From the NCBI GenBank assembly GCA_032718475.1, contig JAUCBJ010008887.1, positions 259 to 64,258 on the forward strand: a stretch of DNA of 64,000 nucleotides, given 5' to 3'. Origin of the DNA: Nemertoderma westbladi (lineage: Eukaryota; Animalia; Xenacoelomorpha). The position numbers were made by a program, and so were the translations under genes. Below, one piece after another: positions 1 to 64,000 of this stretch. Numbering within the stretch: position 1 is the stretch's first letter; the number at the start of each line of letters is the position of its first letter. The notes below the pieces were generated by a model. That model worked only from the letters and a program-made list of their open reading frames with translations. It had not been told where the DNA came from and ran no database searches.

Positions 1-123
1 GAATGTTTCCGGCGCTTTCTGACTCCGTTCCGTAACGTCGATAGTCAGTTCAAGGACCGCGCGCTGACCAAACTCAGTCTGAGAGACTCAGCTGCGGAGA
101 AACTGAGTAGCGCTGGATTTGCC

Positions 124-1344
124 GTGTTTCAAGACATTTGTATACAGAACTCACATTCATCTGTTATACAAAGACCCCGAATACCTACAGGTTATTCTGT
201 CGTGGAAATACAGACAGTGGATCCACTTACTGAGACAGACGCACCCACTTCGTCTATACAGCTGGAGGATGAACCAGTGTGCTTGGAATCAGAAGCGATT
301 CAGCCTACAACTTCCCGGAGCAGTGACAATGATTATGTCATAGAGTGGTATCAAGGTCCACAGCGTCTCACAGCGTACGATTATCGACACGCCAACTACG
401 TTTCTCGAAAACGTTGTCGATTATGCGCATCGAGAGACCACTTCACCCCTCTAGACTCGAGCGTACCTTGTTCCTATTTCCTCGAACAACCGATGATGGA
501 AATATATTGTGCTTATAGCCGGCTTAATAACTCTCATATATTTGCAGTCTGCCCACAATTTATGACTCAATGTCACTACTGTCAACTTAAAGGACATGAA
601 AGTTACAATTGTCCCTTTAATCGCGATTTAGAGAGCGTAGACGAGATAATCACCCTGCGATACATCCGAGCTTGGGAAGCGAACGCGGATTTACATTGCG
701 AATCCCGACATCGCTATTACCCTGGACGAGCTTACGAAGGAGTTTACGCGTTCCATCCTTATCTATTCGCGTCGATTGAACATAAAACACGCGTACCAAG
801 TTACGAGTTAATGAAGCGTGTTGGTGAGTGTATTTCCACCAAGTTTGTCAGGAAATACCTTAGAAACGTTAACCCTAATGATATAACCACATATCACCTG
901 ATCAATTTTATCCGTCAGGACCCTGAGTATGGCGACATCTTTGTGAACTCGCATCCTGAACTACAGGAAATATCTCGGCGACCATATGAATATCGAACCC
1001 GAGAACGCGAGCTGGAGAGAACCATTAAACCGAGAAAGTTCCTCACCACTCACGGTCCACCCACCGCTAGTGTCCAGACAACCCGTCAGGGACCCGTAGG
1101 AGCTGCTGTCCTGAGACGCGCTCTAAAGGCCGTTAGACCTCGCTCCCCCGAGGTTGATATTAATCAACCAGGTACTTCGACCGGTGGGTATACCGATCGT
1201 AACCCTGCACCTTCTGATGCAATTATATTGCACCCTTCGCCTAGGAGCTACAGCCCTCCTCGTAAAGTGGCTCGCCCCAAAGAGAAAAGGACTCTTGCTA
1301 GCTTTAAAAAACTGTGTAAACGCCGTCCGCGCAAGAAAGACTAA
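124..1344 (+). CDS. Accessory ORF (env position) with three CCHC-type zinc-knuckle-like motifs and a basic C-terminal tail
   Basis: Motifs CRLCASRDH..C, CAYSRLNNSH....C (second Cys is S here, C in the paralog) and CHYCQLKGHESYNC, followed by WEANADLH..SRHR. The C-terminus KKLCKRRPRKKD is NLS-like. A paralog lies at 48362-49255. The true start may lie upstream of the window. Confidence 0.75.
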   Translation: MFQDICIQNSHSSVIQRPRIPTGYSVVEIQTVDPLTETDAPTSSIQLEDEPVCLESEAIQPTTSRSSDNDYVIEWYQGPQRLTAYDYRHANYVSRKRCRLCASRDHFTPLDSSVPCSYFLEQPMMEIYCAYSRLNNSHIFAVCPQFMTQCHYCQLKGHESYNCPFNRDLESVDEIITLRYIRAWEANADLHCESRHRYYPGRAYEGVYAFHPYLFASIEHKTRVPSYELMKRVGECISTKFVRKYLRNVNPNDITTYHLINFIRQDPEYGDIFVNSHPELQEISRRPYEYRTRERELERTIKPRKFLTTHGPPTASVQTTRQGPVGAAVLRRALKAVRPRSPEVDINQPGTSTGGYTDRNPAPSDAIILHPSPRSYSPPRKVARPKEKRTLASFKKLCKRRPRKKD

Positions 1345-1422
1345 CTGTTTAGAGTATTTATGTATATTAGAAATTGTGATTTTGTATATTTTATAGACTT
1401 AAATCCCATTTTCTGGGAGCGG

Positions 1423-2617
1423 TGTAAAAGCTTTTGTGGGATAACTGATTCGTTTGCCTTGCTAACCAGTTCCCCCCAGGCGCTGGAGTACTCTAAAAAG
1501 GGATCTATAACTCGAATAGCGCAAGCTACCGGCTGATTGGCTGATTTGCTGTGCGAAGGGATCTGGGCTACGTTTGATTGTCCAACCAGCTTGGGAAAGT
1601 TGCCCCACAGCCCTGCTGTCTGTACCTGCCAATAGGATTTGAGTTGATTTTGATTTCGACCTATCACAGATCTACTGAACTGAATTTTCCTATCTGTATG
1701 CTCTTTCTCTGTGTTGGGTGGAAGCCTTTGTAAATTAGGTTATTCTTATCAGTTTTCAGTGTTGTTGGTCTTTATTTCCTGAGCCAGGAGAGAACGGCTT
1801 GGAAATATTTTGTGCTTTTCTGTTTTAGTCGAACACTAGTAGGCTTAATTATAAGGACATATATCCGTTATCAAACTGACAAACAAACTGGTTATCCATC
1901 CAATCCAAACTAATGAACACACTGAATCACTGTGTATACTTTTATATTGTTATACTGCTATTTACTGTCAGTTCTTCATAATATGGTTGATGAATTATTA
2001 TATTTGGAATAACGATAAATAACCCCGAAACCCAATATTCTTGATATACCGAAGGTAAGAGAGAAAGGTTACATATAACGATTGTGACTTATGTTAAAGT
2101 GGTTTGAAGTGAATCTAATGTTATTTGATAGACCCTACATGAGTCGGTCCGTGTTCCTTTTATATATAACTAAAATCAGTGAAGATCGGCAGATCAGTGT
2201 GCAGTATTGTGCAGCATTGTGTATGAGTGAGCCTGATAACGAAGCATTTCCTAAAGAATGCGCCATATATGTGAATTATAACTAAGCCATATCGTTGTGA
2301 GTAGTTTAAGTCATAACTCGGTGTATATAGATAGAGCGCCACGTCCTAAAGGAACTGTTAATATTTCCCGAAGGTGAATAATATTGTCAGAGATTATATA
2401 ATACTGTCAGTCGAATAATACATTAAGCTTACTTAGCAATAAGATTAAGCCGTCGAACCCAAACTCCCGGGTATATCCAGCGGGTGAATGATCGCGCACA
2501 GATTGGTTTCGACTAGTGTAGTGAATTAAATACTTGTCATAGACTAAAAGTGATTTATTATCTAGAAGACATCCTAATTTGGCGGGTTAAACTGCCAAAG
2601 GTCTGAAAGCGCGAACA
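1423..2617 (+). repeat. 3' LTR of copy A (TG...CA, ~1195 bp)
   Basis: Starts TGTAAAAGC after the PPT and ends GCGCGAACA. Its 3' two-thirds are clearly similar to the LTR at 33614-34807. Confidence 0.9.
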
Positions 2618-4856
2618 GAGTATACAAATTGAAGGATGAGTGGGACGTAGAGGTACCAGAGGAAATCAAGAAACAGTGGAGTAAGTGGACAGGAGACGTG
2701 GAGAAGATGGGAACATACAACATGCCACGAGTGTATTTCCCGGATGGGAACATGACGAATCTGGACCTACACATGTTCTCCGATGCGTCGTTGGAGGCGT
2801 ACGGAGCTGCACTCTATTTAGTACAACGAGAGGGGGCTCACAAGCCCAGACTGGCCTTTAGCAAAGCAAAGTCAACGCCGCCAGATTCAGCATCAGTTCC
2901 CAAATTAGAATTGACAGCTGCGAGACTAGGAGTTAGAGCCACAGCCTACCTAGTGGATACTATTCCCAACATAGTGGAGACACACTACTGGACGGACTCC
3001 ATGGTAGTGCTTGGTTGGCTACATAACGAAAGGACGAGATACCCAATATTCGTCGCGAATAGGGTGGACGAGATAAGGGCGACCACAGAATTGGAAAGGT
3101 GGCACTACTGCCCAACGGATGAGAACCCAGCGGACTTGTTATCACGGGGCGTGGCACGCCACACTTTCTTAAAAAAGGAAGGATTGTGGCAACACGGGCC
3201 GCAGTTTCTGAGCGACAAGGAGGCCTGGCCGCCGATGAGAAAGGTGGACCCGGACTCAGGAGAGGTAGTGTCAGAAGGAGAAGAGGGAGATTCAGAGGGA
3301 GAAGAGATATACTCCCAGATGGTGAGGGAGACGTGCAACCTAAACCAGAAGAACTGTGCGATAACCCGACAGATAAACTCCTCAGCTACAGCTCTAGTTG
3401 GTATAAGACCAAGAAATTAGTGGCGTACTGGAGAGCCTTCGGGAATTTCCTCGCGGGAGTTGGCAAGGACAAGAAGATCAGGACAACCATAGATCTGGAA
3501 GGAGCGGCCAAGGCAGTCATCCGCTATGAACAACAGAAGAACTATGGCGACGAGGTGGAACGCGTCGGTAACCAACAGCACCTTCGACGGGACAGCGAGC
3601 TAATCACGCTGTCGCCACAACTTAATGACGACGGGATTCTAGTAAGGAATTCTAGGGTGGGATACAACAACAGCATAGTCGTACCACCGAAACCCATCAT
3701 CATTCCCACAGGATCGCCGATAGTCCACCAGATTATCTGGGACTCCCATAAGTCAATATTGCACGGGGGCACCAACCGAACCCTCACGGAGATAAGGAGG
3801 ACCTTTTGGGTCAAACAGTTGAGGAAGAAGGTAAAAGCGGTAGTGGGGCAGTGCCAGACCTGCCGACGAGCAAAGAAGGCGAGAGCCATACAAGAGATGG
3901 CACCACTACCGGCGAGTAGAGTAAGACAGCACGACCCGCCATTTACACATTGCGGTGTGGACATGTTCGGGCCGATAAAGATCAAGGTGATGCGGCACAC
4001 GGAGAAACGCTACGGTATTATCTTCGTATGTAACAACACGCGGGCGGTAGGGATAGAACTCGCCCAAGATGCAACCGCATCAGCATTTATTAATGCATTA
4101 GAAAGATTCAGAGACCGCAAAGGTGGGACGATCGCAGTGATATACAGCGACAACGGCACCAATTTTGTGGGGGCAGAGAACGAGATGGCAGAGGCCTTGG
4201 ATATCCTGGAAGGAGAAGAAGTCAGGGCAGCCATGAGGCGACGACAAGTAAAGTGGGAGAGAAGGACGCCGTATGCACCACATACACTAGGATGCGTCGA
4301 GAGACTGGTGGGCAGTTCGAAGCGTCTCATGACGAAATTAATGAACACCCATATGGTCACAGAGGACGTCTTGAGAACAGTATTAGCGAAGTGTGAGGGT
4401 ATCATTAATAGCAGACCACTATATCCGGAGAATGATGACCCTGAGTCACTAGACGTGCTGACGCCAAGCCATTTTCTAATGGAAAGGCCAGCGACCATCG
4501 ATATGCGGGGTGTAGATCCAGACGACATACACTCCCGCCAAAGTTGGAAAGTCGCTAAAGCAATAAGCGCAGAGTATTGGAGGAGGGGGGTAGAAGAATA
4601 CCTACCCACGCTCCATAAAAGAAGCAAGTAGAGGAAGCCGAATAGGGAGTTAAGAGTAGGAGATCTCGTAATCGTTACGGATGATACTATCATCAACAAC
4701 CAGTGGCGGTTGGCGAGAGTTGTAGGCACTTACTCCGATGAGGACGGAAGAGTCCGATCGGTAGAAGTGCGGATAGGTGGTAAGATAGGTGCGAAGGACA
4801 GAAAAACCTACAGGAGAGCTGTAGGGAAATGCTGTCTGTTAGAAGGGGCACCTTAG
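2618..4856 (+). pseudogene. pol: Bel/Pao pol C-terminal part: RNase H, integrase and C-terminal domain, disrupted
   Basis: RNase H motifs LHMFSDASLEAYGA, VPKLELTAA, YWTDS, FVANRV, NPADLLSRG and WQHGPQFL. Integrase has the Zn finger H-H..CQTC, GVDMFGP, SDNGTNF and ERLV. There is a frameshift between ORFs 2629-3420 and 3186-4631, and a TAG at 4629-4631 where RSKW is expected, with the frame open to 4856 (VGDLV..W.LARV..DGRVRSV). Confidence 0.93.
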
Positions 4857-4971
4857 TGGAGTTAGAGAAGAGTTTAGTCGTCCAAGCTTTGGACTGAGGG
4901 GGGTGGGATTGAGGGCGAGACACCCTTCCCACACATAAAAAATAGAAAATAAAAATAAAATAATAGTACAT

Positions 4972-5566
4972 AGTAGGTACGCAATTAGTAGGCAGAAGTT
5001 AGTCAGTAAGAAGGTACGTAGTACCTAGAGTTAGTTAGTTAAGAGGTACATAGTACCTAGAGTTAGTTAGTTAGTTAGGAGGTACGTAGTACCTAGAGTT
5101 AGTTAGTTAAGAGGTACGTAGTACCTAGAGTTAGTTAGTTAGTTAGGAGGTACGTAGTACCTAGAGTTAGTTAGTTAGTTAGGAGGTACGTAGTACCGCT
5201 AGTTAGGAGAGAGTTAGAGGGTACGTAGTACCGTGAGTTAGAGGGTACGTAGTACCGCTAGTTAGGAGAGAGTTAGAGGGTACGTAGTACCGCTAGTTAG
5301 GAGAGAGTTAGAGGGTACGTAGTACCATGAGTTAGAGGGTACGTAGTACCGTTAGTTAGAGAGTTAGAGGGTACGTAGTACCGTTAGTTAGAGAGTTAGA
5401 GGGTACGTAGTACCGTTAGTTAGAGAGTTAGAGGGTACGTAGTACCGTTAGTTAGAGAGCAGTAAGAGGGTACTTAGTACCGTTAGTTAGAGAAGAGTTA
5501 GAGGGTACGTAGTACCGTTAGTTAGTTAAAGAGAGCAAGAGTTAGTTAGAAAGTACGTAGTACTAG
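4972..5566 (+). repeat. Tandem array of ~20-35 bp units built on a GTACGTAGTAC core with (GTTA)n/GAGA spacers
   Basis: More than 15 near-identical GTACGTAGTAC cores between pol and the extra ORF of element B. Confidence 0.9.
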
Positions 5567-5938
5567 TTAGTAAGAGATAGAGATAGAGGTAGAAGGGTAT
5601 ATATGGTATAGATATCAGTTAGTAATTAGTAGCGAGAGGGGGGCATATGAGTACAGCTGGATAAATCGTGTGGCCACACGACGCATACTGTTGTACTGCA
5701 CAGGCCCACAGAGTAGGCCAGAATGTGGATTAGGAGATAGAATAATCCATAGGCAGTAGCAAGTAGTAGGACAGTAGGGTTATAATAAATTAAAAATAAA
5801 TAGGATAAATAGGGCTAAGAAGGGGAACAAAATTATGGTAACAGTAATAAGAAAATATAGGCTATTTAACTCAGAAATTCAGAAAGAGATAGGCCATCGA
5901 ACTGAACTTAAACCACCTAAACCCATCACTCATCACGT

Positions 5939-7420
5939 TTGCGCCTTGGCAAGGCACCACCTACTGGTGAGCGATCGGGCAGAGTTCGAGATGGCAGGCA
6001 AACTAGATGGGAGAGGAGAGAAGCAGAAGAGAGGGAGGAGGAAGCTAGGGCGCAGAGCTACGGCTTTGAGGAACAAACGACCTTAGACGAACTTCGCTGG
6101 GCTTCGTCAGGGAGTTCGGGGGAGTCTCTAGGGAAAGAACTGGGGCGGACGGTGGGATCACCGAGACAGTCGACGTCGGGATTGCAAGCGATGCCCATAC
6201 CAGCGGGCGCCGAGGGCGATCAACCGCAAAGGAAGCTAGGGGAGCTCGAGGAATGGAGAGTTACGGGCAAGAACCAAGGCGGGAAGGGACATAGTGGGTC
6301 CACCAGGATACCGGGGTTGGGACCACTGCGAGAGGAGGACGAGGACGACGACGAGTTTGGAGAGATGCCGCCCATCGAGAGAATAGGCCACTCGGACACG
6401 GACTGGGCTGGCGGGAGGGTGGTGACGGCCAGTGGGGGGAGAGCCTTCTGGGACAAACCCGGCAAGCGGGCCTGGGTGCATGAGGAGCCGGCAATGGATT
6501 TCGCGGGGAGCACTATCAGGTTGGGCGAGCAACCGGGGACGGCACCACGGGTAGTATTTGGAGAGACGATGCCCGGGAGGGGCGAGGAGATCGACGTAGA
6601 CAGGGACGCTAACGTCCAGAAGTTCGCCTATCAGTGACTCCACAGACCGAGGAGATCGCTTGGGACGAAAGACGACGTGGGGCGGGAGACATTGGTGCTC
6701 GGTTGCGACTACTGTGGGAGACAGACCCACCAGGAAAGGAGCTGTTTGTACCGGTTCCAGAAAGGGACCAGCTGTCTCTACTGCCACAAGACGAGCCACA
6801 GGATGGGAGCGTGTCCACGGTTGCAGAACCGATGTCCGAAGTGCAACTTTCGGGGACACCACGGACGCCAGTGCGACTGGATGGACGACGAAGAGAAGTT
6901 CAGAAGATTCGAGGAGTGGGCCGACGTCGGGGCCATGACGCGCCAGCGCATGAAGGCCCAGGAGTTCAAGTGGGGTTTCTTCCTTATCAATCAGGAAGCT
7001 CACATGGAAATCATAAAGCGGAGGCTACCGTTTACCTATCAAGAGGTAGCAATGGTGGCATCGTATGCCGGGGTGATGAATACACAAAGGTATTTGGACA
7101 GGTGGACGCCACAGAACCGAGGGGAGTTTAGGGATTTCTTGGCGGAGCACGTGCCGCGAGCAATGAAGATGATCATATGGGACGCCACCAGGGGGAGACA
7201 ACAGGGCCACTTGGAGGGGCCACCCGCGAAGCGATATCGGGAGCTGATAACACCAACACCCAGGGAGCCAGCGACAGGGATCAGCAAGGAAGTGGCGGCG
7301 AGGGTCCGGAGACAGAAAGCGGATCCCAGAGGAGCGGTAGTGACCAGGAAAAAACCCAGGGAGGAGGACGACAAAGGGAAAGACTTGAGGTGGTTCCCAA
7401 AGTCAGGGGGGATGAACTGA
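5939..7420 (+). pseudogene. Accessory ORF of family BD (triple zinc knuckle), split by an in-frame TGA at 6635-6637
   Basis: ORFs 5939-6637 and 6677-7420 are in the same frame. Motifs CDYCGRQTH....C, CLYCHKTSH....C and CPKCNFRGHHGRQC, then FEEWADVG..TRQR, matching the layout of ORF 124-1344. The start codon is uncertain. Confidence 0.72.
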
Positions 7421-8100
7421 GACTTCAATGTGGTACGCCTGGAAGGCGCCACGTGGGACGTACGAACTATTAAGTACAAACTCAAACTGATGCAAATAAT
7501 TAAATAAGTGCAATTATATGTATGTACGTAGTAATCAGTAGTTTAGTCAAAAAAAAAAATATACGTTCGAAGTAAGTACTATAGTCACTCAACCTTTCTC
7601 AATTAGCTACTGGGACTGGGGGGCAAACTGACTATGGTACTATGGACGAGACACCAGACGACTTCACATTTCTTGAGTGCAACGGCACAAAGGGGGGTGA
7701 GACTCGTCAGATGAGATAGGGTAGTCAAAGAGAGACGGAGCAACAGTGCGAAGTGCGGAGAGAGTGCGGATGCAATTCTAGTGTGGGGGGGGAGGAATAA
7801 GAGGCTGAGTGAGGGATGAGGAGGTCCGAGGGTGTGCGAGAGTTAGGGTGAGAGTTGAGAAGAGATAGGGCGAAAGTGTTGGGGAAACAAAAGTCGTGTG
7901 AGAGGTGAGCGGATCGGCCCGACATGGGACGCCAGGCATACAGGGTAGCGTTATCATACCCATAGGGAGCGGCCTGGAAAGCCGGCTCCGAGAGAAAAGC
8001 ATTCCACCCCACACCCGATACTAGATCGGGATCCAGCGGGATTGTAGCGCACTTTGAGGTGGATGCTATCTTCTCACCGGGAAGATAGCATGGGGGGGAG

Positions 8101-8644
8101 TGTTAGCTTATTCAATCCCGCGAACCCAAACCCATAAAGTAAGCCGATAAGCAATATTGGGGGCCACGAAATTGGGTAATCAATCACTCGTGTCACCCCA
8201 ACAAAATGGGAAGGAGAAACACACAATGAGGGTCAGGGGCCAAACCCCTAACAGAGAGAGAATAGGTGGAGTGAACGGGAACACTCCAAATGGCGCCAAC
8301 AAGGGTATCAACCAATCAGAGGGGGGAAAGGCATCGGCTAGGTAGAGTAACAAGGCCAACCCGTGCAATATAACTGGTTGGCAGTAATCATTTCATTCAG
8401 TTATCTCAGTGTTAGTTATTGGTGTTACTGTAGTTTACAACATTTAGCTAGGGAAGTACCGGGACTTCAATTACCGTATCCCGCTTTCCATGTACAACAA
8501 CATTATTATTATATCATATCTATATCTATATACCCAAGTATTATACACATCGAACAACCGAAACTCTTTTACTCTTCACACACGGCGGGGACGCGTGAAC
8601 TGACAAAACCGGATAAATCAGGATCCTATCTGGATCCCGTCACA
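8101..8644 (+). repeat. 3' LTR of element B (TGTTAGC...GTCACA, 544 bp)
   Basis: Follows the PPT and is highly similar to 62227-62774 and to the inverted copy at 46685-47224. It contains CCAAT, TATA-like (CAATATAAC) and Inr-like (TCAGTT) motifs. Confidence 0.93.
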
Positions 8645-8645
8645 C

Positions 8646-9566
8646 AATTTACTATTTACAACATACGAAACTAAAAATGGGCTACTGGGTGCGGGTGGTT
8701 TTCATCAACCTTTATCTGAACACGGAAATGAAATTGACCCAGGCGCGCATCCTATTGGCAATGCCTTTAGTAAACAAATGCAATTTGTAAGTGGATTGAC
8801 GATTGATTTTGATTCTGAAAGTAAAATAATACAACCCGGGTATGATTTAAGAATGCATTTTAGAAAAGTATCAAATTCGTTTATTTTTAAAATCACTCCA
8901 AACGCAAACGCTGTGACAAATCTTCGGTTAGAATTAGATGAAGTAAAGATCCTAATCCCTAGAATGGAGGTTAATCCCATAATAGAAAGCAGTCACCTAA
9001 AAGGTTTAGAGAGTTACGATATTGAATATCAATTCCAAAAAAAGGAGGTTACAACATTTACTATTCCCGCTCAAACCACAAATTACACCCAAACAAACAT
9101 ATTTGATGGTAAAAAACCCAAATTAGTTATTATCGGTTTTATAACAAATAATGCATATTCGGGAGAATTAATTAGCAATCCCTTGAAATTTGAACATTTT
9201 AACCTTAGACGCGCGGAACTGATTGTAGACGGTCTTCCAGTAGGTGGTGTAATATACGAGCCTAATTTTACAGATGGAACATACATTTTTGAGTATACTC
9301 AATTAATGAAAAACATTAATACATATATTAACGGTTATGGAGGTAATAATATAGACCATGAAACCTACTTAGGTAATTGCCCGCTCATATCTTGGGACCT
9401 AACCGCCGACGGCTATGTTAGAGATCCGCAACCATCGATATATACTAACGGCCAATTAAAATTAAGATTTGCCGAACCGTTGATTGAGACCATAAATGTA
9501 ATCGTTTTTAATATTTATGATCAATCATTAAGTTTAAATAGCAGGAAAGAAATACATATCGATTAA
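8646..9566 (+). pseudogene. Polinton double jelly-roll major capsid protein, C-terminal part (N-terminus cut off by the LTR insertion)
   Basis: The frame is open from 8646 (NLLFTTYETKNGLLGAGGF) into ORF 8778-9566. Motifs resemble Polinton MCP: IFDGKKPKLVIIGF, AYSG....NPLKFEHFNL, L.VDG, WDLT, G.LKLRFAEPL....VIV. Confidence 0.82.
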
Positions 9567-9568
9567 GT

Positions 9569-10027
9569 ATGTTATCTACAGAGGACCTTGATATGTTTCC
9601 AGTGGGTGGTCACTATTTGGGAGCGTTTCCATCTAACAAATTACCTAAATTAGATAATAATAATAAACGGAGGAGAGATTATGGGTTAATAGTAAACACC
9701 GATAAACAGCATCTGCCCGGGGTTCATTGGATCGCTATATATATACGAGATAATGAGGCTGAATTATTTAATTCATTCGGACCAAAATATCCAAACAGAT
9801 GTATCGAAAAATGGCTTGAGAAAAATTCAGCGAGGTGGCGTACTACCCGGAAACAATTTCAAGACCCCAGGAGGACCACATGTGGATTATACTGTCTTTA
9901 TTACTTGGTAAATCGAATTCACACAAACTATCCAATGAGAGCGTTTACAAATAATGTGGAAATAAATGAAATAATATTATATAAATGGCTTGTTAATTAT
10001 TATAAAATAAACCAACAAGCGTTGTAA
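9569..10027 (+). CDS. Adenain-like cysteine maturation protease
   Basis: YLGAFP, IVNTD....PGVHWIAIY, F.SFG and Q....TTCGLYC, the His/Gln/Cys layout of adenoviral and Polinton proteases. Confidence 0.9.
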   Translation: MLSTEDLDMFPVGGHYLGAFPSNKLPKLDNNNKRRRDYGLIVNTDKQHLPGVHWIAIYIRDNEAELFNSFGPKYPNRCIEKWLEKNSARWRTTRKQFQDPRRTTCGLYCLYYLVNRIHTNYPMRAFTNNVEINEIILYKWLVNYYKINQQAL

Positions 10028-10058
10028 TTAATCATTTAACTTTTGTTTATCAGATAAA

Positions 10059-10667
10059 ATGGATAATATTATTTTTGTTGATTTTCAATATTATAAGATA
10101 GACAATAAGGAATATCCAGTAGCATTTAAAGAATTTGCTATATTCGATTCTAATTACACCAAAACTAATGTAAAGACGTTTTTAATTAAAGGTCCGCCTA
10201 ATATTAAGTTATCAGCAATAGATGTAGCTCACGTAAACAATTTACGAGACATGACTTCGCATTTACCTTGGGATTACGGTGACATTTCGCAAGATGACTT
10301 TAAAAAATACATGAAGAGACATTTAAAATATAAAAAAAATATACATGTATTTGGTTTGATGAAGCGGGCAATATTAGTTTCCCAACTTGATGTTCTCGCA
10401 CCAAATTCGATGGAGAAATTGTGGATATATCAATATCGGCAATATTACAATTATTTAACCCCCTGTCGCTTCCACGATCAATTTATTGCACTAGAAAATA
10501 AATGTGCATTCCACTTAAACACAAGGGATAACTGTCTGCAGTACTGCTCTGCTAAACGTGTCGGCGGGTTTGAATTGAAACGATTTTTCGTGAGAAAGCG
10601 TTTAACTGACACTGATGATGATAAACAGAAAGAAATAACTGCGGTGGAAGATGTACTCGTACAGTAG
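10059..10667 (+). CDS. Polinton-associated DEDD/DnaQ-like exonuclease-fold protein (divergent)
   Basis: N-terminal IIFVDFQ...FKEFA, a H.LPW..G motif, and a C-terminal C..H....CS Cys/His cluster. Confidence 0.5.
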   Translation: MDNIIFVDFQYYKIDNKEYPVAFKEFAIFDSNYTKTNVKTFLIKGPPNIKLSAIDVAHVNNLRDMTSHLPWDYGDISQDDFKKYMKRHLKYKKNIHVFGLMKRAILVSQLDVLAPNSMEKLWIYQYRQYYNYLTPCRFHDQFIALENKCAFHLNTRDNCLQYCSAKRVGGFELKRFFVRKRLTDTDDDKQKEITAVEDVLVQ

Positions 10668-11705
10668 GTTTACTCTAAGCATGTAATGTGATGGGATAAT
10701 ATAATTGTTTTAATGTCAATAAAAATAATTAAAACATTAAAATCTATTTTTTTTATATCTCAGTGACTGAAGGTGTAGGGCTTAAGTTTATACTCACAAA
10801 CACACCGTACCTACCAGTAGCCGGCTGTTGTATCAGAGTTGAACTACCAGTAGCTGACTTTACACACATACCGACATATACCAACAACGCTAAACTGTAG
10901 AACGGCAGAATGGCACCGACCGCAACCACAGCGCTTTAGCGTTACCGTACTTACTAATAATAAAATTAAATTAACTCGACATGGGGGTTCGTGAATACAG
11001 CATTAGAGGGACCCACCCAACAATAGGCCTACTGGTACCGACACTGTAGCACTCTTGTACCTGTATACTTGGATAGAGCAAGGGCATGCTGGTTTCTTCG
11101 ATTTAAGGATTAGGCTATTACACTTGAATGCTTCCAATTTTCTGTTTACAACTTTAATTGGTCTAATCTACATTACTGTGGGCTACTACTGTCGCATAGG
11201 CAAGCCTATACAGCTATAGTTAACTTTATGCGGCCCCCTTTTTCGAATGTTGACCCAATATGGTTTGCGGATAGGTAAGGTACACCTTCATTCGGTTAGG
11301 CATATAGGCCTAATGACTACTCCTCAACTGAAAGCTGACTAGCTCATGGACACAATAGGTGTAGTTAGGTACCGGTAGCGCTATTGGACCTATAAAATCC
11401 CCTCGCACTCTCTGTTACTAACTTTCAACATTCACTTTATGACAGTATGTTGTATGCTATACCGTTAACCTTTAGAACACACAGTCGGGAACCCCTCATT
11501 CAACCAGTCATATAAAGGCTCCACTCGGATACAATAGGTGAGGCTCGCCGTATACCTAACTAAGCCTATATAAAATCCACCACATTCTCTGTTACTAACA
11601 TTCACTCTATGTTGACGGGACTATATAAAACATAGTTAGTTTATTTATGTATTCGCTTTTTTTAAATTAGATATAAAATAGGTTCGACCTACTAAGTTTT
11701 ATAAG

Positions 11706-12037
<332 letters not shown>

Positions 12038-12064
12038 CTAAATTTATTACCATATTATACTTTT

Positions 12065-12715
12065 TTATATACCTATATGAGGATCCCTCAGAGGTGTTTC
12101 CCCCTTTACCGGTACCTGTAAATGGTTGTTTGAGGAGTTTATAGGCCTAACTTCTACCGGTCTTTGCATCGGTAGATCGAAGCTGTTTGAGGAGTTTATA
12201 GGCCTAACTTCTACCGGTCTTTGCATCGGTAGATCGAAGCTGTTTGAGGAGTTTATAGGCCTAACTTCTACCGGTCTTTGCATCGGTAGATCGAAGCGAA
12301 GCGTATTATCAACATCATTCTCCCAATTCTCCGAATTTTCACTAGAGGGTGAGCTTCCTGGTATTTGAGGTTGTATCCTTATATTGAGGGTGAAATCTTT
12401 AGAAATTTCAACCTTTGTTGGTGATAAAGGTAGACCTACTCCATATTCTACCGAAGTAAACCCGATCTCAAATTTTTGGTTTATATATCGCAACTCCATC
12501 TCGGCAATATTGGATGCTGAGAGATATGTTTCGTCGCTTGATTGCAAATCGATTTTGATACAACTTTTCAACCCTTGGTTATTAAAAAAGGCGAATGTCA
12601 TCTTCCTTCGAGGTAAGTTGTCGTCGTCGTAACTACCGGTAAGAATATCTTTAAATTGAATAGGTAGGCCTACTGGTATTTTTTTCTTCTTTTGTTTAAC
12701 AAAATTATAGTTCAC
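12065..12715 (-). CDS. Polinton hypothetical protein (probably a 3' exon) with three 57-bp tandem repeats (FDLPMQRPVEVRPINSSNS)
   Basis: Open frame of 216 codons with in-frame repeats at ~12127-12297. It starts at an acceptor-like TTTTCTACCAG rather than an ATG. Confidence 0.5.
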   Translation of the reverse strand: MNYNFVKQKKKKIPVGLPIQFKDILTGSYDDDNLPRRKMTFAFFNNQGLKSCIKIDLQSSDETYLSASNIAEMELRYINQKFEIGFTSVEYGVGLPLSPTKVEISKDFTLNIRIQPQIPGSSPSSENSENWENDVDNTLRFDLPMQRPVEVRPINSSNSFDLPMQRPVEVRPINSSNSFDLPMQRPVEVRPINSSNNHLQVPVKGETPLRDPHIGI

Positions 12716-13287
12716 TGGTAGAAAAATTGAGTTTATATATATTTTTGTAGAGGGTCGCAGATGTGTACATTACAAAATTCTCATAGTTAACAAAATGCAC
12801 AACATAAACCTTTCCCATGCGGATTAGCGATATATGCTCTGTTCATTGTTCTATTCTGAATGTAGGGAGATGCATAGCCGATGTTTTAATGATATGTACC
12901 GGTATACAGACTAGTAACAGATAGGAGGGCATCGTCTTTGACTATGAATACCAGCACATAGCCCTAATCTTTTCTCACTGAGCTTAGCGTTGTCTGCTGC
13001 ACACACACGCACACTCATAAGTAACAGATGCGCTATTGTAGCTCACTCGTGAGCAGCGATGCTTAGTTAGCTAGCTAGCTAGCTACGGCCACGGAGTATA
13101 CTATGCCTACTTGAGTGTTACAAGCAATCGCTCTACTGAAGTTAGTTAGTTAATTTCCCCTCAAACTAGTTGTTGATTTTAAAAAAAATATTCATAAATT
13201 TTTTTTTCCAGCCAATTTAATATATATATATATTTTACAGTAAAAATCTCCACCACCAAACAGCAACAACAATAAATTTCACTCGCA

Positions 13288-13869
13288 CTAATTATATTTT
13301 ACAACAAAAACCCTCGCACCAAACAATAATAAATTATTAACCAGTTTGTTGAATATAGGATAATATATATGAAATTTAAACGGGGAACATATTAATGTAC
13401 ATTTACCAGTGTAGAAGCAGCAAACAACAACATTATTATTTATTCTGACTTTACAGTTATTGAATATTTCGGGATCGTATGAAATTTCTAGTTTAACATT
13501 ATCAAATATAACATAAAACCCGATATTGTTTATAAGTAACCTATAAATTACGGTATCTATACTAAAAATATAAGTACACAAATTGATTGATTTAAAAATC
13601 AAATTAATGTTTGTTTTTTCGAATATATGCTTTTTCACTTTATTAAAATTATATTTTCTACCGAGAATAGTTATTCGACCATTTGTAAACATTAATATGG
13701 TTGCACCAAATACCTTATATATAAACTGATTAGGTTTGAGTACAATTTTACCAGTCAATTGATTTTTTAATTCTTTTAAATTAAGTCCATAAATGATCTG
13801 CTTACAACTTATATTTTTATTTACTATTTGATAATTCATCATCAACACCATCGTCTTTTGGTTCTTCAT
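13288..13869 (-). CDS. TATA-binding-protein-like protein (two TBP repeats)
   Basis: Repeat 1: YQIVN..LNLKEL..ATILMFTNGRITILG. Repeat 2: SINL..ISYDPEIF..VVCCFYTGKCTLI. These parallel TBP IFSSGKMVCTG, SYEPELF and IFVSGKVVLTG. The start overlaps the PolB 3' end. Confidence 0.78.
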   Translation of the reverse strand: MKNQKTMVLMMNYQIVNKNISCKQIIYGLNLKELKNQLTGKIVLKPNQFIYKVFGATILMFTNGRITILGRKYNFNKVKKHIFEKTNINLIFKSINLCTYIFSIDTVIYRLLINNIGFYVIFDNVKLEISYDPEIFNNCKVRINNNVVVCCFYTGKCTLICSPFKFHIYYPIFNKLVNNLLLFGARVFVVKYN

Positions 13870-16800
13870 AAATTGGTATATTTGATATTTTTACAGGTTT
13901 TTTGAGGTTTGTTTTATAGTGCCCCCAAGGAAGTGATTGATTTTTATTAACCCAATAAAGTTTATCATCAAAGCTACTGAGTGCAAATTTATTTTGCTTT
14001 AAGGTATAAATACGATGTAATTTAGATTGAAATCTGTGTATGTTTTTTTTTATTTCTTCATTTGAGTTATATGCTTTTAAATATTCTTCATGTGTAATAT
14101 TCGTTTCCACAACAGCTCTTGTAATACCTTTTGCTCTACGAATATTTTTGTTATTTCATTCCAAAATTGAATATAATTTTGGTCTTAAAAATACTGCTTG
14201 TTTAATTTCACGCGAGGCTAGTTCGTCTTTACAGTAATAGAGTCTGGATTTATTTTTATCGCTGTAGAGAGGGTGATCCTTAGGGTAATTGGAAGTATCT
14301 AAAATATTATTTTTAATTAATGCTTTTAAAAAATTATTCTGCAATGTATTATAGTAACAACCTATTAAAGAGTCGGTATCTGATGCAGCAATTTCAATAC
14401 GGCAGTTTAATTCTTTCTCAATAGGTAGCAATTTATTGTAGAACAGCTCATACATATCCAATTTAGCCAAGTCCAACACAGCGCTACCAATAAATATAGA
14501 CTTATCGAGAGTTACAGAGTCTTTTACTAATAAATGTCCCGATAATGTATTATTGTATATTATAAATTGTTCATAATTAATACGATTTACCAATTGATCG
14601 CATTTATCATTGCTATTTGCGATACGAAAGTTACATCGATCTCTTATCTTTTCTATTGATTTGCCAAATAACGAATTATTGAGCAATTTCGCGACAGCTG
14701 TTTCAATGTAACTTTTTGCTACTCGCCTTTGATTATATTAAAATCTATGTAATTTTTAAATACAAATTCTTGTTGAAAAGAATATAATTTATGTAGTTTA
14801 GTAACAATTAATCCATGTTTTATATAAAATTTTAACAGTTTCAAATGTAAATGATAAAACTCTTTATCAAATTGCGTCAGCAAGAGTTTTGCTGTAGGCA
14901 TCCTATATTTACGGGGGGTACCTCTTTGTATCGATAAGTTATTAAATTGTTCCCTCATATAAGGTGAAAGCATTGATTCATTTATACTTAAATGCTCTGG
15001 AGCTAACGGTAATTGTAATGTTTGATCGTGAATAGCTTTGGGATAATTTAAATCACATATTAAAAAATATCCAGTAGATTCATCAATGTCTAAATCTACC
15101 AAGTACTCGATTAGTTGTTCTGGAATAGCATTCTCTAAATGTTTAATACTTACTTCTTTGAATTGTGAGGTGGGTAGTTTTTTACTTAAATTCCCAGAAT
15201 ATAAAGAGTTGAAATCAATATTAAAAATATGGCATTCTTCCTTAGTAGAATCATATGTACTTGTTCCTGGTATATTTGATTCTATATAATGCTTTCGACA
15301 AAATGAAACACCACCCCTAATTGATTTTTCAAAATCTCTATATGTCTGATAATCCTTTATTAATTCTATTTTACATTTATTATATTTTAGTGCGCAATCA
15401 TAGGTAAATGACGCGATACTACAGTAAAAAACCACTTCTAAATCGTAATTTTGTTTATAAACATTCCTAAAATTCTCAAATATATCAGCAAGCAAACAAA
15501 CATCGAGTTTTAAATAGGCTAAAAGATAATCTTTGAGATTCACGCAGTCGAATTCTATCCATGATAATTCCGCAAACCTATAATCTTCAATTGTGCATGT
15601 TTTTTGACTTAAGTTACTAAAAAAATTATTTATAGATGGCAAACCTGTATCATTAAATTTATTTATATCTGTCAAGTACTCGTATGGAAATACTCCTTTC
15701 CGTTTAATTGTTGAGTTATTCAAGTTTGGATAAAAATATTTCATTTCTTGTAGAGTAATAGGTAAAATTGAGCTTATATCATGACTCGCTACATCCTTTG
15801 TTGAACACTCAACTAAATTACTTAAAGAAAAGCTTAAAAATTGATATGTGTCTAAGAAACGTAACTCAATTTTTTTAGAAGTGTTTTTAATTGGGATAAA
15901 TGCACTCAGTGAAATATATCGTTCTGTATTTCTCGGTGTAACCTTTATATCCCAATCTGTGTATTTCTTATCTCTAAATCCGGTTTGTAATATACAATGT
16001 ATATCGTAGTTGTTGGAATTGTGCCCGCAAAGTACATACAGGTTTCGTTTCAATGATAAACTTCGGTTACAACTATTACAGGCTGCCGCAATATATTTAC
16101 CAGTAATATGTGAATGATGTCTGTTTTTCCCTACATTATTATTTAAAGTAACATTACAATAGAAACAAAATTTTGCTTGTTCAAAATTTACAAAATCAAT
16201 ATTAGTAAATGACATAGTTTTATGAGTGTATATGTCTGACCAACAACATAATTCAGTTAAATCAGTATATAATGAATCTAAGAAATCTTGAATACAATTA
16301 TTATTATTTGTCTTTACAAATGTTTTCAAATGACATTTTGGAGCGTCAAGTAATTCACTATTGGGAACAATTAAATAACTCACCGCACACGGTATATGCT
16401 CCTGTATAAATTGATTATTAATTGAAGGTTGTAAGATACATTCTATATCAAAGTAGGTGACAAACAATGGGGATAAGGTTCTATCTAAATTTGTAAAACT
16501 AATGTGTGTTCTTTTTTTATTAGGTAGTTTCTCTCGTTGACTTCTTCCTTGGTAGCATGCGAGACGGTGTCGATGAAGAACTTCTGCTCGAAAAAAATGA
16601 GCCAAACACCTTTCACAAAATTGCCTACCACGGGTATGAAGAGCTCTCGTATTCAGCAATCGATTCAAGTTAGTTATGCAAACATAATGATTCAGTTTAG
16701 GTACATTGTTATTTTTTACTACAAGTAATATATTTAATAACTGTTTATCAGGTGTAATTTTACTAAATGGAGGTTGTCTTAATATAGATACAGGGGTGTG

Positions 16801-17874
16801 TTTGTTGTCGTTATTCCAACATAGTAAATTAATTATATATTTTGAATTTTGTTTTTCAAAAAGTTTAATCGCTAACTGCCACTCTGTTGGATAATTATTT
16901 TTCCCGTTGTCAAAAATGAAATGACTCATATAATTTTTGTACGACGAAGTACGCTGTTTGTTGTTTTTCACTTTGTTACTAAATTTTGCGGTTATAATAG
17001 CCCATTTGAAACAGTCATTATCAACCGATTGCATATTTATAACACATCGTTTACTCGATAGAACCTTAGGTAATTCCATATATCCATGCCCCTTATAAAG
17101 TAACGACCTACACTTAGATTCCGCTAATTTAATTTCAACCCTTAATAAAGATTTAATACGCCACCCGGAACCACGTGTGTTAAAGATGGCTATTTTTTGT
17201 AATATATTTTCCAGCACATACTCAAACCATGTGTCAAAACTTTGTGATGAATCTACAGTATTAATAGCACCACCGGAAGAATTAAAATAAAAGGTTTCCA
17301 ATTGCTCGCCTTCTGAAAAATATGATCTGTACATTAATACATTTAGACCTAACCACAGTCTAAGAACATTCATTTCTTTCAATCTGTCTAATATTAACTG
17401 AAGAATATTACCTCGAATTTGCGTTAATGCTGTTTCTACATCGGGATAATCTCTAGAAGTTGGGAGTTCGTGGACATAAATTTCAAGACGATTATCGTGA
17501 GCTTCTTGTTCCCGCGTAAAAATTGTTGCGCATGTACCAAGAGCCACCCTTAAGTTTTTTCTAGATAATATATTTTTATGTTGCGGAAATTTACGCTTTC
17601 TTGTGTAGTAACATTTCAAGTGACAGTCGTGTCGTAAATAATTCTCATATGTATACTCTTTATTACAGGTAGAACAAGTCAATTGATAGGTACGGAACTC
17701 CATTTCTTTACAACCAGTAGTTGATTCATGTCGTTTACAAATTTCGCTGCATGAAGTCACGACATGACACTTAAAACAAGAATAACCTTCAAAATGTGAC
17801 CGTAGGTGGCGTAAATAATTATGTCTAGTTACATTCATATGACAGAATGAACAACATATTGTTATTTTATCCAT
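13817..17874 (-). pseudogene. polB: Protein-primed family B DNA polymerase (Polinton pPolB) with N-terminal Zn fingers and an endonuclease VII-like insert; one frameshift and one stop
   Basis: Motifs YFDIE, HNSNNYD, FLDTYQF, RKGVFPYEY, YLKLDV.LLAD, IRGG, DFNSLY, KLLNNSLFGK, DTDS, RPKLY, AKG and ALSSFDDK. A missing A near 14729 shifts the frame, and there is an in-frame TGA at 14156-14158. Confidence 0.95.
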
Positions 17875-18077
17875 GCTGAAGTTTGTTTAGATAAATAATA
17901 ATAATAATAATAATAAAATATCTCCAAAGATTAAAATAAAATGAAATGAAATGATATTGACTATATCTAAATATTTATATGCTAGCGAGTGAAATAATTT
18001 TAAACCAATCACCAAATACCAATCACCAATCGTCTATGGGTATTGGAAACCTCAAAGAGTTTAACTTATGATCAGGT

Positions 18078-19135
18078 TTACATGTTAGGATAATAATCTG
18101 GTTTCCATGGAGAATTAGTAACTGGATCTACTGGAGCTGAGTTAACAGCAACTTTCTGTTTCTTTGCAGGTGATGCGTTGGTAAATTTACTCGATGATCT
18201 TGGCTTCCGAGGTAATATTTCAGGAAAGACCTGTTGCGGTTGAGAGCAACTCTCTTCAACATCCGGATTAGGTGATAGGATCTCTACGAATGCTTTAGGT
18301 TTATCCAAAAGGACAAAACCGTCTACATGGGCTTCAATAAGAGAAACACCATCCATAGCCTCTTTGAGAAAACTAATATGGGCTTTATCATTCAAGTAAT
18401 GCAACTCAATAGAATTTCCACCTGCTCCTACTTCAGTAGAATTATCAGTGTTGGTGATAATAATTTTTTTATTATTGGTTTTAATCATTTTGAGACGGTC
18501 TGATAATTGAATGATATTTTTATCAAAAAGATGCTTGTCTGGTTCATTGATTTGAGTGTCCCACTCTCGCAACAAAACGGTTAGTTCCAGATTTGACAAA
18601 TTGAAACCCATATTATAGTTAAAACCAACACTATCAGCGTATCTGAGGCTGATTTTCCATAAGCCAACATAGTTGGTTCCTTTAAAAGCTGTTACAAATC
18701 CGATAAACTCTGGATTTGATAATTCAATGTAGAATTGATCGCTAATAATCTCTAGCGGTGGTGAGAGAAATTGCAATAATTTCCCTCTGTATTGAATTAG
18801 AACTTCAGTAAAAGCTTTGTTGAGGACTTTACATTTGCCCTGTTTCTGAACGTAAACATCACCCGATGTGGGGTTGATAGAAATATTCAAATTTCCCCGC
18901 GCAAAACGAAGAGTGGGATATATCCTACCTGGTATAATTGCCGGTCTGGATTGATGTTGGTTGTTGTTTCTAGAATGTCTAGCAAATAGCGGGTATCTTG
19001 ATAGGAAAAACAAATTGATTCGTTGTCCTCCTGAGATTCCACAATAAAATACTTGCTGTGAACGGCGGTACAAGTATATTTATTGTAAGTAAATTTCCAG
19101 CTATTTGTTGCCCCGGTTTTTTGCGTTAAGGCCAT
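18078..19135 (-). pseudogene. Polinton protein with a PC4/Sub1-like ssDNA-binding domain; probable frameshift near 18900
   Basis: The ATG ORF 18887-19135 overlaps the non-ATG ORF 18078-19073. FVTAFKGTNYVGLW...GFNLSNLELTVL resembles PC4 (V..FKG..Y.DIR...GISL...EW..L). The C-terminus has an NLS-like PAKKQK. Confidence 0.5.
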
Positions 19136-19334
19136 AACAATAATAAATACGAAAAATATTACAAGTGATAAATGTTAAAATTCACTCTAAAATTGTGTTT
19201 GGATGTAAGGAAGAATTTATAGTATCAATGAATGATAGTACTATAGACTGGTTTATCTAGTGTCACGCTTGCTGTCTTTCACTAATAAGCGTAACACTAG
19301 ATAAGCTAGTCTATATAGGTAGTACTATCATTCA

Positions 19335-21036
19335 ATGGTTGGAAAGCCCACTTTGAAAAGCTCCTCAATAATGACAGGGTATTGCCTGATAACTTTATAG
19401 AAGTAAAAGTGTCTGAGTCTGTACTCCCAGATATTCCCATTGGCGATATCTCCTTTGCAGAAGTGAAGACTGCTGCAAAGAGCATTAAGACCAATCGTGC
19501 CAGTGGAGTAGATGGTGTTCCCCCTGAGGTCTTTAAAATACCTGAGTGTTTAAAGCTCATCTATCCCATCATAGTAGACATGTACCGAACAACAAGAGTC
19601 CCACAAGAAATGAAAACGAATAAGTTGGTGCCAGTTCCCAAGAAGGGCAACCTAACACTCTATGGTTCTTTTCGTGGAATCTCATTGATCTCGATTGCTG
19701 CAAAACTATACAATAGAATTCTATTAAATCGCATCAGGGATCCCATTGAGAGACTGCTACGTGGAAATCAGAATGGGTTCCGTAAAGGTCGTGGGACCAT
19801 GGAGCCCATTTTGGCACTTAGAAGGATAATTGAAGAGTTATCAAAAAAGAAAGACAGGCATCTGGCTGTTATCTTTGTTGACTTCTTCAAGGCCTTTGAT
19901 TCAGTCTCTCGCTCACGTATGTTCAGCATACTTTCATTATATGGGATTCCTGATGAAATTATTGCAGCAATCAGATCAGTATACGATGGTTCGACAACAT
20001 TTGTGTCTACTGTTGACGGTGACACAGAACCATTTGAAGTGTTATGGGGCGTCCTCCAAGGAGACACACTTGCACCATTCTTGTTCATTATTGTGGTTGA
20101 CTATGTTCTACGCATGTCCTTAGATCATCATAATGATGATGGGGTGATAATAACTCCACCTACTGGCTCCAGAAGTCGAGGAAATCCTGCCAAGTACCTA
20201 ACTGATCTAGACTTTGCTGATGACTTAGGAGTACTCTCAGAATCATTAGAGGGAGCCCAGCGGCTCCTCAGCTCATTAGAACATGCTGCTTCTAGTGTTG
20301 GTCTTTTTATTAACTCCAGAAAGACCAAAATTCTGACAGTTAACTTTGAAAGTCCTCAGCAAGTCTCTGATCGGATGAGCATAAGCTCAAAGGATGGTAT
20401 GCTTGAGCATGTGGACGACTTCTGTTACCTGGGATCATGGATCCGGAAGTCAGGTGAGGACCTTCGAATACGTAAGGGAAAGGCATGGGCAGCCTTGAAT
20501 AGGCTTTCCAGGTTTTGGAAGTCACCTAGAATTAATCGGAAACTTAAGGTCCGATTATTTAGAGCAGCAGTAGTTCCAGTACTCCTCTACGGGAGTCCAT
20601 GCTGGGCTCTAACTGCTGAGGACACCAAATCTCTGGATGGCACATTCACAAGAATGCTACGCCGGGTACATTGTGTCAAGTACAATGCACACATCTCCAA
20701 CCAGACACTATATAACATTGGAGGTGTCTCATTGGTTCCCCCAAGCTTGACACTAGAACAAAATCGCCTCCGCTTTGCAGGACATTGCTTTCGCCGTGAG
20801 GACCAGCCAGTGCATAATCTTGTACTTTGGCAGCCTCATGGCGTGAATAAGCATGGTGGACAGCCCATGACTTTCTTGAGACGCATCTTAAAGGACACTG
20901 GCCTTAAAGATGCGGATGATCTAGCAAATGTCATGGGTGATAGGGAGTTGTGGCGGTGCAATTTTGTTGAAAAGCCAGCACAGCATTCTTAAAAATGCAG
21001 CTGCAATGCAGCATGCCGATCCTAGTAGTAGTAGTA
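19335..21036 (+). mobile_element. 5'-truncated RTE-like non-LTR retrotransposon with a (TAG)n tail
   Basis: Target site duplication GTAGTACTATCATTCA at 19319-19334 and 21037-21052, a short 3' UTR and a TAG-repeat tail. Confidence 0.92.
19382..20992 (+). CDS. LINE reverse transcriptase domain (endonuclease part missing)
   Basis: PVPKKG, RGISL, QNGFR, DFFKAFDS, GVLQGD.LAP.LF, FADD, YLGS, and an RTE-like C-terminus (RLRFAGHCFR). Confidence 0.93.
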   Translation: MPDNFIEVKVSESVLPDIPIGDISFAEVKTAAKSIKTNRASGVDGVPPEVFKIPECLKLIYPIIVDMYRTTRVPQEMKTNKLVPVPKKGNLTLYGSFRGISLISIAAKLYNRILLNRIRDPIERLLRGNQNGFRKGRGTMEPILALRRIIEELSKKKDRHLAVIFVDFFKAFDSVSRSRMFSILSLYGIPDEIIAAIRSVYDGSTTFVSTVDGDTEPFEVLWGVLQGDTLAPFLFIIVVDYVLRMSLDHHNDDGVIITPPTGSRSRGNPAKYLTDLDFADDLGVLSESLEGAQRLLSSLEHAASSVGLFINSRKTKILTVNFESPQQVSDRMSISSKDGMLEHVDDFCYLGSWIRKSGEDLRIRKGKAWAALNRLSRFWKSPRINRKLKVRLFRAAVVPVLLYGSPCWALTAEDTKSLDGTFTRMLRRVHCVKYNAHISNQTLYNIGGVSLVPPSLTLEQNRLRFAGHCFRREDQPVHNLVLWQPHGVNKHGGQPMTFLRRILKDTGLKDADDLANVMGDRELWRCNFVEKPAQHS

Positions 21037-21529
21037 GTAGTACTATCATTCATCGATACTAAAAATTCTCCCCCACATCCAAACGAGATTTCCTTTGAGT
21101 TACATAATTACGTTTAGAAACCCAATGTGGGAATCAGTATCATTTATTCGAGTGTTTCCGACCAATGAATATACAACGAGTAAGATAATGTAGAAATTAT
21201 TAAGGAAATGACACAATTTCAGAGTGAGAACAAAAAATTAGATATGGTATCAATATATTACCATGAAGATTACAAGTGATGAATTTTAAATAAAAACATT
21301 CAGTTATATATAAATTTTTGAATACATGATTGTAGATGCGGCATAATCAACGTAGAAGAGATGGGATGTGGCATAATCGACGAATAAGAAAAGAGATGGG
21401 TTGCAATGTGGATGAATGGTTGCGTGGATAGGAAATATGTGAAAGAATATGAATCATTGGGTTGTGCGTAATAATAATCAATAATTATAATAAAAACGCA
21501 CAGTATAATGTTAGTAGTAGCCTTTCAAT

Positions 21530-22003
21530 ATGGCACAGATGCTGAGGGATCGGTTAGCTTGAGTAACTACTATGGAAATGCTCGTATACGTGTAGTTGAC
21601 GCGTGGCGGAATTTCATGTATCATACTGGTTGGTTGGTTGGTTTGGCGACAGCAGTCGAGGAGTTGGCAATCGATATAATATAATATATGCGCGATGCGT
21701 GTAGATGGCCACGTCGTCACTATATACAGTATACAGTGGTGGTGGTAACGTGGCGAAAAGGTGAATAACATTAGGGTTAGTTAGTTAGTCAGTCAGTCAG
21801 TCAGTAGTCGAGTAAGGCAAGGCGGACATCGCGAGGTTAGGCTACGCTACGATTGGATGATGGCAACTGCCGATCGATGGTGACATATGGCGCGCACCGC
21901 AATTTAGCACCGGAATTTGGCATTTTTAATAGCCCTCCGAATGGAATGCCCATAGCCCAAGCTAGGGAGGAGTTACGTCGAGGGCCATGCTTCTCCTACT
22001 ACT
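21530..22003. repeat. Candidate right terminal inverted repeat of the Polinton
   Basis: A GC-richer non-coding block with short microsatellites, ending in CTACTACT (the AGTAGT-type Polinton terminus). The partner TIR is not visible and the inner boundary is approximate. Confidence 0.5.
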
Positions 22004-22607
22004 AGTACATACTGTACTCTATGTGTATCGCTATCAATCGTGTTTCTAGAATATAATCGCAATACACTGATATTATCATAAATGCGTTTAAATCCGATGT
22101 GAAATAATTTCAGGATTAAAAAACTGTGGAGATGGTTTAAGCATTTTACAGAAAGAATAAAGTCCAAAACTTGTAGCCCTAATAACATTCGTGAATACAG
22201 TAGGCCTAGACCTATAATCCAAGGAAGACGACCCCTACAGTGTCGCTATAAACGAATAAAAATAATCTTAAACAGTGAACATTACATTGTTGTGTCAAAC
22301 TAATAATATAAATATCTCAATCTTTATAACTAAAATTAGCCTACATCAAACAATAGTAAACTGTATGCTGTTACTGTAGCTAGTGAATGTTGTTAGCGTT
22401 GCCTAGCGATAAAGTGAAACAGAAAGTGGAACAGTAAATCAGAGCGTTTAAACTAAGATTTTCCCGCGATGGTGTATAAACCCCTCAATCTCAGCCGGAA
22501 CTCGATCAATTTAAAAACGAGATTCGTGATCAGCACACCTTTTTACATTTTATGAACGTGTTTATTGAAAATTTTTTTTGAGTCACAAACCCTATTAATC
22601 ATAAATT

Positions 22608-24395
22608 CTAAAAGAATAGTGACCCACAATCGCAATTTGAGAATTTAGCTATTTTATGAGCAATATAGCTTTCCATCGTTCCACACAACTGCCAAGAATT
22701 ATCCCCGAATTTCTTCACCTTATTTTGGTCCATGTCGCCATCGGATTGTCCCATGGCTATAATTTCCCCGAAACAAAGAACGATTCCTATACCATTACCA
22801 GGTGACGAATCAGCTCCTATCAGATTCCAGGTATTGTTTAGAGGATCATAGCACTCGACGCTCCTTAGTGTGACTGTAGTCATCGTGTTAAAGTTCATAT
22901 AGCCCCCTACTACGTATATATGGTTGTTATAAACTGCGCACCCAAAGGAATACCGCCTGATGTTCATTGCCGCCACCTCGGTCCATTTGTTGGTGTTTGG
23001 GTTGTACTTCTCGACAGAATTCATAACATTATTAGGAATTTGGTCGAGAATTCGGCCATTATACATATTCGGAAAAGATTCATTCATGCCACCGATAGCA
23101 TATAGAAATCCATCCAGAACGGCAACTGACAATCGTGATCGACGATACTTCATTGATGTAACCGGTGTCCAGTTGTCGGTGTTCGGGTCGTAATGCTCCA
23201 CGGTCTTGTAATATGTGAACCAACCTGCATCTCCCCCAACCACATAGAGCAACCCGTTCATCACAGCAACACCATGGAAACGACGAGGTGTGCTCATGGG
23301 AGCAATGTCATACCAATGGTCGACTTTTGGATCATAACACTCACCGATGGTCTCCATGGATTTCTTGTTATCGCCTCCAGTCGCATACAAAAATCCATTG
23401 AGAACAGCAACTCCCACGTGAAATCTGGGCCAATTCATTTGTTTAATCCCTCGCCACTCATTAGTATCTGGTATGTATTGTTCTACCGAGTAATAGAGAA
23501 GCCGATTGAAGCCGGAAGGAAGGAATATTTGAGTCCGACCAAAAGCCACCAAACGTGCACATGGTTGGGGATTCCGAGGATGGATCCCTTCCGAGAATGT
23601 CTTGGCATCTTCTACCAGTTTCAGACACTCATTGTCATTACAAATCAGGGGGTGGGTCTTTACCGTTCCCTCTAGGAATGCGAATCCAATTAACGGCAAA
23701 CGAATGAGTTTGAGCAACTCGGAAAGTAATGGAAAAGGTTCCTCATTGTCATTGACGTTATGCTCAATCCATTCCTTACTGCTCGCAACCCATTTCATTA
23801 CAGCAGTGAACAGCTGCTCCTCAGAACTAACATTCAGCTCGTCACTTCTAATTATCTCCTTCAGCTTATTAATCGACAATAAAAGAAACTCGTCATTCTG
23901 TATAACATTATGGAAGTGGTGTATCATGTAGTTTTTGGCATCACGCAAAATGTCCAGAAATGAATAAGTTTCCGCAAACGATTGGAAACCAATACAATTA
24001 CTCGCGTCCAGGTTGTTCTTCAGGAATTCGCAGCACCTTCGCTGCACCTCTTTCACCTGGAGCATAGTCGCAGCAGCCGCCAGTTCCTGCACATTTCCCT
24101 CATTAACCGTTATTAAGGATGTGTATGCGAAGTTAATGACCTGTTCAACAGCGTCTGCGTCTATATCTACGTTTTTACTTTCGATTTTCACCACAGGTTG
24201 TTCAGTTTCTTTCCATTCTCGAGTGAGCATGGCTTCGAAGTAAGGAGTCAACGCCACCAAGAGACGTCTGTGCGCGGTGATTTCCTTTTCGCCTACATCT
24301 ATTCGTATGTCACAGGGTTCGTTTACCAATTCACTCCTAATGTCGGATAAGGTAGGATCACCCGTGTTATGTCCTGGCTCTGATGTTGAAGACAT
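22608..24395 (-). CDS. Intronless BTB-BACK-Kelch protein (KLHL20/diablo-like Cullin3 adaptor family)
   Basis: BTB (CDI..AHR.LL..PYF.AM), BACK (NC..F, L.V.SEE.LF.AV.KW) and Kelch repeats (GVAVLNGFLYATGG, VE.YDP..W). A TATA-like CATATAAAAG lies ~155 bp upstream and an AATAAA ~40 bp downstream. Confidence 0.92.
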   Translation of the reverse strand: MSSTSEPGHNTGDPTLSDIRSELVNEPCDIRIDVGEKEITAHRRLLVALTPYFEAMLTREWKETEQPVVKIESKNVDIDADAVEQVINFAYTSLITVNEGNVQELAAAATMLQVKEVQRRCCEFLKNNLDASNCIGFQSFAETYSFLDILRDAKNYMIHHFHNVIQNDEFLLLSINKLKEIIRSDELNVSSEEQLFTAVMKWVASSKEWIEHNVNDNEEPFPLLSELLKLIRLPLIGFAFLEGTVKTHPLICNDNECLKLVEDAKTFSEGIHPRNPQPCARLVAFGRTQIFLPSGFNRLLYYSVEQYIPDTNEWRGIKQMNWPRFHVGVAVLNGFLYATGGDNKKSMETIGECYDPKVDHWYDIAPMSTPRRFHGVAVMNGLLYVVGGDAGWFTYYKTVEHYDPNTDNWTPVTSMKYRRSRLSVAVLDGFLYAIGGMNESFPNMYNGRILDQIPNNVMNSVEKYNPNTNKWTEVAAMNIRRYSFGCAVYNNHIYVVGGYMNFNTMTTVTLRSVECYDPLNNTWNLIGADSSPGNGIGIVLCFGEIIAMGQSDGDMDQNKVKKFGDNSWQLCGTMESYIAHKIAKFSNCDCGSLFF

Positions 24396-24695
24396 TGCCT
24401 CTTCACAAACTTCTTACACAGTGATGCTGTTACTGCAGCTGTACTGGTATGACCATATGAGTCGCCACATTCAAATAATCCCCCTCTCACACTATATTAA
24501 ACTAAGACTTTGTAATATTGATTAAATGAAAAAAGAGTTTTTCATTTACCTTTTATATGGAAAATCAATTTTTAAAAACAATAAAAAAATATATGATATT
24601 AATTTGAGGAAGAGTTCCATATTCCTCAGCACATAAAACTAAACTTAGTGTATTTATTTGTGCCATTTAGAAAAATAATAGGTAAAACAGATTCC

Positions 24696-25168
24696 GAGTC
24701 AATGGATACATCGTGTCAAAGAGTACAACAGGTCAAAGAGTACAAAAATGGAAAAAAGGGTACAACAGGTCAAAGTTTACAACAGCCATGTCAAAGGGTA
24801 CAAAAACCACGTTAGAGGGTACAAATGTTATAGAAAGGGTACAACATGACAAAGTGAACAACAGGGATTTTTATACTGTATGAAACTCGCTGGTTACAGT
24901 AGTGGCGGACCTCACCTGACCTAACCAATCCTGACTAATCCTAACCAAAATAATTAACGAACGAAATAACTGCCTTACACTTTGACTCGATGTACCCTTT
25001 GATGTTGTACACTTTGACTCGTTTTGTTTGTACCCTTCGAGGTCCTGTTTTGTACCCTTTGACCGCCTGGTTTGTACCCTTTGTCTCGTACCCTTTCCTG
25101 TTGTACCCTTTGACTCGTTTTATTCCCTTTGACTCGTTGTACCCATTGACCTGTGTACCCATTGACCT
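24696..25168. mobile_element. Small fold-back/MITE-like element with inverted arrays of AAAGGGTACAA subrepeats
   Basis: The left half has (TC)AAAG(A/G)GTACAA repeats, the right half has TTGTACCCTTTGA repeats, and the centre is CCTAAC-rich. Confidence 0.65.
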
Positions 25169-25185
25169 AAAGCGGGTAATACATC

Positions 25186-26104
25186 GGTACTAGTGAGTTA
25201 TAGGTACACCCCCCCCCCCCCTCAATTTTTTTTACTAGCTAGTTTTTGCTATTTCTTTTTATGAAATGTTCTAGAACATGAGATACATTTGAAAAAAAAA
25301 AAAAATGTTCTAGAACAAATATTTTTTGTTCTGGAACAAATTTTAAAAAAAGCTTACAAATTTTATTTTTTGTTAGTAATATTTTATTTGATGTCAAGGA
25401 AATTGAATTTTCTCGAATATTCGAATTTCTACAGCTAAGATTTGACTTTCGCCCAACAACTAGCTGAGTTTCGTTGGAAGCTTCTACACAAATAATACCC
25501 ATTCCTTGCTCTGTTGGATTTGATCAGAAAATATTACCCGCTGTCTGCTAAATAATAAATATTATACAGTATAGGTATTCTAAGCATATCATTAATTTCT
25601 GAATATAATGACCTCAATACAGTGAATTTATTAATTTTAATTAGCTATTAAAAAAATACTAGCTAACCCATCTCCCCCAAACCCATCTTGCCAGCAATGA
25701 TTAAAAATTATATGAAACAAATTCTGAATAAAATTAAAAAAAAAATTTCATATTTTTTGAACTGTTCTAGAACAAAAACTATTTGTTCTAGAACTTTTTT
25801 GTTTCTAGTTCTGAATAGCTAACATGTTCTAGAACATTATTAAAAAATAAAAATAGTACATTAATTTTTTTAATTTTTTTTAATTGTTCTAGAACAAAAA
25901 ATATTTTTTTATAGAACATATATATATTTTTTTTAATAGCTATCATGTGCTAGAACATGTTCATAAAAAGAAATAGCAAAAACTAGATAGAAAAAAATTT
26001 GAGAGGGGGTGTACCATGATCTACTACCATGTACCATGACCTACTATAGAATGTACTATAGAATCTATAGCAGGTCATGGGTGTACCTATAACACACTAG
26101 TGCC
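25186..26104. mobile_element. AT-rich MITE with long imperfect TIRs (GGTACTAGTGAGTTATAGGTACACC...)
   Basis: The ends are reverse complements over ~100 bp, with internal GTTCTAGAAC and TAGCTA motifs. A ~96-bp tandem duplication covers the right end. Confidence 0.65.
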
Positions 26105-26610
26105 AATACATCTATCAGAAGGAACAAATGGGTAGGCCTACTGGTGCAGTTGTATGCCTACACCACCCACCATGGGTGTACCTATAACACACTAGTGCCA
26201 ATACATCTATCAGAAGGAACAAATGGGTAGGCCTACTGGTGCAGTTAGTATGCCTACACCACCCACCAAATTTAATCTACTAAATTATTGATAATTTTTG
26301 TTTTTGAAACGTAGAACATGTTAGCTATTTTATTTTTATTTTTTTTATATTTTAATTGACTGATATGACTTGAACGCCACCTAACGTCTTTACAAATACA
26401 CAGCTAAACCACCACAAATTTCTGATTTGTAAGTCTAGGTGGCGTTATTGTGTACGGCTGTAGGCCCATATAAACCATTGTTAGTTATGCATTAACTCAC
26501 TCTCTTTTCACATTACTTTAATTGTTTTGTAGACTCACCTCTACATATGGAAGAAGTAAGAACCCCGGTCAATCTTTAATGACTGGAAATTATTAGTTTG
26601 TGGGGCGAGC

Positions 26611-28772
26611 CACGAAGTGAGTGAGCCTTAGCGTAGTGGTACCATTAATCAACCTGTCGTTCTGTCGTTCTGTCGTTCTGTCGTTCTGTCGTTCTGTCGT
26701 GTTCAATTTTAAACGTTAATAACTCGGCCAATCTTTGATGAAATCTATCCAAACTTGGTACACATGTTGTTTGGCAAAAGTTTAGAAATTTTCCAAGTAG
26801 AATTTCCGTGTGGCCTTCGAGAAGCTAAGATAATAGCAGTTAATTAGTTAATTAAGTTGATTGCGGTGAAAACGCCATTTTCAACCTGCCTTTTAAAGGA
26901 AATTAATTGTTTTACAGTATAAGATTTAAATAATTATACTTAAAAATTATACAGATATAATCCCCATACGCCATTCTATTATAGTTTTTAATTAGTTTAA
27001 GTGATTTGCTTTAATAAATGTGTCTTTAATTGATCTAAACGTAATTAAACCGCACAATTATTGAGTACAAATTTAATCCTTCCCATTATTGGTCAAGTCT
27101 CTGCTGGTGTGGAGCTAGCTGCTGGGAGTTGTGGCTGTAGACTAACCTGAGAGGAATTGTAATAGAGGCAACCAGTATTGCTATTCCAGCCCAATCACTG
27201 AATTGTGTTTATTATAGGCTGGACGGGCCGCATAACCGTTCGACTATTACTACTATTGCTATCTCAGTTAAATGACAGATATAATAACATAAATACAATC
27301 CATGGCATGGCTGTTGTAGGCTTCTGAAATAGTTTATTCCACAATGTATATGTCTGGTTATTTTTTAATTGAATTTTTGCAAAGTAGTAAAATTAATGTT
27401 CTTAAAAATAATATTATTATTTTATATGTAACCTAGGAAATTAGCTACATTTTTTCGCTGCAGCTTTAAGAGTGTACATTGATTTAATATTATTTCAATA
27501 CCCATATTACTACATCGGCATAAGATGCGTTGGCGTTGTATCACACATCTCCACATATCACACATCTCCACATAGATGTATCAACAGTTACTCGCACAGT
27601 TTCGAAACTTCGCATAGTTATAACTGTATAAAGATTGTCAGTCTGCGTTTAGGAAAAATATTTTATGACAAAACAGGACAAGCGACGAGCGCAACGAGGC
27701 ATATAATGAAGACGAGTACTGCGTTGACTAAATTATTATATAAACCACCTGGCTTCACATATTGATCGCATCCCTAGTTATTATTATTATAAAGATCGTC
27801 CTAGCTTGCGTTTAAGAAATATATTTAAATACAAAACAGGACGAACGCAAAGAGGCTTATAATGAAAACGAGTACTGCGTTTATTATATTCCTATAAACC
27901 ACCTGGCTTTGCATATTTAACGTGCGATTGGAAATAAGTTCGTGCTACCCTTCCGTGGGTGGTAGATGTCGCGGTTATGTATTGGTGGTTGGGAAGGGTG
28001 GGGGGGGGGGGGGGGGATTAAAAGGGGTGAACACGTACTGTCCACCTTTCTTTGATTGATTGGTGGTGTGGGTAAATTTCTCAAAACCTGATTTTGTGAT
28101 ACAGTCGCTGCATTTTAATTTGTATATAATAACTAGGCCTCGTGCTGCGCGAAGTCCCCACGAACGTGTTTATTCTGAATATATGATTCATTCGTTGATT
28201 CATTTGTTTAATATTATTATAATTTGATTTGCTTATTTGATATTTTACCGATTCTACCTGATATTCTATACCTATTTGAAATTTTCTAGACACCAAACCC
28301 AGGTAGGTCTCTATAGCCAAACATTATTGATAACCTGGACAATTGTGTCAGACTTATATGTGTTGTCTTACCTCTAACCCAATAAATAATTACCATATGA
28401 CGATATTTCCGACCTGAAATGCAAGCGAAGCTTTTAATAACAATAGCATTACGATTGAGCGTTGTCATAAATTGAATACCGTAGCGATAATAATAATATA
28501 AACAAACATACATATAGTAAAAATACATTTCCTCTAAAGGGAAATACATTTCCAGACTTGAGCCCCCACGTAAATAATTAGTTTTGACATTTACTTATTG
28601 TGTTGTGCCGCCACACCCTCGCGTACTGTTTATATTAGTGAAATAATTTAGATGATCAATTACCGTCAGAAACTGAGCGAATTATTAAGCAGATCGAGAC
28701 AGTTTTGGGGATTAGGGAATATAAGAGATTCACTCAAACGGCCTTCTTTCGAAGGTACACTAGCACCATTAT
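26611..28772 (+). mobile_element. Possible DINE-1/Helentron-like non-autonomous element or remnants
   Basis: (CTGTCGTT)n microsatellite at 26654-26700 followed by an AAACTTGGTACAC core, and a short stem-loop (CCTTCTTTCGAAGG) near 28742-28755. Boundaries are uncertain. Confidence 0.35.
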
Positions 28773-29360
28773 CGTTTTAGTGCATCAGACTGGGTTCTTA
28801 CTTCCTCCACACAAATCGATCAGATATAGTGAAAATATACAAGATATGGGATAAAAACGTCATTTTTGTCAAATGTGCTAACAAACTGCCGGAACTATAT
28901 ATTATATCGTTATGATCAGTTAGAAATTAAAGGATATTACAGAAATTGAAGAAAATACAGAAATCCTATTTACATATAAAAATGCCGCTAAAAATATAAA
29001 AACTTTTACTGTGTAAAAGTCAGGGGCTTCCGCAAGCAGAGGGTGAAGGTGCAAGAAGGTAAGGAAAGTGAGAAAACAGGCCCTTTTATGGCCAGACATT
29101 ATGCAAATCGGGAACGGAAGGCTCTTAATGGTGATTGGTTGAAGCTCGTCCCTGATTGGTTGGAGCTACTGGTTGGCCAAACAGTTACGTTTCGATCCTA
29201 ATGCACCTATGGGCCGGTAGAGGGCAGGAGGTCGATGACATGGGTAATGTGACTTACAAACGTATCGGCGTTTGGCGAACCAAACGTGACACCACAGGAC
29301 AACCTATACGTTTCGATCCTAGTTACAAAACAAATGTGCGTGTGAGACGCAAACGAGATG

Positions 29361-32300
29361 GTATTACTATGTTATGGGTACCCACTTTTTAAACAAATTG
29401 TTTCATATGAAAATGGCTTTTATCATAAGGTTTTTGCTCTAGAACAAATATTTAACTTTCTGCCAGTACGATGGTAGCTAGTAATTTTGATTTTGTATTA
29501 GCTAGTATTTTTTATTAGCTAGTTAAAAAAATTTTAATTGAAAAATAAAATAAAAAATTTACCACGTTTTTTCTTGTAAAAATGTATTTTATTATGAGGT
29601 TTTTTTTTCTAGAACAAATATTTGACCTTCTGACAGTAAGATGGTAGCTAGTACTTTTGATTTTGTGTTAGCTAGTACTATTTATTAGCTAGTAAATGTA
29701 AGATATACCGGTAATTTAATTCTCAATTATATATTTGCATGGAATAATTTATGAGTCATGGTGTAGCTAGTAATTTTTATTTGATAGTCAAAGTAGCTAG
29801 TTATTATAAACTAGCTAGTTTTTTATATTTTATACAAAATACAGTCGGGGTCTCTAAGTGCATCTGTTCTTTGAGATTTTCTCAAAGAACTAAAAGTGTC
29901 TCAAATTTCTAAAAGTGGTCCAAGAAAATGACAAAGTGTCCTCAAAGATTTCGAAGTAGTACTGTCAGTCATTTCATACACTCCTGCCTGAAGCTGGCTA
30001 TGGTATGGGGTTTCCGACTTTGTTTGAAGGTCACCGTCCGTAGGTCGCTACTCGCTAGCTGTGATTGATAGCTTAAACTGGGTGCCGCTTTGCCAGAAGG
30101 CGGTACACATCAATTGCATATGAAGCAAACATTTAAAATATGATAGAAACGCCAGGGGCAGGGGATATTTTAATATCTCTATTAAGTTAAAACAACACAA
30201 GAGTGTGGCCGTTCTACCGTACTTGAAAGTCGAAAGCCTTTCTTAGTTTTTAAGAAGGAATTCTCGCGCTCTCGTCAACATAGTTATCATATTAATTAAA
30301 CAGTTAAGGTAGTACGGTTTGACCTCAGGTGACTAATGAAATGAATAACAAAAGTTATTATAAGCTTTCTCCCAACAGGGCTTCTTTAGGTCATTATAAT
30401 GAAACTGCGTATACACAGAGAAACTACAGTGCAGTTTCTTTTATATTAATTGTTAATCTGATATTGTATTATGTTATTAAAATAATCAATCTTGTCAAGC
30501 ATTAATCTTGTTTCACTAATTATGTTTCATGTATTATTTGATTTTTAAGAATGTTTTTAAGAAAGACTTTAGGGCGCCGTAAATTCAATTTGTACTTGCG
30601 ACCGAAAACCCATCCCGTAATGACCTCAGGAACCTCAATTTGATAAATTAATGGGAATAGCTTCTAGGCAACAACTGGCCAGCACACAATATACTTTGTT
30701 GCCCGCATGATATTGTTCCCCGAGAATGCCTCTGCATCTGTTAACTTACCACGAGCTGTCAATCAGGAATACCTCGGAGTTTATTTTCTCCAAGAATTCA
30801 AAGTGCCCAAACTACCTCAAAGTGACATTTCTCAAAGAATTCAAAGTGCCTAAAAGCAGGAAATCACTTTGAGATTCCCAACTAAAAGTGTCTACACGAA
30901 TTCAAAGCGGCCGTTGGGAGTAATGTAATAACTTTTAGACACTTTTAGAAAAACTTTGAGAAAATCTCAAAGAACAGATGCACTTTGAGACCCCGACTGA
31001 GAAAATCTCAAAGAACAGATGCACTTTGAGACCCCGACTGTATAGGCAGATGTCAAAATAGTGTTTTTACTTATTTTACTTATTTAGGCCTATTTTACTT
31101 CTTATTAGATTTATTTATCTTTTTATTAATTGCGAGAATATATTGATGATAATATGGAAATTGTCTAAGTAAATGCCGGCACTACAAAATTTCTTTTGTA
31201 ATTTTAAGATCACTAGCTACCTTTAAAAACACTACCGTTAGCTACCATAATAAAAAATAATAGCTAACCTCTCTCAGAAGGTGAAAAAATTTATGTTCTA
31301 GAACAGAAAGCCATCTCGCTAATATCCATTACCATGGTCCAAAATATTATTTTGTAATTTTAAGATCACTAGCTACCTTAATAAAAAATAATAGGTAACC
31401 TCTCTCAGAAGGTGGAATTTATGTTCTAGAACGAAAAACATCATGATAATATGCAATACATGGTAAAAAAATTGATATTAGGTACCAAAAATTTGGTTTT
31501 GTAATTTTAAAAATAGTAGCTACCTAAAAGAAATCACTAGCTACCATAAAAAAAACAATAGCTAACGTCTAACAGAAGATGACATTAATGTTCTAAAACA
31601 AAAAACCTCAAGATAATAGGGTACTACTATGTTATGGGTACCCACTTTTTGACCAATTTTTTTCTTATGAAAATGGCTTTTATTATGAGGTTTTTTGTTC
31701 TAGAACAAATATTTGACCTTCTGACAGTTAGTTGGTAGCTATAAATTTTTATTTTCGTGTTAGCTAGTTAAAAAAATTTAGATTGAAATTTGAAAATAAA
31801 TTTTGACCTACCGGTACTGTTTTCTTGTAAAAATGGCTTTAAGCATGAGGGTTTTTGTATTAGAATAAATATTTGACCTTCTGACAGTAAGATGGTAGCT
31901 AGTAATTTTGATTTTGTGTTAGCTAGTACTTTTTATTAGCTAGTTAAAAAAATAAAAAATATAATTTAATCCTCAATTACATTTATGTGGAATAATTTAT
32001 GAGTAATGGTAGCTAGTAATTTGAATTTTTTAGCCAGGGGGTTATAGCGAGTCATAATTATTTACTAGCTAGTTTTTTTTATGTGCTGTAAAAATACAGT
32101 TAATATTATTCATGTTGTCAATCAAGTTGTGTAAATGTAAATGTAAAATTATGTATATTTTTTATTACACTCAGTCAGAAATATAATATGTAATTTTAAA
32201 AACAGTAGCTACCTTAAAAAAACACTAGCTACCATAAAAAAAACAATAGCTATCGTCTCTAAGGAGATGAAATTTATGTTCTAAAACAAAAAACCTCATG

Positions 32301-32623
32301 ATAATAGCTATTATAATGGTCAAATAATTGGTCAAAAAGTGGGTACCCATAACATAGTAGTACAGATAATAGCCATTAACATGGTCAAATAAACGGTCAA
32401 AAAGTGGGTACCCATAACATAGTAGTACAGATAATAGCCATTAACATGGTCAAATAAACGGTCAAAAAGTGGGTACCCATAACATAGTAGTACAGATAAT
32501 AGCCATTAACATGGTCAAATAAACGGTCAAAAAGTGGGTACCCATAACATAGTAGTACAGATAATAGCCATTAACATGGTCAAATAAACGGTCAAAAAGG
32601 GGGTACCCATAACATATTAGTAC
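29361..32623. mobile_element. Nested AT-rich MITEs with TIR GTACTACTATGTTATGGGTACCCACTTTTT; right TIR amplified as 65-bp tandem repeats
   Basis: Left TIRs at 29361 and 31621. Right TIR copies end at 32363, 32428, 32493, 32558 and 32623. Confidence 0.7.
29842..31040. mobile_element. Tc1/mariner/pogo-type non-autonomous element (CAGT termini, TA TSD)
   Basis: A ~45-bp TIR CAGTCGGGGTCTC..AAGTGCATCTGTTCTTTGAGATTTTCTCA, flanked by TA on both sides. The right TIR is tandemly duplicated. Confidence 0.85.
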
Positions 32624-33613
32624 CAACGAGATCCCACTGAAGAAACATAACAGGAGATTAATCACACCCATAGTTTGACCAATTTTTTTATATTAAAAAA
32701 GCTTTTATAATTAGGTTTTTTTTTCTATAACAAATATTTGACCTTCTGACAGTAGGAATGATTATAATTCAAACCAATGAAACTAAATCAATTAGCACAA
32801 TAATTAATTAGTAAAGACGCTTCCACTCAACAGTTTCTCCACCGCCGTTCCCCGTTCGTTCCACCAATCACCACGCCTCGTTGGCCCCGCCCCAATCACT
32901 GGCGCCTCCAGCCGAGGGTGGCGGGAGTGGCAGTGGGCGTAACTGCGGCGGAAGGTATCGTAGCCGCCCACTCGTCGCCGGCCCAGTCCTGACCGAATCC
33001 CGCAGTCGGTCAGGACAGTAGGATAGTGGCTAATAATTTCGATTTTGTGTTAGCTAGTACTTTTTTTAGCTAGTGAAAAAAATTTAATATTCGAATTTTT
33101 TTATAATTTTTCTTGTGAAAATAAATGGCTTTTATCATGAGTTTCTTGTTTTAGAACAAATATTTTACCTTCTGTCAGTCAGTCAGTTAGATAGTAGCTA
33201 GTAATATTGATTTTGTGTTAGATAGTACTTTTTATAAGATATTAAAAAATTAAACTTAGTTAGAACATCAAACACAACTGTATGTTTGTGTGTTATAAGT
33301 TCTACATTGAAACTTCAGCAGTTTCTAAGAGAGCATTGAAAATGACGATTTTTTTAAATAAAGAATTATACAGTATGATGATTCCTGTACAGTACAATTT
33401 ATTTTTTTTTCAAAAAATGTTCTATAACAAATAAAGTGTTCAAGAACAAAAATATGTACCAAAATTAATAGCTAACACATGTTCTATAACATTTATAAAA
33501 TAAAATTTGAAAGAATTAGCTAGTATAAAAAATAAAAATGTGTTCTAGAACAAAAAAATATGTTCTAGAACAAAAATATTTCTCAAAATTGATAGCTAGC
33601 ACATCTTCTATAA

Positions 33614-34807
33614 TGTAAAAGCTTTTGCGGATATACTCAGTCCCCCTCGCCCGCAAGGTACCGTTATAGGTGTTTTAACGGACATAAAAGTCATTCTTCT
33701 ATATGCGTGCTTTGGCGGACATGGTAAGGCAAAAAACCAAGGCACCAAATACCCTGGCACAGCTTAGCCTTGATGATTCAGATTACGACATCTAACAGCT
33801 GGTTGCTGACATGGAAACGGCCATTGGACACATGGTTCTTTGTTTAGCTTAACAGCCAATCAGAGCGATTTTTTCTGTCGATGTGGAGATATTTTGGCCG
33901 ATCGTGCTAGGAGTGTTCAGTCTTACTGTTTTTCTTGATACTGTTGTGTTGTTTCTATCTAGGCCAGGAACACCGGCTCTAGAGTCAATTCGTTTTTCAT
34001 ACTTTAGAAGAAACATTAGTAGGCTTAAATTATAGAGCGTATAACTGTTATCATAACATAACAATCAGTGCAACTCAGTTCAGTCTTACATTATCGGTTC
34101 AACATACATTATTATACTGCTATTTACTGTTGTCATATTTTGTATCAGTTGGTTGAATATTATTTGGAGAACATCTATAAAGAACCCAAATTTCCCAATT
34201 TTCTTGATACACTACAGGTTAGAGAGACGGGTTACATATAGCGATTGCGACTTATATTATTGTGGTTTGTAGTGAATTTAATGCTATTTGATAAGCACTA
34301 CATGAGTCAGTTGCTGTTCTCTTTATATATGATAAAATTCATTGACGGTCGGCAAATTAGTGAGCAGTATTGTGTGTTACCGGTAGTGTGCATGATTGTG
34401 GCTGATAACTAAGCATTTCCTAAAGAATGCGCCTCATACGTGAATCATAAGCCTTACAGTCTTACAGTTGTGTTTAGTATAAGTCATATCTCTGTTTACC
34501 TAGATAGAGCGCCACGTCCTAAAGGAACTGTTAATATTTCCCGAAAGTGAATAATATTGGTCAGAAATTATTTATTAACGATCAATCGAATAATACAGTA
34601 AGCTTACACTGCAATAATAATCTAAGCCCTCAGAATCCAGTCTCCCGGGTATATCCAGCGGGTGAATGGACGCGCACTAGGCTGGCTTCTGCTAATGTTG
34701 TGTTTATTGGTATTAAATATTTGTCAATTTCTAAAGTCTATTTATAAACCAAAAGACATATAAATTTTGGCAGGTTAAACTGCTAAAGGTCTTCAAAAGC
34801 GCGTACA
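33614..34807 (+). repeat. 5' LTR of element C
   Basis: TGTAAAAGC...GCGTACA; near-identical to 49334-50128 apart from indels. Confidence 0.95.
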
Positions 34808-35189
34808 ATAACAGTTATTGTCTTTATTGCAGTAAGCAATAATGTTGAAAGTACCGGTCGACCGGTAAACCTGAACCGGTACTTCTGTAGGTCAGTAGGC
34901 CCAACTGCCAGAACCGGTACTGCTGTAGGTCCGTAGGTCCAACTGCCAGAACCGGTACTTCTGTAGGTCCGTACTCCGTAGGCCCAACTGTCCTAACCGG
35001 TACTTCCAGTATAAGTACATTAGTATTATTCGATTTTGATTATTGTATACTGGTAGGTCTTAGTATTTAATCAGGGACGGCCGCCCTGGTTTTTTATTGA
35101 GATTTTACTTATTTCTGTCGGTTTTATTTACATGTAAGTTAATATTGAGCTGAAGACGTGTAAGTCTGCTCAGATTGTTCAGATAATTG

Positions 35190-35700
35190 TAGGCCGGACT
35201 GTTGTCGGATTGTTGTTGGGTTTGGAGAGATTACTGCGTGTGTAGAGTTTGTCCGATAGAGTGCCAGTTAGTAAGTTGGGGCAGCCATAGCTGTAAGGTC
35301 AATCCCCTCTTAAAGAATAAGTCGTACTACCGTGTTAGAACGCATACTAACTAACCATTTTGGAATCTGCACATACTGTAGTTTATTTAGGCTTGACAGT
35401 ATTCTGCCAACGTTTTGGCCTGTGTTTGTTTGTGTGGTCTATTCAGGTACCGTAATAGTTATTACTCAGATATTTTGTAGGCTGGATTGTTGTCTAGCTA
35501 TTATTAGGTCTGAAGAGATTGCTGCGTGTGTAGAGTTTGTCTGATAAAGTGCCAGTTAGTAAGTTGGGGCAGCCATAGCTGTAAGGTCAATCCCCTCTTA
35601 AAGAATAAGTCGTACTACCGTGTTAGAACGCATACTAACTAACCATTTTGGAATCTGCACATACTGTAGTTTATTTAGGCTTGATGGTAGTCTGCCAGCG
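35190..35700 (+). repeat. ~289-bp tandem duplication in the long 5' leader of element C
   Basis: The block GCGTGTGTAGAGTTTG...TTTATTTAGGCTTGA occurs twice, 289 bp apart. Confidence 0.85.
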
Positions 35701-37049
35701 TTTGGTTTGTATTTTGTTTGAGTATTCTGTACGGGTAGCGTAATATTTATTATTCAGAGTTTATGCGATTATTCGCAACATTCATGTCCCCAAGTTTATT
35801 CCTACAGTAATTGTGCTTGTTACACATACCGTTATAGTTAAATTAACCCCGGTACTACACGGGCTGCTTGGCGTAGGAAAAGACTGGTGATTTTGTGCAC
35901 CGGTCACTCCAGCAGATGCCGTGGTTCTTTTAACTGTTCAAGTATCTTTAACTATTGATTATTTGTTGTACCAGTACTTGTACCTAATTTAGGGTTTAGT
36001 GTACAATGCTTTCCGAAGTAATTAGTGTGTAGGCAGTATATTTGTGTTGTAAAGTGGTTAATAGGCACGTTGGATCTGGTAGTCCGTGGTAATTAACTTC
36101 CAGGTAGGAACACTCCCTGATACATAACGTAGTACCTATAGCGATACGGCTATAGGTCGTCAGGCGGTGGTATTTTCCTATCTGGACAGTGCAATATATT
36201 TACTACTACTTATTATTTTCAAATACCGTAGTACCCTGTCCGTTGTAATAACCAGAATTCTAACCCTTTGTTAGGCTGGTTTGTAGACTTCCTGTAAAAT
36301 TACCCTAAAATTTCGTACGTAATATTTTTGTTGTGTTTAATTAGAGATTTAATCTCACCCGTATCGTAAGTAATTTGTAGTATTAAGTAACTTAGGTAAA
36401 TTAGAATTATCTGTTTTAGTGTCCCAAAGGTAGCACTTCACTGAGAGCGCACAGCTTCTGTGTAGTGACTCCCCCAGAAATAATAACATTTATTTCAAAT
36501 CTTGACAAAACCCCTTTTAAACGGGTATATATCTATTATAAATCAACTCAAACGATTTATAAATAGTAGGCCTGCCATACAACAACTAGGTCTCAATATC
36601 AGTTGGACTACTGCTTAAATAACGGTAACAAAGTAAGTTAAAGTAACCAAGTAACCCTAAAATATTCAGAAATTCAATTATTCTAAAATAATTGACATAC
36701 CGGTATTTACCATAGGCTTATTATATTTATTTCTATAAATTTGAGCTGAAATCATACCGGTATTCTGTAATTAATTCTAGTTCATAATTATACTTATATA
36801 TACTATAAGTGTAAGCTGCATACCGGGATTCACGATAGGCCTATTATATATTTATATATATTTGTGTTAAAATTATATACCGGTACTCGGTGACAAACCT
36901 AGTTTACAATACTTCTATATATTATAAGTGTATACCGGTGTTCTAATATACTGTAATAAATTACCGGTACTATGCCAACGGTCATACTGAATTACTAGAC
37001 TTGCTTTAACTGTAACTATAGCAGTAAGCATTCAACTGTATAGCTAAAC

Positions 37050-40000
37050 ATGTCTGACACCCAGCAAAACCTGTCAGACAGTCTAATCGATACAACCATC
37101 TGTGACACAGATAGGAGTGTGGAGCGATTAAGAAAGGAGTTCAGCTCACCTCCTACTGAAAGAAAGGTCATCCCTCCAGTAGTAGTATCAGACCCTAAGC
37201 TAATCCAACACCGTAGGTCTATCATCGGCACTCGGGCCCAAGTCAAACGGAACCAGGAAGCAGCTGTCCAACAGCAGCAACATCCTAGTCAAGAAACTTG
37301 TTCCCAGCGATCCGATAGCTCCAGTAGTTCGGATGCTGTAGAGCTGACCCCCGAACGCAGAGTGCAGATGACGGCTACAGCCTACTCGGATCCCCTTCTC
37401 ACCCTTCCTTCCGCAGTGCTAACTACTATATTGATTGCGGTGGAGGAACATCAAGCCGATTGGGCGAGAAGTAAGCGAGCGACCCAAGATAGTTATGCGG
37501 GATACGCCAGGGAAGAATTGATGTCTATTGTCGAGTCACAATGGAACTTTCCCGGACCCGGACTCCCGTTAGATTTGTCCGAAGCTACTTGGGAAGACAT
37601 ACACAGGATGGGAGTGACTAAAGATACAATGGATCCAGCTGTTTGGAAGAGGTCGGCAGCAGGATATGTGCAGGGATTCTTCGGCTCCTTAGAGCGATTA
37701 GAAGAACAACTGTTTCGACAACCCCAAGGACCTCAAGAGCAGGAAGAGCTGCTATATCAAGTACGCGAAAGAACCCTACGCATAAGACTAATCTTGTCAG
37801 CCTTTGAGGAAACTTCCAAAAGAAGACAGGACACGTCGCTGCAGGTTGCTGTCAAGACTTGGTTCCAGCGGGTAAGTCTCAAAGTACAAGAAACTGCCCA
37901 GTGGAAATCCCAGCTGGCTGAGAGACCAACCTATGAAGAACCAACCGATGCCACCCTTTCTCAAGCGGAAAGCGAAGTGACAGCAGAGAGACCGCGAACT
38001 AGAGACGCTATCGACATTTATCTGTCCGACTATCAGCGATTCCTAGGAGACGAAGAGTTGAGGAGACGGCTGTCTGGACTTTCCCCTAATAGTGAAGGAA
38101 CCAAGCTTGTGTTGGACGCAATCGATACTGAGATGATAGCTGCGGACCAAGCTAAATTTGATGAACGTCTCAGCATAGCTAGAGCTCAAGAAGAACAAGT
38201 AAAGAAAAGGCGGATTGAAGACAAAAAGGCAGCAGCAATAGCAGCGGCAATGGCAACAGCAGAAGCAGACAGAAAGGCGGAAAGAAAGGCGGCAGAAGCA
38301 GCGGCCGAAGCGGAAATAAAAGCGGCGGAGGCAAAAGCAGAAGCAGACAGAAAGGCGGCAGAAGCAGCGGCCGAAGCGGAAATAAAAGCGGCGGGGGCAA
38401 AAGCAGAAGCAGACAGAAAGGCGGCAGAAGCAGCGGCCGAAGCAGACAGAAAGGCGGAAAGAAGGGCGGCGGAGGCAGTGGCAGAAGCAGAACGGAGAGC
38501 GTCTGAGCAGACCGCCCAGCTGGAGTTAGAAAATCTGCAGGAGACGCAAGACAGCATCGGTAGGCAGTTAACAGACAGTCGAATGCAGATGATGAGTCGA
38601 TCTACTTCCAAACGCCAAGGCTATACATCATCGGAGGAAGGGGATACCACCGATCCTGAAGGTGGAGGAAATCAATCTCGTCTCAGTAGACGTAGAAGAA
38701 CATCTCACCGTCATAAATTGCCTGATTTGCCCCCAGCCGTTAGAAGACATTTAGCTAGCACAACAGTAGGTAGTACAGAACCCACAGACCGAATTATTAC
38801 CGTCAACAGACTCCCTACTATAACAGATGAGCCTGAAATAATTAGGCCTTTTCTCGAAGCCACCCCTTCGGTGCTAGAGACACCTGTACTCCCTGAAACA
38901 AACTCTAAATTCCATTTACACAGTACTACACTGCATGTACCCGGTAGAACAGTCCATGAGAATATCCCTGTCCTGGAAGCTGAGAGAGAAATCAAAGATT
39001 TGTCTCCCGTCGTCCCGCGTCAGCCTGCTACAATGTTGGCGACTCCCGCTTCGGCGGTCGAGTGGGTAGAGGAGGGACGGCGGGGGATGAATCTCCTGCT
39101 CGGACAGATGCAGGAGACTGTCCACCAACTTAAGGGAACAGTAAGGGAAGGTAGGGCCGAATTGCAAGAAGTGCAGCAAAGTATCGCGCTAGAACGCGAC
39201 AAATTAGTCAATATACAAAATGGTATACCAATACCCCCTGTAACATTGTGTCAACCTGTTAGGTCTGAAGTATTACATGCGCAAGGTGTGGAGCCTACAC
39301 GCATCTATACTGCTAGTGAAGTAGAAACTCCTATAGCAAACCCTATTAAGGGTGATTATAAACCTGTTGTTAATGATATTCCCTATAGACCTGATAATGA
39401 TCCGAGAAATTTATATACCGATAATTCGATATTAAATAACACGATGGCCCAAGAAAGCTTTACGCGTCAGATGGCTAGAACAGAAGCCCGCCAAGCGGTC
39501 AAAGTGGGAGAGATCGTCAAATTCAATGGAGATGAGATGAAATGGTTACCTTTCAATGAATATTACAAAGACAGCATACAGAACTCTGTACTATCTAACG
39601 GAGAGAAACTTAGGTTCCTCATCAAGTGCTTGGAAGGACCTCCCAAGTTAATGGCGTTAAAGTTCATTGGACATCCAGAAGGATTAAGACAAGTTTGGGA
39701 TACATTAAACATCAGGTATGGTAACAAGGATAACATAGCTAAGTATTTGTATGCAAAATTAGTAGCCCCCCGAAACTTCCTTAGTAGCGGGATTATAGAG
39801 TTTTCTGATGAGATTCAGGAGATCTGTAGACAATTGGACTGGTTAGGTAAGTTTCATGAATATCAGAGTTCCATGGTTATTGGAGCAGTAGTCTCTACTT
39901 TACCAAAGGGTGGAGTATGTACACGCTGGGACAAGAAAGTGTTGTATATGAATGAGCAGCAACGACGAAGCCCTACCATGGCTGATCTCATGTCCTTCTT

Positions 40001-40697
40001 AGATGGTGAAGTAAAACTACAACTCATCAAGCAGTCCAGAGAAAAAACATCGGAAAATAAGGTAAGTGAGAAACCCGTTTCTAGGAGAAGAGTCACACCG
40101 GTGTGTTACACTGACGACGGCGAAAGCCAAGCTTCTCAAGAAGAGGACAGCGGGAAAGACACTGATAGATCTTACTACGTTGACAAAACCTCAAAAGACG
40201 TAAGTAAATACAAGGCTCGAAACAACGATAGGAGAGAACAGGTTGCCAAGACCCCTCCTCAGTCTCCTAATAGAATGCACCGAAGAAAGCCCGAAGAAAG
40301 AACGAGAGTGCATCAGGTTACCCAAGGTAAAGTGAGTAACATAAAACCTAACTGTGCGCTGTGCGACGGGACCCACCGTTTGAGTGCGTGTGCTGAATTT
40401 CTAAAGAAATCCCTTGTAGACAGACGTGCAGTCGTGTGGGATAAGCGGTTATGCTATAATTGCCTCAGACCAGGACACCAACGGCGAACCTGTTACTCCG
40501 ACGTAAAGTGTGCAAAGTGTGACGCGAAACATCACATCTTGTTACACAGTGAGTTCGAACGAGACAACGCGAGTAAGGTAAGTGAGCCCGAACTACATGT
40601 CCAATTGAGTGATGTAAACGACACTGATCAAGAATCTGAGATGGAAGGATTCTATACTGACGAATATATACCGACGCCAACGAATCCTGTTATCTAA
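37050..40697 (+). CDS. gag: Bel/Pao Gag (long N-terminal extension, Ala/Glu/Lys coiled-coil repeats, capsid-like domain, three Cys-His knuckles)
   Basis: KFNGD..W..F, EKLRFL..CL.G, CALCDGTH....C, CYNCLRPGH....C and CAKCDAKHH.LLH. An apparent 2-bp insertion at ~40665 breaks the gag-pol frame. Confidence 0.9.
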   Translation: MSDTQQNLSDSLIDTTICDTDRSVERLRKEFSSPPTERKVIPPVVVSDPKLIQHRRSIIGTRAQVKRNQEAAVQQQQHPSQETCSQRSDSSSSSDAVELTPERRVQMTATAYSDPLLTLPSAVLTTILIAVEEHQADWARSKRATQDSYAGYAREELMSIVESQWNFPGPGLPLDLSEATWEDIHRMGVTKDTMDPAVWKRSAAGYVQGFFGSLERLEEQLFRQPQGPQEQEELLYQVRERTLRIRLILSAFEETSKRRQDTSLQVAVKTWFQRVSLKVQETAQWKSQLAERPTYEEPTDATLSQAESEVTAERPRTRDAIDIYLSDYQRFLGDEELRRRLSGLSPNSEGTKLVLDAIDTEMIAADQAKFDERLSIARAQEEQVKKRRIEDKKAAAIAAAMATAEADRKAERKAAEAAAEAEIKAAEAKAEADRKAAEAAAEAEIKAAGAKAEADRKAAEAAAEADRKAERRAAEAVAEAERRASEQTAQLELENLQETQDSIGRQLTDSRMQMMSRSTSKRQGYTSSEEGDTTDPEGGGNQSRLSRRRRTSHRHKLPDLPPAVRRHLASTTVGSTEPTDRIITVNRLPTITDEPEIIRPFLEATPSVLETPVLPETNSKFHLHSTTLHVPGRTVHENIPVLEAEREIKDLSPVVPRQPATMLATPASAVEWVEEGRRGMNLLLGQMQETVHQLKGTVREGRAELQEVQQSIALERDKLVNIQNGIPIPPVTLCQPVRSEVLHAQGVEPTRIYTASEVETPIANPIKGDYKPVVNDIPYRPDNDPRNLYTDNSILNNTMAQESFTRQMARTEARQAVKVGEIVKFNGDEMKWLPFNEYYKDSIQNSVLSNGEKLRFLIKCLEGPPKLMALKFIGHPEGLRQVWDTLNIRYGNKDNIAKYLYAKLVAPRNFLSSGIIEFSDEIQEICRQLDWLGKFHEYQSSMVIGAVVSTLPKGGVCTRWDKKVLYMNEQQRRSPTMADLMSFLDGEVKLQLIKQSREKTSENKVSEKPVSRRRVTPVCYTDDGESQASQEEDSGKDTDRSYYVDKTSKDVSKYKARNNDRREQVAKTPPQSPNRMHRRKPEERTRVHQVTQGKVSNIKPNCALCDGTHRLSACAEFLKKSLVDRRAVVWDKRLCYNCLRPGHQRRTCYSDVKCAKCDAKHHILLHSEFERDNASKVSEPELHVQLSDVNDTDQESEMEGFYTDEYIPTPTNPVI

Positions 40698-43600
40698 TCA
40701 ATACCGCGGTGTATCGAGCACTTACTTATGAAAAGGACACCGACAATGAGTTCCCCCCAACTACCTTTAACAGACAACCATCTTGGAAAGCTCCAACTTC
40801 CAACGTAGGAATCAGAGAATTTCCTGTAGTGCAGGCAAGAGTTCACGGTCCTAACAAAAGTTACATAGTGAACGCACTCCTTGACTCCGGCAGCACAGGA
40901 ACATTCATCGATCAAGAACTAGCCGAAGATATCTTTGCTGGACAACCCAAATTCCGGACTAAATTGAATATGTCAGGAATTATGCAGGTTTGGAAATCTA
41001 CCCTAACGGCAGACTACTATGTAGGTGTGTTGTCCACCCCCAGGATAAATTAGGAGCACAAGGTATAAGGTCGGTAAAAATGGTGGCTATAAAGAACTTC
41101 GCTACTACCCAAGCAGACCTTTATAATTGGGACGAGGATGAGAGCATCCAACATCTTAAGATACCTCGATTCCAGACAGATTATCCTGGAGTGCAAATAC
41201 TCATCGGCCAGAACGCGCATGAGGCGCTCGAGACATTGGAGAAACGGCCTGCTCAACCGCAGCCACTGCAAACCTATGCGGTAAGAACTAGAGTAGGTTG
41301 GTACTTTACTGGCCCTTCCCGCAGGACTCTCGAAGAGAGAATGCCACAAGAACGAATATACCAAGTAAACGATTGGGAAGTGGAGAGCAGTGAGGTGGAC
41401 GAACTAACTGAGGGAACACCATACTCCTCAGATAATGACGACATCTACCAACTCTTCGATGAAGAGAACACAATCGACCTACTTACAGAAAACCAAACTT
41501 GGAAAAATCAGGTGAACCTATGTCAACTGATTCGCCCATCGGAACCCATCGCTTACAATGATGAACTAAACGATGAGATAGAGCGCTACAACGCTAGAAC
41601 TCGGGACGAACTAGCCGTACGATTCTTTACTCAAGAACTGGTAGAGCCCAATTCATATGATAAGGCCCTATCGATAGAAGAAGAAAGAGCCAAGCAAATC
41701 CAGGAAACAACTACACGTTTTTTAAAGGACCAAGGTAGATATGAAATCGGCCTACCATTTCGAAAACGAGAACCTAGATTTATAAATAACAGACCCTTGG
41801 CAGAGAAAAGAATCGCGCAATTACATCGACGCCTTACGGCTAATGCTTCAGCTAAAGAAATGTACCAAACTCAGCTGAAGAAATTTATAACAAAGGGATA
41901 CGCGGAGCGAGTACCGGAAGGAACACCAGTGACTGAGAGAACGTATTACTTAACACATCATTACGTTCCCAAACCCGGTAAACCCCATGAAGTACAAGTC
42001 GTATTCGATGGCTCCGCGCTATATATGGGCCAATCCCTCAATTCCGAGTTGTTACCAGGACCCAACTTACTCCAATCTTTGTTGGGAATACTTTTAAGAT
42101 TAAGACAATATTCCATCGCGTTCGCCTCCGATATAGAAGGAATGTTCTTACAAGTCAAGGCGCTGGATAGAGATAGAGACAGCCTGAGATTTCTGTGGTG
42201 GCCTGAAGGAGACCTCAATCAGAAACCGGTAGAGTACTGGATGACCATCCAGGCTTTTGGAATCATATCAAGCCCTTCCAACGCCTGCTCCTTGGTGCGA
42301 ACCACTGCGAATGACAACCGAGACTCCTTCTCAAAAGAGGTGATAGACAACATCAAACGTAATATATACATGGACGACAATTTAAGGTCCCTTCCATCAG
42401 TAGAAGAAGCCATAGATGTCGTGAAAGGAACGGTAGAGTGTTTGAAAAGAGGTGGATTTCGACTGACGAAATTCACCAGCAACTCCCGTGAGTTTCTGGA
42501 AGCGATACCGGTAGAAGACCGAGGAGCGAAAGACCTAGACTTAATAAAGGACGATCTTCCTGAAACCAAGACGCTTGGCTTGAAGTGGGACACTGAAAGA
42601 GACATCCTGTTTTTTCAGTTAAAACAGCGAGATAATCCAGTTCGGACCAAACGGATTTGTTTAAGTATCCTGAGCACTTATTTCGACCCATTGGGATTTA
42701 TTAGACCAGTTATATTGATTGCTCGGAGTTTAGTACAACAAATGTGGCTTGAAAACCACTCATGGGACGATTCGCTTAAGGGAGAATTGTTAAAGAAATG
42801 GATGAAATGGGAAGATTCTCTACCTGCCATCGAGAACTTTATAATTTCCCGTGCATATTTTGGCCATGTTCTTCCTACGTATTCCTATCAACTCCATGTG
42901 TTTGGAGACGCCAGCGACATGGGAATAGGTATAGTAGCATATCTGCGAGTCGAAACTCCGGATGGAATCAAAGTCGCCTTGGTTACCTCTAAGGCATTGA
43001 TTAACAACAAGTTAAAGGTTCCTCGAGCGGAGTTAAAGGCGGCTTTATACGCTACAGCCATCGGCCGGAACGTAACGGAACAAATCGACTATCCACTGGA
43101 GAAAACAGTTTATTGGACCGACGCTTTACTCGTATCTAACCAATGAAGTCTGTCAGTTCAGCGTTTTTGTTACTAACAGAGTAGCTATTATTCTTAGTCG
43201 CACAAAGATAGATCAATGGAGACATTGTCCTGGTACGATTAATCCAGCCGATATCGCCTCCAGGGGAGCAACTCCACAGGAACTGATAGATACTCCAGAT
43301 TGGTTGGGTGGACCCGACTTCCTGAGCAAGGAAGAAGATGAATGGCCTCCTCACCTTACTACGGCAGAGATTAGACAAGCCAAGGGAGCGGAGACAGTCA
43401 AACCTAAAACCCGGGCGAGTAAATCGAAGCTATTTAAACCGACGATCGATCTATCTGTATTACATACTTCCGGAAATGACGCTTCGGATCCACAATCCCT
43501 CGCCACAAATAAGTCTGTTGTGGAAATTAGAGATAGAGATCGGAATAGAGATGGAAATCTGGAATACCAGACATCTCGCAAGGAATCTCACCCATGCTGC

Positions 43601-45255
43601 AGAGAGCAATGCATCACTACAGTTCCTGGAATCGGCTCTGTAAAGCCGTCACATATTTAAGGAGATGTTTTCATCATCACTACTCCAGGACGAAGACCAT
43701 TAGTGATACCGCTCCATTGACATCTGCGCAAGTTCATGTTATTAAAAATTTACCCAAATATAAAACATCCGACCGGTTTCTAAAGGAGAAAATTAGTTAC
43801 CAGGAGCATGAAGAAACCAATAAGCAGATACTGAGACTCCTGCAATGCTATGAGGATTCCGATAAGTATTTCCTGTTGTTGAGAAATCCGCAGATGCGCT
43901 TAAGGGATCGATTCTCTAGCACAATGATAGATGGGTTAATACGTGTTGGAGGAAGGCTCACCAATGCGCCATTATCCTTTGACACTAAATTCCCCATACT
44001 CATTAGAAATCTTGAAGTACAAATCAAGATTATTGTAGATGTTCACAGCAAACTTTATCATGCTGGTAGAGAACGAGTTCTTAGCGAAATTCGAACTCGC
44101 TATTATTTTGATAAACCCCGTAGAGCTCTGAACCAAGTTCTTAGGAACTGCATACCCTGTAGGAAAGCATTCAGTAGGCCTTTAACACAGCGAGAGGCAG
44201 AATTACCTAGGGAACGAGTAAGCTTCTATGAACCACCTTTTACTAATACTGGTGTAGATTTATTTGGCCCTATTGAAGTATATCGTGCTAGGACTATAGT
44301 CAAGAGATGGTGTGTCATCTTCGTATGCATGACTTGTAGAGCCATCCATCTCGATATGGTGAACGATCTATCTACCAACAGCTTCGTCTTAAGTTTACGC
44401 CGACAGATCGCTCGCTTCGGGACGAGTAATACCATGAGATCGGATAAGGGAACGAACTTCATTGGTGCCAACAACGAAATACAGGCTTACGTGAAGGACT
44501 GGAACCAAAGACAGGTGGACGATCAGCTAAGGATAACAGCGTCTAGCTGGACCTTCAACGCCGCCGACGCCCCTTGGTGGGGAGGAAGTTGGGAGAGATT
44601 AATTAGAAGTGTCAAGACCGCATTTCACTTTATAGTGCCATGCCACGCGTATGTCACCGACGAACTTTTGCGGACGTTAATGGAGGAAATAGCTGCCTAT
44701 CTCAACGAGAGACCGCTTATGCCAGTCTCATCGAGTCCCGATTCCCTGGAAGCGCTAACACCTGCGCACTTCCTACTGAAGAAACCTGTAGCCATGCTCC
44801 CACGATCGGAGATTGCCGACGGAGACGAATACTGCCGTCGAACTTGGCAACTTATGCAGTTGCTATCCCGTAGTTTCGCTGACCATTTCGAGAAACATTA
44901 TCTGCCCACGCTACAACTTCGAACTAAGTGGTTTGCGCAGCAAGAAAACGTCAGCGCCGGAGATATGGTGCTTATTGTAGATTCAGACCTCCCACGTAAA
45001 CGGTGGCAGACAGGTCGTATCATCGAGACTCACATCTCAGATGATGGTTTAGTACGCTCGGTAGAACTCGTCGTCATGCGGCGTAACTTCAAGAAGCCAG
45101 GCATAATCTTTGAGACGCAACAACTCAACCGCCCAGTTGGTCGTTTATGTTTACTGGAAAGAGACAGAGAACTCTCCGGAAACTATGGAAGGCAAGACAC
45201 TCTTCCCACGACCACCTCCCTAATTCCTCAAACATCTAGGGACTCCCCAACATGA
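40661..45255 (+). pseudogene. pol: Bel/Pao pol (protease, RT, RNase H, integrase) with several frameshifts and stops
   Basis: ALLDSGST; VVFDGS, GPNL, DIEGMFLQV, YMDD; LHVFGDAS, PRAEL, WTD; H..H..C..C, GVDLFGP, SDKGTNF, WERL. Confidence 0.94.
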
Positions 45256-46400
45256 TACGTCTGGAGTGGGTGTATGACTATATTGTTTTATCTATTTTAT
45301 TATATTTTTATATGCGAACTTTATTATGTACTTTATTATAATCGTTTTTATTCAATTTTATTTAGTAGAAGGTTATTTTAGATTATTTGGTAGATTAGTG
45401 CAATATATTAGTGTTTATTACGTAATTACATATATATAATATATATTTAGTGTGACGGCGAGAAATAATTTTTCTCTTTCCTTACTGTCCGTATCATATT
45501 ATAAATACGTGACTACAGTAAGATGAAATGTCCGTACTTATTAAAGTACAATAAAGCCCCTACTATATTTAAGTATTATTGGTAGGCAGAGTATTAGGAA
45601 TGCAAAGTTCAGATCCTCGTGTCTCGGCTAAACCAAGCTCTGGGAAGACCTTGGAAACGACTTGCCTCTTCACACTGACATTGCTTCGTGCGATATTGCT
45701 CTTCTACCTTATATTAAATAATACATATAGTAGCGTGATGTCCATATAACAGTAGCGTAAAACGCAAATAAATCTGTTAAACCTTTTGACCATCTGTAAT
45801 TCTAGTCGATTAAGATATCGCGGCACCCACCGATATACTTGAAAGACAAATTCTAGAATCAGTGGTTAACGTCCTCAGACAAGTTCTGGAATAAATCGGT
45901 GCCCATCTTAAATATTAATTTAATATTTATTAAAATCTGTAAAATTCAGATCCATTAACAATTCTAGTCGATTAAGATATCGTAGCACTTACCGATACTC
46001 TTAAAGGACAAATTTCATAGAATTAAGGATCCTATGTCCCCAGACCTGCTCTGGAATCAAATTGTGTCAATTTTAACATCAAATAATAAAATTCACGGGA
46101 ATAAATTTAAATTCATATTTTAAACGAATTTCATAAATTGTCGTTTTGTGCAATTTATAACATTCCCAAAATTCCATTAATTAATAGATCATGGGAGTGG
46201 AGATTCATCCTATTGAGTGTATTAGAGTGCGAGAATCTCCAACATATAGTCAATAGCCGATAAAATTAATAAAATCATACATAAGGAGGATATTGACAAT
46301 TAAAGAATTACTATTAAATAGCATTCCAGATCTGTATGCATGAGAATTACCCTAATTCTACCGCTAGCTTTCCATAATGTCACCATAGCAACAACCACGC

Positions 46401-47656
46401 TAGAATTAGAAGTGAGTTAAAATAACAATAGAAAGCTTACCACAGTGAATAGCATGCCTAATAAATAGCATCTTGATAGTATCTAAGGATACATAATAAT
46501 AACGTGGCATTCTGGAAGGCATCTGCCTAACGGACAAATGGCCCTAATTTGTACAAATTGTGGCAGGAATGTGGAATTTGTGTATTTATAGGTGAATGTT
46601 ACTACTAAAGTGTGTTTACAGTAGCGAGCCGCAATTGTGAAAGTTATCCTACATCTGTATCAAGTACCTCCAGGATATTCGAGCTGTGACGGGATCCAGG
46701 AAGGATCCAGATTTATCCGTTTGTCAGTTCACGCGTCCCCGCCGTGTGTGAAAGATAAAGAGTTTCTGTTGTTCGTTGTATTGCAATGTTCGAGGTATAT
46801 ACAATATAGATATAGATAATGATGACTGGTAATATTGTTGTACACGGAAGGCGGGAGACGGTAACTGAAATCCCGGTACTTCCCTAGCTAAACTATTCTT
46901 ACAGTAGTACCAATAACACTGAGATAACTGAGGTAATATGATTACTGGTTACTGGTTATATTGCACGGTGGCCTTATTGCTCTACTCAATCGGTGCCTTC
47001 CCCCCTCCGATTGGTTGATACCCTTGTTGGCGCCCTTTGGAGTGTCCCGTTCACTCCACCTGTTCTCTCTTGGTTAGGGGTTTGGCCCCTGACCCTTATT
47101 GTGTGGTTCACCTTCCCATTTTGTTGGGGTGGCGCGAGTTGGTTGATTGCCCAATCTCGAGGCCCCCAATATTGCTTATCGGCTTAACTTTTATGGGGTG
47201 TTAGCGGGATTGGATAAGCTAACACTCCCCCCCATGCTATCTTCCCGGTGAGAAGATAGCATCAACCGAAAAGTGCGCTACAATCCCGCTGGATCCCGAT
47301 CTAGCATCGGGTGTGGGGTGGAAATCTTTTCTCTCGGAGTCGGCTTTCCAGGAAGTCGGCTTTTCCTTTCTAGAATTAGAAGCAAGTTAAGAGAACAATA
47401 GAAAGCTTGTCCCATTGCATAGCATAGAGAATACATAGCACACTGTTAGTATCCAAGGATACACAGTAATAACGTGACATTCTGGAATGCACTGACTAAC
47501 GGACAAATGGCCTGTATGTGTACAATTGGTGACAGTTGTGTGGAATTTGTGCGTTTATAGGTGAATGTTACTGCTAAAGTATGTTTACAGTAGCTAGTCG
47601 CAATTGTAAAAGTAGCCCAACTCTCCTATAGAAAGAACCTCAAGTGGATCCAAGCC
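46401..47656 (+). repeat. Diverged ~280-bp direct repeats (46401-46684 and 47371-47656) in the pol-to-extra-ORF spacer; a second ~160-bp repeat pair lies at ~45797 and ~45959
   Basis: Both copies begin TAGAATTAGAAG and share AATAACGTG.CATTCTGGAA, CTAACGGACAAATGG and TTTATAGGTGAATGTTACT. Confidence 0.8.
46685..47352 (-). mobile_element. Inverted truncated 3' fragment of family BD (3' UTR, PPT and LTR 46685-47224) inside element C
   Basis: The reverse complement matches ~7972-8644, including the hairpin and PPT. Confidence 0.92.
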
Positions 47657-47847
47657 TTTGGGACGGACAGTGGAGTGACTTGTGCCGGTTATCGTTGTCG
47701 TGCTGTTGCTACATGTTGGCGTAAACACCGCGACGACGGTACATCGGCGCTGAGAATCCCACTGTCCGGGGGCAAAGAGAAGTAGGCAGCGACGCCCGCT
47801 CGCCTAAATATAAACTCATTTGATATTAATAAACTCAGATAGCAGAT

Positions 47848-49255
47848 ATGACGGAGTTGATAGAAGATGATCTTGGTATTAGGGAGCGATATACTCTACC
47901 TTTACAAGCATTTGTGGATAGCTTAATACGCGGTGAAGCCAATCCAACCATTACGGAGGACGATGGTCGTTATATCGAACCGCCGATATACGAGTCGCTA
48001 TACTCATCGTAATGGTACGTATATGGACTTCCTAACTACCGGCCATCCTATCGATTTACATGATACGGACGATGTAGACACCGAAAGGGAAATGGTTCTA
48101 TTTAAATATCATACCCAGCGGAGTCGTAACGATAAACCGAGAATAGATCACGAAAATTCTATTCGTAACAGACTGGGAAGACGAACCAATATGCCTCTAA
48201 TCTGAGGAGATTCAGCCTATCGCGCCCGGAACAGTGACAACGATTACATCCTAGAATAGTATCAAGGTCCACAGTGTCTCACTGCGTACGATTATCGCCA
48301 TGCCAACTATGTTTCTCGGCAACGTTGTCGGTTATGCGCATCGAGAGACCATGTTACGCCCATGGACACAAACGTCCGCTGTTCCTATTTCCACGAACAA
48401 CCGGCGATGGAAATTTATTGCGCGTATTGCAGACTCAATAACTTGCAAATTTTTGCGGTTTGCCCTCAATTTATGACTCAATGTCACCATTGTCAACTAA
48501 AGGGACACGCCAGTTTCGATTGCCCTTTTAATCGCGATTTGGAAAGCGTAGATGAAATGATCACACTACGTTACATCAGAGCTTGGGAAGCGAACGCTGA
48601 TTTACATTGTGATTCGCGCCATCGCTATTATCCTGGACGCGCTTACGAAGGAGTTTATGTGTTCCATCCTTACCTATTCGCTTCTGTTGAACAGAAATCA
48701 CGCATATCGCGTTACGAACTACTGAAGCGCGTCGGAGAATGTATTTCAACCAAGTTCGTACGCAAATTTGTTAGGAGTGTTAATCCTAGCGACCTTCATT
48801 CCTATAACTTAATCAATTATATCCGTCAGGACCCAGACTATGGAGACTTATTTGTTAACTCACACCCCGAGTTACAGGAAGTATATCGACGGCCTTACGA
48901 ATACCGAGCCCGCGAATGCGAGTTGGAAAGAACCATTAAACCCAGGAAGTTTCTGACTGCCTATGGTCCACCCACGGCTCTCGTTCAGACCACTCGTAAA
49001 GGACCCGTAAGAGCGGCTGTCTTAAAACGCGCTCTCAAAGCCGTTAGACCCCTCTCCCCCGACGTTGATGTCAATCAACCCGGCACTTCGACTGGCGGAT
49101 ACACCGACCATAATCCTACACCCTCTGATGCAATTATATTGCACCCTTCACCCAGGAGTTATAGCCCTCCTTGTAAGGTGGCTCGCCCCAAAGAGAAAAG
49201 GACTCTAGCCAGCTTTAAAAAACTGCGTAAACGCTGTCCGCGCAAGAAAGGCTAA
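47848..49255 (+). pseudogene. Accessory triple zinc-knuckle ORF of element C (5' part disrupted)
   Basis: 48362-49255 is clearly homologous to 124-1344. Upstream homologous codons contain a stop (TAG for W near 48257). A candidate ATG is at 47848. Confidence 0.75.
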
Positions 49256-49333
49256 CTGTTTAGAGTATTTACATATATTAGAAACTGTGATTTTTGTATA
49301 TTTATAAACTTGAATCCCATTTTCTGGGAGCGG

Positions 49334-50128
49334 TGTAAAAGCTTTTGCGGTTATACATGCGGTTATATATTTCCGCAAGGTACCGTTATAGGTGTTTTAA
49401 CGGACATAAAAGTCATTCTTCTATATGCGTGCTTTGGCGGACATGGTAAGGCAAAAAACCCGCAATGCACCAAATACCCTGGCACAGCTTAGCCTTGATG
49501 ATTCAGATTACGACATCTAACAGCTGGTTGCTGACATGGAAACGGCCATTGGACACATGGTTCTTTGTTTAGCTTAACAGCCAATCAGAGCGATTTTTTC
49601 TGTCGATGTGGAGATATTTTGGCCGATCGTGCTAGGAGTGTTCAGTCTTACTGTTTTTCTTGATACTGTTGTGTTGTTTCTATCTAGGCCAGGAACACCG
49701 GCTCTAGAGTCAATTCGTTTTTCATACTTTAGAAGAAACATTAGTAGGCTTAAATTATAGAGCGTATAACTGTTATCATAACATAACAATCAGTGCAACT
49801 CAGTTCAGTCTTACATTATCGGTTCAACATACATTATTATACTGCTATTTACTGTTGTCATATTTTGTATCAGTTGGTTGAATATTATTTGGAGAACATC
49901 TATAAAGAACCCAAATTTCCCAATTTTCTTGATACACTACAGGTTAGAGAGACGGGTTACATATAGCGATTGCGACTTATATTATTGTGGTTTGTAGTGA
50001 ATTTAATGCTATTTGATAAGCACTACATGAGTCAGTTGCTGTTCTCTTTATATATGATCGGCAAATTAGTGAGCAGTATTGTGTGTTACCGGTAGTGAAA
50101 CTGCTAAAGGTCTTCAAAAGCGCGTACA
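49334..50128 (+). repeat. 3' LTR of element C, with an internal ~390-bp deletion
   Basis: The junction CCGGTAGTG|AAACTGCTAAAGG joins positions equivalent to ~34387 and ~34777. Confidence 0.93.
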
Positions 50129-50291
50129 TGTAACATTTATAAAAAAAATAGCAAAAACTAGCCAGTATAAAAAATCTGGTCAATTGGCACCCAAGGTGTA
50201 CTAATGCCATTAAAATTGCAATATATTTTTTATGGTGTTTTCACAACAATATATACAGTACCGGTAGCTAAAAATATTAATAATATTTTTA

Positions 50292-51281
50292 GGGTGCATG
50301 TAAAGAGCGGACTGCGGACTGTGGACTGCGGATAGCCAAAATCCACGCGGTCAATTTAAATTATCGACTTCCAAACTAAGAATCCGTTCTTTGTTGTCTG
50401 GACAAATGGCGGACTGAAGCCGGTAAATTGTAACCTGATTGGCTCAATCATTTACATAGGCTGAAAGGGAACTTAAAGAATGAATCATCCCATTGCAGCA
50501 TTGGCTTTTAAATGTTTACCATTGCGCAACAAGGATAACAGGTACATAACAAGTATAACAAGTAATACAGGAAATAATTATCCTATACAGTAATTACGTG
50601 GACTGTTGATTAAGGGGCTACTACAGTACTAGTGGCGAACCTATACCTACTGAGGACTAGTGGCGAACCTATACCTCTACTGTAAATACAGTAGTAGGCT
50701 AATCAGGTAATATTTTCCTAAACTTTCACATCAAGACACTCTCATCTTACGTAAGCCTGGATGTATTATAGTAAGTTTAGTTTTGGACGTTTAAGAATAG
50801 GCCTACTACACGTGCAATACGGCCGCCATCGATTACGTTACTTATTATAGGTACTTAGTTTTAGTTTGAATTAATCGAAAACTTCAACCGGCTGACCAGT
50901 CCAGTAGCCGGTAGGCCAACAGTACATGCCTGCTGCACGGCAGCTTAATTGATACCGCACCGGTAGTCCTACTTAATTACTTGCAGTATAATTATACTGT
51001 AGCAATGTTGGAATATTGTTTGTGTTTCCATCTCTATGCTGCTATGTGTCACAATGAAAACATTTAAGCCAATAAGAGGATTCAGGAAAGTTCCCTTTGG
51101 GCCTATGTAAATGATTGAGCCAATCAGGTTACAATTTTCTGGCTTCAGTCCGCCGTTTGTCCAGACAACAAAGAGCGGATTCTTACATTATAATGCTATA
51201 ATTCAAATTGACCGCGCATATTTGGGCTTTTAATTGACAATCCGCAGTCCGTAGTCCGCAGTCCGCTCTTTACATGCACCC
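50292..51281. mobile_element. Mutator (MULE)-type non-autonomous element
   Basis: Imperfect ~200-bp TIRs starting GGGTGCATGTAAAGAGCGGACTGCGGAC, with a 9-bp TSD ATATTTTTA/ATGTTTTTA. Confidence 0.85.
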
Positions 51282-51907
51282 ATGTTTTTAGACATTTTAG
51301 GTATTTTTAAAACACTAGCTCCTAATAAAGACACTAGCTACCAATCAAACCACAGTACCACTAAACCAATGTTAGCCATCCATATTCAAGAAAAAAATTC
51401 AAAAAAAGGCTGTGGAAGGATAGGAACTAATTATTCATCAAAGTTGGTCAAAAATGGTCACACAAGCTATAGAAGTGCAAAAATATATTGTTCTAGAACC
51501 GTAATTTTCCAAATAAATATCAAACTTATTGTGGTAATGTTGAACAAATAATATTAGTAAATAATTAAGAATACGAATCCTGTTAGGCCTACATAATGTT
51601 ACCCGGTAATATTATTGTTTCGTTGTGTTACTGGTATAATTTTAATTACAGTACCAGAATGTTAATTGTTTAAGTTGTCATAACAACTGATACAAGTTGT
51701 ACTCACACATAAATTTTGATGAATGCTGAAAATACTCAGCGATAGTATCAGTATCAAACTCACAATACATGCAAGGACCGTTCACAGTTCATTAACGCGA
51801 GCAACTTGGGGGGGTGTTAATAATTCGGAATTATCGCCTTTGAGAAACCGGACCCAGTTTAACCTTCGACCTCGACACTCTCCAGAAACGGGAGTAGTAG
51901 GAGTTTG

Positions 51908-52197
51908 GGCGGCTTTGCAACAGTTATACTTAACTGATACCCATTGGGTGTCATATGACACCCAATGACACCCTATGGGTGTCATTGGGTTCATTGGCGC
52001 CTGACTGTCTGGGTGAACCTCCTAATTAGGCTAATTAGACCCTAATTGACAGGTGTCATCAATTAATTAGTACAATTAAACCCTAATAGGTGTCTTATGA
52101 CACTTATTAGGGTGTAATTGATTATCCTAATTAATCAGACTGATTAGCGCCCTGACACCCAATGGTTTCAGTGATGTCCAACTGTCACAAAGCCGCC
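51908..52197. mobile_element. Small palindromic MITE-like element
   Basis: Imperfect ~45-bp TIR (GGCGGCTTTG..ACAGTT..CCATTGGGTGTCA) and an internal perfect 26-bp palindrome at 51942-51967. Confidence 0.6.
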
Positions 52198-53204
52198 TAA
52201 GTGGTGTCATTAAGTGACACCTCTCCCCTTTTATTTATTGGTATTGATTTATTGGTATTTATTTTTATTTAAATAATTGTATTCATTTTACTTTATTTAA
52301 TTGTATTACTTTATTTAATTTATAAATTGATTTCTAATATTAGAATTATCAATAACTCGTTTTATTTATCAATACTTCCTGTCTACCTTATAATCCATTG
52401 GACAAGTTTCAGCTCGCTCCCCATATCTCGCCCTAGGGTATACAGGTCCTTGACTAGTGACTATTGAAGTTAATGTTAGCGAGGGGATTAACTTAAAGCA
52501 TAAAGTTGCATGCAAGCTATCGTCTAGGTTACACATGAATGAACAATTTACAAGGCCGGCCATTTATAGATTCTTTGCTGCTGTGTCAGGATTGGCTATT
52601 TAAGGAGGCCTTTTGGGCCCCAACATTCCAAGTTACTATTAATTAGCCTTGACCAAGAAAACATCCCATTGATTCATTTTAAAGTTTACTGTTTAATTAA
52701 AGAAGGCCCTGTTTTAATACATAAGTTATATGGTATATTATCAATTTATTTAATTTGTTTTTTTTATTTACAGCCCTAATTGTTCTATTATTATTTATGT
52801 TTTATTATATTTGTCAATCTATAACTTGTTAATTTTTATTAATTTTCTATGCATTGAGGTTTTCGTGGGCGCGGTTTCCCTACTCTCGAAACGATCTAAC
52901 CTATAATTAATTACATAAGTCTGTTAGGCATGCTTAATTAACAAATCTCGTTTACCTTTTATCCGTAAAATCTATCAAGCTAAATTGCATACAATTTTTA
53001 TGGGGGGCGAGGTATGAGGCAAGATGTTTGAGACTTATTTAGGCACATTATTACACCATTTTGTACCCTCAATCTACCATTCACTCCCATTCAACCTTTC
53101 GTCCTATCTTTTACTAGACCTCAATGTTTGAAAATATAACCTCAGAATTCTTGTCTGAGGCAGCCCTAAGTCTCGGATTTAAGGCCAGAGGCAGCCCTAA
53201 AAGC

Positions 53205-56200
53205 GTAACCTCCTCACTTGTAACCTCCTCACTTGTAACCTCCTTACTTGTAACCCCGCCCTTACTCGTAACCTCCTCACTTGGAACCTTCTCATTCGTA
53301 ACCCCCTCAGTCGTAGCCTCCTCACTTGTAACATCTTCCCCTTGTGACCCCTCACTCGTAACCTCCTCACTTGTAGCCTCCTCACTTGTAGCCTCCTCAC
53401 TTGTAGCCTCCACACTTGTAACCTCCTCACTTGTAGCCTCCATACTTGTAACCTCCTAACTTGTAGCCTACATACTTGTAACCTCCTCACTTGTAACCTC
53501 CTCCCCCACTTGTAGCCTCCTCACTTGTAGCCTCATCACTTGTAACCTCCTCACTTGTAGCCTCCACACTTGTAACCTCCTCACTTGTAGCCTCCTCACT
53601 TGTAACCTCCTCCCTCACTCGTAACCTCCTCACTTGTAGCCTCCTCACTCGTAACCTCCGCACTTGTAGCCTCCTCACTTGTAACCTCCTCACTTGTAAC
53701 CTCCTCACTCGTAACATCCTCACTTGTAGCCTCCTCACTCGTAACCTCCTCACTTGTAGCCTCCTCACTTGTAACCTCCTCATTTGTAACCTCCTCACTC
53801 GTAACCTCCTCACTTGTAACCTCCTCACTTGTAGCCTCCTCACTTGTAACCTCCTCACTTGTAACCTCCTCACTTGTAACCTCCACATTTCTAACATCCT
53901 CACTTGTAGCCTCCTGACTTGTAACCTCCTCACTCGTAACCTCCTCACTCCTAACCTCCTCACTTGTAGCCTCCTCACTCGTAACCTCCTCACTTGTAGC
54001 CTCCTCACTTGTAACCTCCTCACTTGTAACCTCCTCACTCGTAACCTCCTCACTTGTAGCCTCCTCACTTGTAACCTCCTCACTTGTAACCTCCTCACTC
54101 GTAACATCCTCACTTGTAGCCTCCTCACTCGTAACCTCCTCACTTGTAGCCTCCTCACTTGTAACCTCCTCATTTGTAACCTCCTCACTCGTAACCTCCT
54201 CACTTGTAACCTCCTCACTTGTAGCCTCCACATTTCTAACCTCCTCACTTGTAGCCTCCTGACTTGTAACCTCCTCACTCGTAACCTCCTCACTCCTAAC
54301 CTCCTCACTTGTAGCCTCCACACTCGTAACCTCCACACTTGTAACCTCCTCACTTGTAACCTCCTCCCTCACTCGTAACCTCCTCACTTGTAGCCTCCTC
54401 ACTCGTAACCTCCTCACTTGTAGCCTCCTCACTTGTAACCTCCTCACTTGTAACCTCCTCACTCGTAACATCCTCACTTGTAGCCTCCTCACTCGTAACC
54501 TCCTCACTTGTAGCCTCCTCACTTGTAACCTCCTCACTTGTATCCTCCTCATTTGTAACCTCCTCACTCGTAACCTCCTCACTTGTAACCTCCTCACTTG
54601 TAGCCTCCTCACTTGTAACCTCCTCACTCGTAACCTCCTCACTTGTAGCCTCCTCACTTGTAACCTCCTCACTTGTAGCCTCCTCACTCGTAACCTCCTC
54701 ACTTGTAGCCTCCTCACTTGTAACCTCCTCACTTGTATCCTCCTCATTTGTAACCTCCTCACTCGTAACCTCCTCACTTGTAACCTCCTCACTTGTAGCC
54801 TCCTCACTTGTAGCCTCCTCACTCGTAACCTCCTCACTTGTAGCCTCCACATTTCTAACCTCCTCACTTGTAGCCTCCTGACTTGTAACCTCCTCACTCG
54901 TAACCTCCTCACTCCTAACCTCCTCACTTGTAGCCTCCACACTCGTAACCTCCACACTTGTAACCTCCTCACTTGTAGCCTCCACATTTCTAACCTCCTC
55001 ACTTGTAGCCTCCTGACTTGTAACCTCCTCACTTGTAACCTCCTCACTCCTAACCTCCTCACTTGTAGCCTCCACACTCGTAACCTCCACACTTGTAACC
55101 TCCTCACTTGTAACCTCCTCCCTCACTCGTAACCTCCTCACTTGTAGCCTCCTCACTCGTAACCTCCTCACTTGTAGCCTCCTCACTTGTAACCTCCTCA
55201 CTTGTAACCTCCTCACTCGTAACATCCTCACTTGTAGCCTCCTCACTCGTAACCTCCTCACTTGTAGCCTCCACACTTGTAACCTCCTCACTCGTAACCT
55301 CCTCACTCGTAACATCCTCACTTGTAGCCTCCTCACTCGTAACCTCCTCACTTGTAGCCTCCACACTTGTAACCTCCTCACTCGTAACCTCCTCACTCGT
55401 AACCTCCTCCCTCACTCGTAACCTCCTCACTTGTAGCCTCCTCACTCGTAACCTCCTCACTTGTAGCCTCCTCACTTGTAACCTCCTCACTTGTAACCTC
55501 CTCACTCGTAACCTCCTCACTCCTAACCTCCTCACTTGTAGCCTCCACACTCGTAACCTCCACACTTGTAACCTCCTCACTTGTAACCTCCTCCCTCACT
55601 CGTAACCTCCTCACTTGTAGCCTCCTCACTCGTAACCTCCTCACTTGTAGCCTCCTCACTTGTAACCTCCTCACTTGTAACCTCCTCACTCGTAACATCC
55701 TCACTTGTAGCCTCCTCACTCGTAACCTCCTCACTTGTAGCCTCCACACTTGTAACCTCCTCACTCGTAACCTCCTCACTCGTAACATCCTCACTTGTAG
55801 CCTCCTCACTCGTAACCTCCTCACTTGTAGCCTCCACACTTGTAACCTCCTCACTCGTAACCTCCTCACTCGTAACCTCCTCCCTCACTCGTAACCTCCT
55901 CACTTGTAGCCTCCTCACTCGTAACCTCCTCACTTGTAGCCTCCTCACTTGTAACCTCCTCACTTGTAACCTCCTCACTCGTAACCTCCTCACTTGTAAC
56001 CTCCTCACTTGTAACCTCCTCACTCGTAACCTCCTCACTTGTAACCTCCTCACTCGTAACCTCCTCACTTGTAGCCTCCTCACTTGTAACCTCCTCACTT
56101 GTAACCTCCTCACTCGTAACATCCTCACTTGTAGCCTCCTCACTCGTAACCTCCTCACTTGTAGCCTCCTCACTTGTAACCTCCTCACTTGTATCCTCCT

Positions 56201-57228
56201 CATTTGTAACCTCCTCACTCGTAACCTCCTCACTTGTAACCTCCTCACTTGTAGCCTCCTCACTTGTAGCCTCCTCACTCGTAACCTCCTCACTTGTAGC
56301 CTCCTCACTTGTAACCTCCTCACTTGTAACCTCCTCACTCGTAACATCCTCACTTGTAGCCTCCTCACTCGTAACCTCCTCACTTGTAGCCTCCTCACTT
56401 GTAACCTCCTCACTTGTATCCTCCTCATTTGTAACCTCCTCACTCGTAACCTCCTCACTTGTAACCTCCTCACTTGTAACCTCCTCACTCGTAACCTCCT
56501 CACTTGTAGCCTCCTCACTTGTAACCTCCTCACTTGTAACCTCCTCACTTGTAACCTCCTCACTCGTAACCTCCTCACTTGTAGCCTCCTCACTTGTAAC
56601 CTCCTCACTTGTATCCTCCTCATTTGTAACCTCCTCACTCGTAACCTCCTCACTTGTAACCTCCTCACTTGTAGCCTCCTCACTTGTAACCTCCTCACTT
56701 GTAACCTCCTCACTCGTAACATCCTCACTTGTAGCCTCCTCACTCGTAACCTCCTCACTTGTAGCCTCCTCACTTGTAACCTCCTCACTTGTATCCTCCT
56801 CATTTGTAACCTCCTCACTCGTAACCTCCTCACTTGTAACCTCCTCACTTGTAGCCTCCTCACTTGTAACCTCCTCACTCGTAACCTCCTCACTTGTAGC
56901 CTCCTCACTCGTAACCTCCTCACTTGTAGCCTCCTCACTTGTAACCTCCTCATTTGTAACCTCCTCACTCGTAACCTCCTCGCTTGTAACCTCCTCACTT
57001 GTAGCCTCCTCACTTGTAACCTCCTCACTTGTAACCTCCTCACTTGTAACCTCCACATTTCTAACCTCCTCACTTGTAGCCTCCTGACTTGTAACCTCCT
57101 CACTCGTAACCTCCTCACTCCTAACCTCCTCACTTGTAGCCTCCTCACTTGTAACCTCCTCCCTCACTTGTAACCTCCTCACTCGTAACCTCCTCACTTG
57201 TAACCCCCCTCACTTTAACCTCCTCACC
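53205..57228. repeat. 15-bp minisatellite (CCTCCTCACTTGTAA variants), ~4 kb, with higher-order repeats
   Basis: Continuous 15-mer array with recurring 19-bp variant units. Confidence 0.97.
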
Positions 57229-57325
57229 TTTCACTATCAGACTAATTATGAGGGCTTTGTGTCAAAAATAAGGTTTTAATTAACTAATATTTTTGAGATG
57301 AGGTTTGTTATTGTTCTAATTTTCT

Positions 57326-57545
57326 AATCAGAAGGTCGCGAGTTCGAGCCCTAGAAAAACAATATTATTTTTCCTGGATCTGCATTGACTCTAGAGTACA
57401 CTAGCTTCGACCCTCTCAGCTATAGTGAGAGCCTATCATTTGTTGAGAGAGTAAACAAACGGATCGAATAGTGATAGTATGCAACCTTGGGAGTTAATGC
57501 GCTGTCTTATGAGTAAAAGCCAAGAGATTAGATTTCGTTGCTTAT
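57326..57545 (+). mobile_element. Possible tRNA-derived SINE fragment
   Basis: TAATCAGAAGGTCGCGAGTTCGAGCCC resembles a tRNA variable/T arm with a B box. There is no A box and no cloverleaf. Confidence 0.35.
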
Positions 57546-59138
57546 GTTGGTTCACTCCTCTTAACTTTACAATAGAGTTTGCTAGCGCTGGTTTTAATCA
57601 AATTAAAGACCCTACAGTATAAATTTTGTGCTAAACCAGATACTTTAGATGCTGAGGGGGAATCTGGTTTGCATTTGATAACTTGATTAGTGAGTATATC
57701 TACATTTGGTAGTTTGTGTGGTGTTATCTCACCTCGCGAGTAACCGACAAGATAGAGGATTAAATGACTTAAAGTTAAAATGATCTAAAGTTAAGTTATA
57801 CGCGTGTTCAATAAAAACCACAAGGAATCGGGGACTCGCATCATTGATATTGAAGAAGGACTCCCGTCATATCCTATAAGTTCTCGCGCGAAATTTCGCA
57901 ACCCGTGATTTAGCTCACAATGGAATGTTGCTGCTAAATATGAAAGCTATACCAACGAATGAGAGATTGTGTGGTCGTTTCAATTGTGATTTAAATATTC
58001 CACCATCTATACTGTGCACCTCGTCTCAACAGCTCATGTTGTTACAACAGGTACGGTAATAATTATTATTTCATTTAATTATTATTAATTTTTTAATTCG
58101 CAGTGAAATATGGTGTGAAAAAGGAAATCCATACCGTGTTTCACTAAATATGTCCAAATGTTTCCTTTTTATGAGAATTGAGGGAAGGGGGATCCAGATC
58201 AAAAAATTGCGGCATTTGTTCCAATAAATATATTGGCAACTGTCGTGTTTAATAGAAAGCTTGAATTCTTAATAGAATACATTACAGAGTTTATTTTTCA
58301 GTGACGGATTTAGGGATATTGGGTCATGCCCCCCCCCCCCCCCCCTTCCCCTCATAATAAGGGCGCAGCCACGGGAGAGGTGTGGACATGGGAACGCTAT
58401 ATCATATGTCCAGTCCACAGCACTCCAGAGTACAGTTTAAAGCCTCCCTAACCAGGCCGGAAATCCAAAGCCAGGGCGATATCAACCACATCCTTTATTT
58501 AGGCTGGTGAGATTACTATGTAGGAAGTCCAATTGTTAGTACAAACTACACAATACAGAATGGTCATTAGCGGTGTGGTTGCCATCCAAGCAATGCGAAT
58601 ATTTTTTATAAAAATATTAATATTATATCTTATAAGAATAAATAATGTATCATAATTTTAATTTATATATTTGTGGCAAATATATTAAATATATTAATCA
58701 AATAGTTGTGGCAAGTTTTTTACAATATGTGCTTTGATAAATTGAAATATTGAGCATCCGCCTCTGTTAATTATATATTTTCTCCGCGCATAGATAGGCT
58801 CATCATGTTGTATATGACGAAAACTATAAATTTAATCCAAACCAGCTAAGGCTGTGTTCCCGGATAGTGAGGTCAGCTCATATTTGTTTCATATGGGGAA
58901 GGCGATCAGGGAATGGTTAACAAAACATGGGTAGGCCTACTCTCGTCTCCTGCGTGACAATGGCCGTTTCTTGGAATATATCCGTTTGTTTATAGGTTCC
59001 AGTATGCTTCCGTTAGGAGTTATACAATACTTTTATCAATCATCTTGTTATAAATCCTCCTATCGATCAACCGGATAATGTATTTGCTGCTAGCAATCAC
59101 TTTGGAAACTACTGTACTTTTGTTGGGTATTACATGAG

Positions 59139-60648
59139 GATTCAACCTGCGGCACCCGGACCCATTAAACTAACGGCACCCGGACCCATTCAACTAACGG
59201 CACCTGGACCCATTCAACTAACGGCACCTAGACCCATTCAACCAACAGCACCCGGACCCATTCAACCAACAGGACCCGGGCCCATTCAACCAGTGGCACC
59301 CGGACCCATTCAACCAGCGGCACCCGGACCCATTCAACCAGCGGCACCCGGACCCATTCAACTAACAGCACCTGGACCGGGACCCATTCAACCAACAGCA
59401 CCCGGACCCATTCAACCAGCGGCACCCGGACCCATTCATCCAGCGGCACCCGGACCCATTCAACCAGCGGCACCCGGACCCATTCATCCAGCGGCACCCG
59501 GATCCATTCAACCAACAGCACCCGGACCCATTCAACTAACGGCACCTGGACCGGGACCCATTTAACCAACAGCACCCGGACCCATTCAACCAGCGGCACC
59601 CGGACCCATTCATCCAGCGGTACCCGGACCCATTCAACCAGCGGTACCTGGACCCATTCAACTAACAGCACCCGGACCCATTCAACTAACGGCACCTGGA
59701 CCGGGACCCATTCAACCAACAGCACCCGGACCCATTCAACCAGCGGCACCCGGACCCATTCATCCAGCGGCACCCGGACCCATTCAACCAGCGGCACCCG
59801 GACCCATTCATCCAGCGGCACCCGGATCCATTCAACCAACAGCACCCGGACCCATTCAACTAACGGCACCTGGACCGGGACCCATTCAACCAACAGCACC
59901 CGGACCCATTCAACCAGCGGCACCCGGACCCATTCAACCAGCGGCACCCGGACCCATTCATCCAGCGGCACCCAGACCCATTCAACCAGCGGCACCCGGA
60001 CCCATTCATCCAGCGGCACCCGGACCCATTCAACCAGCGGCACCCGGACCCATTCATCCAGCAGGACCCGGGTCCATTCAACCAACAGCACCCGGACCCA
60101 TTCAACTGACGGCACCTGGACCGGGACCCATTCAACCAACAGCACCCGGACCCATTCAAACAGCGGCACCCGGACCCATTCATCCAGCGGTACCCGGACC
60201 CATTCAACAGCGGTACCTGGACCCATTCAACCAACAGCACCCGGACCCATTCAACTAACGGCACCTGGACCGGGACCCATTCAACCAACAGCACCCGGAC
60301 CCATTCAACCAGCGGCACCCGGACCCATTCAACCAACAGCACCCGGACCCATTCAACCAGCAGCACCCGGACCCATTCAACCAGCGGCACCCGGACCCAT
60401 TCATCCAGCGGTACCCGGACCCATTCAACCAGCGGTACCTGGACCCATTCAACTAACAGCACCCGGACCCATTCAACTAACGGCACCTGGACCGGGACCC
60501 ATTCAACCAACAGCACCCGGACCCATTCAACCAGCGGCACCCGGACCCATTCAACCAGCGGCACCCGGACCCATTCAACTAACAGCACCCGGACCCATTC
60601 AACCAACAGCACCCGGACCCATTCAACAGCAGCACCCAGACCCATTCA
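59139..60648. repeat. 24-bp minisatellite (CCCGGACCCATTCAACCAGCGGCA variants, with 30-bp variant units)
   Basis: About 60 units; reads PGPIQPAA on the + strand. Confidence 0.97.
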
Positions 60649-62226
60649 AAAAATAGTTATAAAACTACTAGTACTGTGTTACATACATTGCATACATACA
60701 TGGCATACATTTAGTAGGCCTATCAATATTCAATAAGAGGATATTATTGGTCGATTTAAATAAATTTAAGCAAAATAATGCAGTTTTGAAACATTATAAA
60801 ACGACAAATAAATATCAATCGAAATAATTCAGCATGGCAAAAATCATTTAAAACGATCAATAATATCACTCGTATTAAATTATTGAAGATTGATACTAAA
60901 TGTATGCCATGGTATAGTAATATATTATTACATTGTACAGTATACTGTACAGTATAGGACTATTAATAAAATTATTATATTATTAATTATATTGAATTAA
61001 TAATGTTTTAAAGTTTGAATGTATTAAGAATACTTGCAGTTTTCGGGCTAAGAATACCCGCGGGCTAAGAATTCAGCCAACCCGAGTTATTGGTATTTCC
61101 ACCATTTCCACACCCACCATTTAGATTATATGTTTGCGTTGTATATTGGTGTTACACAGGTCTATCGTTTCATGTTGCCTATACAGTAGGTGAATGTTGA
61201 TATCTTATATCCTTTATTCATCATGCATTATTATACAACAGTTTAGATAGTTTTATTTTACATTATCTTTATTGCATTTGGAGACCATCAGGATTCACTA
61301 CAGATGAAAAGTACAAGTAAAAAAATGGCCAACTAAAAATGTTGTGTTTGGTTTGATAATTGAAGGTACAGTAAGTTAAAATAAATCGGCAACATTTGAT
61401 TTTTATCAACACGGTCGAGCAACCAGTAAGTAGTCTGTCAAAAGAAATTCCTTTATACTGTAGTATAATTAATTATAAATATAACAAAATTAATTATAAT
61501 TATAAAAATATAAGGCATATTATCATAGAGTTAGGTTAGATCTTTAGACTTTACATCCATATATTCTTATACGTTGATAAGACTTATAAAATAATTATTG
61601 CTATTGAATAATTATTATTAAGATCAAAATAATATACACCCTTTAGGCCTATTGGCAATTCAAAGAGGCTGCCATTTCAGTTTGAATTAGGATTTCGGAC
61701 CGGCACTCTCGAAATCTGTGGTGAAAATGCTCTGGGAGGCATATATATGGCGCTTGGCAAAAATGCCCGGGGGGGGGGGGGGCATTTCGCCTGTGACACC
61801 GGCCAAAAAATGTAGAGTTTGTATTACAATGGTACGGTAAATAGAATAGGCCTAGAGGAGGAATAAGGCATTTATTAACCACGAAACGGGTTGTATGAAT
61901 TGTACTGTACAATATTAAATCACTCAATAATTCTAAAATGTATCTAAATTAAATAGATAAATATAATTAAAGTAAAATAATAACAAATGTCGGTTATAGT
62001 GATTGTGGGTAGTTACAGTAGGTTAAAATTTTGCGTAATACATTATTGTAGAATAGAAGATTTTCAAGCAAGCCAGCCTGCAACTCGAAGTTCTGGGAAA
62101 CTTGACCTCTCTAAACTGTTCAACTGCGATGGTTGTTCAGCGCTTTTCATTGACAAAGCAGCTTTCAATAATCATGCTGCCCAATGCGAATTAGGTGATC
62201 AATCGAGTGATGGGAATGTTTCGGTG

Positions 62227-62774
62227 TGTTAGCTTATTCAATCCCGCTAACCCAAACCCATAAAGTAGGCCGATAAGCAATATTGGGGGCCACGAAATTG
62301 GGTAATCAATCACTCGTGTCACCCCAACAAAATGGGAAGGAGAAACACACAATGAGGGTCAGGGGCCAAACCCCTAACAGAGAGAGAATAGGTGGAGTGA
62401 ACGGGAACACTCCAAAGGGCGCCAACAAGGGTATCAACCAATCAGAGGGGGGAAAGGCATCGGCTAGGTACAGTAACAAGGCCAACCCGTGCAATATAAC
62501 CAGTTGGCAGTAATCATTTCATTCAGTTATCTCAGTGTTAGTTATTGGTGTTACAGTAGTAATAGTTTAGCTAGGGAAGTACCGGGACTTCAATTACCGT
62601 ATCCCGCCTTCCGTATACAACAACGTATTATCCCATTATCATATCTATATCTATATCTATATACCCAAATATTATATACGACGAACAACACAAACTCTTT
62701 TATCTTTCACACACGGCGGGGACGCGTGAACTGACAAACCGGATAAACCGGGATCCTATCTGGATCCCGTCACA
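62227..62774 (+). repeat. 5' LTR of element D
   Basis: TGTTAGC...GTCACA. The predicted left TSD is CGGTG (62222-62226). Confidence 0.93.
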
Positions 62775-62845
62775 GTAATTGAACCAGAGCTGCCGCCCTA
62801 GCTAGTAAACTCAGTGACTACCAGCCACCAACCTATAGAAGAGAG

Positions 62846-63628
62846 ATGAGTCAGTCGGGAGAGACGACACCGACGCGGACCCCGGACGAAGAACTAACGA
62901 TCCGCGAGGCCGCGACCAGACGGTATAGGCCCACGACGCCGGACCAATCGGTAACGGGTCATCCGGCAGTTCAGGATGAGGGGGGCCGTCTGGAGCCAGA
63001 AGCCGAGTCGAGAGGAAGGGGAGTCGAGTTGAGAGACCGAGAGGGTGAGTCGGAAGGAGAAGGAGACGAGTCGACACGGGACGAGGGTCGACGTACCGAT
63101 GTCGCCGGCCAGCCACAGGCCGAGGGCGACGAACGGCCCACCGAAACGGCGACGGTGGGGCCGACGGTACGACGCCGGACCCGGAGAGACGGAGGAGATG
63201 TCGGTACCGATGTCGCCGGCCAGCCACAGGCCGAGGGCGACGAACGGCCCACCGGAACGGCGACGGTGGGGCCGCCGGTACGACGTCGGACCCGGAGAGA
63301 CGGAAGAGAGGTCGGCGACGAGGACGTCGGGGTTTCTGATCGACTTCGACGGGCCTACAACGCGACCCAGAAACTACTAAAGGAGGCCAAAGAGGGGGCG
63401 AAGATAGACGAGGTGAGACTGAGGAAACGACTAGGTGAGTCGAATAGACACTTTAATTATCTAATGCGCTTCGGGCAAAGAGAACTGGCCAAGGAGAGAG
63501 CGAGAGGGGTTGCCGAGGAACTGTGTGACTTATGGCGGTGTAGGGGTATGGAACCTAGCGTAGTGTACGTAGGGCCATACTTAGTCGATGCCCGGGGAGT
63601 AAAATTAGTGGGTTGGGAGGAGACCTGA
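62846..63628 (+). CDS. Probable N-terminal part of Gag of element D (low complexity, with an internal ~114-bp duplication)
   Basis: First ATG after the 5' LTR and the A/G-rich strand bias typical of family BD. No diagnostic domain is reached within the window. Confidence 0.55.
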   Translation: MSQSGETTPTRTPDEELTIREAATRRYRPTTPDQSVTGHPAVQDEGGRLEPEAESRGRGVELRDREGESEGEGDESTRDEGRRTDVAGQPQAEGDERPTETATVGPTVRRRTRRDGGDVGTDVAGQPQAEGDERPTGTATVGPPVRRRTRRDGREVGDEDVGVSDRLRRAYNATQKLLKEAKEGAKIDEVRLRKRLGESNRHFNYLMRFGQRELAKERARGVAEELCDLWRCRGMEPSVVYVGPYLVDARGVKLVGWEET

Positions 63629-64000
63629 GGAGGGCGAATCCGAGGTTAACCCCGAGGATTCGGCCTCGTCGGTCGGAGGAAGTTCCGGGAGGCGGGGGAA
63701 AGTTAGTAGGACGGGGAGGCGGAGGGAATCCGTCACAACCGATAAGTCTGCTACATCCTCCGTAAAAGAAAGACGGGTGAGAGAGATAAATGCCACGTAC
63801 CATCTCGATCTGATAGAGCAAGGTCAGAGGGAAGTAGAGTAGACGGTTAGAGGAGGGGAGAATGCTGCTAGAGAGGGAAATGGCATTGATTAGAGAAACC
63901 GGAGAGAGGGCCGAAAGGGCCGCGAAAAGCCTTAGGGAGTGTGAGGAAATAGGGAGGAAGGAACAAGAAGAGCGTGAGGCGGAACGTGAGGGAACGTGTA

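Follow-up and report, generated by a model that had tools for sequence, protein, structure and literature searches.

The window, the whole stretch of 64,000 nucleotides analysed here, contains only part of a Polinton-type element, in a decayed copy with retrotransposon sequences on either side and BEL/Pao and LINE elements around it; together with a nearby kelch gene, these elements suggest an animal host. On the forward strand, the element comprises (i) the 3' remnant of a presumed major capsid gene (8604-9566), (ii) an adenain-type (C5) protease (9569-10027; Pfam PF00770, E=1.3e-5, over the cut-off), and (iii) an open reading frame (ORF) of 202 aa (10059-10667). The reverse strand carries (i) an ORF of 178 aa with a short tandem repeat, downstream of the TBP gene, at which the read depth drops (12065-12601), (ii) an ORF of 193 aa for a divergent TBP homolog with two repeats (13288-13869), (iii) a broken gene for a protein-primed family B DNA polymerase (PolB; 13817-17874), and (iv) a coding region upstream of PolB that occupies two frames (18078-19135, comprising 18887-19135 and 18078-19079). 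A by-eye reading of the ORF upstream of PolB as PC4-like found no support.

The capsid remnant matches residues 163-423 of its counterpart in a related element, L036 (E=3e-34), and gives no Pfam match; the capsid label is putative, drawn from size and position. The 5' part of the gene is replaced by a dispersed repeat ending near 8600, one of three copies in the window (7973-8600, 46719-47352 and 62266-62739) that are probably retrotransposon LTRs. PolB changes frame near 14737 and runs into an in-frame stop at 14156-14158, so that it is broken into the segments 14719-17874, 14156-14737 and 13817-14155. Pfam assigned no family to the segment of 1051 aa; PolB has 325 relatives, many with PF03175, and PF02945 is likewise carried by relatives. 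A tblastn search of the window, in which insertions interrupt the copy, found neither the integrase nor the ATPase of the element, and no terminal inverted repeats fitting the element were found within 8500-26000, the ends perhaps lying outside or being lost.

The TBP ORF is uninterrupted, and its Met1 lies 53 nt inside the final PolB segment, which stops at 13817, so that 53 nt at the TBP start are shared with the acidic C-terminal tail of PolB (13817-13869, reverse strand). The remaining early Met codons of the ORF (7, 10 and 11) also fall within the PolB tail. The initial annotation was therefore right to describe an intact ORF overlapping the PolB stop region. A TATAAAA sequence at 13912-13918 (reverse strand), 49 nt upstream of Met1 and within PolB codons, is a putative but weak promoter, about 0.9 TATAAAA-type matches being expected by chance over the eight upstream regions of the window. 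The analysis supports the proposal of that annotation that a Polinton-type element encodes a TBP homolog of its own.

Several further features were observed in the window. A long (CAA)n tract (11703-12037) and an array of 57-nt tandem repeats (12100-12300) lie between the two convergent gene blocks; to the left of about 12570 (within 12100-12570), the summed depth of other copies drops more than tenfold in two runs, and a third run shows none at all, which means that the majority of copies depart there from the window copy. The interval 19190-21091 is bounded by 54-nt inverted arms (19190-19243 and 21038-21091) and holds a LINE-type ORF for reverse transcriptase (19319-20992), which has a (TAG)n tail, and a 29-bp hairpin at 19242-19315; such flanks are unusual for a LINE. 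An intronless gene of 595 aa with BTB-BACK-Kelch architecture (22608-24395, reverse strand) near the element is either a host retrogene or element cargo, and 53140-57058 holds an array of a 15-nt unit in at least 241 overlapping copies with strong G/C skew.

Homology and residue pattern of the TBP ORF

Profile comparisons identify the ORF as a divergent TBP homolog, beyond chance. Pfam PF00352 matches it in two stretches (E=2.2e-6, 27.8 bits, cut-off 22.9), and both halves align to a canonical TBP profile, bearing out the two repeats of the initial annotation. The canonical profile scores 14.2 bits against the ORF, compared with 10.2 bits for the best control (947 scored of 1001 shuffled or reversed sequences). 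The profile check against TBP suggested by the same annotation also favours homology: hhalign gives E=3e-5, and a profile built only from the window protein and two Polinton relatives matched 35 PDB sequences at E<=0.01, comprising 34 named TBP or TBP fusions and one locus tag, with a best E of 7e-16. In the Atlas comparison, 29 of 30 matches fall in the TBP set (score 0.94), with a recognition value under the threshold; a single-repeat TBP profile gives a weak E=0.061. Structure prediction from the single sequence failed (pLDDT 34.6). A model based on an alignment of 36 sequences reached pLDDT 66, with TBP as its best Foldseek match (E=4e-9, TM 0.57), both results being partly circular given that canonical TBPs were in the input. 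Direct searches disclosed no close relatives of the ORF among PDB sequences, viral contigs or metagenome contigs, none of 99 candidates in a collection of 5.8 billion sequences, no match among 1.84 billion representatives, and none by exact look-up of the protein.

The hallmark of the TBP family is the binding and bending of TATA DNA, which nucleates the pre-initiation complex, with four intercalating Phe and two central Asn at the DNA face. All motifs named beforehand are present in the ORF: IVN (15-17), MFTNG (60-64), PEIF (133-136) and CFYTGK (151-156). In a single alignment of the window protein, three related Polinton proteins (from L035, L036 and L083) and canonical TBPs, the best identity to a cellular TBP is at most 24% over aligned columns. 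The window protein retains, in yeast numbering, N69 (N17), F116 (F61), F190 (F136), F207 (F152) and R196 (R142), together with the acidic loop Y131-D132-P133-E134-I135-F136 (YDPEIF). The DNA face is changed: F99 is replaced by P46, T124 by L69, N159 by T99, G162 by F102, P191 by N137 and T215 by I160. The early claim of recognisable DNA-contacting Asn and Phe positions thus stands for three of the four intercalating Phe and one of the two central Asn, the rest being replaced. In addition, the first loop is four residues shorter, helix H2 is shortened, and the N-terminal extension is absent. The exchanges of Phe for Pro, Thr for Leu and Gly (G162) for an aromatic residue, as well as the shortened first loop, are common to the window, L035 and L036 proteins; L035 and L036 keep N159 and T215, which the window protein does not.

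The C-lobe acidic pair, whose examination for TFIIB contacts had been proposed, is retained as D132/E134 in the window protein, E/E in L035 and L036, and N/E in L083. According to the available part of PMC7221094, two glutamates of the C-lobe loop are the TFIIB contacts, viral TBPs mostly vary at these glutamates and are accompanied by their own TFIIB, and viral TBPs generally lack the N-lobe regulator patch. The corresponding N-lobe surface of the window protein is shortened and unconserved. Pfam, which could miss a very divergent TFIIB, found no TFIIB match in the ORFs of the window element, in L036 (13 of 13 genes) or in L083 (12 ORFs), all three being incomplete (4.6 kb of the contig is missing in L036 and 1.5 kb in L083).

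Related elements, selection and promoter boxes

A PolB alignment yielded 100 related loci, 20 viral and 80 from metagenomes (the best 80 of 537 confirmed, with 13 of 64 parts scanned), many of them fragments and only 43 with at least 1500 bases downstream of PolB. TBP is uncommon in this survey, which had been suggested at the outset: it occurs at 3 of the 100 loci, L035, L036 and L083 (Pfam E of 5e-13, 4e-12 and 7e-8), and none of 243 other ORFs of 125-300 aa at related loci matches TBP. The PolB tree (87 of 101 sequences) groups the window with L034-L038 and L064 in a seven-member clade (FastTree support 0.997), and L083 lies outside it. L035 and L036, whose contig names share one assembly prefix and which are therefore not independent samples, are the sole clade members with sufficient downstream DNA, and both encode TBP; L034 has other ORFs in its 759 bases downstream of PolB. 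L036 is near-complete, encodes integrase and ATPase, and provides the best match for the capsid remnant, the protease and the TBP of the window. A quick TBP tree, following the proposal of a phylogeny, groups the window protein with L035 and L036 on saturated branches (SH-aLRT 90, unstarred) and places L083 apart.

TBP lies downstream of PolB on the same strand in all four elements. The coupling to the polymerase gene claimed by the initial annotation holds for the window family, where the two genes overlap, but not for its relatives, in which two ORFs (L035 and L036) or several (L083) intervene. In L035 and L036, TBP overlaps the preceding ORF instead, and the recurrent feature, judging from these arrangements, is the overlap of TBP with an upstream gene rather than polymerase coupling. 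Two side observations concern other loci of the survey. L083 (8426-8914) carries a second type of Polinton TBP, shorter (162 aa), with a truncated first repeat and from another PolB lineage, whose cluster has 33 members, one of them found on 180 contigs; a TBP-negative relative, L041 (5447-6085), has a VLTF3-like transcription factor instead.

Variation among copies provides solid sequence support for purifying selection on the TBP ORF, the copy differences being mostly synonymous. The ORF region was matched in five public runs from four studies, none of them listed as RNA, and 589 contigs from one run cover 731 bases around it, pointing to many divergent copies. Among the differences listed, 29 lie within the ORF and 27 of these outside the PolB overlap, comprising 17 synonymous, 10 non-synonymous and no stop, with 21 at third positions. 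The synonymous share expected is 0.20-0.26 (p between 1e-6 and 7e-5; rough omega 0.14-0.21), differences being classed singly and non-independent, several from one sublineage. The sole indel listed within the ORF, of three bases, falls in the PolB overlap and preserves both frames.

Promoter motifs were counted in the interval between 70 and 10 nt ahead of each gene start. Among the 281 genes of 29 TBP-negative elements, TATAWAW precedes 74 against 15.1 expected and TTAAG 21 against 17.3; among the 36 genes of the four TBP-positive sequences, TATAWAW precedes 6 (1.7 expected) and TTAAG 11 (2.5 expected); a TAAGA box is not enriched in the latter set (2 of 36 genes, 2.3 expected). The box signal comes mostly from L036, which is also where the motif was first noticed. 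There, 7 of 13 genes have TTAAGC in the 100 nt before their start (7 of the 14 TTAAGC sites of L036), namely the ATPase, integrase and capsid genes, the two small genes between them, a gene resembling a minor capsid gene, and one ORF ahead of TBP (apart from ATPase and integrase, the gene names were assigned in this analysis). No TAAG occurs upstream of PolB or TBP in L036. Among the 5-mers upstream of its genes, TAAGC and TTAAG rank first (6 of 13 genes; 1 of 300 random draws as good, family-wise), and neither is in the top three 5-mers of any of 26 TBP-negative elements. Two TTAAGC sites upstream of an orthologous ORF in L035 and L036 do not align. The box precedes 3 of 13 genes in L083, which is not significant (family-wise 0.37), and in the window TTAAG precedes one of eight genes, the protease (0.5 expected), without enrichment; the stretches upstream of the capsid, ATPase and integrase genes are lost from the window. 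Since the 3' half of the box is read by the N-terminal TBP repeat, a box ending in GC, as in L036, would match a rewired first repeat. The window protein, with a second repeat more strongly altered than its L036 counterpart, may bind a site other than TTAAGC.

Proposed function and rival explanations

The reading to which we give somewhat better than even odds is that the TBP homolog serves as a private promoter factor using host TFIIB and Pol II. Host machinery would make the viral TBP early, perhaps via the weak upstream TATAAAA; the protein would recognise a variant box in front of the genes for virion, packaging and integrase functions, its conserved acidic loop would recruit host TFIIB and RNA polymerase II, and it would escape regulators that grip the N-lobe. 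We infer each of these steps, from early expression driven by a canonical TATA, through binding to DNA and to TFIIB, to the late-gene switch. Specific DNA binding by the window protein is not assured, with the second Asn and both Thr lost, and the promoter switch is plausible in general and unproven for the window copy. The broader proposal, held more tentatively and at somewhat less than an even chance, is an animal Polinton lineage with a one-protein late-gene switch, in which a captured TBP had its DNA face rewired together with a private core promoter and retained the TFIIB loop; the promoter would be TTAAGC in L036 and probably another sequence in the window family.

The initial annotation had offered both a redirection of host Pol II and a TBP decoy, and redirection appears the better supported because the TFIIB loop is retained, no TFIIB was found and L036 displays a variant box. 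As a decoy, the protein would sequester host TFIIB (or Brf) through the acidic loop and dampen host transcription or defence without promoters of its own; the TFIIB loop is indeed best preserved and the DNA-reading residues are eroded in the window protein, but the retention of three Phe, one Asn and the Arg of repeat 2, together with a gene-class-specific box in L036 that would go unexplained, makes this unlikely. Slightly less likely is a non-transcriptional DNA-bending protein working at the termini, alongside PolB in replication, or during packaging of the genome, as the constant placement downstream of PolB and the overlap in the window might suggest; such a protein would not need the TFIIB contact pair, 97 of the 100 related PolB loci (many of them fragments) are without TBP, and adjacency to PolB is not conserved.

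Ranking below the bending role, and likewise doubtful, is a general TBP substitute with relaxed specificity, one that would raise the output of every AT-rich promoter of the element and evade host regulators of TBP, with no distinct late box in the window family. The missing box enrichment in the window and L083 would agree with it, as would the altered N-lobe surface, a trait of viral TBPs generally (PMC7221094, available part), yet the L036 pattern is gene-class specific, and the changes common to the three proteins point to a newly acquired specificity, not to a lost one. Finally, a recently captured host TBP/TRF copy decaying as a passenger could explain the extreme divergence (best identity 24%, saturated branch), but is very improbable: the synonymous excess among copies largely refutes decay, no stop or frame-breaking indel is found among the listed differences, introns are absent, and homologs occupy the same relative place in related elements.

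We know of no established mechanism for the timing of Polinton virion genes. A TBP paired with a matching variant box opens this timing to direct tests that need no more than a single small protein and a reporter. If true, no viral pre-initiation system would be smaller than the one-protein late-gene switch, and nature would have provided a series of TBPs with altered specificity; a switch reserved for particle genes would also speak for a genuinely viral cycle rather than a life as a transposon alone. Few known proteins are as constrained as TBP, and natural variants under selection, in which the DNA face has changed and the TFIIB loop has stayed, would reveal the reach of specificity shifts and could furnish orthogonal promoter tools.

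Comparison with known systems

A TBP in a Polinton-type virus is not unreported. The Fig. 5 legend of PMC8502044, in the section on non-animal datasets, has TBP as a gene label in MELD viruses with an adintovirus-like PolB (Starrett et al. 2021); like the window element, these are midsize viruses with such a PolB and a TBP-like gene, but the available text gives the label alone, without residue, selection or promoter analysis, and the available part of the supplement holds no TBP match. Among open texts on Polinton/Maverick and TBP (preprint supplements and subscription papers excluded), no paper characterises a Polinton TBP, only PMC8502044 and its preprint being relevant, and a word search of the available parts of recent papers on Polintons and small DNA viruses found no TBP.

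With cellular TBP (PF00352), the window protein shares the two repeats, three of the four Phe, the first Asn and the acidic TFIIB loop, and it differs in the replacement of the first intercalating Phe, the second Asn and both Thr and in the shortening of loop 1 and H2. Nucleocytoviruses with a TBP nearly always encode an RNA polymerase as well. Their TBP shares with the window protein the two lobes and the unconserved N-lobe regulator surface; according to the available part of PMC7221094, nucleocytoviruses nearly always encode TFIIB and vary at the acidic pair, whereas the Polinton TBPs keep the pair and no TFIIB was found with them. In beta- and gammaherpesviruses, TBP-fold proteins (EBV BcRF1, KSHV ORF24 and HCMV UL87) steer host Pol II to late genes, the TBP mimic acting within a six-protein viral complex on TATT boxes (PMC4893493, available part). 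None of the partner families of that complex was found among the ORFs scanned, and the L036 box is TTAAGC, not TATT; the herpesvirus protein is a model of how such a factor may work, and the window protein, a minimal two-repeat form that keeps the cellular TFIIB loop, is not a member of that system. Viral TBPs are already known, and to these the present sequences add a gene and a signature of selection that are solid and a promoter switch that is plausible.

Follow-up and report, generated by a model that had tools for sequence, protein, structure and literature searches.

How minus-strand synthesis is primed in the retroelement family BD is the question raised by the right-hand end of the 64,000-nucleotide stretch of Nemertoderma westbladi DNA analysed here (the window), where a 5′ LTR ends with GTCACA at position 62774 and is not followed by TGG. 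Members of the Belpaoviridae are described in the ICTV profile as tRNA-primed, with an 18-nt site that base-pairs with the 3′ end of tRNA-Arg or tRNA-Gly, and their replication as poorly understood (PMC8742986); a preliminary description of this locus, made by eye, had likewise taken tRNA priming as the rule for Bel/Pao elements. On the evidence below we consider it likely, with a probability of about 0.77, that the Bel/Pao element with this 5′ LTR and leader, whose post-LTR site is the complement of a stretch inside its LTR, self-primes minus-strand synthesis.

Table 1. Positions of the BD and family B features in the window.
Feature	Position	Strand	Remarks
BD 5′ LTR	62227–62774	+	548 nt, TGT...ACA; 93% and 86% identical to the other two copies
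BD 3′ LTR	8101–8644	+	93% identical to LTR 62227–62774
Third BD LTR (3′ LTR fragment)	46685–47224	−	86% identical to LTR 62227–62774; same polypurine tract before it
3′ part of another BD copy	2578–8644	+	PF05380, PF17921, PF00665
BD promoter-like motifs	62438–62528	+	CCAAT 62438, TATA-like 62493, Inr-like 62523–62528; motif scan
BD outer LTR arm	62527–62576	+	pairs in register with the leader, in four or five short helices
BD predicted self-primer 3′ end	62589–62597	+	ends in AC; exact complement of 62775–62783
BD predicted R-U5 helix	62598–62724	+	62598–62608 with 62715–62724; stacks directly on primer end
BD U5-terminal hairpin, 8 bp	62749–62769	+	predicted fold; GGATCC stem in 3/3 BD LTR copies
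BD primer-binding position	62775–62783	+	without TGG; complementary to LTR arm
BD leader arm of outer duplex	62796–62849	+	ends on gag ATG (62847)
BD gag start	62847–64000	+	ATG 62847; frame broken at 63626–63628
Family B, full length with nested inserts	33614–50128	+	PF03564, PF05380, PF17921, PF18701
Family B LTRs	33614–34807 (5′); 49334–50128 (3′)	+	
Family B predicted primer arm	34041–34051	+	11 nt, ends in AT; complement of 34808–34818
Family B primer-binding position	34808–34818	+	without TGG

Two Bel/Pao families in the window

By its pol sequence, BD is classed as Bel/Pao (Belpaoviridae). The LTR end at 62774 was set by the two other LTR copies, which agree with it through the terminal ACA and then diverge, and the three copies diverge outside both LTR ends. 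Since both other copies are preceded by a polypurine tract, they are 3′ LTRs. The BD copy that ends at 8644 contains a Pao RNase H region, an integrase, an extra zinc-knuckle-like ORF region, the polypurine tract and the 3′ LTR, and no other 5′ LTR lies between its pol (Pao RNase H, integrase) and that LTR. At the copy starting at 62227, the sole Bel/Pao coding mark is the gag N-terminal motif P-x-D-S-[IVA]-S, which is found at 63651–63668 in a different frame from the gag start and occurs in 27 of 64 Bel/Pao gag regions or loci, compared to 0 of 64 reverse strands. Downstream of 62847 there is neither a Pfam match nor a tblastn match to the outside Bel/Pao loci described below. This motif, taken together with the pol upstream of a 93%-identical LTR, identifies the 62227 copy as a Bel/Pao 5′ end, and the family assignment made in the preliminary description is thereby borne out. 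At least 120 homologues of BD were listed, mostly PF17921/PF18701. The LTRs have the length (0.2–1.2 kb), the TG...CA ends and the polypurine tract before the 3′ LTR that characterize Bel/Pao elements, and the order LTRs, gag, RT, Pao RNase H, integrase and polypurine tract was found in BD and in the second family, B. A motif scan recovered the TATA-like (62493) and Inr-like (62523) motifs previously noted upstream of the LTR arm; both are preserved in all three BD LTR copies, and transcription of BD is predicted to start near 62525.

Family B carries the full Bel/Pao set, namely Peptidase_A17 (RNase H region), an integrase with a DUF5641 tail and a DUF1759 gag, and its integrase is 30% identical to that of BD. 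A 3′ LTR related to B (77%) lies at 1423–2616, inserted in BD pol. The segment of this LTR that matches the B primer arm differs in several letters, and from this the element is predicted to carry a site with other letters downstream of its 5′ LTR, itself outside the window. In both families an extra cysteine-rich, zinc-knuckle-like ORF is located between integrase and 3′ LTR (5921–7420 and 48260–49255; also 1–1344), the ORFs of BD and B being weakly alike (E 2e-5, 24% over 83 aa). An ORF at 8658–9563 abuts the BD 3′ LTR; its nearest Atlas clusters include double-jelly-roll capsid families in 10–17% of members, and with an Atlas score of 0.98 and a recognition below the tool's mark it possibly represents a Polinton-like element. 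The window further contains two long tandem arrays (53204–57227 and 59140–60649), a Kelch-BTB gene (22611–24413) and an RT ORF (19319–20992).

Pairing between the LTR and the site that follows it

The pairing reported in the preliminary description was confirmed, with small corrections, when the coordinates were recomputed. The first nine nucleotides after the BD LTR (62775–62783) are the exact reverse complement of 62589–62597 inside it, and after 12-nt spacers on both sides 62568–62576 pairs with 62796–62804; 62545–62550 pairs with 62826–62831, and the other helices named there also lie in register. One of them had to be shortened: the AGTTTA/TAAACT helix is present in register but overlaps TAGCTAGGG by 2 nt and hence comprises only 4 bp (62564–62567 with 62808–62811). 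An additional helix (62527–62533 with 62843–62849) spans the gag ATG. When the LTR was dinucleotide-shuffled, 8 of 2000 shuffles had a perfect 9-nt run anchored at the first post-LTR base; none of 300 attained the gapped duplex score of BD at the same anchor. The fold of 62524–62850, which had been proposed as a check, gave z = −3.0, with 0 of 100 shuffled controls as low.

The two parts of this structure behave differently in the predicted folds. The outer helices have pair probabilities of 0.89–0.97 (four helices tested), and the outer duplex, in register up to the gag start codon, was matched by 0 of 100 shuffles. The 9-bp primer helix is absent from the minimum-energy structure and has a probability of 0.17; it competes with U5 pairing, and forcing it costs 1.4 kcal/mol. 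When it is forced, the primer helix, the R-U5 helix and the U5 stems meet in a predicted junction. The R-U5 helix is found in the free and the forced folds alike, and its arms lie within stretches common to all three BD LTR copies. An energy test of the first 20 leader nucleotides did not single out BD (7 of 40 shuffles). We also noticed an alternative U5 pairing, 62590–62597 with 62725–62733, that masks the primer arm if the leader is missing and that would be strengthened by a common G at 62593; judging by the folding model, it is possibly a switch that stops the 3′ LTR copy from competing.

Family B has the geometry of BD in other letters, its exact 11-nt complement being matched in 4 of 2000 shuffles, and this 11-mer is nearly palindromic. 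The extended duplex of B was no better than shuffles (168 of 300; 49 of 100 in a second test), and in the predicted fold of 980 nt its primer helix has a probability of 0.0, forcing it at a cost of 6.1 kcal/mol. Upstream of the B primer arm are a strong splice donor at 33724 and a pyrimidine-rich AG at about 33962; from their sequence these could delimit an intron within the LTR that is separate from the primer junction. An intron forming the primer junction itself was rejected for BD and B by split-match and donor tests: in BD the best split was only 5 nt, and no strong donor was found upstream of the arm.

Seven sequencing runs, none recorded as RNA, were available for following BD across copies; read contigs were aligned over 62440–62940 for four runs and over 62745–62835 for three, the latter set coming from three studies, one of them with thin coverage. 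In one run, whose RNA status was guessed, only 2 contigs matched BD, at less than 90% likeness. Because the aligned depth drops several-fold across the LTR/leader junction, only leaders near the 62227 copy are represented. In these contigs 62775–62783 is nearly invariant; the one variant of at least 2% (62777 A>G) gives a G-U pair, and no TGG form of the site occurs among the listed read variants. The compensatory changes across copies that the preliminary description had proposed as a check did not appear, as no two-sided change is found among the variants listed: a G at 62593 makes up about 60% of the aligned depth, without a listed C at 62779. When 22 of the listed variants were set against the forced structure, 13 fell on unpaired bases, 5 preserved a pair and 4 disrupted one; a further 77 rows lie outside this tally, and the contigs carry no linkage. 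The third BD LTR has a G in the primer arm, which gives a G-U pair with that copy's site.

Recurrence in Bel/Pao families outside the window

An RT alignment search provided 533 confirmed metagenome loci, the best 80 of which represent 56 families at 85% RT identity, a sample biased towards relatives of the B RT. In 13 of these families the LTR end is fixed by two copies. Tests for a contiguous, unspliced fold-back were mostly negative in the outside families, and this result, together with partial arms located after pyrimidine tracts ending in YAG, led to a splice test in which only GT and AG were required. In 12 of the 13 families we found a perfect 10–15-nt complement across one GT-AG junction of the LTR, with the site 0–5 nt after the LTR, each matched by 0–2 of 100 shuffles; the thirteenth, L071, has a contiguous 10-nt arm. 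The donors of all 12 are GTRAG (10 families) or GTACGT (2 families, a class added after inspection), compared to 31 of the 624 GT sites in the same LTRs. The pyrimidine-rich acceptor of L074 requires one G-U pair. Before the splice test, the outside arms had been read as starting at an Inr (a 9-nt Tf1-like primer). This idea was dropped: the letters are those of a polypyrimidine-YAG acceptor, and the leader match continues upstream of a donor.

A held-out test of 36 other families gave 8 junction matches of 11–15 nt, 7 of which sit 0–6 nt after ACA (background 0.129, P ~4e-6) and the eighth after ATA. A relaxed search of 29 loci, run without shuffle control, added two spliced and seven contiguous families and left L041, L044 and L053 without a call. 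In a blind scan, matches of at least 11 nt were obtained in 24 of 44 families, compared to 43 of 768 shuffles. No start was imposed on the sites, yet GT opens 20 of the 24 and AT opens 2; the blind-scan match in L053 is probably due to chance. Altogether, 30 of the 56 outside families were called (9 of them by the relaxed search), each matching its own LTR through its own 10–15 letters: in 22 the match exists only once a predicted GT-AG intron is removed from the LTR, and in 8 it is contiguous, as in BD. Many of the 26 uncalled families apparently have contigs on which the 5′ LTR is largely or wholly missing. TGG is found within 0–6 nt of the LTR end in none of the 32 called families (the 30 outside families, BD and B), in agreement with the earlier claim of a lineage that lacks this site, and the primer end is AC or AU in all 32. 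The sequence, the geometry, the absence of TGG and the recurrence with different letters in 32 families are directly observed. The LTR end and the site are separated by 0–6 mostly T-rich bases in the called families; these bases would enter the cDNA end and need trimming before integration.

In predicted folds, removal of the intron raised the primer-helix probability in 19 of 22 families, lowered it in 2 and left it the same in 1. The long outer duplex of about 70 nt that the preliminary description had made part of the mechanism holds for BD but is not group-wide: it stands out only in BD, L027 and L014 (0, 0 and 2 of 100 shuffles; n = 32), and we rejected it as a general feature. In a FastTree integrase tree of 99 rows, 29 of them labelled for the spliced or contiguous state, this state changes 5 times among the labelled rows. 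BD and B have long branches (1.26 and 0.95) and fall, with unsure placement, outside the 71-row group that holds the called outside loci; the argument therefore transfers to them by shared geometry. L026 and L030 are sister families (support 88), one intron-less and one intron-bearing, whose last 7 primer letters are identical, and on this basis they may serve as a natural pair for intron loss. A search of metagenome contigs with the BD LTR pattern gave 0 matches, and integrase and RT alignment searches of viral contigs gave no relatives.

Alternative explanations, proposed priming route and known systems

Complementarity alone cannot separate a primer acting in cis from one acting in trans, such as a short RNA from a solo or 3′ LTR ending at the AC, or a transcript 3′ end, with no fold-back or cleavage in cis. 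The weak cis primer helix in the predicted folds is in keeping with such an element-derived trans primer, and the BD LTR contains neither AATAAA nor ATTAAA, so that its LTR gives no anchor for the transcript 3′ end. However, 25 of the 32 families have a poly(A) hexamer downstream of the primer end and none has one 12–40 nt upstream of it, which favours cleavage over termination, and if the full transcript ended there, presumably no R overlap would be left for the first jump. We therefore regard a trans primer as unlikely, and of the two sources of the primer 3′ end that had been proposed, the 5′ fragment is favoured and the transcript 3′ end disfavoured. It is quite unlikely that the duplex is instead structural or regulatory (a translation switch at the gag ATG, or a packaging or dimerisation signal) while something else serves as primer. 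The stable part of BD is indeed the outer duplex over the ATG, the primer helix being metastable, but only 3 of the 32 families have an outer duplex at or below 2 of 100 shuffles, whereas a short helix 0–6 nt from the LTR end with a GT or AT start is general, and no alternative primer site exists at the LTR end.

The reverse complement of 62777–62785 resembles a tRNA T-loop, which would suit priming by a host tRNA fragment or another small host RNA, the LTR match being incidental. Half-tRNA primers exist in Ty1/copia elements according to the available part of PMC6317226. Such a primer is nonetheless very improbable here: the base that the T-loop would require at 62784 is T in about two thirds of the aligned depth, an Rfam search of both strands of 62200–62950 gave 0 matches up to E = 5, and the sites of the 32 families differ, yet each fits the LTR of its own family. 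ARAGORN found 0 tRNAs in the window and in the 20 of the 80 outside loci that were scanned. A chance match in a single degenerate copy is a further alternative: the 9-bp complementarity is short and was spotted by eye within 64 kb of sequence, and the gag frame of the 62227 copy is broken; yet family B in the same window and 30 outside families show the same geometry, and the site is nearly invariant in read contigs from three studies, one thinly covered. This is the least credible of the explanations and is already largely refuted.

The self-primed reading put forward in the preliminary description is thus supported by the lack of TGG in 32 of 32 families and by the fit of each site to its own LTR; priming, the start site, cleavage and, in the intron-bearing families, splicing are inferred steps. 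The BD transcript would start near 62525, at the Inr-like motif, and its first ~73 nt would fold onto the leader such that C62597 pairs with the first post-LTR base. A cut just after the AC at 62597, beside the R-U5 helix, would then leave a 3′ OH at the LTR boundary, the nuclease most likely being the RNase H of the element, by analogy with Tf1. The reverse transcriptase would extend this primer through U5 and the remaining R and then jump to the 3′ LTR, which would supply all sequence 5′ of the cut. Most outside families would obtain their primer end through removal of the LTR intron, BD and B being intron-less forms. Since the 3′ LTR would be the template for the upstream LTR sequence, an intron would persist unless the 3′ copy is also spliced, and this rule would explain the mixture of intron-bearing and intron-less relatives.

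With moderate confidence we extend this to a joint reading: a large non-insect Bel/Pao branch would do without tRNA priming, most of its families using a primer that the host spliceosome builds by excising an intron of the 5′ LTR, so that splicing would license reverse transcription; BD and B would be intron-less, and in BD, with the start codon buried in the 70-nt primer duplex, cleavage would be coupled to the switch from translation to replication. If true, self-priming would extend to a third LTR superfamily, across many animals, and a splicing-assembled primer would be a new link from host RNA processing to reverse transcription. The splice-built primer makes exact, inexpensive predictions: a read that crosses the junction, and an RNA whose end falls on a specified base. 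On this reading, intact Bel/Pao elements will also be under-called by annotation tools that insist on a tRNA site.

As the preliminary description had supposed, no earlier report of self-priming in Belpaoviridae was found in our literature search, nor one of a splice-built primer, subscription papers, Repbase reports and supplements being outside its coverage. The accessible parts of PMC3601003, PMC8220671, PMC3286476, PMC2678813 and PMC2774666 hold nothing on Bel/Pao priming, and the main text of three Bel/Pao surveys (PMC3118150, PMC554778, PMC6238403) mentions neither PBS nor tRNA. Compared with the ICTV description of Bel/Pao, the 18-nt tRNA-Arg/tRNA-Gly site is lacking in BD, B and the 30 outside families, the membership of which is based on pol; B is longer than the 4.2–10 kb stated there, and BD and B add the cysteine-rich ORF before the 3′ LTR.

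Self-priming in the Tf1/sushi group, invoked in the preliminary description as precedent, is documented in the available passages of PMC7175516 and PMC6317226; the latter distinguishes three primer types in LTR elements and assigns self-priming to Tf1/sushi, Tcn1 and TAR. In Tf1, according to the parts available, RNase H cuts after base 11, and the 11 nt at the 5′ end of the transcript serve as primer (PMC7175516, PMC5341516). Tf1 and Tf2 of Schizosaccharomyces pombe (Tf1/sushi) resemble BD in that, in these same passages, they have no tRNA site and a post-LTR site complementary to their own LTR RNA, with a Tf1 pairing of ~11 bp similar to the 9 bp of BD and the 11 bp of B. Unlike the 11-nt primer described there, the predicted primers are ~73 nt in BD, with a long outer duplex, and ~130 nt in B, and the primer end of 22 outside families is split by a predicted intron, a feature that does not appear in the Tf1 passages available. 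For TAR (Houba, Osr-1) among Ty1/copia elements and Tcn1 among chromoviruses, self-priming was likewise predicted from LTR-PBS complementarity alone, but these are plant copia and gypsy lineages, and the accessible part of the source mentions no intron-built primer (PMC6317226). Tf1/sushi elements have a Ty3/gypsy chromovirus pol whereas the pol of BD and B is Bel/Pao, another superfamily, so that they are not members. Tf1 reportedly requires a U5-IR-like stem, to judge from the title of a Tf1 paper, and the predicted R-U5 and U5 helices at the BD junction may be compared to it. The complementary feature in BD and B is real, and judged by sequence their mechanism would work like that of Tf1, outside the Tf1/sushi group.
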